Sequence record: SRR31156797_961
Reading direction: 5' to 3' (one strand)
Length of the DNA stretch: 64,000 nt
Shown: positions 1 through 64,000 of the stretch, in pieces
Position numbering within the stretch: the stretch's first letter is position 1
Layout: each line of letters opens with the position of its first letter
The notes under the pieces: model-generated
Told to the model about the DNA's origin: nothing
Seen by the model: only the letters and a program-made list of their open reading frames with translations
The model's database searches: none
Position numbers and translations under genes: made by a program

Positions 1-201
1 CCAGGTGAATTTTGTTTTTCTTTTGGGATCGCTGGCCGGGCTCAGGTAAACATCTGCTCCCTCCTCGATGCAGTTTTTCATGGAGCCTGAGTTGGTGCAG
101 TGTGCCACGACGACCTCACCTGTTTCGAGTTCAACATCAGCGAGAAATCGTTTGTAGCGCCTGATAAGTTTTCCGGGGATAAGTGGTATTGAGAATGTCA
201 T
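1..201 (-). CDS. sfsA: Sugar fermentation stimulation protein SfsA, 5' part (runs off the window start)
   Basis: Not in the ORF track. Manual translation from ATG at 201: [44 protein letters not shown]...RKTKFTW, matching the SfsA N-terminal motifs (RxKRFLADV, AHxxNxGSM). The ATG overlaps the TGA of the upstream gene (ATGA). Confidence 0.9.
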
Positions 202-689
202 TTTTTTGGAGAAATACCAATTTTAAGTGAGGCCAAGACTGGCAGGGAGTTATATTGTCCCCAATTTTTTTGGATTATATTGGGTCCTACGTCCACCTGA
301 AGAGAAAATCCTTTTTTTCCGATATATTCGTAACCCACAGGAAAATAAAATGCCAATTGTCGTTCCTTCCCCGTAAAGTTGAACTTGAAGATCCGATAGC
401 TACAAACCTGAGTGCCTATATAAAATACCCCTTTTGACTGGGTTCTCTTTTTTAAATATAAATTGGTGCCAATATGTGCATCAACATTAAACCCGATTCC
501 GGTGTTCAGTGATATACGATTTCCAAGAAAAACATTAACATGCACTCCTAAACCCTCAGGCCCCATTATTTGTAGATAAAAGGACGGTCTCCCCCCAAAA
601 TTTATTGAATCATGTTGTGCTTTTAAACAGGTTGAAAACAGCAGGCAAATTGCAAACAGGAATCCCAGAATTTTTTTCGAGGCTTTCAT
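198..689 (-). CDS. Hypothetical exported protein, possibly a small outer-membrane beta-barrel
   Basis: ORF track 198..731. Likelier start is ATG 689 ([19 protein letters not shown]..., signal-peptide-like). Alternating beta-strand pattern. Confidence 0.55.
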
Positions 690-1016
690 TTTTATAAACT
701 TTGGACGAAAGTTACAAAAATTAATTTTCAATCGGATAAAATTGTTTATAAAATTGACGCTTCTAGCAATACTTCACTTTTTTTAGTGAGTTACCTTGTT
801 AAAGTACATGTGATATAATTGCATTATATATCATGTGTTTTCCAGGGATCACATGCCAGGGGTTGAGCGCTTTTGCAAAAGTTTTACAAATCTGTTGCAT
901 TTCTCCAGCCATGGCGCGACCAATGCCGGCGACATTGATTGCGCCGGCACAGCAGGTGATTTCTCCTGGCTATAAAAGTTTTCTTAAGCTGGCAGTATTG
1001 CCGCCTTCAATGCCTG

Positions 1017-3629
1017 CTATTTCGAAATAATGATTTTTTGGGTAATCATACCCTGTTTTGATTTGATGGCCAGGATGTATATTCCATTTTCAAGATGTCC
1101 TACCTGCACCGTAATGGTTTGTTCACCTGCCGAAATCTGCCCCAAATTTGATTGGGCTACTTCCTGCATAAGCGTATTAAACACCTTAACCTTAATTTCC
1201 CGGGATTCAATTAAATTCATATCGATGTTCACAGTATATTGAACCGGATTTGGAAATACATTGATAGCGCCGAAAGCATGGTCGCCAATTCCACTAAAGT
1301 AAGCTTCGCTGATCTCGATTTGTGTGCAAAATGTATCTGATATTCCATTGGCACTAAACACGGTAAGGCACACCGTGTATGTCCCGCCCTGTTCGAAGGT
1401 GTGGGAGGGGTTTTGTTCTTCTGACGTGCTGCCGTCACCAAAGTCCCAGAGCCACCCTGTTGGCCATCCTGTTGAAGTATCCCAGAATTGCAGTGTCAAT
1501 GGGCTTGCATTGTCCCATTCCATTTCAAAAGAAGCCGTTAACTCTCCACCACCATTTCCTTCAACTACCACTTCATGGCAAATGGCATGGGCACAACCAT
1601 CTGCAGTGATCATTGAAAGGCACACCTGGTAAACCCCGGGTTCATCAAAAAGGTGCACCGGGCTGTGTTCGTAATAGCCGTTCCCGTCTCCAAACTCCCA
1701 GTAAAATTCTGCCTGTTGTGGTTGCGAGTTGTTGAAAAACTGAATTTGATTTCCTTCCAGTTGTACCCAATCAAATTCAGCCACACAATCACCACCGCCA
1801 CCATTGCCTTCAACAACCACTGCCTCGCAATATACATCCTCACATCCATCATTGTAAACCACCAGGCAGACTTCATAAATGCCCGGTTGTTCGTAACTAT
1901 GCGTAGGATTGGGCTCAAATGCAGTTGTTCCGTCTCCAAACTCCCAATGGTACTGTCCGTTTTCAATCCACGAATAATCCATAAACTGGATTGTTAATGG
2001 TTCGTCAGTTGGCCACCAGGTGTAATAAGCCTCGCATTCTCCACCGCCACCGCCAAATAAAACCTCCTTGTACATCACATCTTCACAATTAAATTCATTG
2101 TTCCAGATGGTAAGGCAAACTATATAATCGCCGGGCTCGGCATAGGTATGTATGGGTTCAAATTCTTCTGATGTTTCTCCGTCACCAAAGTCCCAGAGGT
2201 AATTGCTTTCGGGCGGGAAGGAGAAGTTGAAAAACTGAACTGTGAAATCCTCGTTAACCTCAAACTCAAATTCTGCCATGCATTCGTTTGGCCATTCATC
2301 AACAAAAACTTCAGTGCAGTAATCATCAGCACAGTTTTCACCGTTAATTTCAAGGCATACCGGATAGACGCCCGGCTCGTCATATTGATGAACAGGATTT
2401 TCTTCATCGGAAGTTTGCCCGTCGCCGAAATCCCAAAAGTATTCCAGATCCTCACCACCATAGGATTCATTGAAAAACATGATGGCCATTGGAATATCTG
2501 AAGGTTGCCAGTTAAAATAAGCTTCGCAGTTGGTGTTATTCCCAATAAAAACTTCGGTACAAAAAACATCCTCACAATTCATTTCGTCGTTATAAATGAG
2601 TAGGCAAACCTCGTAAACTCCGGGTTCGGCATATTCATGTACAGGGTTTGGTTCCTCGGATCCCTGGTTATCGCCAAAGTCCCAGACTGTAAAAACATTT
2701 TCAGGGAAGGAGGTATTGAAAAACTGCACATTTAACCCTTCCAGCATCTGCCATTCAAAGGAGGCCATACATTCGAACTGGCCATTGGTTGCTTCAACTT
2801 CCGTACAAAAAGTATCTTCACAACCCTCCCCATATATTTCAAGACAAACCTCGTAAACGCCCGGTTCAACATAATCATGCACGGGATTCATTTCGTTGGA
2901 GGTTTCACCGTCGCCAAATTGCCACACATATTCCAGTTCGCCGCCAAACGACAGGTTGAAAAATGCAATCACCATCGGGTTGTCGGGAGCAGGCCCCCAT
3001 TCAAAAAACGCTTCACAATTGTTGTTGTTTCCAACCCAAACCTCGTGGCAAATCTGGTCCTCACAATTCAAATCATCGCTGTAGATCATCAGGCATACTT
3101 CATATACACCGGCTTCAGCGTAAGCATGTTGTGGATTCGGTTCTGTTGAGGTTACACCGTCGCCAAACTCCCAGATACAGTTGGCATCTTCCGGCATCGA
3201 AGTATTATAAAATTGTATTGTGGTAAATCCGGCAGGTTCCCAAAAGAAGCTGGCCTGGCAATCGGGGTAGGGCTCATCGCAAATGATAAAATTATGCTCA
3301 ATGGCCATCATATTGGGGGAAAAGAAAAACATTTCTGTTATGATTTCACCGTTACAGCTTGTTGTTGAGAGATGGACCTCTCCCTGAGATATATTTTCAG
3401 GCAAAATTATTTCATCAACATAGAATCCTTCCTCGTTGGTAAAAACTTCATTGCTGTATCCCTCCCACATGTTATTGGGTGGAATTTCTATGGAAACCAT
3501 ATAGCCGGGCACCGGATTGGCGTTCGGGTTTTCAAAAACCATCCCGGAAATATGCAGTTCATTTTCGTCAGCAAATAATCCTGCAAAAGGCAGAACCATC
3601 ACAAAAAGCAACATGTAGATTTTTCTCAT
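1017..3629 (-). CDS. T9SS-secreted protein with 8 Cys-rich PKD repeats
   Basis: Signal peptide; eight WxFGDG/N repeats, each with P-x-H-x-Y/F and VCL; C-terminal VFPNP...GIYIL...QKIII T9SS type A sorting domain. Confidence 0.9.
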   Translation of the reverse strand: MRKIYMLLFVMVLPFAGLFADENELHISGMVFENPNANPVPGYMVSIEIPPNNMWEGYSNEVFTNEEGFYVDEIILPENISQGEVHLSTTSCNGEIITEMFFFSPNMMAIEHNFIICDEPYPDCQASFFWEPAGFTTIQFYNTSMPEDANCIWEFGDGVTSTEPNPQHAYAEAGVYEVCLMIYSDDLNCEDQICHEVWVGNNNNCEAFFEWGPAPDNPMVIAFFNLSFGGELEYVWQFGDGETSNEMNPVHDYVEPGVYEVCLEIYGEGCEDTFCTEVEATNGQFECMASFEWQMLEGLNVQFFNTSFPENVFTVWDFGDNQGSEEPNPVHEYAEPGVYEVCLLIYNDEMNCEDVFCTEVFIGNNTNCEAYFNWQPSDIPMAIMFFNESYGGEDLEYFWDFGDGQTSDEENPVHQYDEPGVYPVCLEINGENCADDYCTEVFVDEWPNECMAEFEFEVNEDFTVQFFNFSFPPESNYLWDFGDGETSEEFEPIHTYAEPGDYIVCLTIWNNEFNCEDVMYKEVLFGGGGGECEAYYTWWPTDEPLTIQFMDYSWIENGQYHWEFGDGTTAFEPNPTHSYEQPGIYEVCLVVYNDGCEDVYCEAVVVEGNGGGGDCVAEFDWVQLEGNQIQFFNNSQPQQAEFYWEFGDGNGYYEHSPVHLFDEPGVYQVCLSMITADGCAHAICHEVVVEGNGGGELTASFEMEWDNASPLTLQFWDTSTGWPTGWLWDFGDGSTSEEQNPSHTFEQGGTYTVCLTVFSANGISDTFCTQIEISEAYFSGIGDHAFGAINVFPNPVQYTVNIDMNLIESREIKVKVFNTLMQEVAQSNLGQISAGEQTITVQVGHLENGIYILAIKSKQGMITQKIIISK

Positions 3630-3739
3630 AATGAATTGATTTAGATGTGTGTAGCAAAGTTAAACAATGAGCGTCTTATTTCCAAATGTAAGTTTTATGC
3701 ATACGATGACTCTGCAGTATGAATTGTCTCCTGGTAAGA

Positions 3740-5770
3740 CTACCGGCAGTTTTCCCGGATGCGCTCAGATGCGAGGTTATGTCCCAAATCGAGTGCTTTT
3801 TTCCAGCTTTCACATGCCTGGTTCATCTCACCCAGCATCATATGGCACATGCCCTGGTTGTAAAAGGCGCTTGGATCGTTGGTGATTTGGGCGAACCGGA
3901 CAAAATCGGCAAGTGCATTTTTATAATCTTTGATTTTATAGTAGGCATTGCCGCGGAGCATCAAAGGCTGGTAATATTTGCGATTCATTTTCATGGATTT
4001 GGAAAAATAGCGGATGGCTTCCTCATTTCGTTCCAGCCTGTAATAAGCTTCGCCAACCTTGCCGTAATTTTCATATTTATCCGGTTGCTGCCTGAGGAGC
4101 ATGAGGTATGATTCCAGAACCCCCTCCATATCATTCATTTTTTCATAGATAAGAATGCGTTTTGAGATCACACCGGTTTTGGTTGAATCAATTTCCAGCA
4201 GTGCATCAATATCATCAATTGCAGCATCGAAGTCCTCTTTAAAAATCAATGCCGTAGCCCGGTTATTCAGGGCATTTTCGTAACCCGGCCTGATCTCCAG
4301 CGAACGGTTGGCATCTGCCAGCGCTCCATTATAATCACCAAGCATCCCTTTTGCTGATGCACGGTTGGCAAACGCTTTTGCACTATTTGGATTTAATGAA
4401 ATGCTTTTGTTGTAATCAGCCAGGGCTTTGTCTTTGTTGCCAAATTGCATATGGGTTATTCCCCTGATCAGGTAGGGATGGTGATGATCCGGATTTTTAT
4501 CAACCAGATCGTTGAAAAGTGTAAAACTGTCTTTCCAGTCTTTGTTCCGGTCCCAGGTGAGGTAGGAGAACCCGATACCAAAAAAGGCCAGGATCACGAT
4601 AACTGTAGCCCTGACCTGCATCATTTTCCGGGATTGGTCACGCAGAATGTTGGTGGTGAGTATCGCAAAAATATAGGACAGCCCAATATAGGAAACGTAA
4701 GTGTACCGGTCTGCAGCATAGGCACGTCCTGCCGGGATGAGCTGGAGCACAAACATGATTGGAATAATAAACATGATCAACCCAAGTAAAATGTCCCGTT
4801 TTTTACTGCCGGATTTGAAAACCCCAACAATGATACCTACAATTATGGCAACCAAAATGCCTGATGAAACATAAAATCCTGCAGGCAGTGATTCATTCGA
4901 AATTTCCGGATAATAATAGTAATTCATCAGGTTGAATGGCGCAATGAACTTATACAGGTACATCAGCACAGCGTCACTTACAATAAACGGACGAAATGCC
5001 CAGGCAATGTCGGGCGTGGAGTAGTCGTTTGCGGTGCTTGTAAAATAAATACCCAGCAAACCCATGGCCAGGCTAAGCAGGAAGAAAGGCACTTTTTCCA
5101 GGATCACCTGCCTGCTAAAAAGTTTCCTTCCGCGATACCAGTCGAAAGCAACGAGGAAAAGCGGAAACGAAACCGCCACGGTTTTGGAAAACAACGAAAA
5201 AACAAAAAGGATGATGGTTATGATGAAATAACCCGCCTTTCTTCTGTTCATGTAATTCAGGTAGGTGATCAATCCGGCCAGGTAAAAGAATACATAAACC
5301 ACATCCTTGCGTTCTGAAATCCAGGTAACCGATTCCACATGCATCGGGTGCAATGCAAAAACAAAAGCCACTACCGAAGCCACATAAACACCCGGTTTTA
5401 GTTTCCGGATCAGGATGAAAACGAGCATTGTGTTGAATAGGTGAAAAATCAGGTTTACCACATGATACCCTTGTGGGTTGAGCCCATTCAGTGCATGGTC
5501 TGCCATCAATGTCAGCATGGTGAAGGGCAGGAATAATCCCACATAAGATTTGGTAAAAACCTTTTGGATATTGTCCCAGGTAAATGCCTGGATGTCGGGA
5601 TTGTTGGTTACATAAAGGTCATCGTCGAACTGGTAGATGAAATCATGACTCATGGCACCGGCATACACGATGATGGTCAGCAATAATATGCCACCCAGGA
5701 ACAAATAGGGGTTCACAGCTTTTTTGTCCTGCTGATTTTTTTTCTGCTTTTTTGATTGAGGTTTTGCCAT
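3740..5770 (-). CDS. TMTC-like GT-C glycosyltransferase (multi-TM) with C-terminal TPR repeats
   Basis: Likely start 5770 (MAKPQSK). DD motif (QFDDDLYV) after TM1, HPMHVESVTWISERKD and ADRYTY motifs, many TM helices, then TPR repeats. Confidence 0.8.
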   Translation of the reverse strand: MAKPQSKKQKKNQQDKKAVNPYLFLGGILLLTIIVYAGAMSHDFIYQFDDDLYVTNNPDIQAFTWDNIQKVFTKSYVGLFLPFTMLTLMADHALNGLNPQGYHVVNLIFHLFNTMLVFILIRKLKPGVYVASVVAFVFALHPMHVESVTWISERKDVVYVFFYLAGLITYLNYMNRRKAGYFIITIILFVFSLFSKTVAVSFPLFLVAFDWYRGRKLFSRQVILEKVPFFLLSLAMGLLGIYFTSTANDYSTPDIAWAFRPFIVSDAVLMYLYKFIAPFNLMNYYYYPEISNESLPAGFYVSSGILVAIIVGIIVGVFKSGSKKRDILLGLIMFIIPIMFVLQLIPAGRAYAADRYTYVSYIGLSYIFAILTTNILRDQSRKMMQVRATVIVILAFFGIGFSYLTWDRNKDWKDSFTLFNDLVDKNPDHHHPYLIRGITHMQFGNKDKALADYNKSISLNPNSAKAFANRASAKGMLGDYNGALADANRSLEIRPGYENALNNRATALIFKEDFDAAIDDIDALLEIDSTKTGVISKRILIYEKMNDMEGVLESYLMLLRQQPDKYENYGKVGEAYYRLERNEEAIRYFSKSMKMNRKYYQPLMLRGNAYYKIKDYKNALADFVRFAQITNDPSAFYNQGMCHMMLGEMNQACESWKKALDLGHNLASERIRENCR

Positions 5771-5823
5771 GATGATTCCTGTTATCCGGCGCAAATTTAT
5801 CAGAAATTTGGAATCTGTCCGGC

Positions 5824-6714
5824 ATGTGGTTTTTTCTACATTTGTGTGCTCTAATGCATTTGATTATGAATTTGAATTTTTTACGCAAGTTACCAATCCA
5901 TCCCAAAAAGCGAGCACCTCGAATTATTTCTCTCCTTTGTTTGATGTTGATTTTTACCAGTGTCACCCTGGTTGCACAACAAAGTACTGATAGCAGCAGA
6001 ATAGTCAGGGTGTTAACATTCAATATTTTGCACGGGGCAACTACGCAAGGCGATTTTGATCTGGATGTAATTGCCAGCGTCATCAAAACCGCAAACCCTG
6101 ATCTGGTGGCGTTGCAGGAGGTAGATTTCAAAACCAACAGGTCTAAAAAATATGATTTGGCTACAGAGTTGGGGTGGCGAACTCAAATGATATCTTTATT
6201 TGCCAGAGCCATGTATTACGATAATGGTGAGTATGGCGAGGCCGTTTTATCAAAATATACACTACTGAATTCCAGAAATGTGGCTTTACCGCATCAGGAT
6301 AGCAGTGAACCCCGTGCTGCCCTGGAAGTGACAATTGAGTTGGGTTGGGGGGATACCATTGCTTTTATTGGAACACACCTCGATCATTTGAGAGATGAAA
6401 CAGACAGGGTTGCACAGGCTAAAAAGCTTAATGAAGCTTTTGGATCAAATAAATTTCCAACAATACTAGCCGGGGATCTGAATGCAATCCCGGGGAGTAC
6501 GCCGTTAAATATACTCGAAGAAATCTGGACACCTGCTTTCCGGATGGATCTTTTGGGATTTACATACCCTTCCGACAGTCCGGTCAAAAAAATTGATTAC
6601 ATCATGTATCATCCGGAAAACAGATGGCGTGTTTTGGAAACTGAGGTTATTTGTGATACAATCGCTTCGGATCATTGTGCTTACCTGGTTACCCTTGAGT
6701 TGTTGGCAGAGTGA
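5824..6714 (+). CDS. Endonuclease/exonuclease/phosphatase (EEP) family protein, probably exported (true start may be downstream)
   Basis: TFNI, DLVALQEVD, THL, GDLN, IDYI and SDH motifs. Confidence 0.85.
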   Translation: MWFFLHLCALMHLIMNLNFLRKLPIHPKKRAPRIISLLCLMLIFTSVTLVAQQSTDSSRIVRVLTFNILHGATTQGDFDLDVIASVIKTANPDLVALQEVDFKTNRSKKYDLATELGWRTQMISLFARAMYYDNGEYGEAVLSKYTLLNSRNVALPHQDSSEPRAALEVTIELGWGDTIAFIGTHLDHLRDETDRVAQAKKLNEAFGSNKFPTILAGDLNAIPGSTPLNILEEIWTPAFRMDLLGFTYPSDSPVKKIDYIMYHPENRWRVLETEVICDTIASDHCAYLVTLELLAE

Positions 6715-6844
6715 TGAATTGTATTTTTTAATGTTTTTGATGACTTGTCAAAACCCATTTAGCCAGGTGGCCAATCCGTGTTTTTATCTAATCGTAGTAT
6801 CTTGCAGGCCGAATCTAAAGCATACATAAAAAGACAACATTGTT

Positions 6845-8074
6845 ATGAAACCCGATCTTAAATTCATCCACTCACATTTCCCCGCTTTTTCAGAACCTAC
6901 CCTGCATGGCTGGGCTTTCTTCGAAAACGCAGGAGGCTCTTATCCGTGCACGCAGGTCATTCGGCGGTTAACCGATTTTTATTCGAAAAACAAGGTGCAG
7001 GTCAACTATCCCTATCCGGCTTCTACCTTAGCAGGAAATCTGATGGAAGCTTCCTACCAGCGATTTGCTGATTACCTGAATGTGGAAGCATCAGAGATTC
7101 ATTTCGGGCCTTCCACCACGCAGAATGTGTATGTGCTGGCCAATGCCATGCGGCCCATGTGGAAGGATGGCGACCAAATCATCGTTTCATGTCAGGATCA
7201 TGAAGCCAATGCCGGAGCATGGCGTAAGCTGGCTGAACGTGGCATTAAAGTTATCGAGTGGCATGTGCATCCTGAAACGGGCCTTTTGTCATTAGATGAT
7301 TTAAAAGGCTTGTTTACCGACCAAACCAAAATGGTGGCATTTCCTCATTGTTCCAATGTGATCGGGCATGTGAATCCCGTAAAGGAAATAACCGTGTTGG
7401 CTCATCAGTACGATGCTGTTTCAGTGGTTGACGGGGTTGCCATGGCACCGCACGGATACCCGGATTTAAAAGATCTGGGTGCTGATATTTATCTTTTCTC
7501 TCTGTATAAAACTTTTGGCTCTCATCTGGGGCTGATGTATGTCAGGGAGGATCTGACAGCGAAAATGGAAAACCAATCCCACTTTTTTAAAGAAGGGATT
7601 TTCCGGGCCATGTTAACTCCTGCAGGACCTGACCATCCCCAGATTGCTGCTTCCAGTGGTATCATCGATTATTTTGATGCAGTTTATGCGCATCACTTTA
7701 ACGAAGCAGCATCACCTGCTCAGCGGAACAGGGATTTGAATGTACTGTTTAAATCACAGGAAAAGGTATTGCTGTATCGCCTGATGGCATTTTTGGTTAC
7801 GCGGGATGACCTTCGGATTGTTGGCCCCGCAACTGCCGATGAAAGAGCCCCGACAGTTTCGATTATTCCCTTAAAGAAAAACCTCAAAAAAGTGTATGCC
7901 GGATTAACCAAACATAAACTGATGCTGGGAATGGGGCATTTCTACGCGGTTCGTCCATTCATGGATATGGGCATCCCAACAGAACCCGGTGTTATCAGGA
8001 TTTCGTTTGTACATTACACCAGTGAAGAAGATATTGAACAGTTGATTGAAGGATTAAGGGCTGTCCTTGGATAA
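6845..8074 (+). CDS. Aminotransferase class V / cysteine-desulfurase-like PLP enzyme
   Basis: FENAGGS, DHEAN, VDGV and SLYK (PLP lysine) motifs, RISFVHY. Has GHFYA where true desulfurases have the catalytic Cys loop. Confidence 0.85.
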   Translation: MKPDLKFIHSHFPAFSEPTLHGWAFFENAGGSYPCTQVIRRLTDFYSKNKVQVNYPYPASTLAGNLMEASYQRFADYLNVEASEIHFGPSTTQNVYVLANAMRPMWKDGDQIIVSCQDHEANAGAWRKLAERGIKVIEWHVHPETGLLSLDDLKGLFTDQTKMVAFPHCSNVIGHVNPVKEITVLAHQYDAVSVVDGVAMAPHGYPDLKDLGADIYLFSLYKTFGSHLGLMYVREDLTAKMENQSHFFKEGIFRAMLTPAGPDHPQIAASSGIIDYFDAVYAHHFNEAASPAQRNRDLNVLFKSQEKVLLYRLMAFLVTRDDLRIVGPATADERAPTVSIIPLKKNLKKVYAGLTKHKLMLGMGHFYAVRPFMDMGIPTEPGVIRISFVHYTSEEDIEQLIEGLRAVLG

Positions 8075-8298
8075 TAGAACTGTTAGATACAATCATGGTT
8101 ATAGGTTTACAAGATTTTAGGCCGGAGGTATTGTTCTGATGAGAGGCATCATGTAGATCACTAAATGAATACAACCTATATCTTCGTACTGCTGTGTGCT
8201 CTGTTAAAAATGGAAATCCATTCCTTTACAATAATACTGAGCCTGATCGGATACTTAGTAATTATGTATTTTTACGCCAATAAAACATTTAGTAAGAT

Positions 8299-8769
8299 AT
8301 GAGTGGTGAAGATATCCGGTGGATACAGCGGTTTTCAAATTACAATAAAGCGCTTGATAAACTATCACAGGCCATCGACTTTATTGATGTTGAGCCTGGC
8401 AAGCAAAATCAGGATATGAAAGATAGTGGGATTTTGGAGGAGATTGTCCGGGAAGGATTAATTCAACGTTTTGAATATACCTGGGAACTCGCATGGAACG
8501 TGATGAGAGATTTTGCATTGTTCCAGGGAGATTTATCTGTCACCGGTTCACGAGATGCAATTAAATATGCTTTTCAGGTGGGTTTGATCGAAAATGGTGA
8601 ATTATGGATGGAAATGATAAAGAGCCGTCAAAAAACCTCCCATACATATAATGAAGAAACTGCTCAGGAAATTTATCTTAAGATCATACAGGAATATCAT
8701 GGGGCTTTCATTCAATTTCGAAAAACAATGGAAGGCAAAAGAAACACAGATCAGCAGATAACCTTTTGA
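8299..8769 (+). CDS. HEPN-domain (HI0074-like nucleotidyltransferase substrate-binding) putative toxin
   Basis: GLIQRFEYTWELAW and the Rx4HxY motif (RQKTSHTY); 9 bp upstream of an MNT gene. Confidence 0.85.
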   Translation: MSGEDIRWIQRFSNYNKALDKLSQAIDFIDVEPGKQNQDMKDSGILEEIVREGLIQRFEYTWELAWNVMRDFALFQGDLSVTGSRDAIKYAFQVGLIENGELWMEMIKSRQKTSHTYNEETAQEIYLKIIQEYHGAFIQFRKTMEGKRNTDQQITF

Positions 8770-8778
8770 CAATAAGTC

Positions 8779-9078
8779 ATGTTCGGACTAAAAGAGAGTG
8801 ATATAGAAAGAATTAAGGCCGTATTGGCTGAGAGCCCTGAGGTTGAAAAAGCAATTCTGTATGGTTCAAGGGCGAAAGGTAATTTCAGGGGCGGCTCGGA
8901 TATTGATCTGGCTTTAATAGGCAACCAGCTGACTTTAACCGAACTGATGTCTATTGAAAATAAGCTGGAGGACCTATACCTGCCTTATCACCTCGATTTA
9001 TCAATTTTTCATAAAATTGAAAATACCGACCTGATTGGTCATATTAACCGCTGTGGAAATCTTTTTTATGAAAAGTGA
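8779..9078 (+). CDS. Minimal nucleotidyltransferase (MNT) putative antitoxin
   Basis: LYGSRAKGNFRGGSDIDL matches GSx10DxD; 99 aa. Confidence 0.85.
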   Translation: MFGLKESDIERIKAVLAESPEVEKAILYGSRAKGNFRGGSDIDLALIGNQLTLTELMSIENKLEDLYLPYHLDLSIFHKIENTDLIGHINRCGNLFYEK

Positions 9079-9101
9079 AGCCATCATATCGACTTTATAA
9101 C

Positions 9102-9132
9102 AAAAAGCCGGAGAAAAATTTCCCCGGCTTTT
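9102..9132. terminator. Bidirectional intrinsic terminator
   Basis: AAAAGCCGG-N12-CCGGCTTTT between convergent genes. Confidence 0.75.
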
Positions 9133-9158
9133 GCAATATATGATGGAGAGTGGAGTGC

Positions 9159-11504
9159 TTAGTTTTTGATCAGTCTCTCTGTGCTGATGCCAAAATCGCC
9201 AACAATTTTTACAACATAAACACCGGTTTCAAAATCGCGGATGTCAATCGCTTCATTTTGCTGATCAATTTGGCGTTCAAACACTTTTTGTCCATTCAGG
9301 TTGAAAATTTGCAAAGTGCTTCCCAGGGTACAATGCGGACAACTGATGTTCAATTCAGTAGTAGCAGGATTTGGATAAACTCGCAACCTGCTTTCCGGCT
9401 GACCAATTTCTCCGATGTTTGTGATTGTTTCGATTTCAACTTCCCTGCAAAAGGTTGAGGTTTCGCCCGTAAAAAGATCACTTACTGTAAGGCACACATT
9501 ATGCGTACCGGTTTGTGAAAAGTTATGCACGGGGTGCTGCATCGTAGAAGTGGTTCCATCACCAAACTCCCAGAAAAAGTTTACAGCATTGCCCAGGCTG
9601 CCGTCGATAAACTGTACCTCCGATTCTGTTTCAAATTCGTAGGTGAACCAGGATGCAAACGACAGGTTCTGGCCTTCGCCTACAAGCACCATATCGCATG
9701 AAACACTTGTACATCCGGTTAAAGGATCCACCACGATGAGGCAGACATCATACATGCCGCCAACTTCGTAAGTATGAACCGGGTTTGGGATTTGGGCAGC
9801 ATTCCCATCACCGAAATCCCAGATGTACAATACGCTGTCGCCTTCAAATTCGGGTGTAAATGCTACGGTGAGTTCATCAATTTCAAATGTAAATTCCGCG
9901 GAGCAGTCCAATTCATCAACAACCACTTCCTGGCAAAACTGATCATTGCAGTCCAAAGATTCATTAATTATTGTAAGGCAAACGGTGTAAACACCAAATT
10001 CATCGTACACATGTTCTGGGTTTAACTCATTTGAGAAATTGCCATCACCAAAATCCCAAATTAGAGTGTCTGCCGGCACATTGCTCTGGTCGATAAACTG
10101 GATGGTGTTTTCGCCTGACTGGTAATAACTGAAATCAGCCTCACATTGCGGATCACCAACTACAATTTGGGTGCAATAATAATCGTAGCAAAATTGAACT
10201 TCATCATAAATGGCCAGGCAAACTTCGTAATAACCGGCCTCGGCATAGGTATGTTCGGGGTCAATGTCAAACGAGTTATTGCCATCACCAAAATACCAGT
10301 ACATATATGGATCGCTTCCTGTGGAGAGGTTGGTAAAATTCACGGTCAGATTGTTGATCTCATAGGTAAAATCAGCACTGCAGGGTATGGAGTCGATGAA
10401 AACAGTTGCGCAATACTGGTCTTCACAATCGGGGTTTCCCGGATCAGAAATCGTGAGACATACCTCAAATTCACCTTCTTCATCATAAGTATGGATGGGT
10501 GAATATTGTGTGGAAGTGTTACCATCGCCAAAATCCCAAAAAGCTTCCGTGAAATTTCCGGTGGAAAGATTTGAGAAATAAACCGAATTTATCCCAAGGC
10601 TGTCTTCAAGCACAAAATAGTTGAAATTGGCTTCACAGGGGATGTCTCCCACCTCGATATCATAACAAAAACTGTTTTCGCAGCCAGTTGCAGCATCAGT
10701 GATCAGCAGGCAAACACCATAAATGCCGGGTTCAGCATAGGTGTGTGCCGGATTTTCTTCGGCAGAAGTAACACCATCACCAAACTCCCAGAGGTATTCC
10801 AAATTCAGTCCAACGGAGAGGTTTTCGAAACTAACGGTGAGGTCATCCATCGTGTACTCAAAATAAGCAACACAGGTTGTAGTATCGAAAGTAACCGTTT
10901 GCATGGTTGTGTCGTTGCAATTATCATCGCCGGCAATGATCATCATCACATCAAACGGCCCGCCCGAAGTGTATGTGTGAGTGGGGTTTTGTTCTGTGGA
11001 GGTATTGCCATCGCCAAAATCCCAGAGCCATGAGGTGGGGTTGCCCTGAGATTCATCTCCAAAATACACGGTAAAATCCCACTGATAATAATCAAACATG
11101 GCAACACAGGGAATTTCTCCCACTTCAACCTGTTCCACTGCAACGCTTACACATTCAGGATCCTGGGAAAAAATATTCAGGATCACGGTGTAAATTCCGG
11201 GCTCAGGGTAAGTATGGACGGGGTTCGCTTCAGTGCTCGTTGTTCCGTCGTCAAATCCCCAGATGTATTCCAGGTTGTTTCCAATAGACTCATCAAAGAA
11301 TGAAACAGTCAAAGTTTCATCATCAACTTCAAAGGAAAATGCTGCCTGGCAATCCAGGGAATCAGAATCCAAAAGGTGGTTTGGGTTTTCCAACCCCGGC
11401 ACACCGGCGTTCATTTGCATATTGTTTTCTGTGGAAAAAGCGGAACCGAGTGTTATCAATCCAAAGGCTAAAAACAAAGCGGTAACATTTCGTATTGTTG
11501 TCAT
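9159..11504 (-). CDS. T9SS-secreted protein with 8 Cys-rich PKD repeats (same architecture as 1017..3629)
   Basis: Signal peptide; eight WxF(G/D)DG repeats; C-terminal VYPNP...GVYVVK...ERLIK sorting domain. Confidence 0.9.
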   Translation of the reverse strand: MTTIRNVTALFLAFGLITLGSAFSTENNMQMNAGVPGLENPNHLLDSDSLDCQAAFSFEVDDETLTVSFFDESIGNNLEYIWGFDDGTTSTEANPVHTYPEPGIYTVILNIFSQDPECVSVAVEQVEVGEIPCVAMFDYYQWDFTVYFGDESQGNPTSWLWDFGDGNTSTEQNPTHTYTSGGPFDVMMIIAGDDNCNDTTMQTVTFDTTTCVAYFEYTMDDLTVSFENLSVGLNLEYLWEFGDGVTSAEENPAHTYAEPGIYGVCLLITDAATGCENSFCYDIEVGDIPCEANFNYFVLEDSLGINSVYFSNLSTGNFTEAFWDFGDGNTSTQYSPIHTYDEEGEFEVCLTISDPGNPDCEDQYCATVFIDSIPCSADFTYEINNLTVNFTNLSTGSDPYMYWYFGDGNNSFDIDPEHTYAEAGYYEVCLAIYDEVQFCYDYYCTQIVVGDPQCEADFSYYQSGENTIQFIDQSNVPADTLIWDFGDGNFSNELNPEHVYDEFGVYTVCLTIINESLDCNDQFCQEVVVDELDCSAEFTFEIDELTVAFTPEFEGDSVLYIWDFGDGNAAQIPNPVHTYEVGGMYDVCLIVVDPLTGCTSVSCDMVLVGEGQNLSFASWFTYEFETESEVQFIDGSLGNAVNFFWEFGDGTTSTMQHPVHNFSQTGTHNVCLTVSDLFTGETSTFCREVEIETITNIGEIGQPESRLRVYPNPATTELNISCPHCTLGSTLQIFNLNGQKVFERQIDQQNEAIDIRDFETGVYVVKIVGDFGISTERLIKN

Positions 11505-11706
11505 GGTGCTATAATTGTGTAAGTATGATTTTTATTGACCTATCAGTTAGACAATTAATTCACCAAAAGGTTGTCTGGAAAAGTGAACTTCAAAGTGAAA
11601 AAGTCTTAAAATCAGGAATTCATATAATAATTAAAAATCTTTCGATTCCCAATTCCCTGTATTTTTGCATGATCTCATAAAATACAAATACTGACAAATT
11701 CAATCT

Positions 11707-12132
11707 ATGAAGCCTAAAACCCTCAATGACTTCCCACTCCAATCTTACGACAAAATCCGATATGCCGACACGGACCGGCAAGGCCATGTGAATAACGCCG
11801 TTTTTTCAACCTTTTTTGAAACCGGAAGGGCAGAACTGCTTCTCAACACAAAACAGATCATTTTTCCTGCAGGGACAAGCTATGTAATTGCTGCACTCAA
11901 TATGAATTATCTCAAAGAAATCCATTGGCCGGGTAAGGTGGATATCGGCACCGGGATTATAAAAATCGGGAGTAGTTCCATTAAAATTTTTCAGCAGTTA
12001 TTTCAGGATGAGATTTGTGTTGCCGATTCTGAAACTGTGATTGTGCAGATGAATGATGAAACGGGTAAAAGCAAACCGCTTTCAAACGAAGCCAGGGAAA
12101 TCTTCTCTGCATTTTTATTGGAGGGGTTTTGA
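11707..12132 (+). CDS. Acyl-CoA thioesterase (4HBT/YbgC hot-dog fold)
   Basis: RYADTDRQGHVNNA motif. Confidence 0.9.
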   Translation: MKPKTLNDFPLQSYDKIRYADTDRQGHVNNAVFSTFFETGRAELLLNTKQIIFPAGTSYVIAALNMNYLKEIHWPGKVDIGTGIIKIGSSSIKIFQQLFQDEICVADSETVIVQMNDETGKSKPLSNEAREIFSAFLLEGF

Positions 12133-12181
12133 AATTTACCACTGAGGCACTAAGTGCACTGAGGTTTACTAAGGTAATGAA

Positions 12182-12214
12182 ACTCATACGATGACTCAAA
12201 GTCATCGTATGAGT
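12182..12214. repeat. REP-like perfect palindrome (15-bp arms)
   Basis: ACTCATACGATGACT-CAA-AGTCATCGTATGAGT; near-identical copy at 57348..57380 and a half copy at 3700..3712. Confidence 0.8.
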
Positions 12215-12395
12215 AGCAAAATGCTATAGGACCTCAAGCCAGGCCCTTCTCCCCAAGGAGAAGGGATTTCCTGTGCACCAGCTAACAGGTTGAATTTAAA
12301 AACCATCTAAATATTTGAAAGAGATCCTTTGTGTCAATCTACTGGCCTGTGTGTGAGGAATTCTCCTCCTGTTGGAGGAGATTTAGAGGAGGTCT

Positions 12396-14204
12396 CTAAT
12401 CAACAGCCTTCCTGAAAACAACAACCTTCATATTGTCATCCAACCATTCGTTGATGATCTCACGCAATTCAGGATAAATATCGGGCTGAATTACTTTGGT
12501 GTTCAGGGAAAGCTCACGTTTGACCACCACCTTGTTTTTCTTTGGGCTGATCTCGATCTTTACGGCACCGGCCTTGTTTTTTATACTTACGGCATCTTTA
12601 ACGCTCACAAATTCATAGCCTTCAGGTATCTCAATTTCCAATGAATAGCTTTCATCCAGTGTAAACGGCAACACAAAAGCATCCTGCCTGTGGCTGCTGA
12701 GGTAGCTGATGTGCCAGCTGCTGAATCCGGTCTTCATTTTCGGGAGTTTAAAACCATAAAAGCCCATATCATCTTTTACCGCTTCCTCTTTTGAAACAGT
12801 GAGGATAGCTTCCAGTTTGTCGGGGTTGGCATTGTCAACTTTTACTTCTGTAACCAAATCGCCTGAAACTTTGCCAGCAAGTTTTTGATTGTCTTTTTCC
12901 ACGGCTATAAATGGATTTGCTGCCCCGGTGAGTGATGCTTCCATGGAGCCTGTCAGTTCCATTTCCCCCGAAAATTTTAGTTCACCTGAAAGATCAATGG
13001 ATGTGCGGGCTGCCGATGGAGTGATGATGGAGAAATCAGCATTTTTATATAGTGGGGCAACCACATATCCCGGCGAGGTATAGGCCAGCGATTGATCATT
13101 CATTTTATTTACTGTCAGGTAAAGTGTGCCGTGGTTTTTGGTGTTCACCATTACGCCGGCAAGGTGGAATTGCATAAGGTTTCCAATGTTCTTGTCGTAG
13201 AATTGGGCAGGAGCAGTCAGAACCGGTGTGGCACTGAAATCCGCTGCCTCTAAAAGTGCTGACAGCAGAATGGCTTTCTCCAGTTCGTTGCCGCAGTTGC
13301 TGTTCCAAACTTCTTCGGGTGTTCTCACCCTGTAAGCAGTCCAGTCCAGTTGGGCTCGGTCGGTTTTCATATTGTTCACCACCTCATCCTGGATGGCCAG
13401 CATGGTTTTGATTTCCGCTTCTTCATCCTTTTGTTCGGTAGCGAAATTGCGCATCTCATCATTCAGTTTATAATCGAAAGCCTTTTGTCGGGTAACCCAA
13501 TCGAAAACAACACCCGGCTTTTTCTCCGTGCTGAAACTCAGTCTTGGAACTCCGGGCAATGTTCCCCTGAAGCTTTCTTTACCGGAAGCATCCAGCCCTT
13601 TAAAAGTCCAGGTATAAACCTTTTCGCTGCCCACCACCATGATTTCGGGTGCTGTGCGCAGGTTGAACATTTTATGGTAGAGCTCCATATCCACTGGCAG
13701 CTTAATCACGATTTCCATCGCATTTACCGGTGAGGATTCCTGGATAACCTCATCCGCCATCAGTGCCGGCCAGAAGCCTGCTTTGGTAGTGAGCGTGTAA
13801 CCCAGGAAAATGGTGGCGCCTACCTCAAGGCCGGTGTGTGTTACCACCATTTCGCGCAGGTGGTTGAAAGTGGAGGAGTGCGCTGCTCCGCGTGGCAAAA
13901 CCTCGTTAAAGGCATTATCCGGAGCCACGATCTTTTTGCCGTCCGCCATGATGGTGTATGCTTCATTGATTTCCAGCTCCTGGAAATCCGGGTTGTAAAT
14001 GATGAAGGTTTCGCCATACAACCGGTTAAAAGCAACATGGGTTTGCAGTTTCAATTGTTTGAAATACTGATAGCTCATGCTGCCGTCCTCGTTGAGTGTG
14101 TAAGTTTTGGTGATCTTCTCAAAAACGGCATCCGCATTTTCATTTTGTGCAAAAGCCGATGTGCAGATGATTGCTGTAATAATGATGATTATATATTTCT
14201 TCAT
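12396..14204 (-). CDS. DUF3857/DUF3858-type transglutaminase-like protein, catalytic Cys apparently absent
   Basis: Signal peptide; DUF3857-like N-terminus (GLEVGATI). Has GNELEKA where the neighbour has GVCKDKA. Confidence 0.75.
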   Translation of the reverse strand: MKKYIIIIITAIICTSAFAQNENADAVFEKITKTYTLNEDGSMSYQYFKQLKLQTHVAFNRLYGETFIIYNPDFQELEINEAYTIMADGKKIVAPDNAFNEVLPRGAAHSSTFNHLREMVVTHTGLEVGATIFLGYTLTTKAGFWPALMADEVIQESSPVNAMEIVIKLPVDMELYHKMFNLRTAPEIMVVGSEKVYTWTFKGLDASGKESFRGTLPGVPRLSFSTEKKPGVVFDWVTRQKAFDYKLNDEMRNFATEQKDEEAEIKTMLAIQDEVVNNMKTDRAQLDWTAYRVRTPEEVWNSNCGNELEKAILLSALLEAADFSATPVLTAPAQFYDKNIGNLMQFHLAGVMVNTKNHGTLYLTVNKMNDQSLAYTSPGYVVAPLYKNADFSIITPSAARTSIDLSGELKFSGEMELTGSMEASLTGAANPFIAVEKDNQKLAGKVSGDLVTEVKVDNANPDKLEAILTVSKEEAVKDDMGFYGFKLPKMKTGFSSWHISYLSSHRQDAFVLPFTLDESYSLEIEIPEGYEFVSVKDAVSIKNKAGAVKIEISPKKNKVVVKRELSLNTKVIQPDIYPELREIINEWLDDNMKVVVFRKAVD

Positions 14205-14293
14205 GTCTTACTAACTTTTATATGTGTATTTGTTATCCGAAAACAGTTAATCCTTTGATACCAAACAATTAACGAATAACCAATAACGATTAA

Positions 14294-16246
14294 CTATTTA
14301 TAAAGGACGATTGGTGTTTTCGCCAGATCCTGTTGCGATTCCACCACCTGTTTCACGTCGTTCCAGTCGGATGGTTCATAAATCCGTTTTTCCAGTATGA
14401 TCTCCTGTTCCATTTCCAGGCTGTTGCCCTTCAGGTTTACAGAAGCCTCATAAGCGGCGTTTACACCATCCAGATCAACATAAACCGGTTCGTTTATCAT
14501 CGAATAACCTTCCGGCACGGTAACGGTTTCTTTCAGATTCACCATGCGGCTGCAGCGGTCGCGGAATCCGTATTCGCGTTCTTCGAGGTCGGTGTTCAGG
14601 TAGAGGTGCGACTGGCCACGTGAGAAAATATTGCTGGCCACGAACGGCACAAACGAGATTTTACCATCGCCCACAAAGGCATAATCCGGAATGCGGTATT
14701 TTACCGTGATCTCGATGGGGCCTGCCATATGGTTGTAAGGGTTATTACCATAGTCCATGCTGATGATCTCAGCCTTGGGGTTGATACGCAGAAACTCCGA
14801 TTCCAGGTTTTTCTCCCACTCCGATTTGTATGCCCTTGTGAACATACCCCGGATGGAAGCATCGGTCTGGCCCTCTGCGGTGATGTAAACCTCACCTTCA
14901 AGGGTCCCGTCTTCCTTGACTTCCGAAGTTCCGGTAATTTTCAGGTAGTGGTTCTCAGGTTCCGAAACCGGGGTGATCATCAGGTCGGCGCCCTCGGGAA
15001 TTCCCATGAGGTAGTTTTGCTGCTGCTCGGCGCTGGACCACAGCTCACGTACAAAAGGCACCCATGTTGGGTCAAGCAGGTGGTATTTGCCATCTGAGAG
15101 TTTCACAACCGTAACACTGTGGTTGAACTGGTCGGCGGGTATGTCTTCGATGCGCGATCCGGCCATGGTCATGGCGGGGTACGACTCAAACTCTGCAGCG
15201 CGCAGGAAAGCCACCAACAGGCTGGCCTTGTCTTTGCACACACCACAGCGGTCGGTGAAGTTCATCTCTGCATTGTGGAGTGTGTAGCCTTCGCCGGGGC
15301 CCATGGAGATGCCGGAATAGCGCATGTTGTCGGCCACCCAGTGGGTGAGGATCGACACACTGTCCATCTCTGTTTTGGCATCCTTCAACAGGTCATCCAC
15401 AAACTCCTCCACTTCCGGGGTGGGGTCGAAGGCATTGTAATCTTCGTTCACGCCATAAAACCACAGCGACTTGGCCTCCCAGTCGGGGCTGGTGGATAGC
15501 AGCAGCTTGGGTGCCACATCTGATGCCGCCACCATATTGGGCTCAGTCTTCAGTGGCTCGATGTTGGTTTTGGTAAACGTGTATATGGTACGGTCTTCGG
15601 CAAAGCGCATCGACGACCGGCACTCGCCATGGTAAAATTCAAACTGCATCACTTTGTCGGCGGGCATGTTCACCACGTAGGTTTTTTCAAGCATATGGTG
15701 GTTGCTCCAGAAAGGCACGATATCATAAAAGTGGCCACGCATGGGCGGGATGAAACGCTCCTCATCCTCCTCCTGCATCAGCAGCGCGTAGGTGAATCCT
15801 TTTTTAAACAGCTTTACCTCCACGGCATCGCCGGGTTCCAGCCTGCCCACCTCGATCAGCTGTTCGCGGGCACCCCAGTAGATCATGCGTGCCGGTGCCG
15901 GGTAGTCTTTGGTTTCCGACAGGTCGAGTTCTTCAACGGACCCGTCCTTGCGGTAGATTTTCACCATACGGATCTCCACGTATGCCGACAGCGGATCGTA
16001 GCCATACTCGATCACGCGCTTATCCAGTGCACCTTTTTTATTGAGAATTTTAAACAACTGGTGGGTGTAGAAATACCCCAGGCCGGTTTCCTGCACATCC
16101 ACATGTGTGCTGTCGAACACCGTGATAAAATTGCTGCCCGGGTAATCATCCGCATTGCCGGTGGTTTCCAGCAACGCTTCCACAGGGCCGGCCATCAAAA
16201 TTAGCCCTGCAAACAAGCATGTTAGCGATAAAAGCAGTTTCTTCAT
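14294..16246 (-). CDS. DUF3857 + transglutaminase-like domain protein
   Basis: Likely start 16246 (MKKLLLS). Putative triad: GVCKDKA (Cys), FNHSV (His), LDPT (Asp). Confidence 0.85.
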   Translation of the reverse strand: MKKLLLSLTCLFAGLILMAGPVEALLETTGNADDYPGSNFITVFDSTHVDVQETGLGYFYTHQLFKILNKKGALDKRVIEYGYDPLSAYVEIRMVKIYRKDGSVEELDLSETKDYPAPARMIYWGAREQLIEVGRLEPGDAVEVKLFKKGFTYALLMQEEDEERFIPPMRGHFYDIVPFWSNHHMLEKTYVVNMPADKVMQFEFYHGECRSSMRFAEDRTIYTFTKTNIEPLKTEPNMVAASDVAPKLLLSTSPDWEAKSLWFYGVNEDYNAFDPTPEVEEFVDDLLKDAKTEMDSVSILTHWVADNMRYSGISMGPGEGYTLHNAEMNFTDRCGVCKDKASLLVAFLRAAEFESYPAMTMAGSRIEDIPADQFNHSVTVVKLSDGKYHLLDPTWVPFVRELWSSAEQQQNYLMGIPEGADLMITPVSEPENHYLKITGTSEVKEDGTLEGEVYITAEGQTDASIRGMFTRAYKSEWEKNLESEFLRINPKAEIISMDYGNNPYNHMAGPIEITVKYRIPDYAFVGDGKISFVPFVASNIFSRGQSHLYLNTDLEEREYGFRDRCSRMVNLKETVTVPEGYSMINEPVYVDLDGVNAAYEASVNLKGNSLEMEQEIILEKRIYEPSDWNDVKQVVESQQDLAKTPIVLYK

Positions 16247-16511
16247 TGTTGTAAATTTTGGTTTAAAAATCTGGGAGTAAAAATAGGGAAAATTGAAGTA
16301 GCAGGGAAGGTAATTTGCTTCTCTTCGCTCAGTGTAATTTATGCTCGCGTTGCTCACATGTAATTTGCCCCACTGCGTTCGGCGCAATGCGTGGTCATTT
16401 TAAAATTAGTCGCTTTTTTATGCAGTGGCTGGGTGTAGCACCTGCCTTGCCCTCGCAGCGGCCACAGCATGTGACAAGCCGGGTATGCTACGTCACAGAG
16501 AGGTAATATCT

Positions 16512-17396
16512 CTAATGAATCTGGTTACTTTTCTCCGATTCAAACTCCTTTAATGTTGTGCCATATTTGAGTTTCCATTCTGAAAGTCCGTTTGCGCTCC
16601 GACCCATTACTATAATTGCTGCAGTTGATGGACTAGAAAAAACATGGTCCTCTGTGAAAATCATCTTTCCGTTTTGATTGCCAATTACTCCATTGTCGAT
16701 AAATTGATTTCTTAATCGCTTAAAACTTTCAGGAAAGGATGGTACAGTTGGATTGGCAACTTTCGAACCTTGAAATACCACAAATCCATCTGATGTTGGC
16801 TCACCCTGCGCATTAGCGCCCCTGGCTGCCTTAATGAAGAATGTTTCCTGGTCTTGCTCCAAGGGTGATTTTATTTCTCTTTTTTCCTCAAAAACTTTAT
16901 GCCCGAGTGTGTTAATCAGAATTCGGATATTACCAATGAACTCCTCCATTTCAGCCCTGTCTGATTCGGCAATTGAAGACTGAGTAGGGATTGTTGTATT
17001 ATCAATCTGGTAGCGATTTACCGTATTTGCAATGTCATATAATCGATTTTCCAGGTATTTGATGTGTGCTTTATTCAGGTTTTCATCCTTGCTGATGAAA
17101 ACGATGGCCTCATTCCAGAAATCCTTTTGTGTAAGGTGTTGCGTTAGTCGTTTGTAAACAGTTTCTGCTTCACCAATATAAACCAGATCTTTCCCCATTT
17201 CATCTTTACCAAAAAGCAGATAAACCCCCGGATTCATCAAATCCTCCCTGTCAGTACAATCTTTTACTTTGATTCTTGGAATCTTGTAAGCCTTGCCTGT
17301 CCAGTTCGATAGTTCGCAGGTCATTCTGCCGTTTGGCTCACCGTCAATCAGGAATAATTTTATTGTTTTGCCGTATTTCAAATTTAATATGGTCAT
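16512..17396 (-). CDS. GIY-YIG nuclease with C-terminal DUF4357-like domain
   Basis: GVYLL...VYIGEA...RL.QH, YLE, and C-terminal FSSPSTAA...GRSANG..EWK. Confidence 0.85.
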   Translation of the reverse strand: MTILNLKYGKTIKLFLIDGEPNGRMTCELSNWTGKAYKIPRIKVKDCTDREDLMNPGVYLLFGKDEMGKDLVYIGEAETVYKRLTQHLTQKDFWNEAIVFISKDENLNKAHIKYLENRLYDIANTVNRYQIDNTTIPTQSSIAESDRAEMEEFIGNIRILINTLGHKVFEEKREIKSPLEQDQETFFIKAARGANAQGEPTSDGFVVFQGSKVANPTVPSFPESFKRLRNQFIDNGVIGNQNGKMIFTEDHVFSSPSTAAIIVMGRSANGLSEWKLKYGTTLKEFESEKSNQIH

Positions 17397-17423
17397 GCCG
17401 AATGTATCTGATTAGAATAAATT

Positions 17424-18161
17424 TTAACGATCTTTTGGGTGGTTATCTTTTATTGCTGTAGTGTAACTTATGGAAATCCCAATTCTTATTCCTGACCAAT
17501 CTGGTTTATAAGTATCACCTGTATTCATATTTTGCAATATATAGTCTTTGTTTTTATCTGCATAAAACGCCTGATCACCAAACTGGAGATTGTAGCCCAG
17601 GTTCAATGCAAAGTGAATTTTCGGCAAAGGATATACAATTGATAATCCGGGTTCAACATAATAATTTTGCCCGTCATAGTTTTGACTTTCATCGATAAGC
17701 CTTTCCGGATAAACATTAAGAAATTCGTTCAGTTCCAGTTTGGAAAGTATAATTCCACCCGTAACCTGTGCTTTGAATCCTATCCGGCCGATTGTAGCGG
17801 GGTGGTATCCCACATACAGGCCTGGTGTTTGAGATCTCACCCGTGAATCGAAATGATATTCTCCCGAATAATCTTTTGCCGATATCCTGGAACCCGTGGA
17901 TTGAAAACTATATACAACACCTGTTTCGAAACGGCTGATTTTAATGCCTGCCTTCGGCCTGAAATACCAGTACATCGGAAAATCATTAACCAGCTTTATA
18001 TTAAGTGGAATCCCTTCCTTTACAACATCGTTCAGGTCCTTCAGATCAGCCATGGTATAGCTTCCCAGGCCCTGCTCATATTCCAAAATCAGTTCCTGCG
18101 AGCGAATATAGTTAATGCTAAAAAATATTATTACCGTAAAAAGAATAGCACGTACCGTCAT
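17424..18161 (-). CDS. Hypothetical outer-membrane beta-barrel protein
   Basis: Signal-peptide-like N-terminus, amphipathic beta strands, WSGIRIGISISY near the C-terminus; starts 1 bp after the stop of the preceding gene. Confidence 0.6.
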   Translation of the reverse strand: MTVRAILFTVIIFFSINYIRSQELILEYEQGLGSYTMADLKDLNDVVKEGIPLNIKLVNDFPMYWYFRPKAGIKISRFETGVVYSFQSTGSRISAKDYSGEYHFDSRVRSQTPGLYVGYHPATIGRIGFKAQVTGGIILSKLELNEFLNVYPERLIDESQNYDGQNYYVEPGLSIVYPLPKIHFALNLGYNLQFGDQAFYADKNKDYILQNMNTGDTYKPDWSGIRIGISISYTTAIKDNHPKDR

Positions 18162-18162
18162 A

Positions 18163-20032
18163 TTAGTAGTTCATTTGGACTTTAAATCCTAAATCTGAAA
18201 AAAGTGTTTTATTACTCAGGTGAACACCGTAATACGGGCTGTAATGCCCTTCAAACTCATAAGTAAAGATTTCATGTTTCAAATTCCCAGTGTTGTAATC
18301 GTAAATTTTCAATTTATCATGTGCATGATTGAGCGATACAAATTCATAGGTATTATAATCAATATTGTAAACATATTTATCCCCTAAATATATTTGTCTT
18401 ACCTCAGACAGATCATTCAATGATTTTGTGATCAGATAATTCCCGTCGTAATAGGAGAAATTGTTATCCAGGTAATCAAATTGATAGAAAGTAACATCCT
18501 CTTCCCAAATTGCATTGAATACCCCGTCATCATTGTGTATAAGAATAGTTGTTGATGAATTGAATCCGGTTTTGGTATATCTGATAAATATATAGCCTCC
18601 ATTGGGGGTTATTCTAAGAGAACGACTCCAGTCGTCTGCCAAATCTGTCAGATCATAAGTGCCTATCAATTCTTCTTCCAAAACATTATACACATAAATC
18701 CGTCCTGAATAATATACGAGAATTCCGTTGTTTGATATTGTATAATTACTTGTGTGTTGATAGAGCCCCGAAATATCCTCGGTTGTAACTTGTTTTATAG
18801 TGGATAAGTCGTTAGCATCATATAAAGTAAACGTATTTAATGACGCGTTTATCAGATATTGTCCATCGGGTGACGAAACAATTGTATTGTTAGCCGGTTC
18901 TATGGAATCAACATGGGTTTGGGATATGCAATCAAATTTTAAAATTTTGAAGGGAGAATAATAACAGTACTGACCAAGTGGTGTGTTAAAAAACAAAAAA
19001 GGTTCTATCGGGTCTCCTGCGTAAATATAACCGGTATTTGAGGAAAAAAGGCCAATATTTTGAGGATCGTTAATTACTGGTAGGTTTTTAAGCGGTACCG
19101 GATAAAGGAAATAAAATGCTTCAACCCCAAAGTGTGTATTTTCGTAAATATAGGAAGTGTCATTCTTCCCAACGTGCGCAATTTCAACACCCTGTTTTGG
19201 GCTGTTAAGAGATTCGTAAAGTTTAAACCCTGAAATATTTCCAGCATATTTGCTTTTGTTCCATGAAAAAACAAAAGAATTGTCTTCTGTGTATTGAGCC
19301 ACAATTTGCGGCATTTCATCCTCAAAAGAAATGTTTGCTTTGCTGTATATACCGTGATCAGTATATGTTTTCAGGTAGTAATCCTTCTCGAATCCTGTAA
19401 AGGATGAATCAAATGCCTGATTTACATTCTGATTATAAATCACAGCAATTGTATCGTTGCTAAGTAATCCCCATGCTTCATGAATAAGTGCGTACTTTTT
19501 AAATCCAACCCCCTTGTATGGAGTCCATTTTACCAACAGGCTTGAATCGATACACAGGAAATCCGTGATTTTAGATCCGATATCATCATTATCTACGATA
19601 ATCAATGTCCATTCATTTTGATACAGAAACCCTTCCATTAAGAGCGTATCAGCAATACTGCCCGAACCTGATGGTATCAGAAACTCTATTTTTAGCGTGT
19701 AAGGTGTGTTTTTTTCAAGCTCATGAGATGGCCTTAATTCAAGATTGCCATCGGCTTCATAATTTGTATCATACAACACCTCATCAATGTAAATATTTAT
19801 CCAGTTGATGGTGCTTCCTCCAATCTGATGTTTAAATCTGGTGGCCCTGCCGGCAGGAATATAAACTGTGTCCATATCAAAGTTCAGTTCAACTATAATA
19901 TCCGGTGGGGTTGTGTCCGGCTCAATTTCAATTTCATAAACATCTTTTGGTGTTTGCACAACCTGATAGGAGCAACAAGAAGAAAGCAATAATGGACGGA
20001 ATGCCAACTAAAAAGTAAGGGTATTTTTTCAT
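18163..20032 (-). pseudogene. Lipoprotein (Fn3-like/beta-propeller-like) with a frameshift just after the lipobox
   Basis: ATG 20032 gives MKKYPYFLVGIPSIIAFFLLLLSG-C (lipobox) but stops at TGA 19936-19934. The ~600-aa body continues in the +1 frame (track ORF 18163..20007). Confidence 0.7.
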
Positions 20033-20368
20033 CTGTATTTAATATCGATACATTTTTTTTCAAGGTAATAAGTAGCACTTCAAAGGTAGCGCTTTTTGTT
20101 TTAAAAAAGAAAGATTTAGCCTTGGATTTTTACTTTCGGAATCATTGTTTTTTGGTTAATTAATTCTGGATTTCACTTAGTGATTCCCAAGGCTGCTTTA
20201 CTCTTTGTGGAACTTGTCATAACCAAGAGTTCCAGGTTTACAAGATTCTTGCTTTTGTGAATTGGTAATCCGGGAAATATTAAAGGTTGAGTTGACGATA
20301 TAAAAATCATTATCCAACCTTTAGATATTTGGATCGGGGTAACCTATGAGGTTGAACAGATTCGTGAA

Positions 20369-21040
20369 TTAATCCTTGATCTTGGCATATTCCAAAAATT
20401 CAATGTCTTTGAGTTGGTCTATCAAATGGGTTTTGCCATCTTTAATTACGTATATCGTATCGCAGATTTCAATAATATGCTTATACATATGATCTGTCAC
20501 CATGATGCCTTTAAACGTACTTTGACATCTGATCAATTCCTTGATTTTATCGATATGAAGAGGCATGATATGCGAAAAGGGCTCATCCAGTAAACAAAAC
20601 CTGGAATCAGCAAACAGAATAAGCCAGATCTCAACGATCCTTCGTTCACCACCTGATAGCGTTTCAAATTTTGAATGGTCGTATTTTCTAAATTCGGGGA
20701 AGTCAAGTAAAAAGGCATCGAAATCAAGTTTAAAATCTTCAAAGATTCTTTTCAGGCTTAAAAATTTGGGGATAAAGTTGAACTGTGGAAGGTACATCAA
20801 ATCCTTTGGATTTCGCTTTGAGCCCAATAATGCTTTTTTATTAATCCTGATGGTTCCGTTTTGTGGTTTCAGCTTTCCAAAAATTATATTCATCAAGCAG
20901 GTTTTTCCTGCGCCGTTTCGGCCAAGCAACCCGGCGATACTGTTGGCCTGACACTTCACATATACATCCTGTAAAACCCTTTTATTGCCGAATTCAAGGA
21001 TTACACTATCCACCTCTAATATTTGATTTACAGTATCCAT
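20369..21040 (-). CDS. ABC transporter ATP-binding protein (LptB-like, short)
   Basis: GRNGAGKT Walker A, LSGGE, LLDEPF, TDH; likely start 21040. Confidence 0.85.
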   Translation of the reverse strand: MDTVNQILEVDSVILEFGNKRVLQDVYVKCQANSIAGLLGRNGAGKTCLMNIIFGKLKPQNGTIRINKKALLGSKRNPKDLMYLPQFNFIPKFLSLKRIFEDFKLDFDAFLLDFPEFRKYDHSKFETLSGGERRIVEIWLILFADSRFCLLDEPFSHIMPLHIDKIKELIRCQSTFKGIMVTDHMYKHIIEICDTIYVIKDGKTHLIDQLKDIEFLEYAKIKD

Positions 21041-21318
21041 AACAAAATTATCAGTAGTGAAATAAATATGGTGAAGTCCAGGCCCATTGCCCGGGACCAT
21101 AGTGAAACCCTTGAATAGCCGAGGTTGTGGTAGTAGTAAAACTCTTTCTTTTTGTAGAGGTTAATATACAGAATTATCAGGCCTGATGTGATGAGTTTCA
21201 GTAGTATCAACAGTGTGAGAATATCCAAACCATGCATAAAAAGCAAACCTCCACATGCAAGGGTGATTAAATTGCTGGCGAAATGAAACGACAGGTAAAA
21301 AGTAAATACAATTTTCAA
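21028..21318 (-). CDS. Small membrane protein coupled to the ABC ATPase
   Basis: About 3 hydrophobic segments, EFYYYHNLG motif; overlaps the ATPase start. Confidence 0.65.
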   Translation of the reverse strand: MKIVFTFYLSFHFASNLITLACGGLLFMHGLDILTLLILLKLITSGLIILYINLYKKKEFYYYHNLGYSRVSLWSRAMGLDFTIFISLLIILLWIL

Positions 21319-21434
21319 GACATTAAATAATTTGAGCTTGCTTTAAGCAATAAATCTGCCATGGATGATTGGTCAGTATGTTTTTTCAGGGTATTCAGAA
21401 AATAATTTTCTGACCAAATTGGGGCAGGCGGGTG

Positions 21435-22514
21435 TTAATTTATACATTTCTTCAGAATGACCTTTTGATAAAAATCAGGCTTCTCGATGGCTTTGTAAAA
21501 ATCTTCGATATATGAGCGTACCTCTTTTTTGGTTCGGGAATCCAGATGTTGAAACGAATCGATCACAGCGAAAACCTCTTCTTTATGGATGATGAAATTT
21601 TCGATCTCTTTTTTATAAGCACTTTCCGTATAGCATAGCCCGGCAAACACCCTGGTTTTTACAGATTCAATCTCCGGATCTCTTGTGTTAACGGCATAAT
21701 CGGCGTTTACCAGTCCGGAATGATCAAAATCGTAGGGAACAGCAAAAGGAAGCGGTTTTGTGAAATCGAAGGATTTCATCAGTTTTACGTTGTGCAGTTT
21801 GGGGATAGTCCAATCCACATTGCCAATCATATACTGAAACAACGAAAAACGGATCATGGAGGTTGTGTCGATGCTTCTCATGGCCAGTTTTTCGTTTTCC
21901 ACTTCCACACAGTTGTTGCGTTCGCACAATACATCGATGTGTTCAATTAAAAAGGCATGGCGCAAAAGGGGTTTTGGCTTTTTTCGGGTGTCGATATAGT
22001 TCATCTCGATCAACTGCACCCGAAAACTATGTTCGGTAAAAATGTTCAGGAGCTTGTAAGCCAGGTATTCTTTCAGCAGGTTTTCTTTGTTTCTTTTGGA
22101 TGTATTGCAATGGGTAACCAGTTTGTGGCTGTTCACCTGATCGAGGTAGGGATCATCAAAAGTTGCCTTTTTTAGTTTGAGTTTGATGGGCGGGAAATAA
22201 CAGATTTTTTTGCGTGATTGTCCGCGGGCTTCAATTTCAATATCCTGCGAAATGGTGGTTCCATCCTGTTTGAAATAGGTTAAAACCGCCGGGATTTTCA
22301 CGTCATCAAATTTAGTTTTGGTAAATTCCCTGATATCAAATGCCATTGAAAATTTCAGCGGGCCTTCCAGGTCGAAAATTGATTGGCCGGGTAGCAGGGT
22401 GTCATTTTCCTGTTGATATTCCTGAGCCTGAAGAGTTGTGTTAAATGCAGGCTGCATCAGTCCGGTCAGCATCAGGAAAAACAGGAACTTCAACCAAAAA
22501 TTATTTTTTATCAT
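21435..22514 (-). CDS. Exported hypothetical protein with atypical kinase-like (CotH/HipA-like) motifs
   Basis: Signal peptide; RG..R, KLVTHC, KEYLAYK, MIGNVDW...HNVKL and VPYDFD motifs. Confidence 0.55.
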   Translation of the reverse strand: MIKNNFWLKFLFFLMLTGLMQPAFNTTLQAQEYQQENDTLLPGQSIFDLEGPLKFSMAFDIREFTKTKFDDVKIPAVLTYFKQDGTTISQDIEIEARGQSRKKICYFPPIKLKLKKATFDDPYLDQVNSHKLVTHCNTSKRNKENLLKEYLAYKLLNIFTEHSFRVQLIEMNYIDTRKKPKPLLRHAFLIEHIDVLCERNNCVEVENEKLAMRSIDTTSMIRFSLFQYMIGNVDWTIPKLHNVKLMKSFDFTKPLPFAVPYDFDHSGLVNADYAVNTRDPEIESVKTRVFAGLCYTESAYKKEIENFIIHKEEVFAVIDSFQHLDSRTKKEVRSYIEDFYKAIEKPDFYQKVILKKCIN

Positions 22515-23046
22515 GATAGAAATCTGTTGCGATATTCATATAAATTCATAACATCCTCAAAAATAGGATTATCTTTTTAATGAGGAATTGATAAGCCTTT
22601 TCCCTTCGAAAACCAGAAGGCCGGTTTTAATTTAGGATGACTAAGTTGTGGAAAAGTTGGCCATGAAGGAAGGTATGTTTTTTATTTGTGCATGCGTGGC
22701 CAATGCCATTTATAATGGCTTTTTTTCAACGTTTTCCAACCTCAATTCAGGCAGGGCCCAAAGGAACGGGTTCTGACCCTGGATGGTCAAAATGCAAATG
22801 AGCAGAAATAATTTCAGTCTATTTATTGTCATCTAATTACAAACATAGTCATAAACGATTTAAGTTTTGCGTAGGAATGATATGAGAGTTCAACATGTTT
22901 TTTGCGGCCCGATTGTGGATTTTTTTTCCGTAAGAGTTCGTTATCGTATTCAAGTGTTCAATTTCATCAAAGGTTTCACACAGGAATAAAAATCACTCAT
23001 GAATTAAACCTCAGCAATACAATAGCATTAGCTCATTCCCAAAGAG

Positions 23047-25545
23047 TTAAAACTCCCAATGCAGTTTAAGTCCCATGGTTCTTCCAACTGCAGGAATATA
23101 AGTTGGTGCGCCATAAAAACCACCCATATTTCCGGCACTAAGCAAATAATCTTCGTCAAATAAATTGTGCGAAAAAAGTGTCAGGGTCATTTTTTGTTGC
23201 ATAGCTTTTATGCCGGCAGAAATATTCACCAGAACAAAACCAGCCTGCTTTAAGTTCTCCGAATTTGAATCATCAAAATAATAATCCGATTTATAACTTA
23301 CGGATGGTATTGCAAACAATTCAAAGTTTTTGCCAACCTCAACGGTTCCTTTTAGTCCAAGATTAGCCGAATGCTCCGGAGTAAGGCGGAATTGATTATC
23401 TGCAAAATCCTGTTCATTCCCGTTTTCATCCTCCGCATCATAACGGGCTTTGATAAAGGCATAGTTACCAAAAGCATTTAACCCTTTAATTATGTTCAGG
23501 CTGAAGGAAGTTTCTGCACCAAATGAAGTTGCATTTCCGGAATCAATAATAAGAAATGGTTGTTGCGGATCAAATAACTGAAAATGCTTGTACTTGTAAT
23601 AAAACGCTGTGAAATCGATCAGGAAAATACTGTTAATCCTGGCTTTCATTCCCATATCAAAACTATCTACAGTTTCATCACTTAATTCATTTATATCGCC
23701 TCGGGTATCGTATTGCAACACATTAGGACGACGTCCCCTGTTGTACGATGCAAAGAAATTAAGGTTTTCATTGGGTAAATAATTTACCACCAAACGCCCG
23801 GTAAGCCCTGAATAGTTTCCGCTGGTTTCTTCATACACAGAGGGCAAAAACAGAAAGTTAGGGGCATTTTGGGTTATGTTGCCAAGAAACGAAGGTTGTC
23901 CACCAATGTGTGCTGCTTCCCTGTTAACCTCCGAATTATCCATGACAAAACGCAGACCTGCAGTTACATTCCAATTCCTTGTAAATTCATAGGTTGCATC
24001 AGTAAACACCTCGAAGGCCTGATTGGTAGCTCCCAGTAAGTTATTTTCTACATGAATCTCATCCGTTGGAATAGGTGCGCCGGCCAAAGGCCCAAACCGT
24101 GGATCATCCGGAATATTTGTCATAGGGTACGGTGAATCACCTGAATACTGAACGTAAGGTGTTAATTGGAATAAAACATATCCCAAATGTTGCTCATTGG
24201 TTCTGAAAATATAGTCCTGCTGAACTTTTTCATATAAATAATTCACCCCGGTAAAACCTTTTAGCTTATCTCCAATACCATAATTTACGCGGATTTCCTG
24301 ATTGAACAGGCGGGAATCAATATCCTCGGTCATATCAAGGGCATCAAGCAAACTGCCATCCCCATCAAAACGCTCGAAACTTTTATTGGTTTGCCAGGAA
24401 GTTATGGCATTGATAGCTACATCTGGCGTAATCTGACGATGGATATTCAGGTTTGCGTTCAGCAATTCTTTTTCAATTCTCAAATCATCGGCATTATTTA
24501 AATATGCAGTTCGCTCAAAAAAATCTACTTCGCCATTAGGGGTTGGGGTTGTGCCGCTCATGAAACCAATGCCGCTGCCTTCATCTTTCTGATAATTGAT
24601 GGTAAAATCTACACGGCCTTTATTGCATGGGAATAATCGTATGGAAAAGCGAAATCCTTTGCTGTCTTTATCGCCAAGTTTAATGCCGTCGTAATTCTCA
24701 ATATATCCGTCATTTTGATTATAAAAGGCTGCAATTCTTGTATTTAGTTTGTTTTGGATTACCGGGATATTCAGCGCGAAATTGATGTTGTATTGGTTAT
24801 AAGAACCGTAACCCGCCTGAACGAAGCCACCAAAGGTGTTGGCTGGCTTTTTGGTCAGGTAATGAATGGCTCCTGTTTGCGCTCCCCTTCCGAACAAAGT
24901 TCCCTGGGGACCTTTTAGCACTTCAATACGCTCCATGTCATAGAGTTCTATTACCCCGCCACTGGCACGGCTTACCGGTGCATTGTTCATAAACAATGAA
25001 ACCCGTGGTTGTGCATTTGGACTTACTTCATCACTGGTTAATCCTCGAATAACAAAGTTTGGCCGTTGCAGACTTTGAATCCGCACATTCAGTCCCGGGA
25101 CCTGATCACTAAACCGGCTCATATTGTCGATTGACAGGGCATTAATTTCTTGCTGGGTAACAGCACTTATGCTAATAGGAACTTTCATGATCTCCTGTTC
25201 ACGTTTTTGTGCTGTAACAATTACTGCAGGTAAATCAAATGTAGTTTCACTCATATTTAAGTCCAATACATTTTCACCCTCTTGTACATGAATATTGATG
25301 TACTGTGTTTCGAATCCGGTTAAGCTAAAACGAATAGCGGTCTCGCCAATCAAAACGTTTTCCAGCAAATATGCGCCATCCTGGTTGCTGATGGTGCCTT
25401 CACCTGTTGAACTTACATAAATACTCACGCCTTGCAGCGGTTGATTTTTTGCATCACTTATTTTCCCTTTGATGCTGTTTCTCTGCGCTAACAAGGTAAT
25501 GGAGATAAACACAAATACCGACAATACAGTTAATTTTTTGGCCAT
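23047..25545 (-). CDS. TonB-dependent receptor with N-terminal carboxypeptidase-regulatory-like domain
   Basis: VIVTAQKRE, IRG, ERIEVLKGPQGTLFGR plug motifs, NLFD and terminal Phe. Confidence 0.9.
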   Translation of the reverse strand: MAKKLTVLSVFVFISITLLAQRNSIKGKISDAKNQPLQGVSIYVSSTGEGTISNQDGAYLLENVLIGETAIRFSLTGFETQYINIHVQEGENVLDLNMSETTFDLPAVIVTAQKREQEIMKVPISISAVTQQEINALSIDNMSRFSDQVPGLNVRIQSLQRPNFVIRGLTSDEVSPNAQPRVSLFMNNAPVSRASGGVIELYDMERIEVLKGPQGTLFGRGAQTGAIHYLTKKPANTFGGFVQAGYGSYNQYNINFALNIPVIQNKLNTRIAAFYNQNDGYIENYDGIKLGDKDSKGFRFSIRLFPCNKGRVDFTINYQKDEGSGIGFMSGTTPTPNGEVDFFERTAYLNNADDLRIEKELLNANLNIHRQITPDVAINAITSWQTNKSFERFDGDGSLLDALDMTEDIDSRLFNQEIRVNYGIGDKLKGFTGVNYLYEKVQQDYIFRTNEQHLGYVLFQLTPYVQYSGDSPYPMTNIPDDPRFGPLAGAPIPTDEIHVENNLLGATNQAFEVFTDATYEFTRNWNVTAGLRFVMDNSEVNREAAHIGGQPSFLGNITQNAPNFLFLPSVYEETSGNYSGLTGRLVVNYLPNENLNFFASYNRGRRPNVLQYDTRGDINELSDETVDSFDMGMKARINSIFLIDFTAFYYKYKHFQLFDPQQPFLIIDSGNATSFGAETSFSLNIIKGLNAFGNYAFIKARYDAEDENGNEQDFADNQFRLTPEHSANLGLKGTVEVGKNFELFAIPSVSYKSDYYFDDSNSENLKQAGFVLVNISAGIKAMQQKMTLTLFSHNLFDEDYLLSAGNMGGFYGAPTYIPAVGRTMGLKLHWEF

Positions 25546-25832
25546 TGGTTTGTTTTTATGTTAAAATAGAGCTTGGTTATTTGGTATTTCAGTCATTTAA
25601 ATGGATAGTTTTTTTGAAAAAGATTTACGATATTTTACTGTTAATATTTTTTGGTGGCATCTTTACCTTGCCTCCAATTTGATTTTGTAGGAACGCTAAT
25701 CAGTTTATTCACCCAAAGTAACCACACCAAATTGACATCATACTTATTTTTTATTTGAATATCTCCATTCGTCTTTTTAATAGTAATTAGCCTTTCAAAG
25801 ATAAAAATATTATGCCGATCATACCGGCACAT

Positions 25833-25865
25833 AAAAAAAAGCAGCCCCGGTTGCCCGAAGCTGCT
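25833..25865 (-). terminator. Intrinsic terminator of the three-subunit oxidoreductase operon
   Basis: GCAGC...GCTGC stem followed on the minus strand by T8. Confidence 0.65.
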
Positions 25866-25903
25866 ATAACTCACAAATTTTGGTTTTTGGTTCCGATTCC
25901 CCT

Positions 25904-28900
25904 CTATTTGAAGTTTTGGTTAAACTCGTCGTTGAAACGTTTATTCACAATATCACATCCATGATCGAACATGCGGTTGTAGTTTTCGTGATCGGTAAAG
26001 TGTAACGCAAACTTGCGCTTTTCTGGATCGGTGGCTGCCGGCAGCAGTCCGAAGGCTTCCCAAAGGGCTTCTTCCATACCGTCTATGCCGTTCATCCCCA
26101 TTTTGCCCATCAGGTCGATAAGCTGCTCAGGAGCCGTTTTTTCCATCGCCGAATCCATTTGTTTTTCAAACTTCTGGATGCGTTTTTGCCCGGTAGTAAA
26201 ACTTCCGCCAATCTCGAATGGCAGGGATGCGGGCATGATCAGGTCGGCCTTTTCGGCGGTTTCTGTCATGAAATAATCCTGCACCATGATGAAGTCGGCC
26301 TTTTCAAACCAGGCAACCACCTCTTTATCATCCAGGGCACAACCCACCGGGTCTTCTCCAAAAATGAAGAGGTTTTTCAGCGATCCTTCTTTTAGCAATT
26401 TATAAGGGCTGTTGATGTTTTCAGGTATATCGTCAATACCCCATTTTTGTTTCAGCTTGCTGATCACCATGGGGTCTTCATACGACTGGAATCCTGGTGC
26501 AATTTTGTGGCATCCGCCCATATCAATCACGCCCTGTGCGTTGTTTTTCTCTTTGAGTGCGATAAGCCCCTGTGCGGTTTTACCCATTTTGCCCGTGATG
26601 ATGGCCAGGTTGTGCAACTCAAAACTTACGTTGGATGACACCTCTTTTTCAGAGAATATCAGCACGGCATTGGATTCGTTGTTGAAATCCTTGGCAAATT
26701 GTGCCAGCTCATCAATACAGCACACACCGGATTTTTCGAAAAGATCGTCGAAATCTTCGGCCATCAGTTTCGATTTGTATTCTTCAAACTGCACCGAGCG
26801 GTCGTTGATGAACAACTGGTTCTGGAGTCCGCTGGAAAGGATGAAGTAATTCACGGCTTTCACAAAGTAGTAGAAATCCTTGATGTCGTGCACCTTGTCC
26901 ACCTTGTGTTTCATGCCGCTGTTGTCATCTTTGGTAACCAGTTCTACGGGGACCTTGTAGCGGTTGCGGGTGTCAAATATCATGTGGTTCACCAGCGGAT
27001 GGTCCATGTGGAGGTTAGATCCAAGCACGAAAATCCTGCTGGCATTTTTGATATCCTCAAACGGAACGGCGGCTGTAGCGTTGTAGCCATATCCAATGCC
27101 GCGGCCCATGTAGTGGAAACAGTTGATGTTGTTGGTTTTTGCCCCGGCCCTGGCCAGTTTTTGCACCATGTATATCTCCTCGTTGGTGAGGCGTGCTCCT
27201 GCGAAGAATGCGTTTTCATCCGGGTTCACACCCTTGATCCTGTCGGCGATCAGCTCGTAGGCTTCCTCAAAAGAAATCTCCTCGAATTTGCCACCTTTCT
27301 TCAACATCGGCTTCATGATACGCGATGGATCGTTGAGGTACTTGTACCCAAATTTAGCCTGGCGGCTGATATTGCCATCCAGGTTGATGTCACCTTTTGT
27401 GCCTGTTGCACGCATGAAGAATCCACCTTTGTGGTGCAGCTCCATTTCAAAGCCTTCTGAGCCTAAATTATCGATTACTTGGATGGACTCAGTTTTTACA
27501 GGCCCCGGCTTAAACAGGACATTTTCAGTTATGGCTCCTGTTGGGCACGTGGAGATGCACATACCACAGGATTCGCAGGTGGTTTCGATGAGCGAGTTGC
27601 CCATAGAAGGTGCTACGAAAGTATCGAAACCACGCTCAACCAGTCCGAGTGCCCCTGCTCCGACAACATTTTTACATATCCTGACACATCGGGCGCACAA
27701 TATACATTTGTTGTTGTCAATCTCGATATAGGGATGTGAAAAATCCACATCATATTCGCGGTGTTTGCCGTCAAATTTGTTTTGTTCGGCTTCGTATTCA
27801 GTACAGTGATTTTTTAGGTCGCAGGTAAAATATGCGTTACAGCCACATTCCAGGCAGCGATGTGTTTCCTGAAGTGCCACCTCCTCATTTTTATACCCGA
27901 GCTCAACCTCATCAAAGTTTTGGCGGTTGCCGGGGTCGATGGTTGGCATCTCCTGTCGCAGTTGTTTTTGGTAGCGTCCGATATAATCTTTCGGATCCTG
28001 CTCATGAAAATGGTCACGCCGGCTGATGAATTCTTTCTTTTCAGGTTTTACAGGCTCACCCATCAGGTACTGATGACAGCTCAGTGAAGCGGTTTTGGCC
28101 TGTGCAATGGCTTCAATTATGGTAGCCGGTCCGGTTACGCCGTCGCCGGCAGCAAACATGGACGGAATTCCGGTTTGGAGGGTGTGCCTGTCAGCATCGA
28201 TATCGCCCCAGCGGTTAACTTTCAGTTCGTTTCCATTGGCCGTTGCATTCACATCTTCCAGGAAGTTCACATTGGTTTTTTGGCCGATAGCAGCCATAAT
28301 GTAATCCACCTCAAGTTCATATTCTGAGCCTTCGATAGGCACAGGCCTGCGGCGTCCCGATGAATCAGGTGCGCCCAATTCCATCTTCAGGCAGGTGATG
28401 GATTTCACATCACCATTATGATCTTTATTTACCTTTTTTGGGTTGGTGAGGAAGAGATACTCAACGCCTTCAAGCTTGGATTCGTGAATCTCGATGGGGT
28501 TCGCCGGCATCTCCTTTTCGGTACGGCGGTAAATCACGTAAACCTTTTCGGCGTTGCAACGCATAGAGGTACGGCAGCAGTCCATGGCGGTATTACCACC
28601 ACCAACAACAGCAACCGTTTTTCCGCTGAAGTCATATTTTTGCCCGGTCATTTCCATATTGCGCAGGAAGTCGATCCCGGAGAAAACATTCCCGGCATCG
28701 TCACCTTCGCAGCCAATTAATGTTCCGCGCTGTGACCCGATGGTGAGGATCACACTGTCATATCTCTCTTTGAGTTCAGCATAATGCAGGCTGTCACCAA
28801 ATTTACGGTTGTAAAAAATACGGGCACCCAGTTCGGTTACTGCGGCCACTTCTTTATCAATAATATCATTGGGGAGGCGGTATTCCGGGATTCCATACCT

Positions 28901-29605
28901 GAGCCATCCGCCGGGTTGTGGGCTGGCCTCATAAATATCACACTGGTGCCCTTTTTGCTGGAGGAAATATGCTGATGACAATCCACCAGGCCCGGCCCCG
29001 ATAATAGCTACCTTCTTTCCTGTTGAAGGAGCAACTTTCGGGATATACCTTTTGGGAGATTCCAGGTCGATGTCTGAAGCAAAACGTTTCAGGTAATCGA
29101 TACCCACACCTGTTCCTTCATTGAGGAGGTTACGGCGGCAGGCTGCTTCGCAGGGGCGCACACATACGCGGCCGCAAATGGCAGGCAGCGGGTTCACCTC
29201 TTTGATCAGGCCAACGGCTTCACTGTACAGTCCTTTTTCGATGAGTGAAATATATCCCTGAACATCCACACCTGCAGGGCATGTTTCCTTACAAGGCGCT
29301 ACACAATCTGCATAGTGGTTGCTCACCATCAGATCGAGGGCAGCTTTGCGGGCTCTGCGCACACGATCATTGATAGTGTTGATCTTCATCCCTTCATAAA
29401 TCCGGGTTGAACAGGCGGGTTGCAATCCACGAAGACCTGCAACCTCAACCACACAAACATAACATGATGAGTAGGGCTCAAGCCTCGGATCATTGCAGAG
29501 GGTCGGGATTTCTATATCGTGTCTCCGGGCCAGTTCCAAAATGGTTTCGCCGGCCTTGCCGTTGACTATCTTTCCGTTGAGTAAAATATTTAAACTGTCG
29601 TTCAT
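25904..29605 (-). CDS. Large subunit of a HydABC/Bfu-type flavoenzyme: 2Fe-2S + GltD-like FAD/NADPH module + 2x[4Fe-4S] + degenerate molybdopterin-oxidoreductase domain
   Basis: IPTLC...SCYVC...PAC; CKETCP, CGRVCVRPCEAAC, GAGPGG, GGGNTAMD, YRRT; CILCARCVRIC, CESCGMCISTCP; NuoG/FdhF-like C-terminus (QDYFMTETAEKADLIMP). No H-cluster motifs seen. Confidence 0.85.
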   Translation of the reverse strand: MNDSLNILLNGKIVNGKAGETILELARRHDIEIPTLCNDPRLEPYSSCYVCVVEVAGLRGLQPACSTRIYEGMKINTINDRVRRARKAALDLMVSNHYADCVAPCKETCPAGVDVQGYISLIEKGLYSEAVGLIKEVNPLPAICGRVCVRPCEAACRRNLLNEGTGVGIDYLKRFASDIDLESPKRYIPKVAPSTGKKVAIIGAGPGGLSSAYFLQQKGHQCDIYEASPQPGGWLRYGIPEYRLPNDIIDKEVAAVTELGARIFYNRKFGDSLHYAELKERYDSVILTIGSQRGTLIGCEGDDAGNVFSGIDFLRNMEMTGQKYDFSGKTVAVVGGGNTAMDCCRTSMRCNAEKVYVIYRRTEKEMPANPIEIHESKLEGVEYLFLTNPKKVNKDHNGDVKSITCLKMELGAPDSSGRRRPVPIEGSEYELEVDYIMAAIGQKTNVNFLEDVNATANGNELKVNRWGDIDADRHTLQTGIPSMFAAGDGVTGPATIIEAIAQAKTASLSCHQYLMGEPVKPEKKEFISRRDHFHEQDPKDYIGRYQKQLRQEMPTIDPGNRQNFDEVELGYKNEEVALQETHRCLECGCNAYFTCDLKNHCTEYEAEQNKFDGKHREYDVDFSHPYIEIDNNKCILCARCVRICKNVVGAGALGLVERGFDTFVAPSMGNSLIETTCESCGMCISTCPTGAITENVLFKPGPVKTESIQVIDNLGSEGFEMELHHKGGFFMRATGTKGDINLDGNISRQAKFGYKYLNDPSRIMKPMLKKGGKFEEISFEEAYELIADRIKGVNPDENAFFAGARLTNEEIYMVQKLARAGAKTNNINCFHYMGRGIGYGYNATAAVPFEDIKNASRIFVLGSNLHMDHPLVNHMIFDTRNRYKVPVELVTKDDNSGMKHKVDKVHDIKDFYYFVKAVNYFILSSGLQNQLFINDRSVQFEEYKSKLMAEDFDDLFEKSGVCCIDELAQFAKDFNNESNAVLIFSEKEVSSNVSFELHNLAIITGKMGKTAQGLIALKEKNNAQGVIDMGGCHKIAPGFQSYEDPMVISKLKQKWGIDDIPENINSPYKLLKEGSLKNLFIFGEDPVGCALDDKEVVAWFEKADFIMVQDYFMTETAEKADLIMPASLPFEIGGSFTTGQKRIQKFEKQMDSAMEKTAPEQLIDLMGKMGMNGIDGMEEALWEAFGLLPAATDPEKRKFALHFTDHENYNRMFDHGCDIVNKRFNDEFNQNFK

Positions 29606-29636
29606 TTTCTTCTGGTCTTTGAAATTGGAGTTTGGC

Positions 29637-31415
29637 TTAAGAGAGGGTTATGGCATCGAATTTACACCTGGAATAACAGTCGCCACACCTGATGCACAAT
29701 TCCTGGTTTATTAAGTGAGGTTGCTTGCGCTCCCCGGAAATGGCGTCCACAGGACATTTCTTTGCACAAACGGTACAACCCGTGCATTTTTCTGCATCAA
29801 TTTCGTAGGTAAGCAGGTTTTTACACACTTTGGCGGGACACTTCTTTTCCACGATGTGGGCAGTGTATTCGTCCCTAAAATATTTGAGCGTGGTCAGCAC
29901 GGGGTTGGGTGCTGTTTGACCCAGCCCGCAAAGCGAATTGTCTTTGATCTGGTAGGCCAGTTCTTCGAGCATTTCAATGTCACTTTCCTTGCCTTTCCCT
30001 TCGGTGATGCGCTCCAGTATCTCCAGCATACGCATGGTGCCGATACGGCAGAAAGTGCATTTCCCACAACTTTCTTCCTGGGTAAAGTGCAGGAAGAATT
30101 TAGCTACGTCCACCATACAGGTGCTTTCGTCCATCACCACCATACCACCGGAACCCATGATGGCACCGGTTGCGTTTACCGAATCGTAGTCCACGATGGT
30201 GTCGGCGAGGTATTCGGGAATACATCCACCTGATGGACCGCCAAGCTGAACCGCTTTAAACTGCTTGCCTTCAGGAATGCCACCACCCAATTTGAAAATG
30301 ATGTCGCGGATGGTGATGCCCATGGGTACTTCCACCAATCCGGAGTTATTGATTTTACCTGCCAGAGCAAACACCTTGGTTCCCTTGCTTTTTTCGGTTC
30401 CATATTTGGAATAGGCTTCGGGTCCGTTGTTGATGATCCACGGGATATTTGCCCATGTTTCCACATTGTTGATGTTGGTGGGCTGCTTCCACAAACCTGA
30501 AACGGCAGGGAATGGCGGGCGTTTTCGTGGCATACCGCGTTCGCCTTCCACTGAGGCGATCAGTGCAGTTTCTTCACCACAAACAAATGCGCCGGCACCC
30601 TCTTTCACATAAATATCAAAACAAAATCCTTCTATTCCAAGGATGTGATCACCAAGGTAGCCCTGGTCGCGGGCCTGCTCGATGGCAATGTTGAGGCGTT
30701 TGATGGCCAGCGGGTACTCGGCGCGGCAGTATATCACCCCCCCTGTGGCGCCAATGGCATAAGCTCCGATGATCATGCCCTCGAGGACAGCGTGCGGGTC
30801 ACCTTCCAAAAGTGAGCGGTCCATAAACGCACCCGGGTCACCCTCGTCTGCATTGCAAATGATATATTTTTCCTTTGAGGCACTGTTTTTGGCAAAACGC
30901 CATTTCAAACCTGTAGGGAAACCTCCGCCACCGCGTCCGCGAATGCCGGACTTCAGCACCGTTTCAATCACTTCCTCCGGTTTTATCTCTTCGTCAGCAA
31001 TTTTCTTAATGGCCTCGTATCCCTGGTTGGCTTCATATTCTTCAATGGATTCTGGATCGATGTACCCGCAATGACGCAGGGCAATTTTCACCTGGTCATT
31101 AAAAAAGTTGTGGTCTTTGGTTTCAAAAAGATCGGTCTTCACCACCAGGTCCTTAACGGGCTCATGGTTAACCACATGCTTTTCGATGACCTCCACAGCG
31201 CGGTCTTCGTTGATATTTCCGTAAATGTATGACCCTGATTCATCCACAATTTCAACCAGCGGCTCGCGAAAACACATTCCGATACAGCTGGTCTTTTTCA
31301 GCTCAATGTCAAGGTGTTCCACCTCCTTGAGCTGCTTTATTTTGTCGTAGGTTTTGTTGGCGCCTGCTGCAATGCCGCAACTACCTAAACCTACAATGAC
31401 TTTAGTCTTTTCCAT
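29637..31415 (-). CDS. NuoF/HydB-like NADH/FMN-binding subunit
   Basis: RGRGGGGFPTG, NADEGDPGAFMDR, GAFVCGEETAL, GGPSGG, ESCGKCTFCR...LCGLG; C-terminal 2x[4Fe-4S]; N-terminal thioredoxin-like Fe-S domain. Confidence 0.9.
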   Translation of the reverse strand: MEKTKVIVGLGSCGIAAGANKTYDKIKQLKEVEHLDIELKKTSCIGMCFREPLVEIVDESGSYIYGNINEDRAVEVIEKHVVNHEPVKDLVVKTDLFETKDHNFFNDQVKIALRHCGYIDPESIEEYEANQGYEAIKKIADEEIKPEEVIETVLKSGIRGRGGGGFPTGLKWRFAKNSASKEKYIICNADEGDPGAFMDRSLLEGDPHAVLEGMIIGAYAIGATGGVIYCRAEYPLAIKRLNIAIEQARDQGYLGDHILGIEGFCFDIYVKEGAGAFVCGEETALIASVEGERGMPRKRPPFPAVSGLWKQPTNINNVETWANIPWIINNGPEAYSKYGTEKSKGTKVFALAGKINNSGLVEVPMGITIRDIIFKLGGGIPEGKQFKAVQLGGPSGGCIPEYLADTIVDYDSVNATGAIMGSGGMVVMDESTCMVDVAKFFLHFTQEESCGKCTFCRIGTMRMLEILERITEGKGKESDIEMLEELAYQIKDNSLCGLGQTAPNPVLTTLKYFRDEYTAHIVEKKCPAKVCKNLLTYEIDAEKCTGCTVCAKKCPVDAISGERKQPHLINQELCIRCGDCYSRCKFDAITLS

Positions 31416-31457
31416 ATTTAATATTTTAATTTTCTGATTGAGAAATCCCTGGCAGGG

Positions 31458-31979
31458 TTATTTGCCCTGTTCCTGGATACGGATGTTTTTCACGATCTTT
31501 ACGGCCTCAGCACCGGAAAGTTTTCCGTAGGTATTTTCGCCGATCATCATTACCGGGGCCAGTGAACAGCAACCCAGGCAGGCTACTGACTCGAGGGTGA
31601 AAAGGCGATCTTCGGTTGTGCCGCCATCTTCCACTTTCAGGGCTTCCTGGAGAGATTCTGTGATTTTGCCGGCGTTCTGCACGTGGCAGGCTGTGCCATG
31701 GCAAACTTTGATGACATGTTTACCAACCGGGTTGAGCCTGAACTGGGCGTAAAAAGTGGCGACACCATACATATCGCTGAGTTCCAGCCCGGTCTCTATT
31801 GAAATTTTTTCGAATGCAACCGTTGGGATGTAACCAAAAATGGCTTGTGTGCCCTGGAGCAAGGGGATCATATTCCCTTTCTTACCTTTATATTTTTCGA
31901 TCAGCGGATCGATCTGGGAGAGGTCAATCACCTCCTGACCGGCTTGTTCTTTCTGAACCTTTAATCTTGCAATGCGCAT
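31458..31979 (-). CDS. NuoE/HydC-like 2Fe-2S subunit
   Basis: VATFY, VCHGTAC and CLGCC motifs. Confidence 0.9.
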   Translation of the reverse strand: MRIARLKVQKEQAGQEVIDLSQIDPLIEKYKGKKGNMIPLLQGTQAIFGYIPTVAFEKISIETGLELSDMYGVATFYAQFRLNPVGKHVIKVCHGTACHVQNAGKITESLQEALKVEDGGTTEDRLFTLESVACLGCCSLAPVMMIGENTYGKLSGAEAVKIVKNIRIQEQGK

Positions 31980-32438
31980 GGTTTCTGATTTTTTATGAAG
32001 GACGTAAAAGTAAATATTGTTTTAAAAGCTAACGGCTTGATTATAAATTTATAAGCGATCTAAATTAAGATTGTGTACAGGAATTTTAAGGGTGTAAAAT
32101 CCTATATTTTTTGTCCTCAATGAGTTGGGGTTTTGGGGCAGATAAAATCACTGTTCCCAGGGGCGTTATTTTATATTGATTCAAAATAAATTTGAAGGGG
32201 GGAGTTTCTCGTTGTAGCGTTAATTGTTACAAGGTTAATCGTTAATTGATAAAAGTTATCTGGTTCCTTGTTCCAGCCCTTCAGGCTGGGAGGTTGGTAG
32301 TTTGCGTTATTCTGATGGAGCAGCCTTTCAGGCTTTTTAGAAATAATTATTGGGAAAAGGATGATTGCCCAATGAAAAAGCCTCGGTGTTGAGATCCTAT
32401 TAAATTGCAAAGGTACAGTTCTGTGCTATGATTAAAAT

Positions 32439-32470
32439 AAAAAAATCCCGGAACCAAAGGAACCGGGATA
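32439..32470 (-). terminator. Intrinsic terminator after nfnB
   Basis: ATCCCGG...CCGGGAT stem with a T-run on the minus strand. Confidence 0.65.
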
Positions 32471-32602
32471 TGGTTTCTGTTTATCTATGTTTTGAAGTGA
32501 AGTTATTCGTTATTGAGTTAATAGTTAATGGTTATAAAGTAGCTTAGCGAATAAGCTATCCTGAGAACGATAATAACCAACAACGATTAACAATCTCCCG
32601 GT

Positions 32603-34447
32603 TCACGCTTCCACTTTTTTGGATTTACCTTTTTTCGTTTTTTTGTCTCCTTTGCGCAGTGCAGAGAGTTTTTTGTGCATTGCGTTGGCTGCAATCCTTC
32701 CGGCTCCCATGGCCTCAATTACCGTAGCAGATCCTGTAACAATATCTCCGCCCGCATACACATTGGCCATGGTGGTTTCGTTGGTTTCCTCGTTCACAAT
32801 TACATAGCCCCACTTATTACGTTTTAGTTGTGGTGACGACTGGAAAATGATCGGATTTGGTCCTGTGCCGATGGCCACAATAGCCAGGTCGCATTCGATT
32901 GTGAAGTTAGACCCTTCAATGGGAACAGGCCTGCGGCGTCCGCTTTCATCCGGCTCACCCAATTTCATGCTCAGGCATTCCAGCCCTTTCACTGTGTTAA
33001 AGTCTGTGCTGATGTATTTGATCGGGGATGTAAGCAATTTAAACCTGATACCTTCCTCCTCAGCGTGGTGTACCTCTTCGGCACGTGCCGGAAGTTCATG
33101 GCGTGAGCGCCGGTAAACGATGGTAACTTCCTGCGATCCCGTGCGGATGGCTGTGCGGGCGCAGTCCATGGCCACATTCCCACCACCAATAACAACTACC
33201 TTGCTGCCTGTGGGCATGGGGGTATCGTATTCAGGAAATTTATAGGCCTTCATCAGGTTCATCCGGGTGAGGTATTCGTTGGATGAAAATACATTACCTA
33301 AACTTTCGCCCGGGATATTCATGAATTTGGGTAAACCCGCTCCAACGCCAATGTAAACCGAATCGAAATGTTCAAGCAGTTCATCAATTGTCAGGATGTT
33401 GCCAATTACGTGATTCATCTCGAACCTTGCTCCCAGGTTTTTGAGATACTCTATCTCAAACTGAACGATACTTTTCGGTAACCTGAATTCGGGGATACCA
33501 TAGGTAAGTACACCGCCTGTTTCGTGTAATGCTTCGAAAACAGTAACATCGTATCCTTTCAGGAGCATGTCGGCGGCAAGGGTAAGTCCGCCTGGCCCGG
33601 AGCCAATAACAGCAATTTTTTGGCCCAGGTTCTCAGATATCATCGGAACTTTTACCAGGTCCATCTTGCGTTCATAATCCGACACGAAACGTTCCAGTCG
33701 CCCTATGGCTACTGGGTTGTCTTTATATCCCAATATGCATTTCTCTTCACATTGATTTTCCTGCGGGCAAACCCGTCCGCAAACTGCAGGCAAAAGGTTG
33801 GTTTGCTTAATTTTTTTGGCTGCGGCATCAAATTTTTCGGCTGCAATCAGTGAAATGAATTTAGGGATGTCAACATTTACCGGGCATCCCTCAACACATT
33901 TTGGATTTTTACATTGCAGGCAACGGCCGGCCTCCAGCAAAGCTAATTCGGTGGTGTAGCCATACGGAACTTCCTGGTGGTTGTGAACGCGCAGGGATTT
34001 ATCCTGTTCAGGCATATCCTGCCTGGGAATCTTCAGTTTGATCTTCCGTTCGTCAGCCTTAGTTAAACCGTGCCATTCGCAGCCATGTTTAAGGCAAATA
34101 TAGAATGGCATCAGCTTAGAAAATGCTGAAATAATTACTTCGCCAACAGGCGATCCACATTCTCCACATGGCACATCTTTGTTTACCAGGCTCTTATTGC
34201 ACTTGGGGCACAATAAATCATCCAGGTGGGCACCCTCGTCTAAATCTACAGATGCGTCAACTTCAAATACATCAAGATATGGACTCAAGATAAGTTCCAT
34301 TGGATCGCCCTTGTAGAGGGCGTCGAAATGAAGCGTTTTTTCACCGTGTAACTCACGGTTAAAACTGTTGTGACAATGTGGGCAATACGTACTCAGGTAC
34401 GACCTGAACTTTAAATATTTTACATCATGATCCAGCATAACATTCAA
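32603..34447 (-). CDS. nfnB: NfnB/SudA (GltD-like) large subunit of NADH-dependent ferredoxin:NADP+ oxidoreductase, with an extra ~140-aa N-terminal Cys-rich domain
   Basis: RCLQCKNPKCVEGCP, CGRVCPQENQCE, GSGPGG, YGIPEFRLPK, GGGNVAMD, YRR, AGGDIVTG; directly downstream (3-bp gap) of an NfnA-like gene. Confidence 0.85.
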   Translation of the reverse strand: MNVMLDHDVKYLKFRSYLSTYCPHCHNSFNRELHGEKTLHFDALYKGDPMELILSPYLDVFEVDASVDLDEGAHLDDLLCPKCNKSLVNKDVPCGECGSPVGEVIISAFSKLMPFYICLKHGCEWHGLTKADERKIKLKIPRQDMPEQDKSLRVHNHQEVPYGYTTELALLEAGRCLQCKNPKCVEGCPVNVDIPKFISLIAAEKFDAAAKKIKQTNLLPAVCGRVCPQENQCEEKCILGYKDNPVAIGRLERFVSDYERKMDLVKVPMISENLGQKIAVIGSGPGGLTLAADMLLKGYDVTVFEALHETGGVLTYGIPEFRLPKSIVQFEIEYLKNLGARFEMNHVIGNILTIDELLEHFDSVYIGVGAGLPKFMNIPGESLGNVFSSNEYLTRMNLMKAYKFPEYDTPMPTGSKVVVIGGGNVAMDCARTAIRTGSQEVTIVYRRSRHELPARAEEVHHAEEEGIRFKLLTSPIKYISTDFNTVKGLECLSMKLGEPDESGRRRPVPIEGSNFTIECDLAIVAIGTGPNPIIFQSSPQLKRNKWGYVIVNEETNETTMANVYAGGDIVTGSATVIEAMGAGRIAANAMHKKLSALRKGDKKTKKGKSKKVEA

Positions 34448-34450
34448 ATT

Positions 34451-35275
34451 TTATCTGATTGAAGCCAATAATGATTCTTTTTCATCGTGGATGTATAGTG
34501 AGTTTCTGTTCATCAGTTCGTCAAAATCCACCTCAAAGGCATCGAAATCTGGGCCATCCACGCAACAGAATTTTGTTTTATCACTTACCTTAACACGGCA
34601 ACCGCCACACATGCCTGTCCCGTCAATCATAATCGGGTTAAGGCTTACCATGGTTGGGGTTTCATGCTTTTTGGTGAGTTGGGTAACAAATTTCATCATG
34701 ATAATCGGGCCAATGGCATACACCAGTTTAACATCATGCCGTTCCGCAAGATATTTTTTCAATGGATCGGTCACAAAACCCATCTGACCGTAACTCCCGT
34801 CATCGGTGGTAACTACGAGTTCATCAGAAATGGCCTTCATTTCACGCTCAAGAATCAGCATCTCCTTATCTTTTGCGCCGATAATGCTGATTACGTAATT
34901 GCCGGCTTCCTTAAAGGCTTTGGCTACGTGATGCAGGATGGCAACACCTGTTCCTCCACCAACCATAACCACAGTACCTTTGTTTTCAACTTCGGCAGGT
35001 TTACCCAGTGGCCCGGAAATATCCTTAATGGTATCACCCTCATTCAGTGAACGTAGCAGTGCCGTAGTTTTACCAACAACCTGGTATATTAGGGTAATGG
35101 TACCTGCAAACGGGTCTTTATCTGCTACGGTGAGTGGAATTCGTTCACCGGTATCGTTTACCCTGAGGATAACAAACTGCCCGGCTTTTACCTTGGCAGC
35201 AATTTTTGGGGCTTCTACTTCATTGCGAACAATGGTGCCACGAGCCATGGTTTGCTTACGTACGATTTGAAACAT
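34451..35275 (-). CDS. nfnA: NfnA/SudB small subunit (FAD + 2Fe-2S)
   Basis: Likely start 35275 (MFQIV). GQFVILR, ERIPLT, GPLG, GGGTG and MIDGTGMCGGCR...CVDGP motifs. Confidence 0.88.
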   Translation of the reverse strand: MFQIVRKQTMARGTIVRNEVEAPKIAAKVKAGQFVILRVNDTGERIPLTVADKDPFAGTITLIYQVVGKTTALLRSLNEGDTIKDISGPLGKPAEVENKGTVVMVGGGTGVAILHHVAKAFKEAGNYVISIIGAKDKEMLILEREMKAISDELVVTTDDGSYGQMGFVTDPLKKYLAERHDVKLVYAIGPIIMMKFVTQLTKKHETPTMVSLNPIMIDGTGMCGGCRVKVSDKTKFCCVDGPDFDAFEVDFDELMNRNSLYIHDEKESLLASIR

Positions 35276-35436
35276 ATTTCCAGTTTTTATATATATAAAC
35301 TTAACGATTACCCGAACAGGCAAATAAGCATGCACGCCCTTTGGATAATAAAAACCAATACGTTAAGTCTATCTAGTGTTGATTAACTTCTGTATAATAC
35401 GTCTCGTAACCCTGGATGTTATCAGGGTGAGGAGTG

Positions 35437-36306
35437 CTACCACTCGTCGCTGTCTTCGAGCTTAATCTCATAAAGATCCTCTTCATGTAATCCGTGCCAG
35501 CGACAGCCTTTCTTGGTACAGATGAAAAAATCGATAAATTTCGTCCGGGCACTGATCCAAATCCTGGCTGCGGGTGATCCGCACTTTTCGCATTCCTTTT
35601 CATGTATCACCAAACTGTGCCTGCAGTGCGGACACTTTAAGTCTCTAACTGTTTTTTCTTCCGGCAGGAAAATTGTAGACTTCGAAGTAAACACATTGAG
35701 GTAAGGACTGAGCAAAAGTTCGCCTTCTTCACCATTTGAAATTTTGAGTCGGAGCATCTCGTTTTCGATCAGGCTTTTTCGACACTGTGGGCAATATGCC
35801 TGCAAAAATGTCCCTGATTCGAGTACCTCTGAATTCTCATCTACAACCTTAGGCTTATCTGGAGTGGTTGTTCTCAGGTCAAGGTTCTTCGGATATTCCC
35901 GACCCCTGAAGCCGTATTCCTGATAGAGTTTTTTGAGTGCCAGTGAAAGGTCTTCAAATGCGATAGCATGGTTTTTACAGCCACTTCTTGAACAGATACT
36001 CACACGACCTCCCATATCCAGATGGAAATCAACCATCGGAGCTTCACAAATGTTGCATAGCGTTTTACTGGCCAGTTCTGTATGACAATGGGTACAATGA
36101 AAGTGTGCAAGTTCGCCATTAGGAGTTTCAACTTCGGATGTATAATTATAACTTCCATAAATTGAGCTAAGCCATATCAGCCCTTTTTCTTTTTCTGTGC
36201 TTATTATCAGGTTGATGCTGGGCTCGTTATCGATGTGTTTTTTGTGGTCCATCAGGCTTTTGCCGCATGATGGGCAGTTCACGAAAATGGTTATGAAATT
36301 ATACAT
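35437..36306 (-). CDS. Hypothetical protein made of two tandem 8-Cys (CxxC x3 + Cx4C-xxH) domains
   Basis: Domain 1: CPSC/CTHC/CNIC/CSRSGCKNH. Domain 2: CPQC/CPHC/CEKC/CTKKGCRWH. Co-oriented upstream of nfnAB. Confidence 0.8.
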   Translation of the reverse strand: MYNFITIFVNCPSCGKSLMDHKKHIDNEPSINLIISTEKEKGLIWLSSIYGSYNYTSEVETPNGELAHFHCTHCHTELASKTLCNICEAPMVDFHLDMGGRVSICSRSGCKNHAIAFEDLSLALKKLYQEYGFRGREYPKNLDLRTTTPDKPKVVDENSEVLESGTFLQAYCPQCRKSLIENEMLRLKISNGEEGELLLSPYLNVFTSKSTIFLPEEKTVRDLKCPHCRHSLVIHEKECEKCGSPAARIWISARTKFIDFFICTKKGCRWHGLHEEDLYEIKLEDSDEW

Positions 36307-36549
36307 GGCACTTGATTTTAATTTTCCTACGACAAAAATTTTCTCAGTACAATATTAATAAATTTTAAGATTTGACACCATGGTTTGATTTTTCTTTTTT
36401 TCGAGTATACGGAAACGCCTTACATTACCTTTCACGCTTAAGGGTTTGATACTCAGAAAACAGGGTTAAACAATAGCTTTCAGAGCGAATGGCAATTTAT
36501 TATTAGTTTAAATAGTAAATAAAACTTGCTTTTTCGAATTCAATTGATG

Positions 36550-36576
36550 TATATTTGTGATATCAAAATGATATTA
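36550..36576 (+). promoter_or_regulatory. Bacteroidota -7 box plus adjacent palindromic operator
   Basis: TATATTTG (36550-57) immediately followed by TGATATCA-AAA-TGATATTA. Confidence 0.6.
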
Positions 36577-36604
36577 ATAAAGTATTAATCTAAATTTAAG
36601 TGCC

Positions 36605-37459
36605 ATGAAAGATGAAAAATTGTATTCGCCAGGTTCAGGTTACCTGATGCTGTTGGTGATTTTGTTATTGATTGTTCTTCCGGTGCTGGGCATGATCTTC
36701 CTCAAAATGTTCCTGCTGGCCATCGTCCTTGCCTTAGGTATATTTCTCGCCTTTGGTTTCCTGATCGTTAATCCAAACGAATCATCTGTACTTGTTCTGT
36801 TTGGTGCATACAAAGGCACAGTGAAAAAAAATGGATTTTTCTGGGTTAATCCGTTTTTAACACGAAAACGTATTTCATTACGTGCCCGAAATCTCGACAG
36901 TGAAGCGATCAAAGTGAATGATAAGCTTGGTAATCCCATCATGATCGGTATCGTGTTGGTGTGGAAAGTTGAGAATACTTTTAAAGCTGCCTTTGAGGTG
37001 GATGACTATAATCATTTTGTGGATATTCAAACCGAAGCAGCCATTCGAAAGCTGGCCGGACATTATCCATATGATAATTTTGATGATGAAGAAGCGGATA
37101 TTACGCTGCGCTCAGGTGGTGAAGAGGTGAACGAGGCACTTGAAGAGGAAATTTCAGAAAGGCTGGCCATAGCCGGAATTCATGTACACGAAGCACGTAT
37201 CAGCTACCTGGCGTATGCCTCAGAAATTGCCGGAGCCATGTTGCGCCGTCAGCAGGCTACTGCAATTGTTGCCGCACGAGCCAAGATTGTTGAAGGTGCG
37301 GTAAGTATGGTTGATATGGCCCTGGAACAGCTTTCGCAAAAAAAGATTGTTGACCTGGATGAGGAAAAGAAAGCTACCATGGTAAGTAATCTGATGGTTG
37401 TGCTTTGTTCTGACAAGGATGCTTCACCGGTTATTAATACAGGGACGTTGCATCAGTAG
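36605..37459 (+). CDS. SPFH/band 7 domain membrane protein
   Basis: Two N-terminal TM helices; FGAYKGT, KVNDKLGNPI and AYASEIAGAMLRRQQA motifs. Confidence 0.9.
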   Translation: MKDEKLYSPGSGYLMLLVILLLIVLPVLGMIFLKMFLLAIVLALGIFLAFGFLIVNPNESSVLVLFGAYKGTVKKNGFFWVNPFLTRKRISLRARNLDSEAIKVNDKLGNPIMIGIVLVWKVENTFKAAFEVDDYNHFVDIQTEAAIRKLAGHYPYDNFDDEEADITLRSGGEEVNEALEEEISERLAIAGIHVHEARISYLAYASEIAGAMLRRQQATAIVAARAKIVEGAVSMVDMALEQLSQKKIVDLDEEKKATMVSNLMVVLCSDKDASPVINTGTLHQ

Positions 37460-37597
37460 GGAAGTTGGGAGCTGGGAATTGAATTGAAAGCGTGAAATGA
37501 CTACAAATGACCTGTAAAGTATAAATAACCATCAATTCACGCCGAACACAGAGAGGCAATTAATTTAATAACCAACAACGATTAACTAAAATTCCGG

Positions 37598-37765
37598 ATG
37601 CCGAAAAAGAAAACATTCGTATTAAGATTGAATCCTGAGATGTATGAACGCCTGGAAAAGTGGGCTGCTGATGAGTTCAGAAGCACCAACGGGCAAATTG
37701 AATGGATTCTGGATCAGGCGCTAAAGAAAGCCGGCAGGGTGAAAAGACCCAAAGAAGAGGATTAA
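37598..37765 (+). CDS. Arc-family ribbon-helix-helix DNA-binding protein (55 aa)
   Basis: Below the track cutoff. MPKKKTFVLRLNPEMYERLEKWAADEFRSTNGQIEWIL... (F.LRL...WA..E.RS.N.QI); follows the SPFH gene. Confidence 0.85.
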   Translation: MPKKKTFVLRLNPEMYERLEKWAADEFRSTNGQIEWILDQALKKAGRVKRPKEED

Positions 37766-37802
37766 CAAGCGCTCCAATGTTTAACCATAAAAACAAAACG
37801 AA

Positions 37803-38012
37803 ATGAAAACACAAAAATGTATTGCCGGATTTGCCCTGGTGTTCGTGCTGGCCTTTGTTAGCTGCATGTTTGCCACCATGGGCTGGAACCTGCTATCTGA
37901 AGGCTCCGCATCCGTAGACTGGGAAACATGTTTTGCGCTGGCAACCATCATTGCATTTTTAAACGGTTTTGCCGATGTCGCACAAAAACTGTGGAAAAAA
38001 TCCCATGCCTGA
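37803..38012 (+). CDS. Small hypothetical membrane protein
   Basis: 69 aa, two hydrophobic segments, A-rich leader before ATG. Confidence 0.5.
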   Translation: MKTQKCIAGFALVFVLAFVSCMFATMGWNLLSEGSASVDWETCFALATIIAFLNGFADVAQKLWKKSHA

Positions 38013-38091
38013 TCGTACCATTGGTTCATGTGGGCGAAAAGGATGCTGAAAACCTCTGAAAATCCTGGTTATAGAGCTTTGGACGGGTTTC

Positions 38092-38131
38092 AAAACAAAA
38101 ACGGCGGAATACCCTTCCGCCGTTTTTGTTT
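38092..38131. terminator. Bidirectional intrinsic terminator
   Basis: AAACAAAAACGGCGGAA-TACCC-TTCCGCCGTTTTTGTTT between convergent genes. Confidence 0.85.
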
Positions 38132-39914
38132 ATTTTATTTTAATCAATTTGCTATAAACAGACTTCCCCGATGATGGCATAATTTCCAAAAGGTAAAATC
38201 CGTTTTGCAAACCTTTCAAATCCATGCTGATCCTGTTACCCGAAACAGCGTTCATTGTTTTTACAAGCTGACCACCCTGATCGTAAATCATAACAGAAGC
38301 ATGCTGTAAATTTTTATTGTTAAAGTAAAGCGTGGCCTGGTCGCCGCAGGGATTTGGATAGCAGATCAGTTCCTGTTTACCCGTTATTTCATTTTCATTT
38401 ATCGAGACAACGGGATTGTTGGTTTCGCCGTAAACGCCCGTGTGGCGTACATTATACTGCAGAATGGGAAGGGGTGCCAGGTCGTGGCTGAAGGGCACTT
38501 CAGATTCCCAAAGGTAAAGCCAGAGATCCGGCGCAGATATCGCGCTGGTTGAATGGCTCAGGTTTGTCATGAAGTCGCCGGTGGCATCCAGCACCATCGG
38601 GTTGGTGAAGAAGGTGCTGCCTTCCACTTCCAGAGGCCAGCCGGTCATCATGGTGCCGTTGTGGTTGTAACCGTTCAGGATGCCCTCGCCGGTGTTATCA
38701 TCAAAACAGAGTTCCATCATTTCATCGCCATCCAGATCAGCAATTATTACCTGGCTGTTAACAGCCCAGATAGGCCCGATTGGAAAACCATCCAGGTAAT
38801 TCCCTTCACTGTCCCAGGCATAAATCATGTTGGCTGCAGATCCTGAAAGCACCTGGTCGCCGATAGCCACATCCAGGCTCTCATCTCCGTCTATATCAGC
38901 AACAGCTGCAGGGCCGTAAATCCAGAAAGATGTATACTGAGGCCATCCGTCTACGGAGGTCCCATCGTTGTTGATGATATGAACAGCCCCATTTCCGGAT
39001 GAAGATGAATGGTCTCCAACGAGGATTTCTCTGTAGCCATCATTATCTATGTCGGCAAGTACAGGCGTGGAATAGGAAAATACACGGTTGGCACCTGGTT
39101 CATAAGGGAAGCCATCGAGTACATTGCCTTCGGCATCAAAGGCCCAGACTTTGTAATAGGATTCGGCAACAATTTCCGGGATTTCATCACCGGTAATATC
39201 ACCTACAGCCACTGCTGATGCCGGAATATAGTCCATAATTTGTGGCCAGCCTTCGCGGATGGTGCCGTCGCCATTATAAACACAAACATAGCCGTCAGGA
39301 TAATCGCGGAGTTCAACAATGATCTCAAGTGCCCCGTCAAGATCCAGGTCGGCAAGTACAGGTGTGCGGGTACAACCTCCGGCAGCATAAATTGGAAATC
39401 CGGCAAGCAGGGTTCCATCGCGGTTAAAGGCATAAACCCTTCCGGAGTTTCCGGCTCCGGGCTGGCGTGTCGAAACCACCACATCGTCATATCCGTCACC
39501 ATTTATATCTCCATAAGCCGGAGCCCCATACTCTCCGCTTGATGCGGTGTTTACAGGCCATCCTTCAACTGCAGATCCATCCGGATTTAAAGCATGGGTT
39601 ACTGAACCGATATTGTAGATAAGTTCCAATTCAGGATCGTCATCCAGATTTCCATACGTGCCTCCTCGCGAACTGTTTCCGCTGTATTCAACCGGCCATC
39701 CTTCAGCTACAGAATAATCAGCCCGGACCGGATTATGTTGAACCGGCTCAGCCGAGGTTTCATCGATCAAAACAAATCCTTCAACATCAGCAAAGTTTTC
39801 ATATTTATCACCATCTTCAAGTTGTGAGAGGTGCTTTACCGTTGCCTGTCCAAAAACCATTGTTGAAGCAAAAATGGCCATGGTTAACAATTTTAAGTGT
39901 ATAGATTTTTTCAT
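38130..39914 (-). CDS. T9SS-secreted FG-GAP/VCBS-repeat beta-propeller protein
   Basis: Repeated (A/G)D(I/L)DGDG..E motifs alternating with G(W/F)P; CYPNP...GFYLL...SKLIK sorting domain. Confidence 0.88.
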   Translation of the reverse strand: MKKSIHLKLLTMAIFASTMVFGQATVKHLSQLEDGDKYENFADVEGFVLIDETSAEPVQHNPVRADYSVAEGWPVEYSGNSSRGGTYGNLDDDPELELIYNIGSVTHALNPDGSAVEGWPVNTASSGEYGAPAYGDINGDGYDDVVVSTRQPGAGNSGRVYAFNRDGTLLAGFPIYAAGGCTRTPVLADLDLDGALEIIVELRDYPDGYVCVYNGDGTIREGWPQIMDYIPASAVAVGDITGDEIPEIVAESYYKVWAFDAEGNVLDGFPYEPGANRVFSYSTPVLADIDNDGYREILVGDHSSSSGNGAVHIINNDGTSVDGWPQYTSFWIYGPAAVADIDGDESLDVAIGDQVLSGSAANMIYAWDSEGNYLDGFPIGPIWAVNSQVIIADLDGDEMMELCFDDNTGEGILNGYNHNGTMMTGWPLEVEGSTFFTNPMVLDATGDFMTNLSHSTSAISAPDLWLYLWESEVPFSHDLAPLPILQYNVRHTGVYGETNNPVVSINENEITGKQELICYPNPCGDQATLYFNNKNLQHASVMIYDQGGQLVKTMNAVSGNRISMDLKGLQNGFYLLEIMPSSGKSVYSKLIKIK

Positions 39915-39937
39915 CGTTGGTTGAATTAATTAGTTGA

Positions 39938-42274
39938 TTATTCAAAATTAAGCATAAATGGCTCGTTGGCAAAAAGGTAATAGGAATTTCCCGGTTGGAA
40001 ATGTGTTAAAGTGTAAATGCCTATTTCGGGCCAGAAGATATTTGTGCCTACAGCTTCACGGACAATTTTTACCTTTTCGAGGTTTTCGTTCAGCATGCTC
40101 GTTATCGTAGGGCATTCTTTGCAAAGCACAGGGATAAGGTTCCAGCCCTGCTGAATTTGAATTTGTTTTGTGGCAGGATTGCCGCCGGTTAAGGTCAGGG
40201 CACGATCGGCATTCATCTTTATGATATAACCCTTTGTGTAATCCCAGGTTTCAAGGGTGGATATTCCACCATCGGGCCAGTAAACTTCACTAAAATGCTG
40301 GAGTATTACCAGGTCATCTTCCAGCTGGGCTGCAATTGATTGGATGTTTTTGTCGGTTGGGTCTACATAAGAGGATAGGTCGTTCCATCCTGCTGAAAGG
40401 AAAATATCATGCAAAACGGGCTGGACTGACAAAATCTCGTTGATCACGAAAGTTGCAGTTTCGGGGGAAATGTAAGTGTGGTCGAAGTTTTCCGCAGTCC
40501 AGAAAACCTCATCAAATGGGGTCAAATCCATGATGTTTGGGTCATTCTCCAGGTTATAGAACAGGTCTTCGGTTGCCAGGTCAAAAGCACTGACTGTAGG
40601 AATGAAACAATGATTTTCGAGCAGAACCGTAATTTCACCAAAGGGCAGTTCAAGTTCGCCCATTTCAGCAAAAGTTGAGCGTGATCCGCCGGGACAATTG
40701 TCGTAAGGTTTTGGTGAAAATACATTGGTATTCAACTGTTCGGTTGCACCAATTAGCGGATCAATCAGTCCTTCAAAAATCAGCCCCTGAGCATTGTCCG
40801 GTACAGTCCACATGTTTCCCTTTATATCAACAAGGAATGATTCATATTCAAAATCTATGGCCTGGTCACCTGCATTGAAGGGTTGGCCAATGGCATCGCC
40901 CCGGCCATTGCTCAATGCTACCTTTCGCAGGTTTTGCGGGTAATCGCCCAGATCAGTGTATTCATTTTGTAACACCTCAAACAGGGGATCGTTTGCAGCC
41001 GGGCTGCTCACTGGATCGGTGTAATGGTATGCCAGCATTTGCCTGGCAGCAGGCCCGTCCAGCACGTCCAGTAACATTTGAACGTTTGCATCCAGATCCT
41101 TGAAAAAGAAAACGGCATACTGGATTCCCAGCGGAATATTGGCGCCATTGTTGGGTGTCTCAAAAGATATCCAGAGGTTGCAGTTGTGATCGACGCCCTG
41201 GTCTTCCATGTACGACAGCGCATACCGGGTTACCATACCGCCCATGCTTGGCCCCACGATCTGGAGCGGAAAAGCATAATCGATGGAATCATTTACCATC
41301 TCAAGCAACTTTTGAAACAAAAATGCATTACTCTGGATGTAGGTGAGTGGTTGGTGAAAGTTGAAAATCACGATATCCAAACCTTCGGCGCGCAAATCCT
41401 CCAGCATATTTTGCTGGTTAAAAAGATCATAAAGCACATCCCAACCAAATGCATCGTCAAAATCGATACCCTCGCAAACCACAATAGGCCGTGTAAGTTT
41501 TTCATTTTGATCGCTTAGCAAAACAAAAGCATCACCTGTGGTCGTTACGCCGTTGTATCCCTGGTCGGCCTCAACCAGCCAGGTGGTTGTTGGCGGGGGA
41601 ACTTCGAGGCGGTTGATATTGATCCTGAATTTGCTGAAAACTTCTCCCTTTTCTGACCCGTATTTAAGTGTGATGATTTTTTCGCCTTTGGTTTGATAGT
41701 TTACCTCAACATTATCACCCAAAGTAATGTTTCGAAAACCTGCACCATCATCAAAGTTTATTTGAAATTTTGACGGAGGGTTTTTCAGGTTGCTGAACAT
41801 GAAACTTTCAGAAAACGAAAATGTGACGTTGTTGCCTGAAAATATTTCCTCGCGGAATGCTGCTGCTGCAAAAACCTGTTTTACTGAAAGTGTTGCTTCT
41901 GATAAATCCAGGCTTTCACCTACCAGAAAATCTGTTGGTTCGCCGTCGATTTTGTTATAATCGAAAATTAAAATCCCGATCGGGATTTCATGGGTTCGGA
42001 TGATGGGTTTTGCACGCTTATTTATAGCTTTGAAATTTTCCAGCGCAGAATTTCCAACGGCACTTTTTTCGAGTTCAAAGTAAATCTGGTTCCAGGTATT
42101 TAAGTTCATCACCGGCGAATCTGGTGTGCCGTTATATTTTTCGATATCCGCAAGCTGTGGACTTAAATCGTAAAGATAACCGGTTGGTATTTTTTCGAGG
42201 GGTACTACTGAAACTTGTCCGAATGTTGCATTAAATGCAAATATCATCAGGATAATGGGTAGATAGGTTTTCAT
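39938..42274 (-). CDS. Exported alpha/beta-hydrolase (esterase/lipase-like)
   Basis: Likely start 42274 (MKTYLP). EGID, GPSMGG nucleophile elbow, TPNNGANIP; C-terminal duplicated GWN module instead of a type A CTD. Confidence 0.75.
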   Translation of the reverse strand: MKTYLPIILMIFAFNATFGQVSVVPLEKIPTGYLYDLSPQLADIEKYNGTPDSPVMNLNTWNQIYFELEKSAVGNSALENFKAINKRAKPIIRTHEIPIGILIFDYNKIDGEPTDFLVGESLDLSEATLSVKQVFAAAAFREEIFSGNNVTFSFSESFMFSNLKNPPSKFQINFDDGAGFRNITLGDNVEVNYQTKGEKIITLKYGSEKGEVFSKFRININRLEVPPPTTTWLVEADQGYNGVTTTGDAFVLLSDQNEKLTRPIVVCEGIDFDDAFGWDVLYDLFNQQNMLEDLRAEGLDIVIFNFHQPLTYIQSNAFLFQKLLEMVNDSIDYAFPLQIVGPSMGGMVTRYALSYMEDQGVDHNCNLWISFETPNNGANIPLGIQYAVFFFKDLDANVQMLLDVLDGPAARQMLAYHYTDPVSSPAANDPLFEVLQNEYTDLGDYPQNLRKVALSNGRGDAIGQPFNAGDQAIDFEYESFLVDIKGNMWTVPDNAQGLIFEGLIDPLIGATEQLNTNVFSPKPYDNCPGGSRSTFAEMGELELPFGEITVLLENHCFIPTVSAFDLATEDLFYNLENDPNIMDLTPFDEVFWTAENFDHTYISPETATFVINEILSVQPVLHDIFLSAGWNDLSSYVDPTDKNIQSIAAQLEDDLVILQHFSEVYWPDGGISTLETWDYTKGYIIKMNADRALTLTGGNPATKQIQIQQGWNLIPVLCKECPTITSMLNENLEKVKIVREAVGTNIFWPEIGIYTLTHFQPGNSYYLFANEPFMLNFE

Positions 42275-42393
42275 AAGTTTATTGGGTTGATGATGTGTTT
42301 TGTGATAGCTATTAACTGAAAATAATACCACTAAATTAGTGGTTATTATTTTGAATAATAATTTTGAGATGGAATTTTTAACATTTTGAAAAA

Positions 42394-42724
42394 ATGAACC
42401 GTTTATATCTTGTCCTGATCCTGCTGTTTTCCTTTTGTCAAATAAGCGCCCGGGAAGATATTTTTAGCATCCCCATAAGAACCAAATGGGCTGCAGATTT
42501 CCATTTTGTCAACGACAGTAATAAGATGTCATGCCTTTATCTCGATCTTAATGATATCTATCAGTTTGTTTTGTCCGATTCAAACTACAAATACGAGTTT
42601 GATCTGCCAACTTTTGCGCTGCCCTGAAGGGGCGGGAGATATTTATATCCGAGTTCGAATAAAGGAAAGGGCCTGGAACCCTGTTCAGATCCTTCGGTAT
42701 CCATCATTGAGGTTGATTCGGTGA
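42394..42724 (+). pseudogene. Possible remnant of an exported protein (signal peptide, early stop, continuation in another frame)
   Basis: MNRLYLVLILLFSFCQISA... ends at 77 aa; the overlapping ORF 42506..42724 may be a frameshifted continuation. No family recognised. Confidence 0.3.
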
Positions 42725-43047
42725 AGTATTATAAGCTTATAGCAACTTGGTGTTAGTGTAATTTTGGTCAGGAGAGTACCTTCAAGCGTTGGAAAACAAC
42801 CCGGTGAATTTTTGTGAATGGCCCTTATGAGTAACTGAACAACTGATAGGATAAGTCTTAACGATTACGCGAAGTAATCGCACGGGTAAAAATGCCGAAG
42901 TCAAATAAACCCCTTCATTTTCACGCAACTGACTTCGGTACCATTTGAACACTCATTTTTTATCTTAACTTTGTGTACACATGATAAGTAATATAAAAAT
43001 AATCAAATGAAGTTAGCTCATCAGGAAAACATCACTGACTGAATAAT

Positions 43048-43608
43048 ATGAAACTTTACATCCGATATATGGTTAGCCTGCGCTGCAAGATGGTGGTGAA
43101 ACAGGAATTGAAGAAGCTGGGACTTTGGTATGTGTTTGTTGATCTGGGCACCGTTGAAATTCTTGAGGATATTTCTGAGGAACAACGCCAGCAGTTGAAA
43201 ACCAATCTCCTGAAATCAGGCCTTGAACTACTTGATGATAAAAGAAGCATTCTTATCGAAAAGATTAAAAATATAGTGATCGAAATGATTCATTATGACG
43301 AAGAGCTGCCCAAAATCAACTTCTCAGATTATATCAGCCAAAAAATAGGGTACGATTATACTTACTTATCCAACATTTTCTCGGAAGTGAAAGGGATTAC
43401 GCTGCAGCAGTATATCATCATTCACCGGATTGAAAGGGTTAAAGAGCTATTGCTTTACGACGAACTCACACTTACCGAAATATCCTACCGCCTTCAATAC
43501 AGCAGTGTTGCACACTTGTCCAACCAGTTCAAAAAAGTTACCGGCCTCACTCCTTCGTTTTACAAGCATTTAAAGCAAAAGCGCCGGGGGAATCTGGAAA
43601 GTCTGTAA
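43048..43608 (+). CDS. AraC-family transcriptional regulator with a short N-terminal HMA-like domain
   Basis: N-terminal IRYMVSLRC (HMA-like MxCxxC with Cys to Ser); C-terminal double HTH (YLSNIFS...LTEISYRLQYSSVAHLSNQFKKVTGLTPS). Confidence 0.9.
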   Translation: MKLYIRYMVSLRCKMVVKQELKKLGLWYVFVDLGTVEILEDISEEQRQQLKTNLLKSGLELLDDKRSILIEKIKNIVIEMIHYDEELPKINFSDYISQKIGYDYTYLSNIFSEVKGITLQQYIIIHRIERVKELLLYDELTLTEISYRLQYSSVAHLSNQFKKVTGLTPSFYKHLKQKRRGNLESL

Positions 43609-43668
43609 GATATGTCATACTTTGCCGGAAGTATGTAATGTTTATCCAAGATAAGGTCAGCACCTTTG
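43602..43668 (+). promoter_or_regulatory. Conserved 67-bp promoter/operator, copy 1
   Basis: TCTGTAAGATATGTCA-N15-ATGTAA-N22-CACCTTTG; overlaps the AraC stop codon. Confidence 0.75.
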
Positions 43669-43702
43669 CATGGTCAATATTGACATAACTGAAGCATCCA
43701 TC

Positions 43703-43982
43703 ATGAAAAATTTAGGCATTGCTATTCTGGTAATCGGATTAATTATCACGCTGATAACCGGATTCAGTTATGTAAAGCGCGAAAAAGTTGTGGACAAAGG
43801 AGGCCAGAGCCGCTTATTTGAAAAGAATTGCGGAACTTGAACAAAAAAACCTCGAGATGAAAAAGAAAATGAGTGACTACAAAGACGATAGTAAGGACGC
43901 CTGGAAATCCTTTAAAACTGAAATTAGCAGCGACATGGATGAACTTGGTAAATCGCTGAAGGATTTCTTTGTTACGGAATAG
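43703..43982 (+). pseudogene. Chimeric deletion remnant: 5' half of a small membrane protein joined out of frame to the 3' half of a coiled-coil protein
   Basis: 43703..43840 reads MKNLGIAILVIGLIITLITGFSYVKREKVVD then loses character. A different frame from ~43795 reads KEARAAYLKRIAELEQKN...WKSFKTEISSDMDELGKSLKDF with no proper N-terminus. Confidence 0.6.
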
Positions 43983-44003
43983 TTTTGGCGAATTGATTTG
44001 ATG

Positions 44004-44034
44004 AAAAAAGGCTGGTGGCAACACCGGCCTTTTT
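44004..44034 (+). terminator. Intrinsic terminator
   Basis: AAAAAGGCTGGTG-GCAA-CACCGGCCTTTTT. Confidence 0.75.
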
Positions 44035-44060
44035 GTTTAGAGGTATTACGCCGGATAAAA

Positions 44061-44127
44061 TCTGTGAAACTTGTAACTAAATACCGAACTTATGTAACAG
44101 TTTACTAAGCAGTTCATCTCACCTTTG
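44061..44127 (+). promoter_or_regulatory. Conserved 67-bp promoter/operator, copy 2 (csbD operon)
   Basis: TCTGTGAAACTTGTAA-N15-ATGTAA-N22-CACCTTTG. Confidence 0.8.
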
Positions 44128-44165
44128 CACAATGAGAATATTCTCCAAACTTAAAACTAAGAGTT

Positions 44166-44351
44166 ATGAACAAAACAGAATTGAAAGGAAACTGGAACCA
44201 GCAAAAAGGGTTGCTGAAAAAGAAATTTGCAACGCTTACCGACGATGACCTGATGTATGAAGAAGGCCAAAAAGATGAGATGCTTGGTAAGCTTCAGGTT
44301 AAACTTGGGAAAACAAAAGAGGAAATGTATAGCATATACAAATCCCTTTGA
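44166..44351 (+). CDS. CsbD family general stress protein
   Basis: KGNWNQQKG.LK.KFA.LTDDDL...EG...E..G.LQ.KLGKT.EE. Confidence 0.9.
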   Translation: MNKTELKGNWNQQKGLLKKKFATLTDDDLMYEEGQKDEMLGKLQVKLGKTKEEMYSIYKSL

Positions 44352-44386
44352 TCGCTGAAAAATTGAAAATAAAAAGAGCTGAAATT

Positions 44387-44524
44387 ATGAAACCTGGAAG
44401 AGCTTATTTAAGTATGGTGACAAGTTTTGCAACAGGCGTCGTATTGGGTGCATTGTTCGTCACCAAAAAAAAGTTGAAAATTCTAAAAAGGAAAGAGCAA
44501 ACAAACGGGGCGAAGTCAGTTTAG
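44387..44524 (+). pseudogene. Short, degenerate YtxH-like ORF (45 aa)
   Basis: MKPGRAYLSMVTSFATGVVLGALFVTKK... resembles the YtxH N-terminal anchor (G..LG.LFAP.KG) but lacks the motif and the helical body. Confidence 0.4.
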
Positions 44525-44771
44525 TTGAAAAGGAAAACCGATGAGATTTAATGATTCGTATCCGGGAAGTACTTAGGTTAAGAAAATCAATTCCTTTTTC
44601 GGAATGCACAAAAACCAATTGATATGAATGGGAGTTGATTTGTGTAGAGTGAAAGTATCAGGGTTTTCAACCAAAATATTGGGTTCGTTCCGGTAATACC
44701 TGCTGTAATGATCATTTCAGATTGTATGATCAGGGTGGGCTCAATATTTTGTTTTTTTAACCAGCCACACA

Positions 44772-45182
44772 ATGACAGGCAAAAACTACCATGCAGATTC
44801 ATCCTCACAAAGCATTAAAGTATCGCGGGATACAAATACAAATATTCCCAACCTGCCGGCACTTATTGCAACAATGAAACGCAGCACTTCATGGGCACAG
44901 GGCGAATTGAATTCAATTATCCTACGAAATTGGGCTGACCAGAAAATTGTGTTGACCATGATCCATAAGGATACCCAAATTTTATCTTTTCAGGGTGGGC
45001 ACTCTACTACTTTTGAGGTAATTGAAGGGGCACTAACATTTTTGAATCATAAGAGATCGGTAATAATTGATGAAGGACATTTGCTGACAGATTACGACAA
45101 CTTAGCCTACAAGCTAAGTAATTCGGTTGATACGGTGTTCCTTAGTATAACAGATCATAAGATTAATGAAAAATTAAACTGA
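44772..45182 (+). CDS. Hypothetical cupin-like protein
   Basis: W..GELNSIIL...KIVLT..H...TFEVIEG.L.F pattern resembles a cupin barrel. Confidence 0.5.
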   Translation: MTGKNYHADSSSQSIKVSRDTNTNIPNLPALIATMKRSTSWAQGELNSIILRNWADQKIVLTMIHKDTQILSFQGGHSTTFEVIEGALTFLNHKRSVIIDEGHLLTDYDNLAYKLSNSVDTVFLSITDHKINEKLN

Positions 45183-45219
45183 TTTGCAGCATGTATTAAT
45201 TACAAAAAGAACAGAAACC

Positions 45220-45375
45220 ATGGGAAATCTACATTACATAATTGCATTGGTTATGATCATCATTTGGGCAATTAGCTATTTCTTCTTTCATGCCGGTGGA
45301 TCAATCCACATGTTGCTGCTTATTGCAGCTTTCGCAATAATTTTAAGGCTTATCCAGGGCAGTAAAGTTTTTTAA
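45220..45375 (+). CDS. lmo0937-family small membrane protein
   Basis: MGNLHYIIALVMIIIWAI...AGGSIHMLLLIA.; likely start ATG 45220. Confidence 0.8.
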   Translation: MGNLHYIIALVMIIIWAISYFFFHAGGSIHMLLLIAAFAIILRLIQGSKVF

Positions 45376-45432
45376 AAACACAATTTATAAATCCATTTCT
45401 AAAAATAAACAGGAATAGAAATCCGACTATCC

Positions 45433-46527
45433 ATGGCAGTTAAAGAACTTATGCTACCCCTTTATGTGAAAACCATACTAGTTACTATTGGTTTAGTGGC
45501 CTTTGTTTTCATTTTGTATATTGCGCAAGGCATCATCATTCCTATTGTTTTTGCAACTGTTCTTGCCATCATACTTCACCCTTTGGTAAACCTGATAACC
45601 CGGTTAAAAATAAACAGGATTTTATCCATTATCATTACCTTGCTTCTAACCTTTATGGCAGTAGCAGCATTTGGCACCCTTTTGTTTTCGCAGGCAAGCC
45701 GGTTTACTGAATCACTACCGGGACTGATTAACAAGTTTACTGAAATACTTAATCAACTTATCTTCTGGACATCAGGTTATTTTGATATCAGTGCCAATGA
45801 AATTACCACATGGATAACAGATACAAAAAACGAACTCATAGGAGGAGCTGAAATCGGTCAGACGATTGTGGGTGTTGGTAGTTTGGTGGCCTTTTTGTTT
45901 TTAATTCCTGTGTATGTATTTATGATTTTGTTTTATCAGCCGCTGCTGATCGAATTTTTTCACAGGCTGTTTGGCAAAAGCAACCGCGACAAAGTGAGCG
46001 AAATCATTAACCAGATTAAAAACCTTATTCAGCGTTACCTCATCGGATTACTTATCGAGGTGGTTATCATTTCTTTTTTATATACCATTGGCCTCTTAAT
46101 ATTGGGCATCGAATACGCAATAATCCTTGGTATTTTAGGTGCCCTTCTAAACCTTATTCCATATCTCGGTTCTATCATAGCTGCGTCCATGCCGATGTTA
46201 ATCGCTATCGCAACCAAACCATCACCCTGGTTCGCTCTGTTGGTTCTGGCACTTTACATCTTCATCCAGTTTATCGACAACAACTTCATCGTCCCCAAAA
46301 TAGTAGCTTCAAAGGTAAAAATCAACGCATTGGCTTCTATTATTGCTGTAATTACATTTGGCGCACTTTGGGGCATTCCCGGCATGTTGGTGGCTATTCC
46401 CCTGATAGCCATTGCAAAGCTGATTTCCGATCACATCGAATCATTAAAGCCCTGGGGCTTTTTATTGGGCGATACCATGCCTTCTCCATTGTTGCTTAAA
46501 TCCGTCCGCAAAAAGAAAAACATGTGA
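45433..46527 (+). CDS. AI-2E family transporter
   Basis: Multi-TM; LNLIPYLG, IQFIDNNFIVPK and LWGIPGMLVAIP motifs. Confidence 0.9.
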   Translation: MAVKELMLPLYVKTILVTIGLVAFVFILYIAQGIIIPIVFATVLAIILHPLVNLITRLKINRILSIIITLLLTFMAVAAFGTLLFSQASRFTESLPGLINKFTEILNQLIFWTSGYFDISANEITTWITDTKNELIGGAEIGQTIVGVGSLVAFLFLIPVYVFMILFYQPLLIEFFHRLFGKSNRDKVSEIINQIKNLIQRYLIGLLIEVVIISFLYTIGLLILGIEYAIILGILGALLNLIPYLGSIIAASMPMLIAIATKPSPWFALLVLALYIFIQFIDNNFIVPKIVASKVKINALASIIAVITFGALWGIPGMLVAIPLIAIAKLISDHIESLKPWGFLLGDTMPSPLLLKSVRKKKNM

Positions 46528-46567
46528 AGCACTGCTTTTTAGTCTTATTGGAACCAATCGCAGAATA

Positions 46568-46634
46568 TGTGTGAATGATGTAAACCTTAACCTGAATTGT
46601 GTAACAACCACAGCAGCGGTGTTATTTACTTTCG
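46568..46634 (+). promoter_or_regulatory. Conserved 67-bp promoter/operator, copy 3
   Basis: TGTGTGAATGATGTAA-N15-GTGTAA-N22-TACTTTCG. Confidence 0.8.
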
Positions 46635-46710
46635 CTCTAATGAAAGGTCTTTGTCTGTCATATTGACAATCATACTGTTTTACATAAAATAACTAATAAA
46701 TAAACAAACA

Positions 46711-47211
46711 ATGAAAAAGCAAGTTTTGGTTTTTATCCTGTTCATGGCTACCAGTTTTGTCTTTGCACAAAGCCCCATAACAAAAGGAGAGGCGCAGATT
46801 AATGCCGGAGTAGGTCTTTCATCCTGGGGTATTCCGGTTTACGTGGGATTCGATTATGGTGTACATCCTGATATAACCCTGGGGGCTGAACTTTCCTTCC
46901 GCTCCTACAGCGACAATTGGCACGACGATAAATACAAACACACGGTCTTCGGTATCCTGGGTAATGCAAATTATCATTTCAACACCATATTAAAAATTAC
47001 TCCTCCCTGGGACTTTTATGCCGGGTTAAATCTGGGATTTTACAGTTGGAACTCTCCTGATGGATACGAGGGCTCAAACACTTCAGGAGTTGGGATTGGT
47101 GCGCAGATTGGTGGCCGGTACTATTTTAGCAATAAAGTAGGTGTAAATCTGGAGTTTGGCGGTGGCAGTGGATCCAGCGGCGGAAAATTCGGATTAACCA
47201 TAAAATTATAA
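46711..47211 (+). CDS. Small outer-membrane beta-barrel protein
   Basis: Signal peptide, NYHFN...WDFYAG, GGRYYF, C-terminal GLTIKL. Confidence 0.8.
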   Translation: MKKQVLVFILFMATSFVFAQSPITKGEAQINAGVGLSSWGIPVYVGFDYGVHPDITLGAELSFRSYSDNWHDDKYKHTVFGILGNANYHFNTILKITPPWDFYAGLNLGFYSWNSPDGYEGSNTSGVGIGAQIGGRYYFSNKVGVNLEFGGGSGSSGGKFGLTIKL

Positions 47212-47330
47212 TGAAAAAGAATAAATGATTCAATTCATAAATATCCACCGGCATGATCAATCCCGAATCATCGGGATTGTTCGTGCTTTTTTCCAAAGGC
47301 TTCACCATGTGAGTGGCAATTTTTAATTAG

Positions 47331-48185
47331 ATGAAAAAAATCATTCAGGTAAACAGGGTAGTTCCGAAGCTTAGAAAAGCTACAACACAGGGAATAACAA
47401 AGCTTAGCGAAAATACACTTGCCAGAACAGAAAGAGCGGGTAATTTTTTAACGGATGTTGCTGATGTTTTCATGTTTATTGCCCGGGTTATAAAGGAGAC
47501 TTTTTCGGTCAACTTTGAATTTAAGGAATTCTTTCGCCTTTGTTTCCAGATCGGTAATAAAACACTACCTCTTATTTCAGTTACAGGTGCAATAATGGGC
47601 TTGGTGCTTACTATTCAGTCGCGGCCGGTATTGTTGGATTTTGGAGCAGTGAGCATGCTGCCGAGCATGGTGGCTGAATCCCTGATCAGGGAGATGGGGC
47701 CGGTAATTACGGCACTGATTTGCGCAGGGAAAATTGGTTCTGGCATGGGTGCCGAACTGGGCTCCATGAAAGTAAGTGAACAGATAGATGCCATGGAAGT
47801 ATCTTCAACCAACCCCATGCGTTTTTTGGTGGTCACCAGGGTGTGGGCAGCAACGCTGATGGTTCCGGTTTTGGTGCTTTATGCTGATGCAATGGGAATC
47901 CTGGGGAGTTATGCAGGGGCAAATATCAGGGGTGATGTTCCATTCGTCCTGTTTATGGGGCAGGCATTTGCGTCAATAAGTTTTATGGATTTGTTTCCGG
48001 CAGTCATCAAAACATTTTTCTTCGGTGCAGTCATCGGTTTGGTAGGAACCTACAAAGGATATAACGCAGGGCGGGGAACCGAGAGTGTGGGTGTTGCAGC
48101 CAATTCCGCCGTGGTTGTGGCTTCACTGCTTGTTATTGTTGTTGACCTCATTGCTGTACAAATTACCGACATGTTCGTATCATGA
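47331..48185 (+). CDS. mlaE: MlaE family ABC permease
   Basis: IREMGPVITAL, GAELGSMKVSEQIDAME and VGVAANSAVV motifs. Confidence 0.9.
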   Translation: MKKIIQVNRVVPKLRKATTQGITKLSENTLARTERAGNFLTDVADVFMFIARVIKETFSVNFEFKEFFRLCFQIGNKTLPLISVTGAIMGLVLTIQSRPVLLDFGAVSMLPSMVAESLIREMGPVITALICAGKIGSGMGAELGSMKVSEQIDAMEVSSTNPMRFLVVTRVWAATLMVPVLVLYADAMGILGSYAGANIRGDVPFVLFMGQAFASISFMDLFPAVIKTFFFGAVIGLVGTYKGYNAGRGTESVGVAANSAVVVASLLVIVVDLIAVQITDMFVS

Positions 48186-48967
48186 AAGCGCCATCAACAG
48201 ACCATACAACTGAGGGATCAATAGGATCGAATATCAACAAACCGGTTATTGAGATATCTAAACTGAAGAAATCATTTGGGAACCTGGAGATTCTGAAGGA
48301 TGTCTCGCTAAAGCTGAATGCCGGTGAAAACCTGGTTGTTCTTGGCAAATCCGGAACCGGTAAATCGGTATTAATTAAATGTATAGTTGGGTTATTGATT
48401 TCTGACAGCGGCACAATTAAAGTATTTGATGAAGATGTAACCACCATAAACAATATAGAGATGGCAATGCTAAGGCAAAAAATCGGCTTTCTGTTTCAAT
48501 GCGGCGCATTGTATGATTCGATGACCGTAGGGCAAAACCTTGAATTTCCGTTAAAACGCTTAAAAAAACACCTCTCTAAAAAAGAGCGGGACGAAAAAAT
48601 CATGGAAGCACTTGAGAATGTCGGACTTGAGGATTCCATTTACAAAATGCCTTCCGAACTCTCCGGTGGCATGCGTAAGCGGATCAGCCTGGCACGCACT
48701 ATGGTCGTTGATCCAATGATCATGCTTTATGACGAACCTACCACAGGCCTTGATCCTGTGACCTCCGATGAGATCAGTGAGCTGATTCTTGAGGTTCAGC
48801 AGAAATATAAAACATCGTCAATGATCATTACACATGATATCCGATGCGCCCTGACCACAGCAAACCGCATCGTTATGCTGCACGAGGGAGGTGTTTATCA
48901 GGATGGAAAGCCGGAAGAATTTACAAACTCAGATGATCCGCTGATTCATGCATTTTTTAGGCGTTAA
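48182..48967 (+). CDS. mlaF: MlaF family ABC ATPase
   Basis: GKSGTGKS, PSELSGGMRKR, YDEPTTGLDP, ITHD. Confidence 0.9.
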   Translation: MKAPSTDHTTEGSIGSNINKPVIEISKLKKSFGNLEILKDVSLKLNAGENLVVLGKSGTGKSVLIKCIVGLLISDSGTIKVFDEDVTTINNIEMAMLRQKIGFLFQCGALYDSMTVGQNLEFPLKRLKKHLSKKERDEKIMEALENVGLEDSIYKMPSELSGGMRKRISLARTMVVDPMIMLYDEPTTGLDPVTSDEISELILEVQQKYKTSSMIITHDIRCALTTANRIVMLHEGGVYQDGKPEEFTNSDDPLIHAFFRR

Positions 48968-49006
48968 CAGGATAACCAAAGGAAATAATTCATTCATAGC
49001 TATATT

Positions 49007-49948
49007 ATGAAAACACATTCACAAAATTTCAAAGTCCGGTTAGGGCTTTTTATCATTGGAGGCCTTGCACTTTTTGTGCTGGCCATCTTCATCATCGGGA
49101 AACAGCAAAATCTTTTCAACCCGGTTTTCAAACTTACTACCACATTTTACAATGTTAGTGGTTTGCAGGTAGGCAACAACATCCGCTTTTCGGGTATTAA
49201 TGTTGGCACAGTTACCAATATCAGAATAATCAACGATTCTACGGTAAAGGTGGAAATGATACTGAGAAAAGAGATAAAACAGTTTATCAAGTCCGACTCA
49301 AAGGTAGCAATAGGCTCTGAAGGTCTTATTGGCGACCGTCTTTTAATCATTACGCAGGGTAGTTTGGTCTCCTCTGAGGTAATTGAAGGTCAGGTGCTTA
49401 AATCGGCTGAGCCTGTTGAAATGGACGACATTATCGTAAGTTTGAGAGTGACAGCCGAAAATGTGGAAGTTATCACTGCTGAGCTTGCACAAGCCATACT
49501 GACCATTAACCGGGGTGAAGGGACACTTGGGAAGCTGATCCAGGATTCGACCATCGCCAACAATATTGACCAGGCTATTGCAAACCTGAAAAAAAGTTCC
49601 GAAGGGATAGATGAAACCATCGAAGTGACCAAAGAAAATGTATTTGCATTTATGGAAAGCCTTAAAGCCTCAGCCGCCAAAACCGAGATTGCTTCGCAGC
49701 AACTTGGCGAAATAATGACACAAATCAACAGCGGTGAGGGTACAATCGGAAGGCTGATCCAGGATACAACAATGGCTTATAACCTGAATGAGACTTTAAT
49801 AAACCTTAACTCCAGTTCAAAAGCGCTGGATGAAAGCATTGAAGGACTTAAGCACACCTTTCCTCTCAAGAGATACTTCAGGAAGAAAGCGGAAAAGGCT
49901 GTAAAGGATAGCATACAAAAAGAGAAGGAAGCAATAAAAGTGAAGTGA
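49007..49948 (+). CDS. mlaD: MlaD/MCE family protein with a long, internally repeated helical C-terminus
   Basis: TM anchor; VSGLQVGNNIRFSGINVGTV and SEGLIGD motifs; repeated IN.GEGT(L/I)G(K/R)LIQD. Confidence 0.88.
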   Translation: MKTHSQNFKVRLGLFIIGGLALFVLAIFIIGKQQNLFNPVFKLTTTFYNVSGLQVGNNIRFSGINVGTVTNIRIINDSTVKVEMILRKEIKQFIKSDSKVAIGSEGLIGDRLLIITQGSLVSSEVIEGQVLKSAEPVEMDDIIVSLRVTAENVEVITAELAQAILTINRGEGTLGKLIQDSTIANNIDQAIANLKKSSEGIDETIEVTKENVFAFMESLKASAAKTEIASQQLGEIMTQINSGEGTIGRLIQDTTMAYNLNETLINLNSSSKALDESIEGLKHTFPLKRYFRKKAEKAVKDSIQKEKEAIKVK

Positions 49949-50077
49949 TGAAATGGCAGAGGTATGCATGCCCCGGATTTTAAGAGTAAAACGCCCCCAA
50001 TCCCCCGAAAGATTGAAAATTGTCTGCGACCCTGGAATGCCTAAAGGACTTCGAAACGTTAAATATGGAAATCAATA

Positions 50078-51907
50078 ATGTGGAAAATAGTAACATCCAT
50101 ATTGACCTTTGTTTTGATTTTAGCAGGTTATCCCCTCTTAGCCCAATCTGAGGTTTCCAAAAGTGATTCCACGAAATTGTACGCTGACATCCAAAGCTAT
50201 GCCGAGAGAAGGAAGTTCACCAACATGTTGTACCGGTTGGTTTTTAGGCCGTCTTTGGATGATTCGGCAAAATCCGGGCAAAAAAGCAGACCGCCTCAGA
50301 AGTCGTACCTGGCATTTGAAGGGAAAATCATCAGGAGCATAGAGGTGGAGACACTGGATCCGTTCGGCTATTCAATCGGCGATACAATTGTATCGTCACC
50401 AAATTTTTTCACCAAAGCAGGCAACAGGCTGCACGTAACCACCCACCCTTTTATCATTAAAAACATGTTACTGATCAGGGAAAATCAGGTTTTCGACTCG
50501 CTGCTTGTAAAAGAGTCGGAAAGATTGGTTCGTGCCAATAAATTTGTCACTGATGTTTCGTTCTACATTGAAATTAGTTCGCCGGGCTCCGATTCAATCG
50601 ACATTTTCATCAGGGAGTTGGATGCGTGGAGCATTATTCCAGAAGGTTCAATTTCGGGCCCGCGCACCAGGTTTCAGCTTACAGACCAGAATTTTGTAGG
50701 AATGGGGCACAAATTTGAGATTGGATCTGCCCTGAACTCATCCAACGGAAGAACCGCCTTCAATACCGGGTACTATATTCCAAATTTCAGAAATACATAC
50801 ATCACTTCTTCATTGGTGTACACCCGTGACGAACAGAATAATTATGATTTCATCCTCTCTGTTGACCGCCCGTTTTTTTCACCTTTAGCCAAATGGGGAG
50901 CAGGGGCGTTGTTGATGAAACATTTTCGCCGGGATTATTATCCCCAATATGATACGCTCGGCGGGTTGCAAAACAATAAATTCATACTTTCGGATTACTG
51001 GGTGGGAAAGGCAACGCGTATTTTTAAAGGGAATTCAGAGATCAACCGTACAACCAACCTCATTTCCACAGCACGGTTCATGCGTATCCGTTTCATCGAA
51101 AAGCCCGTGGAATCCGACTCCTTAAAACCATCGTTTGCGGATGAGGAGTTGTACATGGCAGGGCTCTCCATTTCTTCCAGACAATTTGTTCAGGATAGGT
51201 ATATTTTTAATTTTGGATTGACTGAGGATGTTCCGGTTGGAAAGGTGTTTGGCATTACCGGAGGATACCAGGCAAGGGGCGACATCAGCCGTTTGTATTT
51301 TGGCACGCGGTTATCATTTGGCAACTATTATCCATGGGGCTACCTTGTTTCCAATCTCGCGTTTGGGTCTTTCGTTCGTGGCGGTAAACTTGAACAAGGT
51401 GTATTTTCCTTAAGCCTCAATTATTTTTCAGGGTTGATTCACATTGGTAAATGGAGATTCAGGCAGTTTGTCAAACCGGGGCTCACTTTCGGCGTTAACA
51501 GGTTTGGTCTCGATTATTTAACGCTCAACGATGATTATGGTTTGCCCGGCTTTAACAGTACCGGACTGTCAGGCACTCACCGGTTGCTGTTGACTTTGCA
51601 AACCCAGTCATATGCACCATGGAACCTGATCGGGTTTCGCTTCGGTCCATTCATTGCCATTTCGGCCGGGATGCTGGGCAACAATACCAAAGGCTTCAGT
51701 AAAAGCAAACTATACACTGAAATAGGATTTGGGGTACTCATCAAAAATGTCCATCTGGTTATCAATACTTTCCAGCTCTCCATTGCATTTTATCCTTCCA
51801 TCCCCGGAGTTGGACAGGACATATTCAAAACCAACTCTTTCAAATCCACCGATTTTGGATTTCCTGATTTTGTTGTTGGAAAGCCGGAAATCATCGAATT
51901 CCGATGA
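50078..51907 (+). CDS. Omp85/TamA-like outer-membrane protein (POTRA-like + beta-barrel)
   Basis: Signal peptide; GKIIRSI...T...II.N.LL...ESERL.R POTRA-like segment, D.NF.G.GH barrel start, beta-strand-rich C-terminus. Confidence 0.7.
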   Translation: MWKIVTSILTFVLILAGYPLLAQSEVSKSDSTKLYADIQSYAERRKFTNMLYRLVFRPSLDDSAKSGQKSRPPQKSYLAFEGKIIRSIEVETLDPFGYSIGDTIVSSPNFFTKAGNRLHVTTHPFIIKNMLLIRENQVFDSLLVKESERLVRANKFVTDVSFYIEISSPGSDSIDIFIRELDAWSIIPEGSISGPRTRFQLTDQNFVGMGHKFEIGSALNSSNGRTAFNTGYYIPNFRNTYITSSLVYTRDEQNNYDFILSVDRPFFSPLAKWGAGALLMKHFRRDYYPQYDTLGGLQNNKFILSDYWVGKATRIFKGNSEINRTTNLISTARFMRIRFIEKPVESDSLKPSFADEELYMAGLSISSRQFVQDRYIFNFGLTEDVPVGKVFGITGGYQARGDISRLYFGTRLSFGNYYPWGYLVSNLAFGSFVRGGKLEQGVFSLSLNYFSGLIHIGKWRFRQFVKPGLTFGVNRFGLDYLTLNDDYGLPGFNSTGLSGTHRLLLTLQTQSYAPWNLIGFRFGPFIAISAGMLGNNTKGFSKSKLYTEIGFGVLIKNVHLVINTFQLSIAFYPSIPGVGQDIFKTNSFKSTDFGFPDFVVGKPEIIEFR

Positions 51908-52059
51908 GGTTTCTGCACATGAGGCAATGCCGGAAAAACTTCCACATTTTCCCCGGATTCGGCAGGCTGTGGCAAAACATAAAAACGCCTGCGAATTTAA
52001 GGATTAAGAATTAATGGTAAATTTGTTAAATTGAAAAAGTAAAAATTACAGACCTGAAC

Positions 52060-53346
52060 ATGGAACAGGATAACGCAACGAAATATATAGGAAAGTTTTG
52101 GTTGCCCCTCGATAATGCTGCAAAAATTTTTCCTGCCATCATTTCAGAAGAAGCAACTGCAGTTTTCAGGTTAACGGCTGTTTTAACAGGACCTGTAAAA
52201 ATAAAGCATCTGCAAAAATCGCTGTTGATGGCAGAGGAACGTTATCCCTATTTCCTGGTGCAGCTCAAAGAAGGGTTTTTCTGGTACTACCTGGAGCATC
52301 ATTCTCAACATATTCCCATACTTCATGACGTCATTCCGCCTTGCAGAAAATTTGAGAGAGGCGGTCTTTTGATAAGGTTTTTAATTAAAGGCTGCAGCAT
52401 TAGTGCCGAATTTTCCCACATTTTAACCGATGGCGCCGGGGCACTTAAATTTTTTAGGAACGTCCTGTTACTGTATTTCCTTGAATGTGGTATTGAACTT
52501 CCGGCTGACTGCCGCGCTGAACTTATGAGTAATGATCTGTCACAGGAAGCGTATGAAGATGCCTACAAACGCTACTTTAAATCGGAAATTCCTCCTATGG
52601 TTAAAAAGTCGAAAGCCTACCACCTTCCTTACATTGCCCGGACAGTCCCAAAATATTCACGGATGATCGCAAGCCTGCCCATAAAAAATATCAGTGCGGC
52701 GGCAAAACGCAATGGCGTGAGCATCACCGTTTACCTTGTATCGGTGTATCTTTTTATCCTGCAGCAGATTTTTGAAAACCTGAACAAACGCAACAAGTAT
52801 AAAAGAAAGAAATATATTCGTGTTCAGGTCCCGCTTAACCTGCGCAACATTTTTCCATCGCATACTATGCGAAATTTTTCTTTGTTCGTGATGCCTGGAA
52901 TCGACCTGCGGCTTGGACATTACGACTTTGAGGAAATTATTAAAACAGTTTATCATCAGGTTAAATTGGAAACCGATAAAAAGCTCATCAACAAAAATAT
53001 TTCAAGAAATGTTGGCAGCGAAAAAAAACTCTATGTACGTGGAATACCGCTGTTCCTTAAAAGCCTGATTTTGCGGTTGAAATATATTTCGTTGGGCATG
53101 AGCCAGTATAGCGGTGTAATCACCAACCTGGGAAAAATTGAATTGCCTCCTGAAGGCAGCCGTCTGATCGGCCATTTTGTGGTAACTCCGCCTCCACCGG
53201 GCAAAATTTTGAAGATAAATTGCGGGGTGGTGGGATTTGGCGATAAAATGGTGTTGAGTTTTGGCAATGTTACCCAATCGCAGGAATTCGAAAACCTGTT
53301 TTTTGATTTTTTGCAGAGCCAGGAAATTCCGGTAGAATTATTATGA
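52060..53346 (+). CDS. Alcohol acetyltransferase / condensation-domain acyltransferase
   Basis: W.PLDNAAKIFP, HILTDG (HxxxDG), PLNLR..FPS.TMRNF and TNLG motifs. Confidence 0.8.
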   Translation: MEQDNATKYIGKFWLPLDNAAKIFPAIISEEATAVFRLTAVLTGPVKIKHLQKSLLMAEERYPYFLVQLKEGFFWYYLEHHSQHIPILHDVIPPCRKFERGGLLIRFLIKGCSISAEFSHILTDGAGALKFFRNVLLLYFLECGIELPADCRAELMSNDLSQEAYEDAYKRYFKSEIPPMVKKSKAYHLPYIARTVPKYSRMIASLPIKNISAAAKRNGVSITVYLVSVYLFILQQIFENLNKRNKYKRKKYIRVQVPLNLRNIFPSHTMRNFSLFVMPGIDLRLGHYDFEEIIKTVYHQVKLETDKKLINKNISRNVGSEKKLYVRGIPLFLKSLILRLKYISLGMSQYSGVITNLGKIELPPEGSRLIGHFVVTPPPPGKILKINCGVVGFGDKMVLSFGNVTQSQEFENLFFDFLQSQEIPVELL

Positions 53347-54092
53347 ATAACAATAACCATAAAAATATGATACAATGCCCAAATTGTGGTGTGGTGCTTG
53401 ACGAAAACTGCAATTTTTGTTCGCTTTGCGGCGTGCCGCTATTGGAACAGCAAACCGACAACAGTGCATTCGTCCAGGCATTAGAAATACGTCAACAGGA
53501 AAAACTAATGTCGGATTTTAATACTTTAAGCAGTTTTCAGAAAAGAAAAATCTTTTGGAAAATTTCGGGGCTAATTTTTATTTGTGCTTTGGTTATTAAC
53601 CTGATTATCGATTTTGTGGTGAATCAAAACATTACCTGGTCAAAATATCCGGTATCAATCATTGTGGTGCTGTTCATCAATTTTTCGTTGTACACTTTTT
53701 TGCAAAACAAAACCCTGCTAAAACTCATCCTTAGTTTTATTTCGGTAGCCGGCCTCCTGATGCTGTTCGATCTTTTTTTTAAACAATCAGGATGGGAATG
53801 GCAAATGGGCATTCCACTGTTGCTGGCAGCCTACATAACAATTTATGTTTTTGTTTTATTGGTAAAAAAAGCCAGGCAAAAAGGCATGAACATCATTGCT
53901 TATATTTTACTTTCGATGGGAATGTTGAGTGTTTATACCGAAAGCCTGATTGCCATATATCAAGGCGATCCGGAACCCTTTGGATGGAGTTTGATTGTTT
54001 TTGTTTCATCCTTGATTATATCCATCTTGCTGCTATATATACACTACAAATTAAAAAAGGCCACAGACCTGAAACGTTTTTTTCATATCTGA
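53343..54092 (+). CDS. Zinc-ribbon membrane protein (DUF6320-like)
   Basis: CPNC...CSLC, about 6 TM helices, C-terminal LKRFFHI; ATGA overlap with the acyltransferase. Confidence 0.7.
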   Translation: MNNNNHKNMIQCPNCGVVLDENCNFCSLCGVPLLEQQTDNSAFVQALEIRQQEKLMSDFNTLSSFQKRKIFWKISGLIFICALVINLIIDFVVNQNITWSKYPVSIIVVLFINFSLYTFLQNKTLLKLILSFISVAGLLMLFDLFFKQSGWEWQMGIPLLLAAYITIYVFVLLVKKARQKGMNIIAYILLSMGMLSVYTESLIAIYQGDPEPFGWSLIVFVSSLIISILLLYIHYKLKKATDLKRFFHI

Positions 54093-54331
54093 TCACAGCT
54101 TCCTGCTAAAAGATTGGGGAAGTCGCAAGGGTTCATGCCAAATCTTTAAAAAAAAGCAACACCAACAATCCATCTCTCAACAGGCAGAGGACACCCTTTA
54201 AATATTTGGTAATATCTCTCTGCAAAAAACGACAGGCAATAAACAGCAATAACCAAAATTTTTGCAAGATCCTGTTTATGCTTGAAGTGACCGGATTTTA
54301 TAAACCCGGCCTTCCGTTATGCTACTGATAA

Positions 54332-54398
54332 TGTGTGAATGATGTAACTTATAATATTACTTATGTAATAGAAATCCCTTCCATTACCCGCACCTTTG
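54332..54398 (+). promoter_or_regulatory. Conserved 67-bp promoter/operator, copy 4 (OmpA gene)
   Basis: TGTGTGAATGATGTAA-N15-ATGTAA-N22-CACCTTTG. Confidence 0.8.
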
Positions 54399-54443
54399 TA
54401 CTTTAGAATAAATGTATTATTCATCAAATAAATAACGAAAACA

Positions 54444-55784
54444 ATGAAAAAATCAATTTTATTACTGACCATGTTTTTTGCAGTTACATTTATGGTGACT
54501 GCCCAAAACAAAACCCGGCCCTGGCTTGTTGGCGTAAGCACGAACTTCGCTGACTTCCATGCGGTTGAGTTGCCTTTGGGTGACCAACTGACGAATTCGA
54601 GCTGGATGGGAAATACCTTTGTTTCTCAATTGAAAGTTGGGAGGTTGTTAAGCAGAGAAATAGTCTTCAGCGCTGAAGTTTCGATGATCAACCTGGAAAC
54701 TGACAAGCTAAACGCATGGGGAAGCATCGAAAAACCAATTACGATGACCAACGACATGTGGAGATTCCAGGGGCAGTTCGAATATAAATTTGCCAATGGC
54801 TATCTGCTAAAGGAAGCGTCTATGTTTGATCCCTATGTGTTTCTTGGTGTAAACGGCACCCGGATTGACAAATCCACCTATATGGCACAATCAACCGGAA
54901 TTGGATTTAATATCTGGGTAACCGACTGGCTGGCCGTTAACGGTGAAGCATCATACGATTATGTGTTTGATTTTAACGATTATATGCATTATTCCTTTGG
55001 TATTGCTTCCCGGTTTGGTAAAAGTGCTGCAAAAGAGTCACCAATCGAAACAGATGCGAAACTTGTAGTATTGCCGCCAGATAAAGATGGTGACGGCGTT
55101 CCCGATCATCTCGACCGGTGTCCTGAAATCGCAGGGCTTTCGTGGTTCGATGGCTGTCCTGATGCCGATGGTGACGGTGTACCGGATCATCTTGATCAGT
55201 GCCCTGATGTTGCCGGCCTTGCATGGCTCAATGGTTGCCCTGATGCTGATGGAGACGGCATAGCGGATCATCTTGACGAATGTCCTGATGTAGCCGGAGT
55301 GGCCACCGCAAAAGGTTGCCCTGACGCGGATGGCGATGGTATTCCAGATGATGTTGATAAATGCCCTGACGAATTTGGTATTGCAGGTAACAACGGCTGT
55401 CCATTGCTGGATAGTACGAAAGTTAAGGAATTAGAAACCACCCTGCAAATTTTTGCTGATCATATTGAGTTCGCATTCGGAAAATATGTCATCAAACCGG
55501 TATCTTATGATAAACTGGACAAAATCATCGAAACCATGCAGGAATACCCCAATGCAAAGTTTGCAATAGAAGGCCATACCGATAATGTTGGCACAGATAA
55601 GGTAAACCAGACAATTTCAGAAAGCCGCGCCTATGCGGTCAGACAGTACTTTGTTGACAAAGGAATTAATCCCGACAGATTAACATTTAAGGGATATGGC
55701 GAATCACGTCCAAGAGACACGAATGATACCGTGTCAGGCAGAGCCAAAAACAGGCGCGTGGAAATCAGGCTCATTCAACAGTAA
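54444..55784 (+). CDS. OmpA family protein with thrombospondin type 3 (DxDGDG..D..D.CP) repeats
   Basis: N-terminal barrel, four DxDGDG(V/I).D..D.CP repeats, IEGHTD...S.SRA..V...NRRVEI peptidoglycan-binding domain. Confidence 0.92.
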   Translation: MKKSILLLTMFFAVTFMVTAQNKTRPWLVGVSTNFADFHAVELPLGDQLTNSSWMGNTFVSQLKVGRLLSREIVFSAEVSMINLETDKLNAWGSIEKPITMTNDMWRFQGQFEYKFANGYLLKEASMFDPYVFLGVNGTRIDKSTYMAQSTGIGFNIWVTDWLAVNGEASYDYVFDFNDYMHYSFGIASRFGKSAAKESPIETDAKLVVLPPDKDGDGVPDHLDRCPEIAGLSWFDGCPDADGDGVPDHLDQCPDVAGLAWLNGCPDADGDGIADHLDECPDVAGVATAKGCPDADGDGIPDDVDKCPDEFGIAGNNGCPLLDSTKVKELETTLQIFADHIEFAFGKYVIKPVSYDKLDKIIETMQEYPNAKFAIEGHTDNVGTDKVNQTISESRAYAVRQYFVDKGINPDRLTFKGYGESRPRDTNDTVSGRAKNRRVEIRLIQQ

Positions 55785-55837
55785 AATGAAATCACTAAGG
55801 ATAGCGCATCAGCATCAGGCTTTTCAATAATTACAAA

Positions 55838-55904
55838 TGTGTGAATTATGTAAATTTTTGAAGAACTTTTGTAAGACAATTTGAGGCTGGTGGGCTTTCC
55901 TTTG
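55838..55904 (+). promoter_or_regulatory. Conserved 67-bp promoter/operator, copy 5
   Basis: TGTGTGAATTATGTAA-N15-TTGTAA-N22-TTCCTTTG. Confidence 0.8.
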
Positions 55905-55937
55905 TAAAATAGTTTAATCATTGTAACAAAAGAAATC

Positions 55938-56093
55938 ATGTCACACGAAAAAGTATCAAAAGAAAAGTCAGGTAAAAAGGTAGCTGCCAAAAACCTGAAG
56001 GAAAAACGCGCTGCCAAAGCGGCAAAACGTGATGAAAAAAAATCCGGGTTCAAAATTGAACTCGCTGCTCCGGTATCAAAAACAAGAAAATAG
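55938..56093 (+). CDS. Small lysine-rich protein (51 aa)
   Basis: Not in the track. MSHEKVSKEKSGKKVAAKNLKEKRAAKAAKRDEKKSGFKIELAAPVSKTRK; A-rich leader; starts ~34 bp after promoter copy 5. Confidence 0.7.
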   Translation: MSHEKVSKEKSGKKVAAKNLKEKRAAKAAKRDEKKSGFKIELAAPVSKTRK

Positions 56094-56212
56094 CAGCGCA
56101 TGTTTTTTTTCAAATGTAGTACATTTCCATTGGCTTCGTATCTGACCGGCACAGCACAAAAAGCCGGGGCGTAAGCGAAAAGCAATAAGAATTAAAATTA
56201 ATTATATGAACA

Positions 56213-56614
56213 ATGAAAAATCTTAAAATCGCATTGCTGTTTTTTGCCATACTATTCATGGCCTCCTGCACAGATAAAGTAAAATTCCCGGTTTCAAATG
56301 TCACCCCTTCGGCTGATATAACGGCCAGTTTTGAGAAAGACAAAAACGGAAATTACGAGATTTCTATCACCGCAAAAAATCTGGCTTCGGCCGATCGATT
56401 GAATCCACCTCAAAAAGTGTATGTTGCCTGGATTGTCAAAGATAAAGGAGGAATATTAAACCTGGGTCAGCTAACGCATAATAATGCAAGCACAGTTTCT
56501 TTCGAAACCCTTACATCCCAGGAGTTTTCAGAGGTTTTTATAACTGCTGAGCAGAATGGGAATATTTCTTTTCCGGAAGGGGTGGAGATATCCAGGATAA
56601 AATTTAAAAAGTAA
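56213..56614 (+). CDS. Hypothetical lipoprotein
   Basis: Lipobox MASC; DKNGNY...YVAW...NLGQL...ITAE. Confidence 0.75.
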   Translation: MKNLKIALLFFAILFMASCTDKVKFPVSNVTPSADITASFEKDKNGNYEISITAKNLASADRLNPPQKVYVAWIVKDKGGILNLGQLTHNNASTVSFETLTSQEFSEVFITAEQNGNISFPEGVEISRIKFKK

Positions 56615-56834
56615 AATCATTTTGCCTGACCTGTTAATATGGTTAGCGGCAAAGTAAATTTCGGGGTTTACTACTGCCGGCGCTGTAAATGTTCGGTTCC
56701 CCTTTTATAACTCCCCTTATAATTCTCCCCCTGTCTCGGGTGAAAGATGAACTCCTTTCAGAGTTCATCTTACCCGGTCAGGAACAATTGGAAACACACC
56801 TCACAAAAAGTATCAAACGCTACAGAAAGTTAAT

Positions 56835-57185
56835 ATGGAACATACAGAACAGGAAAAATCGAAATCCTTCATTATTGTTGAGATCATTGAATACGTTCCA
56901 AATTCAGTGGTAATCAAAACGATAATCAAGAAAACAACAGGCAATGTAAGCGCGGTATCTTTTGATTCCGGTGAAACATTAACCGATAGAATGTCGCCTT
57001 TTGACAACTTCATTCAGATCATCGATGGAAGTGCTGAAATCATCATCGACCGGAAAAGCAGCAAGCTCAAAACCGGTCAATCCATCATCATACCGGCGCA
57101 TGCTTATAATACGATCATGGCAAAAGAACGTTTTAAGATGATTACAACCATCATAAAAAGCGGGTATGAAGAGGTGAGTGTATAA
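56835..57185 (+). CDS. Cupin domain protein
   Basis: SFDSGE.L....SPFD..IQIIDG.AE...GQSIIIPAH. Confidence 0.85.
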   Translation: MEHTEQEKSKSFIIVEIIEYVPNSVVIKTIIKKTTGNVSAVSFDSGETLTDRMSPFDNFIQIIDGSAEIIIDRKSSKLKTGQSIIIPAHAYNTIMAKERFKMITTIIKSGYEEVSV

Positions 57186-57347
57186 GAATGCTTTTAAATG
57201 TTATGCGCAGATTATTTCTCAGATAACTGGTCAACTGCTTCGTAGTCGTCAAGATTGCACAAATGTTTGATGATGATTGAACCGACGACAACTCGTGGGT
57301 TTATTGGTGGACGACCTGTTGGACTGACACCTACCTGCTTGAGGTTC

Positions 57348-57380
57348 ACTCATATGTTGACTCGAAGTCATCGTATGAGT
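57348..57380. repeat. REP-like palindrome, second copy
   Basis: ACTCATATGTTGACT-CGA-AGTCATCGTATGAGT; right arm identical to 12200..12214. Confidence 0.75.
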
Positions 57381-57393
57381 AACAAAAACCGGA

Positions 57394-60153
57394 TCATTTG
57401 AGTACCACCTTTTTCATGCAACCGCCTGCTTCATTTTCAATCCAGAAAAAGTAAATGCCTTTGGGTTGCGATGCTATGTTGATCTCGGTATCCGAAGTTA
57501 TTTGGGTTTCCTGAACCGTTTGCCCCTTGGTATTCAGGATGGTGAGTCTGGCGGGATTTCCTGTTTTGCTTAATGAAATATTGAACCGGCCACTACCCGG
57601 ATTTGGAAATACCTGAACTGCAGATACGGTTGATGCATCAGCCCCGGTACTGAAAATTTTCCCGGGTAATACGGTTTCCCAAAGCCCCCGCCCAAAAGTG
57701 CCGGCACGCAGTTTTTGGCCGGTATAATTCACCTCTAACCAGTTTACAATCACGGCAGGGAGGTTTTCCGAAAACGGCTCCCATTGATCCATGTCTGCAT
57801 CCCTGAAATATACACCCACATCCGTTCCCACAAAAAGAGCATCATCACTTCCGTTTACATGAACAATGCAATTTACCGGCAGATTGGGCAGCCCTTCGTT
57901 CATGTCAGTCCAGTTTAATCCGTCGAAAATCTTCACTTTATAATTCTGGAGGTAACCACTGTAAGAAACCCATATTTTTTCAGGATTGGAGCTGCTAACG
58001 GCAATGTCGGTTACAAAATAGGTTCCATCTTCATTTCCGGGTGTTGGCGGGGTGATGTCTGTCCAGCCTGAAGCATTCAGGCCCCCTCCGGAGTTTGTTT
58101 GGAAAACCCTTACCGCATCAAAATCGGTTACCCAGCTATCCAGCTTGACAGATGAAAAATAAATGTAATCCGGATTAGCTGGTGCAATTTCCAAAGCATA
58201 AATGGCGCTGTTGAAGTTGTTCCAGCCTTCGGGTAAAATGGTGTTAACATCGGTAATTTTGTACCAGTCGGCTGGCACGGAGGCAGGGGCATCATCCACT
58301 TTCCAGAGGTTTATCCTGGCCTGAAAAAGCGTTTTGTTGTTAAAGGGATCGGCAACCAGTGAAGCGCCAAACCAGGAGGATTCGTTTACAGCAGGATCAT
58401 AGCCAATCATACTGAAATCCCACTTGGGATTTTCAAAGCTTTGACCCGACCGGAAAATGGATCCATTAAACGGATAGCTTACCGTGGCATACATCAGGTT
58501 CTGGTCGTCTTTGTCCATAAGGCATTCGAAACCATCAGCATTATTAATTTCGGTGAACCACTTGCCGCCTGTGCGATAGAAAATTCCCAAATCCTGACAA
58601 CCCATCATAACCTGGTCAGGGTCGATGGCTGAGCTTCCCAGGTTGTAAATGGTTGATAACCCCAATCCATTGTTTAGCTCTTCGGTTGAATTGAATTTGG
58701 ATTCGGATTCAAAAACCCGCTGATTATAAGCCCGTTTAAAACTACCGCCATCTGTAAATGCTTCGGGTATGTTTAAGTCCTGTTTAAACAGACCGCCATC
58801 TGTACCCACAAAAAGGACATTTTCTTCCCAGGGTGAAAAGGCAAGCTCATGGTAATCCACGTGCGCGTTCAGGATTAGGATTTTCCACCTTTCATCAGGA
58901 TTACTGCAATCCTTGATATAAGGCCTCACGCCGGCAGTATAAAGGGTTTCTGAGTTTGACGGGGATACGACCATTTCATTTCGCCCGCCTGTGATGGGTG
59001 CACGGCCTCCGGAATTAATGGTTGCGTTGAGTTCTGTCCAGGTTTCAAGAGCAATATCATATTGATAGAAATAAAAATGTGAAGCCGATTGCCAGTTGTA
59101 GGGAGGTGGTGTATCGCGGGTCATACAGTTGATGTAGAGGTAGTCACCCTGAGGTGCAACAGCTAAATTGCATACATGCACATATTCTTCGCCACCAAAC
59201 TGCGCTGCCCATGGGGTATTTGTGAAATCCAGCCCGCTGCCGGGTAGAGCAATGCGCTGCCATGATCCTGACTGGCCAAGCTGTTCAGAAGAAATAATAT
59301 CGGTTCCGGAAGCAAACAGGATATTTAAATCATCAGGATGGAAATCCATATTCCTGATTAATTCGTATTCATTATTCACCGATGGATAGACTTTGCTCCA
59401 GGCCGGATTTTGAGCGTTGCGGTTTTCTGTTCTGAAAATGCCCAGTGAGGTAGCTGCAAATGCAAGGGATTGATTTTGTGGATGCAGCAGCACTTTACCG
59501 ATGGTGAATGCTGTATCCAGGTTGTTCAGGCCTGCCGGCTGCCAGTTTTCGCCGGCATCATCCGACCGGTAAACGCCTATTGACCAGGTCCACTCGCTGT
59601 CCACATCCCCGGTTCCAAGGAAAATAATTTCAGGATTTTGTGGGTCGGGTGCAATAGATGAAACACCAAGGAAAGGCAGCTGAGAATCGGTGTTCAGGTT
59701 TACCCAGTTTTGTCCGGCATTGTAGCTCACCCAGGCTCCTCCTGATGGCGCCCCAACGTACATCGTATTGGTGTCGGTAGGGTGAAAAGCGATGGCGTCG
59801 ATGCGGCCGGTGCCTCCAAGCCCATTCTTTTTGGGGCCCAGTTCCACCCAGTTGGATTCCAGTTTTTCTGAAGTTCGTTTTTCCGGACAGTAGTTTTGAA
59901 GGTAGTTGTGCTGGTGATTTACTGCTTTGGTGAAATCGTAATCCGGCATCAGCCGTGGCCCCCAGAACTTTTCCAATCTCCTGAACTGGTTGTGCTCGCT
60001 GCTTTCATCGTATTTTCCATTATCCCCGTTAAAATTATTGTAATAGGATTGCTGGATTTCTTCGAAGTTGTGGCCGCAATTCTTTTGTGCATTTGCAGTA
60101 GGGGCTGCAATCAGGAATATTACAATGAGTAAAATTGTGTTTCCGGGTTTCAT
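57394..60153 (-). CDS. T9SS-secreted BNR/Asp-box (VPS10/glycosyl-hydrolase-like) beta-propeller protein
   Basis: Likely start 60153. GRI.AIAFHP, S.(N/D)AG.NW Asp-boxes, HVDYH, GTDGG, GTFGRGLW; VFPNP...KGIYF...KKVV sorting domain. Confidence 0.85.
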   Translation of the reverse strand: MKPGNTILLIVIFLIAAPTANAQKNCGHNFEEIQQSYYNNFNGDNGKYDESSEHNQFRRLEKFWGPRLMPDYDFTKAVNHQHNYLQNYCPEKRTSEKLESNWVELGPKKNGLGGTGRIDAIAFHPTDTNTMYVGAPSGGAWVSYNAGQNWVNLNTDSQLPFLGVSSIAPDPQNPEIIFLGTGDVDSEWTWSIGVYRSDDAGENWQPAGLNNLDTAFTIGKVLLHPQNQSLAFAATSLGIFRTENRNAQNPAWSKVYPSVNNEYELIRNMDFHPDDLNILFASGTDIISSEQLGQSGSWQRIALPGSGLDFTNTPWAAQFGGEEYVHVCNLAVAPQGDYLYINCMTRDTPPPYNWQSASHFYFYQYDIALETWTELNATINSGGRAPITGGRNEMVVSPSNSETLYTAGVRPYIKDCSNPDERWKILILNAHVDYHELAFSPWEENVLFVGTDGGLFKQDLNIPEAFTDGGSFKRAYNQRVFESESKFNSTEELNNGLGLSTIYNLGSSAIDPDQVMMGCQDLGIFYRTGGKWFTEINNADGFECLMDKDDQNLMYATVSYPFNGSIFRSGQSFENPKWDFSMIGYDPAVNESSWFGASLVADPFNNKTLFQARINLWKVDDAPASVPADWYKITDVNTILPEGWNNFNSAIYALEIAPANPDYIYFSSVKLDSWVTDFDAVRVFQTNSGGGLNASGWTDITPPTPGNEDGTYFVTDIAVSSSNPEKIWVSYSGYLQNYKVKIFDGLNWTDMNEGLPNLPVNCIVHVNGSDDALFVGTDVGVYFRDADMDQWEPFSENLPAVIVNWLEVNYTGQKLRAGTFGRGLWETVLPGKIFSTGADASTVSAVQVFPNPGSGRFNISLSKTGNPARLTILNTKGQTVQETQITSDTEINIASQPKGIYFFWIENEAGGCMKKVVLK

Positions 60154-60196
60154 GGTGGAAATTTTTAGTTCTCCAAAATTACGATTTCCTGCAAAC

Positions 60197-60233
60197 AAAA
60201 AAGGTGGTTTGCACGGATTGGCAAACCACCTTT
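60197..60233 (-). terminator. Intrinsic terminator after the C25 peptidase gene
   Basis: AAAGGTGGTTTGC...GCAAACCACCTTT stem with a T-run on the minus strand. Confidence 0.75.
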
Positions 60234-60255
60234 ATGATGTTTTATTTAGTTCAGC

Positions 60256-63200
60256 TTATTCAACCACTACTTTTTCAACAAAAGTTTTTTCATCGGTTTG
60301 CATGTGGATGAAATATATTCCTTTTGCGTGTGATGACAGGTCTATCATGGTTTCTGCATATGCAAGTTGATCCAAAATCAACCTTCCGAATGCGTTGTAA
60401 ATTTTGAGTTCAGCATTTTCGATGCCTTCCGGGATTGAAATGGTAAACCGGCCCTGGTTAGGATTTGGTGATATGGTGAAATCCTTTTCAGAAATCTCTT
60501 CAAAGCCAGGAGTCAGGTCAATCATAATTTCCAATGATTCAGAAAACGCACTTTCACCACATGCATTTACCGATCTTACATGAAGAAGAGCGGTACCACT
60601 ATAACCTGCCGGAAATGAAACTGTGATTTCATTGGTATTTCCATCAATAACACCAGCATCCTCTGGTATAATTTCCCAGATGTATTCCTGGATGCCTGTT
60701 ATTTCAGCAGTGATATAAGTTTCGGTTTGTGGATAATTGGAATTTATAAAAATGGGGCCGTCGGGCATCCCGGGGGTTTGTGGGTTGTCATGGATATAAA
60801 GCATCACGTCATCACTTACCGTTCCTCCACTCATGCCATCGGCAGTAACTGAAAGCATCACCTCGCCGTTCTGGATATCCTGGCTGCCTGGTGTATACGT
60901 TGGTTTCATCATATTTGTGTTATTGAATTCACCGTCACCATTGGTACTCCATGTAATACCCTGCACAAAGTATCCGGTAGCATCGGGCTGGAAGGTCTCG
61001 CCCTGGCATATGTTGCCGTCATCGCCGGCATTCATCGTGGCCTGTGCCAGTGGGGGGAACAGGATAAAGTCGATCCATGCGCAGTCGTTGCCACTTTGAA
61101 CGCCCTGATCTTTTTCATAAGCCCAGCGTAGGGTGTGCATTCCGGCGGGTACAACATATTCAACCAGCTGCCAGGCTTCCTCGCCCGACCACTGGCCTTT
61201 CAGTGAATTATCTACATAAAAGCTGAGGTAATCGTAGTTGGATTCCGAAGAAACCTTGCGGTAAAACGAAATGGTGTCGGTTTGCAGGATCATGATATCC
61301 AGCGAAATTTCGCTGTTGGCGTTATTGCCGATTGCACCAGACTTGATGCAGTAGCTTCCTTCCCACGGATCGTCGGTGCAGATCTCCCAGTCGGCGTTGC
61401 CGGAGAATTCCCAGTTGTGGGCTGAGAAGTCTCCGGTTTCGAAATTCTCGCTGATGGTACCCAAATCAAAAGTGTAGTTCCGTGTGATTTGATAAGCACC
61501 CGCTGAAACATCGGCAAAAACTTTGGCCACATCTCCTGTGGCTGCATCTTCGCTGATCAGCACTTCAAATCCCATGGTGCCGTTTTCGTTCACGCCAAGT
61601 GCAGGGCAGTCCATCGTTCCGGAAACAACGGTGATAAACTCATTCATGGCTTCCAGTTCCATCACGATATCCGGCGACAGGCAATGGCCCTGGTTCATCA
61701 GTTCAAATTCAAGTATGGCTGTTTCGCCCGGATCAAGCATGCTGTTGCCATTTCCGCCATCAAAATCATCTATCGTAATATTGGTGAAGTTTAACGCGGG
61801 TGCACAGGCAACAATATCAAAATCAGAATTCCAGGTATCCTGACCGATAGCATTAACCTCAATTTCGATGTTATGAAGATCCGGGATGTCATCTGCAATA
61901 ATCACTTCAAAAGCGTTTTCGATGGTGATGATCTGGCCGGGATCAAAATCGCCAAATTCTACGGCAAGGTAGGGGATGTTGATGAAAGGATCAAGCGAAC
62001 TCAGTGTAACTGTGACTCCCTCAGCTGATTGGTTTCCTACATTTTCAAGTGACAGGCTCAGCTCGATTGTTTCACCAAAATCTGCTTCACCATTGTTATT
62101 TCCAGAAGCATCGTTAATTTCAAAAGCATCAAAAATCACATAGGGCTGGTCGGTGATAACGGCAATATTTTCAGTGTACGTTGTTTTGTTGTGTGCTGTG
62201 ATGAAAACATCGATGATTTCGTTTGAGGCCAGAGGATAGAAAAATTCAACATCAACGTCACCGGATTCATCAGCCACGCCACGGCCAATAAGTATCCCGT
62301 CCTGTACCAGGCCCACCCGGGCAAATGGCGCGTCAGTTGAAACGCTGATCTCGCCCGAACCGATGGGTAAAGCATCGGGGTGGCTGGCCGAAATTGCCGT
62401 TGGCTGTGCCGTCCAGATATCCATGGTTGGGTCACCAAACAATGTGATTTCATAGGCACACCAGCGGATGACTCCACTGCTGAGAATCCTTGCGGTGTTA
62501 TCCTCACGCGAATCACTGTTGGCAACGCCAATCTGGGTCATATCCTCACCAAAAATGGCATCATAAAATTCACGGTCGAGATATTGTGATGCGCCATTCG
62601 TGTTGCCCGGTGAGTACCAGCCATATCTCGAGTTACCAAGTGTAGCCACTTCGGCTGTGGCAAGCACAGTAATATTTTCGCTAAAACAATCACCGGAATA
62701 TCCACCACCTGATCCGCGGTTATCGAAAGCCCCGTTGTAGCATCCCTGCGAATAGCCAATCACAAATCCACGCGAGATTCCATCATTTTGGAAATTTGAA
62801 ACCGTAATGTCATTGTTATACATTTTCATGTTATAACTTGTTGAGCTGTGCCCCAGGTGATTCAGCAGGTGACAACCCACATTGTTGAACTCATTGAAAA
62901 CATCGTTTTTGTTCCAGTTCGACAGTTTCTCGTATAGCTTGTTGATGTTAAAATTATCAGAAACCCCGGCAGTTGTATATCCAAAACTGGAACTTCCATA
63001 AACAACATCATCTTTGGAATCACCGCCCCAGGTTTGTTCATCAAGGGCTTCACCGACCATAAGCGACATTTCGATGTCTTCAACAACCGGTGTTTCCTGG
63101 TACTTGATTAATTTGTTGATCATATTTGATATTTCGGTTGGCGAGTCCACGCACATCCTGCCTATCATCACCTCGGCATATATGTCTTCTTCGCCCGGTT

Positions 63201-63999
63201 CGCCCCACCAACTGTTGTTGTTGCTGTTCCAGTTGCCGTCGAGACAGCAGTAGTACATGTCGGAAGGTAAATCGTCGTCAACGTTACCGCCGCCACCTGT
63301 TGTAACATAAAATCCACGGTGTGGAACTATCCGGCTACTGGCATTGTTTGGGTCGGCATCGCCACCGAGGATCACGTAAGTAAGGCCATGGTTTTCATAA
63401 TAGTCGATGATGCAGTTGCGGATCATCTCCTGATCGTCATCCCCGGGGTAGCTATTGTAAATATCTTCAACGGTTACCACCTGAATGGCAAATCCCCGTT
63501 CGGTTTTATAATCAATATAGGTCTGGAAAACATCTACAAAACTTTCTTTGGTAATCAGTAGAATATCAATGTTTTCATCGCGGGTAGGAGCGAATGAATA
63601 TCCGGAAATCATTTCAGGGTTTTCCACCAGGTTTGCAATGCGCTTTTGCGTGAGTGGGTTTGTGTGTCCCGATCTTATATCAGCCCTGGCGATGGGTTCT
63701 GTTTCAATTTCGAGGGTGATCTCTTCGAGGCACCTCACCATATTTTGTGCCGGGAAATATTCCATCGGGTTAATTCCTATAACTGCTATGGAGTAACCAC
63801 CCAGGAATTGTGTGCTTTGAATACCAATTGTTTTCGCAGGAAAGGGTTGGTCAGTATTGTAAATAGACAAATCAGCCACCGGCCGGTAATTTGCCGGAGC
63901 CGGTTTCGAAATCGGGAACTGGCGGCTGGCAGGCAGGATTTTTATGTTACCGATGTCATTTCTGTAAGTGGCAGATTTAACATGAACGGATTTGATTTG
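60256..63999 (-). CDS. C25 (gingipain-like) cysteine peptidase with Ig-like domains and T9SS CTD; 5' end beyond the window
   Basis: YVILGGD, SDMYY, IGR, NHLGHS (His) and YSQGC (Cys), LFGDP; ISPNP...KGIYF...EKVVVE. The frame is open from 63879 to the window end. Confidence 0.88.
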   Translation of the reverse strand, partial: QIKSVHVKSATYRNDIGNIKILPASRQFPISKPAPANYRPVADLSIYNTDQPFPAKTIGIQSTQFLGGYSIAVIGINPMEYFPAQNMVRCLEEITLEIETEPIARADIRSGHTNPLTQKRIANLVENPEMISGYSFAPTRDENIDILLITKESFVDVFQTYIDYKTERGFAIQVVTVEDIYNSYPGDDDQEMIRNCIIDYYENHGLTYVILGGDADPNNASSRIVPHRGFYVTTGGGGNVDDDLPSDMYYCCLDGNWNSNNNSWWGEPGEEDIYAEVMIGRMCVDSPTEISNMINKLIKYQETPVVEDIEMSLMVGEALDEQTWGGDSKDDVVYGSSSFGYTTAGVSDNFNINKLYEKLSNWNKNDVFNEFNNVGCHLLNHLGHSSTSYNMKMYNNDITVSNFQNDGISRGFVIGYSQGCYNGAFDNRGSGGGYSGDCFSENITVLATAEVATLGNSRYGWYSPGNTNGASQYLDREFYDAIFGEDMTQIGVANSDSREDNTARILSSGVIRWCAYEITLFGDPTMDIWTAQPTAISASHPDALPIGSGEISVSTDAPFARVGLVQDGILIGRGVADESGDVDVEFFYPLASNEIIDVFITAHNKTTYTENIAVITDQPYVIFDAFEINDASGNNNGEADFGETIELSLSLENVGNQSAEGVTVTLSSLDPFINIPYLAVEFGDFDPGQIITIENAFEVIIADDIPDLHNIEIEVNAIGQDTWNSDFDIVACAPALNFTNITIDDFDGGNGNSMLDPGETAILEFELMNQGHCLSPDIVMELEAMNEFITVVSGTMDCPALGVNENGTMGFEVLISEDAATGDVAKVFADVSAGAYQITRNYTFDLGTISENFETGDFSAHNWEFSGNADWEICTDDPWEGSYCIKSGAIGNNANSEISLDIMILQTDTISFYRKVSSESNYDYLSFYVDNSLKGQWSGEEAWQLVEYVVPAGMHTLRWAYEKDQGVQSGNDCAWIDFILFPPLAQATMNAGDDGNICQGETFQPDATGYFVQGITWSTNGDGEFNNTNMMKPTYTPGSQDIQNGEVMLSVTADGMSGGTVSDDVMLYIHDNPQTPGMPDGPIFINSNYPQTETYITAEITGIQEYIWEIIPEDAGVIDGNTNEITVSFPAGYSGTALLHVRSVNACGESAFSESLEIMIDLTPGFEEISEKDFTISPNPNQGRFTISIPEGIENAELKIYNAFGRLILDQLAYAETMIDLSSHAKGIYFIHMQTDEKTFVEKVVVE

Positions 64000-64000
64000 C

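Follow-up and report, generated by a model that had tools for sequence, protein, structure and literature searches.

Which protein acts on a set of five identically spaced, promoter-like elements that recur within one 64-kb stretch of DNA (the window), and which genes does it serve? In a preliminary description, five elements of 67 bp each were reported; all were found at their positions, on the + strand, and could be aligned without gaps over the 67 bp (Table 1). The words quoted for box 1 (TCTGTAAGATATGTCA, TCTGTGAAACTTGTAA, TGTGTGAATGATGTAA in two elements, and TGTGTGAATTATGTAA), a second box (A/G/T)TGTAA located 21 bp downstream of it in all five, and the -7-like boxes at the element ends (CACCTTTG in three elements, the other two as listed in Table 1) had been read correctly. 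The reported distance of 34-77 bp to the start codon agrees with the measured 34, 38, 76, 45 and 33 bp, counted from the final G of the element to the likely start codon. A position weight matrix scan of the 64 kb returned these five sites only, as had been claimed. Each element consists of two direct-repeat boxes with a 21-bp period, GTGAAtnATGTAAc and then GAAnTTnTGTAAc, and of a -7 box, nAccTTTG, exactly 22 bp further on. The distal site, aATGTGTGAATnATGTAAc, is the strong one, and the proximal site, GAAnTTnTGTAAc, is half-degenerate. Within one site, the two TGTnA words are offset by 9 bp, the spacing expected of the paired helix-turn-helix (HTH) units in one AraC-family DNA-binding domain. 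The pattern TGTRA-N4-TGTMA-N16-TGTAA was matched exactly at five places in the window, always on the + strand, with about 0 expected; when up to two mismatches were allowed there were six matches, against a shuffle mean of 0.72, and none of 100 shuffles reached six. An Rfam search of the region yielded no family match.

Table 1. Positions of the regulator gene, the five elements and the genes that follow them in the window.
Feature	Coordinates	Strand	Description and basis
Candidate sigma-A -7 box	42966..42973	+	TAACTTTG; 75 bp upstream of the AraC-type gene; read from sequence, putative promoter role
AraC/XylS-family regulator	43048..43608	+	186 aa; Pfam, AlphaFold2 model, fold matches, orthologs
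Element 1 (P1)	43602..43668	+	43 bits, lowest score of the five; box 1 overlaps the AraC stop codon; predicted transcription start ~43673
Unit 1	43703..43982	+	Truncated small membrane-protein gene and sll1863-family remnant; NCBIfam, alignment with L001-L003
Element 2 (P2)	44061..44127	+	58 bits; predicted transcription start ~44132
Unit 2	44166..46527	+	CsbD (44166-44351), ORF58, ORF136, DUF5670 (45184-45375), AI-2E transporter (45433-46527); Pfam
Element 3 (P3)	46568..46634	+	54 bits; -7 box TACTTTCG; predicted transcription start ~46639
Unit 3	46711..54092	+	166-aa outer-membrane barrel-like protein, MlaE, MlaF, MlaD, 609-aa ORF, 428-aa ORF, zinc-ribbon/DUF6320; Pfam, NCBIfam
Element 4 (P4)	54332..54398	+	60 bits; predicted transcription start ~54403
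Unit 4	54444..55784	+	OmpA-family protein with thrombospondin type 3 repeats; Pfam
Element 5 (P5)	55838..55904	+	54 bits; -7 box TTCCTTTG; predicted transcription start ~55909
Unit 5	55938..57185	+	51-aa basic peptide, 133-aa lipoprotein-like protein, 116-aa cupin (56835-57185)

The geometry was further examined in an alignment of 50 sites that had been picked on their upstream boxes alone. A spacing of 22 bp to the -7 box was kept in 50/50 of these sites, with T63 present in 50, T64 in 49 and A60 in 41; the box is only partial, T65 and G66 also being conserved and its first T occurring in 12/50. No sequence conservation was seen in the 22-bp spacer of the selected sites, and their -33 position has no conserved TTTG. 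In a study of Flavobacterium psychrophilum, the flavobacterial TAnnTTTG -7 box spans -12 to -5 (PMC9723704). If this numbering holds here, the proximal TGTAAC would lie at about -39 to -34, occupying the usual place of the -33 element, and the distal site at about -69 to -55. A search for RNA runs containing this DNA returned none; the transcription starts of Table 1 are predictions. We assign a negligible probability to the view that all five derive from some short mobile or repetitive element and lack a regulatory role. Nothing favours it but the repetition itself: conservation is limited to the -7 box and the positions of the boxes whereas the spacers vary, all copies are intergenic and on the gene strand (with a median of 47 bp to the start codon in other loci), and sites are kept across orders of Bacteroidota, a conservation pattern that already contradicts the remnant view.

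The protein encoded next to P1 comprises a ferredoxin-like (HMA/ACT-like) domain (residues 1-63), a linker helix (65-83) and a two-HTH DNA-binding domain (92-185). Pfam matches to HTH_18 (65.3 bits, cut-off 33.6) and HTH_AraC (46.4 bits, cut-off 26.6) covered residues 97-173, and in the AlphaFold2 model (pLDDT 90.6) the seven-helix DNA-binding domain matched MarA, SoxS, AdpA and the AraC DNA-binding domain at Z 11.6-13.8 (MarA 1bl0, Z 13.0; SoxS 7w5w, Z 12.3). By its two-HTH C-terminal domain, the protein belongs to the AraC/XylS family. Its N-terminal residues form a beta-alpha-beta-beta-alpha-beta fold in the model, matched by HMA and ACT domains at Z 7-8; GolB and HAH1 scored Z 7.6 at 22-24% identity, and ACT domains scored equally high. 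The hallmark of HMA (PF00403) is a GMxCxxC loop; the loop of the regulator reads MVSLRC, with a single Cys, and HMA was absent from its Pfam matches at E <= 0.01. Of 67 close copies, 46 have S and 21 have C at position 10, and Cys13 is invariant. Assignment to AraC proper (the arabinose type, with a fused N-terminal cupin) was rejected on the HMA/ACT-like N-terminus and on an NCBIfam AraC score of 30.3 bits against a cut-off of 208. The matrix scan detected no element upstream of the regulator gene, which seems, from its candidate -7 box, to be transcribed from an ordinary promoter.

Linkage between motif and regulator was examined in 80 loci fetched by the AraC protein, that is, chosen for a regulator ortholog (46-86% identity). 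The exact pattern occurred 45 times, in 28 of the 80 loci. A matrix built from 50 sites gave 172 matches as compared to 0 in reversed sequence, 122 of them new since the matrix had been trained on the other 50, and at least one match was present in 66/80 loci. For 61 of the 67 regulator copies of at least 58% identity a site lay within 1.5 kb of the gene; the other six had none within that distance. Overlap of box 1 with the regulator stop codon was seen in many lineages (L001-L003 and many other loci, at locus position ~10555). Among 301 sampled Bacteroidota genomes, the exact 63-nt pattern was found in 19/32 with a close ortholog versus 9/269 others (Fisher p = 2.8e-15), a close ortholog being defined by E <= 1e-68, a cut set after the data were seen. 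Across Bacteroidota, the paired boxes are nearly always found next to this small, highly conserved AraC-type gene, and within genomes the sites are rare and close to it. Variant boxes may explain part of the 13/32 close-ortholog genomes that lack the exact pattern and of the copies that lack a nearby site. In 16 of the 22 close-ortholog genomes having a motif match, a site was located within 5 kb of the regulator gene. Exact matches in five genomes numbered 1, 1, 4, 4 and 16 (control 0), the lone ones in G001 and G002 adjoining the regulator gene, and five further genomes had 3-17 sites at up to one mismatch (control 0-1); the regulon looks small, with about 3-17 sites per genome.

Another transcription factor might recognise the boxes; the cupin and the AraC-type gene would then be no more than conserved, co-travelling members of its regulon. 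Such a factor would suit two of the 301 genomes (G019 and G024) in which convincing, high-scoring sites lie upstream of typical regulon genes although no close ortholog was found; the best family member there is only 32% identical and adjoins copZ-copA instead, so that either the ortholog is missing from the assemblies or another protein reads the motif. In some genomes the motif is also found upstream of the AraC-type gene itself, which can thus be a target. We nevertheless regard this explanation as unlikely: among the 80 loci no further regulator gene keeps reappearing (only 3-4 have a PAS kinase and a response regulator), direct repeats with a 21-bp period beside the -33 position are typical AraC-family architecture, and paralogs of the AraC-type protein have box variants of their own beside their own genes. 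These paralogs, of 31-55% identity, adjoin genes for P-type (heavy-metal) ATPases or HMA (chaperone) proteins; their boxes differ in sequence, whereas the spacing to AnnTTTG is unchanged and the stop-codon overlap of box 1 recurs. They resemble the regulator of the window in length, domain order, the invariant M8, V9, R12 and C13, and operator geometry, and differ in having CxxC at positions 10-13 where the window protein has SxxC. A literature search located no description of metal-linked HMA-like/AraC paralogs of Bacteroidota.

Taken together, we consider it likely that the five elements are activator-dependent sigma-A promoters of one small regulon. The earlier proposal, that the adjacent AraC protein activates them and thereby may stand in for a general-stress sigma factor, is supported in part. 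Comparative evidence (co-occurrence, stop-codon overlap, the paralog box variants and the recurring downstream genes) speaks strongly for its core, in which promoters of activator type are linked to the AraC-family gene next to them. Two copies of the 186-aa regulator would occupy the distal and proximal sites and, once bound, would recruit RNA polymerase in the manner of the class II activators AraC, RhaS or MelR. In E. coli and Pseudomonas, AraC, RhaS/RhaR, MelR and XylS are class II activators that act at direct repeats with a ~21-bp period. The present system shares with them a two-HTH DNA-binding domain, two direct repeats about 21 bp apart, a weak core promoter and, as far as the flavobacterial numbering applies, a promoter-proximal site that would abut or overlap the upstream promoter element. 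It differs in its 63-residue ferredoxin-like N-terminal domain in place of a sugar-binding cupin (the cupin here being free-standing and encoded beside the regulator rather than fused), in its putative promoter of the Bacteroidota -33/-7 type, and in its probable targets, stress and envelope genes rather than a catabolic operon.

The same arrangement could also allow the AraC-type protein to act mainly as a repressor or dual regulator, occluding the -33 region until a signal arrives. A proximal box covering the place of the -33 element, again by the Flavobacterium numbering, and the constitutive-looking promoter of the regulator gene are consistent with such a role. However, with no TTTG at -33 and with the first T of the -7 box not conserved, the promoters look too weak to need repression, and the rigid 22-bp phasing is required by activation through polymerase contact but not by simple occlusion; repression as the main role is therefore decidedly improbable. 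It is more improbable still, to the point of being very unlikely, that an alternative sigma factor uses the element as its promoter, with TGTAAC as the upstream and ACCTTTG as the downstream element, an option already named in the preliminary description. ECF promoters have -35 AAC words, which GTAAC resembles, but their usual spacers are shorter than the 22-bp gap seen here. A sigma model leaves the additional complete box 21 bp upstream without a function, and no sigma gene recurs in the 80 AraC loci. Moreover, the downstream element is a -7 word of sigma-A type and not the CGT-type -10 that flavobacterial ECF-type promoters have in the above study (PMC9723704).

If the elements are activated promoters, the genes regulated here would be those for CsbD, DUF5670, the sll1863-family remnant, OmpA, the barrel-like protein, MlaEFD and the conserved cupin. 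The earlier gene calls were upheld by profile matches for the AraC-type protein, CsbD, DUF5670 (the lmo0937-like family), the AI-2E transporter, MlaE, MlaF, MlaD and OmpA; those of the beta-barrel, the 'Omp85-like' protein and the cupin are weak, with sub-threshold profile matches only. No YtxH gene is present in the 64-kb window, Unit 1 having a sll1863-family fragment instead. In other loci, CsbD is found downstream of the motif in 11 cases, DUF5670 in seven and AI-2E in just one; the gene that immediately follows the motif encodes MlaE in two other loci and an OmpA homolog in nine, and homologs of the barrel protein adjoin sites in two (L081 and L082). The genes that recur downstream of the motif (cupin, CsbD, YtxH, DUF5670, sll1863-like, OmpA, outer-membrane barrels, Usp and Band 7) resemble, by sequence, a stress and envelope set.

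The cupin lacks a dedicated element in the window. It is the most conserved partner or target of the regulator across the phylum: it was found in 43/80 AraC loci, in most of them immediately following the regulator gene, and in 35 other loci a member of its family follows the motif, as the first gene in 29. The model of the 116-aa protein (pLDDT 76.8) has nine strands, and Foldseek matched it with probability 1.00 to the single-domain cupins 1yhf and 2ozj, whereas its Pfam cupin matches fall below the cut-offs and its alignment contains no HxH motif; its modelled fold places it in the cupin superfamily, small beta-barrels of which many have a His/Glu metal site. The cupin may feed back on the regulator.

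CsbD, YtxH and lmo0937 are SigB-dependent stress proteins in Firmicutes, and the stress label of the regulon, which would respond to stress, derives from homology to these proteins. SigB and RpoS regulons share with the present one the CsbD and DUF5670/lmo0937-like families, plus YtxH and Usp in relatives, but here the regulator would be a one-component transcription factor at promoters of sigma-A type and not a sigma factor. There is also a likeness to MarA, SoxS and Rob, small proteins that activate scattered stress and envelope genes together with the housekeeping sigma factor; MarA and SoxS are among the best fold matches. Each of these two binds, as a monomer, to one box of ~20 bp, and their control is through abundance. 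A regulon of this type, with one asymmetric ~20-bp box, was rejected on the two phased boxes per promoter; the extra N-terminal domain and the apparently ordinary promoter of the regulator gene are further differences. The motif and the conserved AraC-type gene together point to a so far undescribed regulator of stress and envelope genes, and no published description of the system was found in a literature search. A general stress sigma factor of the RpoS or SigB type is not known to us from Bacteroidota. It is conceivable, though doubtful, that a general stress and envelope-protection response shared by the whole phylum has as its master activator this one-component HMA-like/AraC protein, which would act through sigma-A at rigidly built class II promoters, share ancestry with metal-sensing paralogs that control copper or heavy-metal efflux, and be engaged in a feedback loop with a free-standing cupin (a 'split' AraC).

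Within the units themselves, gaps between the genes of Unit 3 reach 153 bp, and its 609-aa ORF has a weak BamA-like match. A hairpin is located in Unit 5 at ~56745-56780, and another, followed by a T-run, was read from the sequence after Unit 1 (44010-44034). The membrane-protein gene of Unit 1 ends after about 33 codons and is fused out of frame to the 3' part of a sll1863-family stress gene, the NCBIfam sll1863_fam match covering only profile positions 31-88 of 93; in the alignment with L001-L003 its counterpart is an intact gene of 69 aa.

The five 67-bp elements, each made up of two direct-repeat boxes and a -7-like box, were found on reading of the sequence to be as described. Each is intergenic and on the + strand, and they can be aligned without gaps across their full 67 bp. 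The box sequences and the 21-bp and 22-bp spacings of the preliminary description were correct, as were its start-codon distances, measured here as 33-76 bp; its claim that the element is absent elsewhere in the window was borne out by a scan with a position weight matrix, which gave no extra copy. Across the 64 kb, TGTRA-N4-TGTMA-N16-TGTAA is matched exactly five times. Allowing up to two mismatches raises this to six; 100 dinucleotide-preserving shuffles averaged 0.72 and never reached six. A scan for sigma-70-type promoters found 43, compared to 37.7 expected, Bacteroidota promoters being outside that model; the same scan found 14 terminators (14.2 expected). No Rfam family matched in 42300-57500. 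A search of sequencing runs for this DNA listed three DNA runs, one of them possibly its source, and no RNA run.

Positions of the elements, genes and minor features (on the given strand of the window, unless a relative's locus, L-number, is named); transcription starts are predictions from the -7 position in Flavobacterium psychrophilum as numbered in the main text of PMC9723704
Feature	Position	Strand	Remarks
Regulator gene	43048-43608	+	186-aa AraC/XylS-family product
Element 1	start 43602	+	predicted transcription start ~43673
Palindrome	43676-43687		GTCAATATTGAC, perfect, 12 bp
Gene(s) after element 1 (unit 1)	43703-43982		damaged
Element 2	start 44061	+	predicted transcription start ~44132
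Element 3	start 46568	+	predicted transcription start ~46639
Element 4	start 54332	+	predicted transcription start ~54403
Element 5	start 55838	+	predicted transcription start ~55909
Long hairpin	56745-56780		GAAAGATGAACTC...GAGTTCATCTTAC
Cupin gene	56835-57185		116-aa product
Large flanking genes	57394-60198 and 39938-42331	both -	one 934-aa, one 797-aa product
Examples in relatives' regulons	L039 5016-7274, L038 6959-8017, L022 5289-6125		GT4/GT1 glycosyltransferase (753 aa), GH130 phosphorylase, ice-binding-like protein
Paralogs, 31-55% identity	L085 5277-6120, L086, L034 4024-7069, L067, L076, L077, L080		HMA chaperone and/or P-type ATPase genes adjacent

When the regulator protein was searched against 185,579 species genomes, 80 loci with full-length relatives (46-86% identity) were obtained, from the orders Bacteroidales, Flavobacteriales, Chitinophagales, Sphingobacteriales, Cytophagales and Marinilabiliales; ortholog loci in named genomes include species of Arenibacter, Maribacter, Marinilabilia and Spirosoma. 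Across these 1.2 Mb, 28 of the 80 loci contain the exact three-box pattern, with 45 copies in all, and many of these copies begin at the regulator stop codon, as in the window. The matrix was constructed from 50 sites chosen on positions 2-36 only. These sites are followed at a fixed distance by AccTTTG (T63 in 50/50, T64 in 49/50 and A60 in 41/50), and their 22-bp spacer carries no information content. As the sites were selected upstream of the -7 box and AccTTTG is nevertheless conserved, the rigid geometry is independently confirmed. Matches above 8 bits in the 80 loci and the window numbered 172 (including the 50 training sites) as against 0 in reversed sequences; at least one was present in 66 of the 80 loci, and for 163 of the 172 an ORF starts within 230 bp downstream, at a median distance of 47 bp. 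When all gene copies in the loci were considered, a site was found within 1.5 kb of 61/67 copies at 58% identity or more, of 8/18 at 45-58% and of 1/3 at lower identity. The element is conserved phylum-wide, travelling with the regulator. Six loci (L035, L034, L055, L074, L024 and L028) display tandem regulator duplicates with a site between the copies, an arrangement pointing, in some lineages, to positive autoregulation or to subfunctionalised pairs. The window's regulator is a single copy with no site upstream.

Whole-genome scans were performed in relatives' genomes. The exact pattern was rare, with 1, 1, 4, 4 and 16 copies in five genomes and 0 in the reversed control, and in both single-copy genomes the lone site adjoins the regulator. 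Five further genomes, scanned for the pattern plus the TT of the -7 box with one mismatch allowed, contained 3, 11, 12, 8 and 17 sites (controls 0, 0, 0, 0 and 1). The sites tend to cluster: in genome G308, a 64-kb stretch (contig C31, 532-596 kb) contains 10 of the 12, and in G310 a 52-kb stretch (contig C23, 122-174 kb) contains 12 of the 17. These two clusters have the appearance of "stress islands", of which the 14-kb cluster in the window is a small version.

Co-occurrence of the motif with this AraC subfamily was examined in 301 evenly drawn Bacteroidota genomes. A family member at E <= 1e-30 was present in 147 of them, often in several copies, and a close ortholog in 32, by a cut-off (E <= 1e-68) that was set post hoc. 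The 63-nt exact pattern was found in 28 genomes (control matches in 2): of these, 19 are among the 32 close-ortholog genomes and 9 among the remaining 269 (Fisher p = 2.8e-15). Among the 22 close-ortholog genomes that match a shorter pattern, 16 have a site within 5 kb of the gene.

Two genomes, G019 and G024, provide the chief evidence against the link between regulator and motif being exclusive. Together they contain seven high-scoring sites (42-57 bits), followed by genes resembling the Usp, OmpA, barrel and small membrane-protein genes of the regulon, and their best family member is merely 32% identical to the regulator. This paralog adjoins a variant element upstream of HMA chaperone and P-type ATPase genes. 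Two explanations are conceivable: the ortholog is absent from these assemblies, or a different protein recognises the motif in them. A 298-aa AraC-type gene near the G019 sites was considered as the reader and set aside, as its architecture differs and no reason for a link was found. The cupin homolog of G019 (50% identity) adjoins an unrelated, frameshifted AraC-type gene.

The main text of PMC9723704 places the sigma-A box of F. psychrophilum, TAnnTTTG, at -12 to -5. By that numbering, the proximal TGTAAC of the element would occupy -39 to -34, the distal TGTAA -60 to -56 and TGTGA -69 to -65. In the matrix sites, neither a -33 TTTG nor the first T of the -7 box is conserved; the regulator gene is preceded by a full TAACTTTG. 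The best reading of this arrangement is class II activation, in which two regulator protomers would sit on the direct repeats; the analogy is to AraC, RhaS and MelR, all of which activate in this manner by two protomers on direct repeats. The palindrome GTCAATATTGAC closely follows the -7 box in element 1, near the transcription start predicted there, and an alignment shows it to be kept in the three closest relatives (L001-L003); its role may be that of a second operator or of a 5' hairpin.

The commonest gene after a site is the cupin (35 loci, in 29 of which it is the first gene), followed by CsbD and the regulator or its tandem copy (11 loci each), a 753-aa glycosyltransferase (10), OmpA (9), an sll1863-like gene (8) and DUF5670 (7). 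YtxH, Usp, Band 7, GH130, an ice-binding-like protein, PIG-L, outer-membrane barrels, a PAS hybrid kinase, a response regulator and a zinc alcohol dehydrogenase were found in 3-5 loci each. Judged by these gene families, the regulon looks like a protection and envelope set, and the glycosyltransferase, GH130 and ice-binding-like genes hint at compatible-solute or cold/desiccation protection. The cupin is present in 43 of the 80 loci, usually directly 3' of the regulator with a site between them, and matches the regulator in conservation (mean column identity 73% across 28 sequences, the L063 row being left out of the alignment for a stop codon in its sequence). No HxH motif was found in the alignment of 28 cupin sequences. 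A complex prediction for regulator and cupin, in which the supplied alignments went unused, returned a score of 0.00 (mark 0.34) and counts neither way.

AlphaFold2 gave a confident model of the regulator (pLDDT 90.6). Its first 63 residues adopt a beta-alpha-beta-beta-alpha-beta fold; a long helix (65-83) leads on to a domain of seven helices. The C-terminal part resembles MarA, SoxS, AdpA and the AraC DNA-binding domain (Z 11.6-13.8), and the protein matches Pfam HTH_18 at 65.3 bits (cut-off 33.6); the N-terminal part resembles the HMA proteins GolB and HAH1 (Z 7.6, 22-24% identity), to which ACT domains are equally good matches. M8, V9, R12 and C13 do not vary among 32 aligned sequences. 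At position 10, the window's protein has S, as do 46 of 67 close copies, the remaining 21 having C; C is also found in 15 of the 21 more distant copies, including 6 of the 7 with a nearby P-type ATPase gene. Since the window's regulator has S at this position, the classical two-Cys metal site is absent from it.

Copies at 46-55% identity adjoin P-type ATPase genes (in L034, where it is the third copy, L067, L076 and L077), and the copy in L080 is followed by an HMA-type gene. The DNA 3' of most of these displays box 1 over the stop codon, a second box and AnnTTTG, with differing box letters. Most of the paralogs at 31-55% identity contain CxxC (SxxC in L077), and as a group they have the appearance of a hitherto undescribed family of AraC-type regulators, responsive to metals, in Bacteroidota. 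As each stands beside its own box variant in a common geometry, the pattern is that of regulator-operator pairs, and we regard the paralog-specific boxes as the best available indirect evidence that the family would bind these boxes. Such pairs, of the same geometry and with different boxes and targets, offer a natural system for studying the evolution of AraC-family specificity.

A full-text literature search, supplements lying outside it, returned no description of the motif, of the regulator subfamily or of an AraC-type general stress regulator in Bacteroidota. "AraC", "TGTAA" and "CsbD" are absent from the main text of PMC9723704, the supplementary promoter tables of which could hold sites. 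Database names of the relatives are generic ("AraC-like DNA-binding protein", "helix-turn-helix domain-containing protein", "hypothetical protein"). We file the system as a putative class II activator of the AraC family that has an unusual, presumed sensor domain, a new operator and a stress-like regulon found across the phylum. Little has been charted of global stress regulation in Bacteroidota, which matter in gut, soil, marine and fish-disease settings. The conserved regulator, precise operator model and shortlist of target families are directly testable in tractable Bacteroidota, and provide a first functional handle on numerous small proteins whose function is uncharacterised, among them CsbD, DUF5670, YtxH, sll1863-like proteins and the cupin; the strict promoter grammar may also be reused in engineering.

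Within the window, the entire cluster is framed by the regulator gene at one end and the cupin gene at the other, and the latter lacks a separate element. The CsbD, lmo0937 (DUF5670), AI-2E transporter, MlaE, MlaF, MlaD and OmpA assignments of the preliminary description were upheld by Pfam; those of the 166-aa barrel, the 609-aa "Omp85-like" ORF (BamA model, E = 6e-5) and the cupin had weak matches only, and the cupin fold was later confirmed by modelling. Unit 1 is damaged: a small two-helix membrane-protein gene stops after approximately 33 codons and is joined out of frame to the 3' part (last two thirds) of an sll1863-family stress gene, at a position where an alignment of the closest relatives shows an intact 69-aa gene. 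A long hairpin separates the lipoprotein-like gene from the cupin. As for the large flanking genes, the 797-aa ORF had no Pfam match, and the 934-aa protein carries a type IX secretion sorting tail (Por_Secre_tail).
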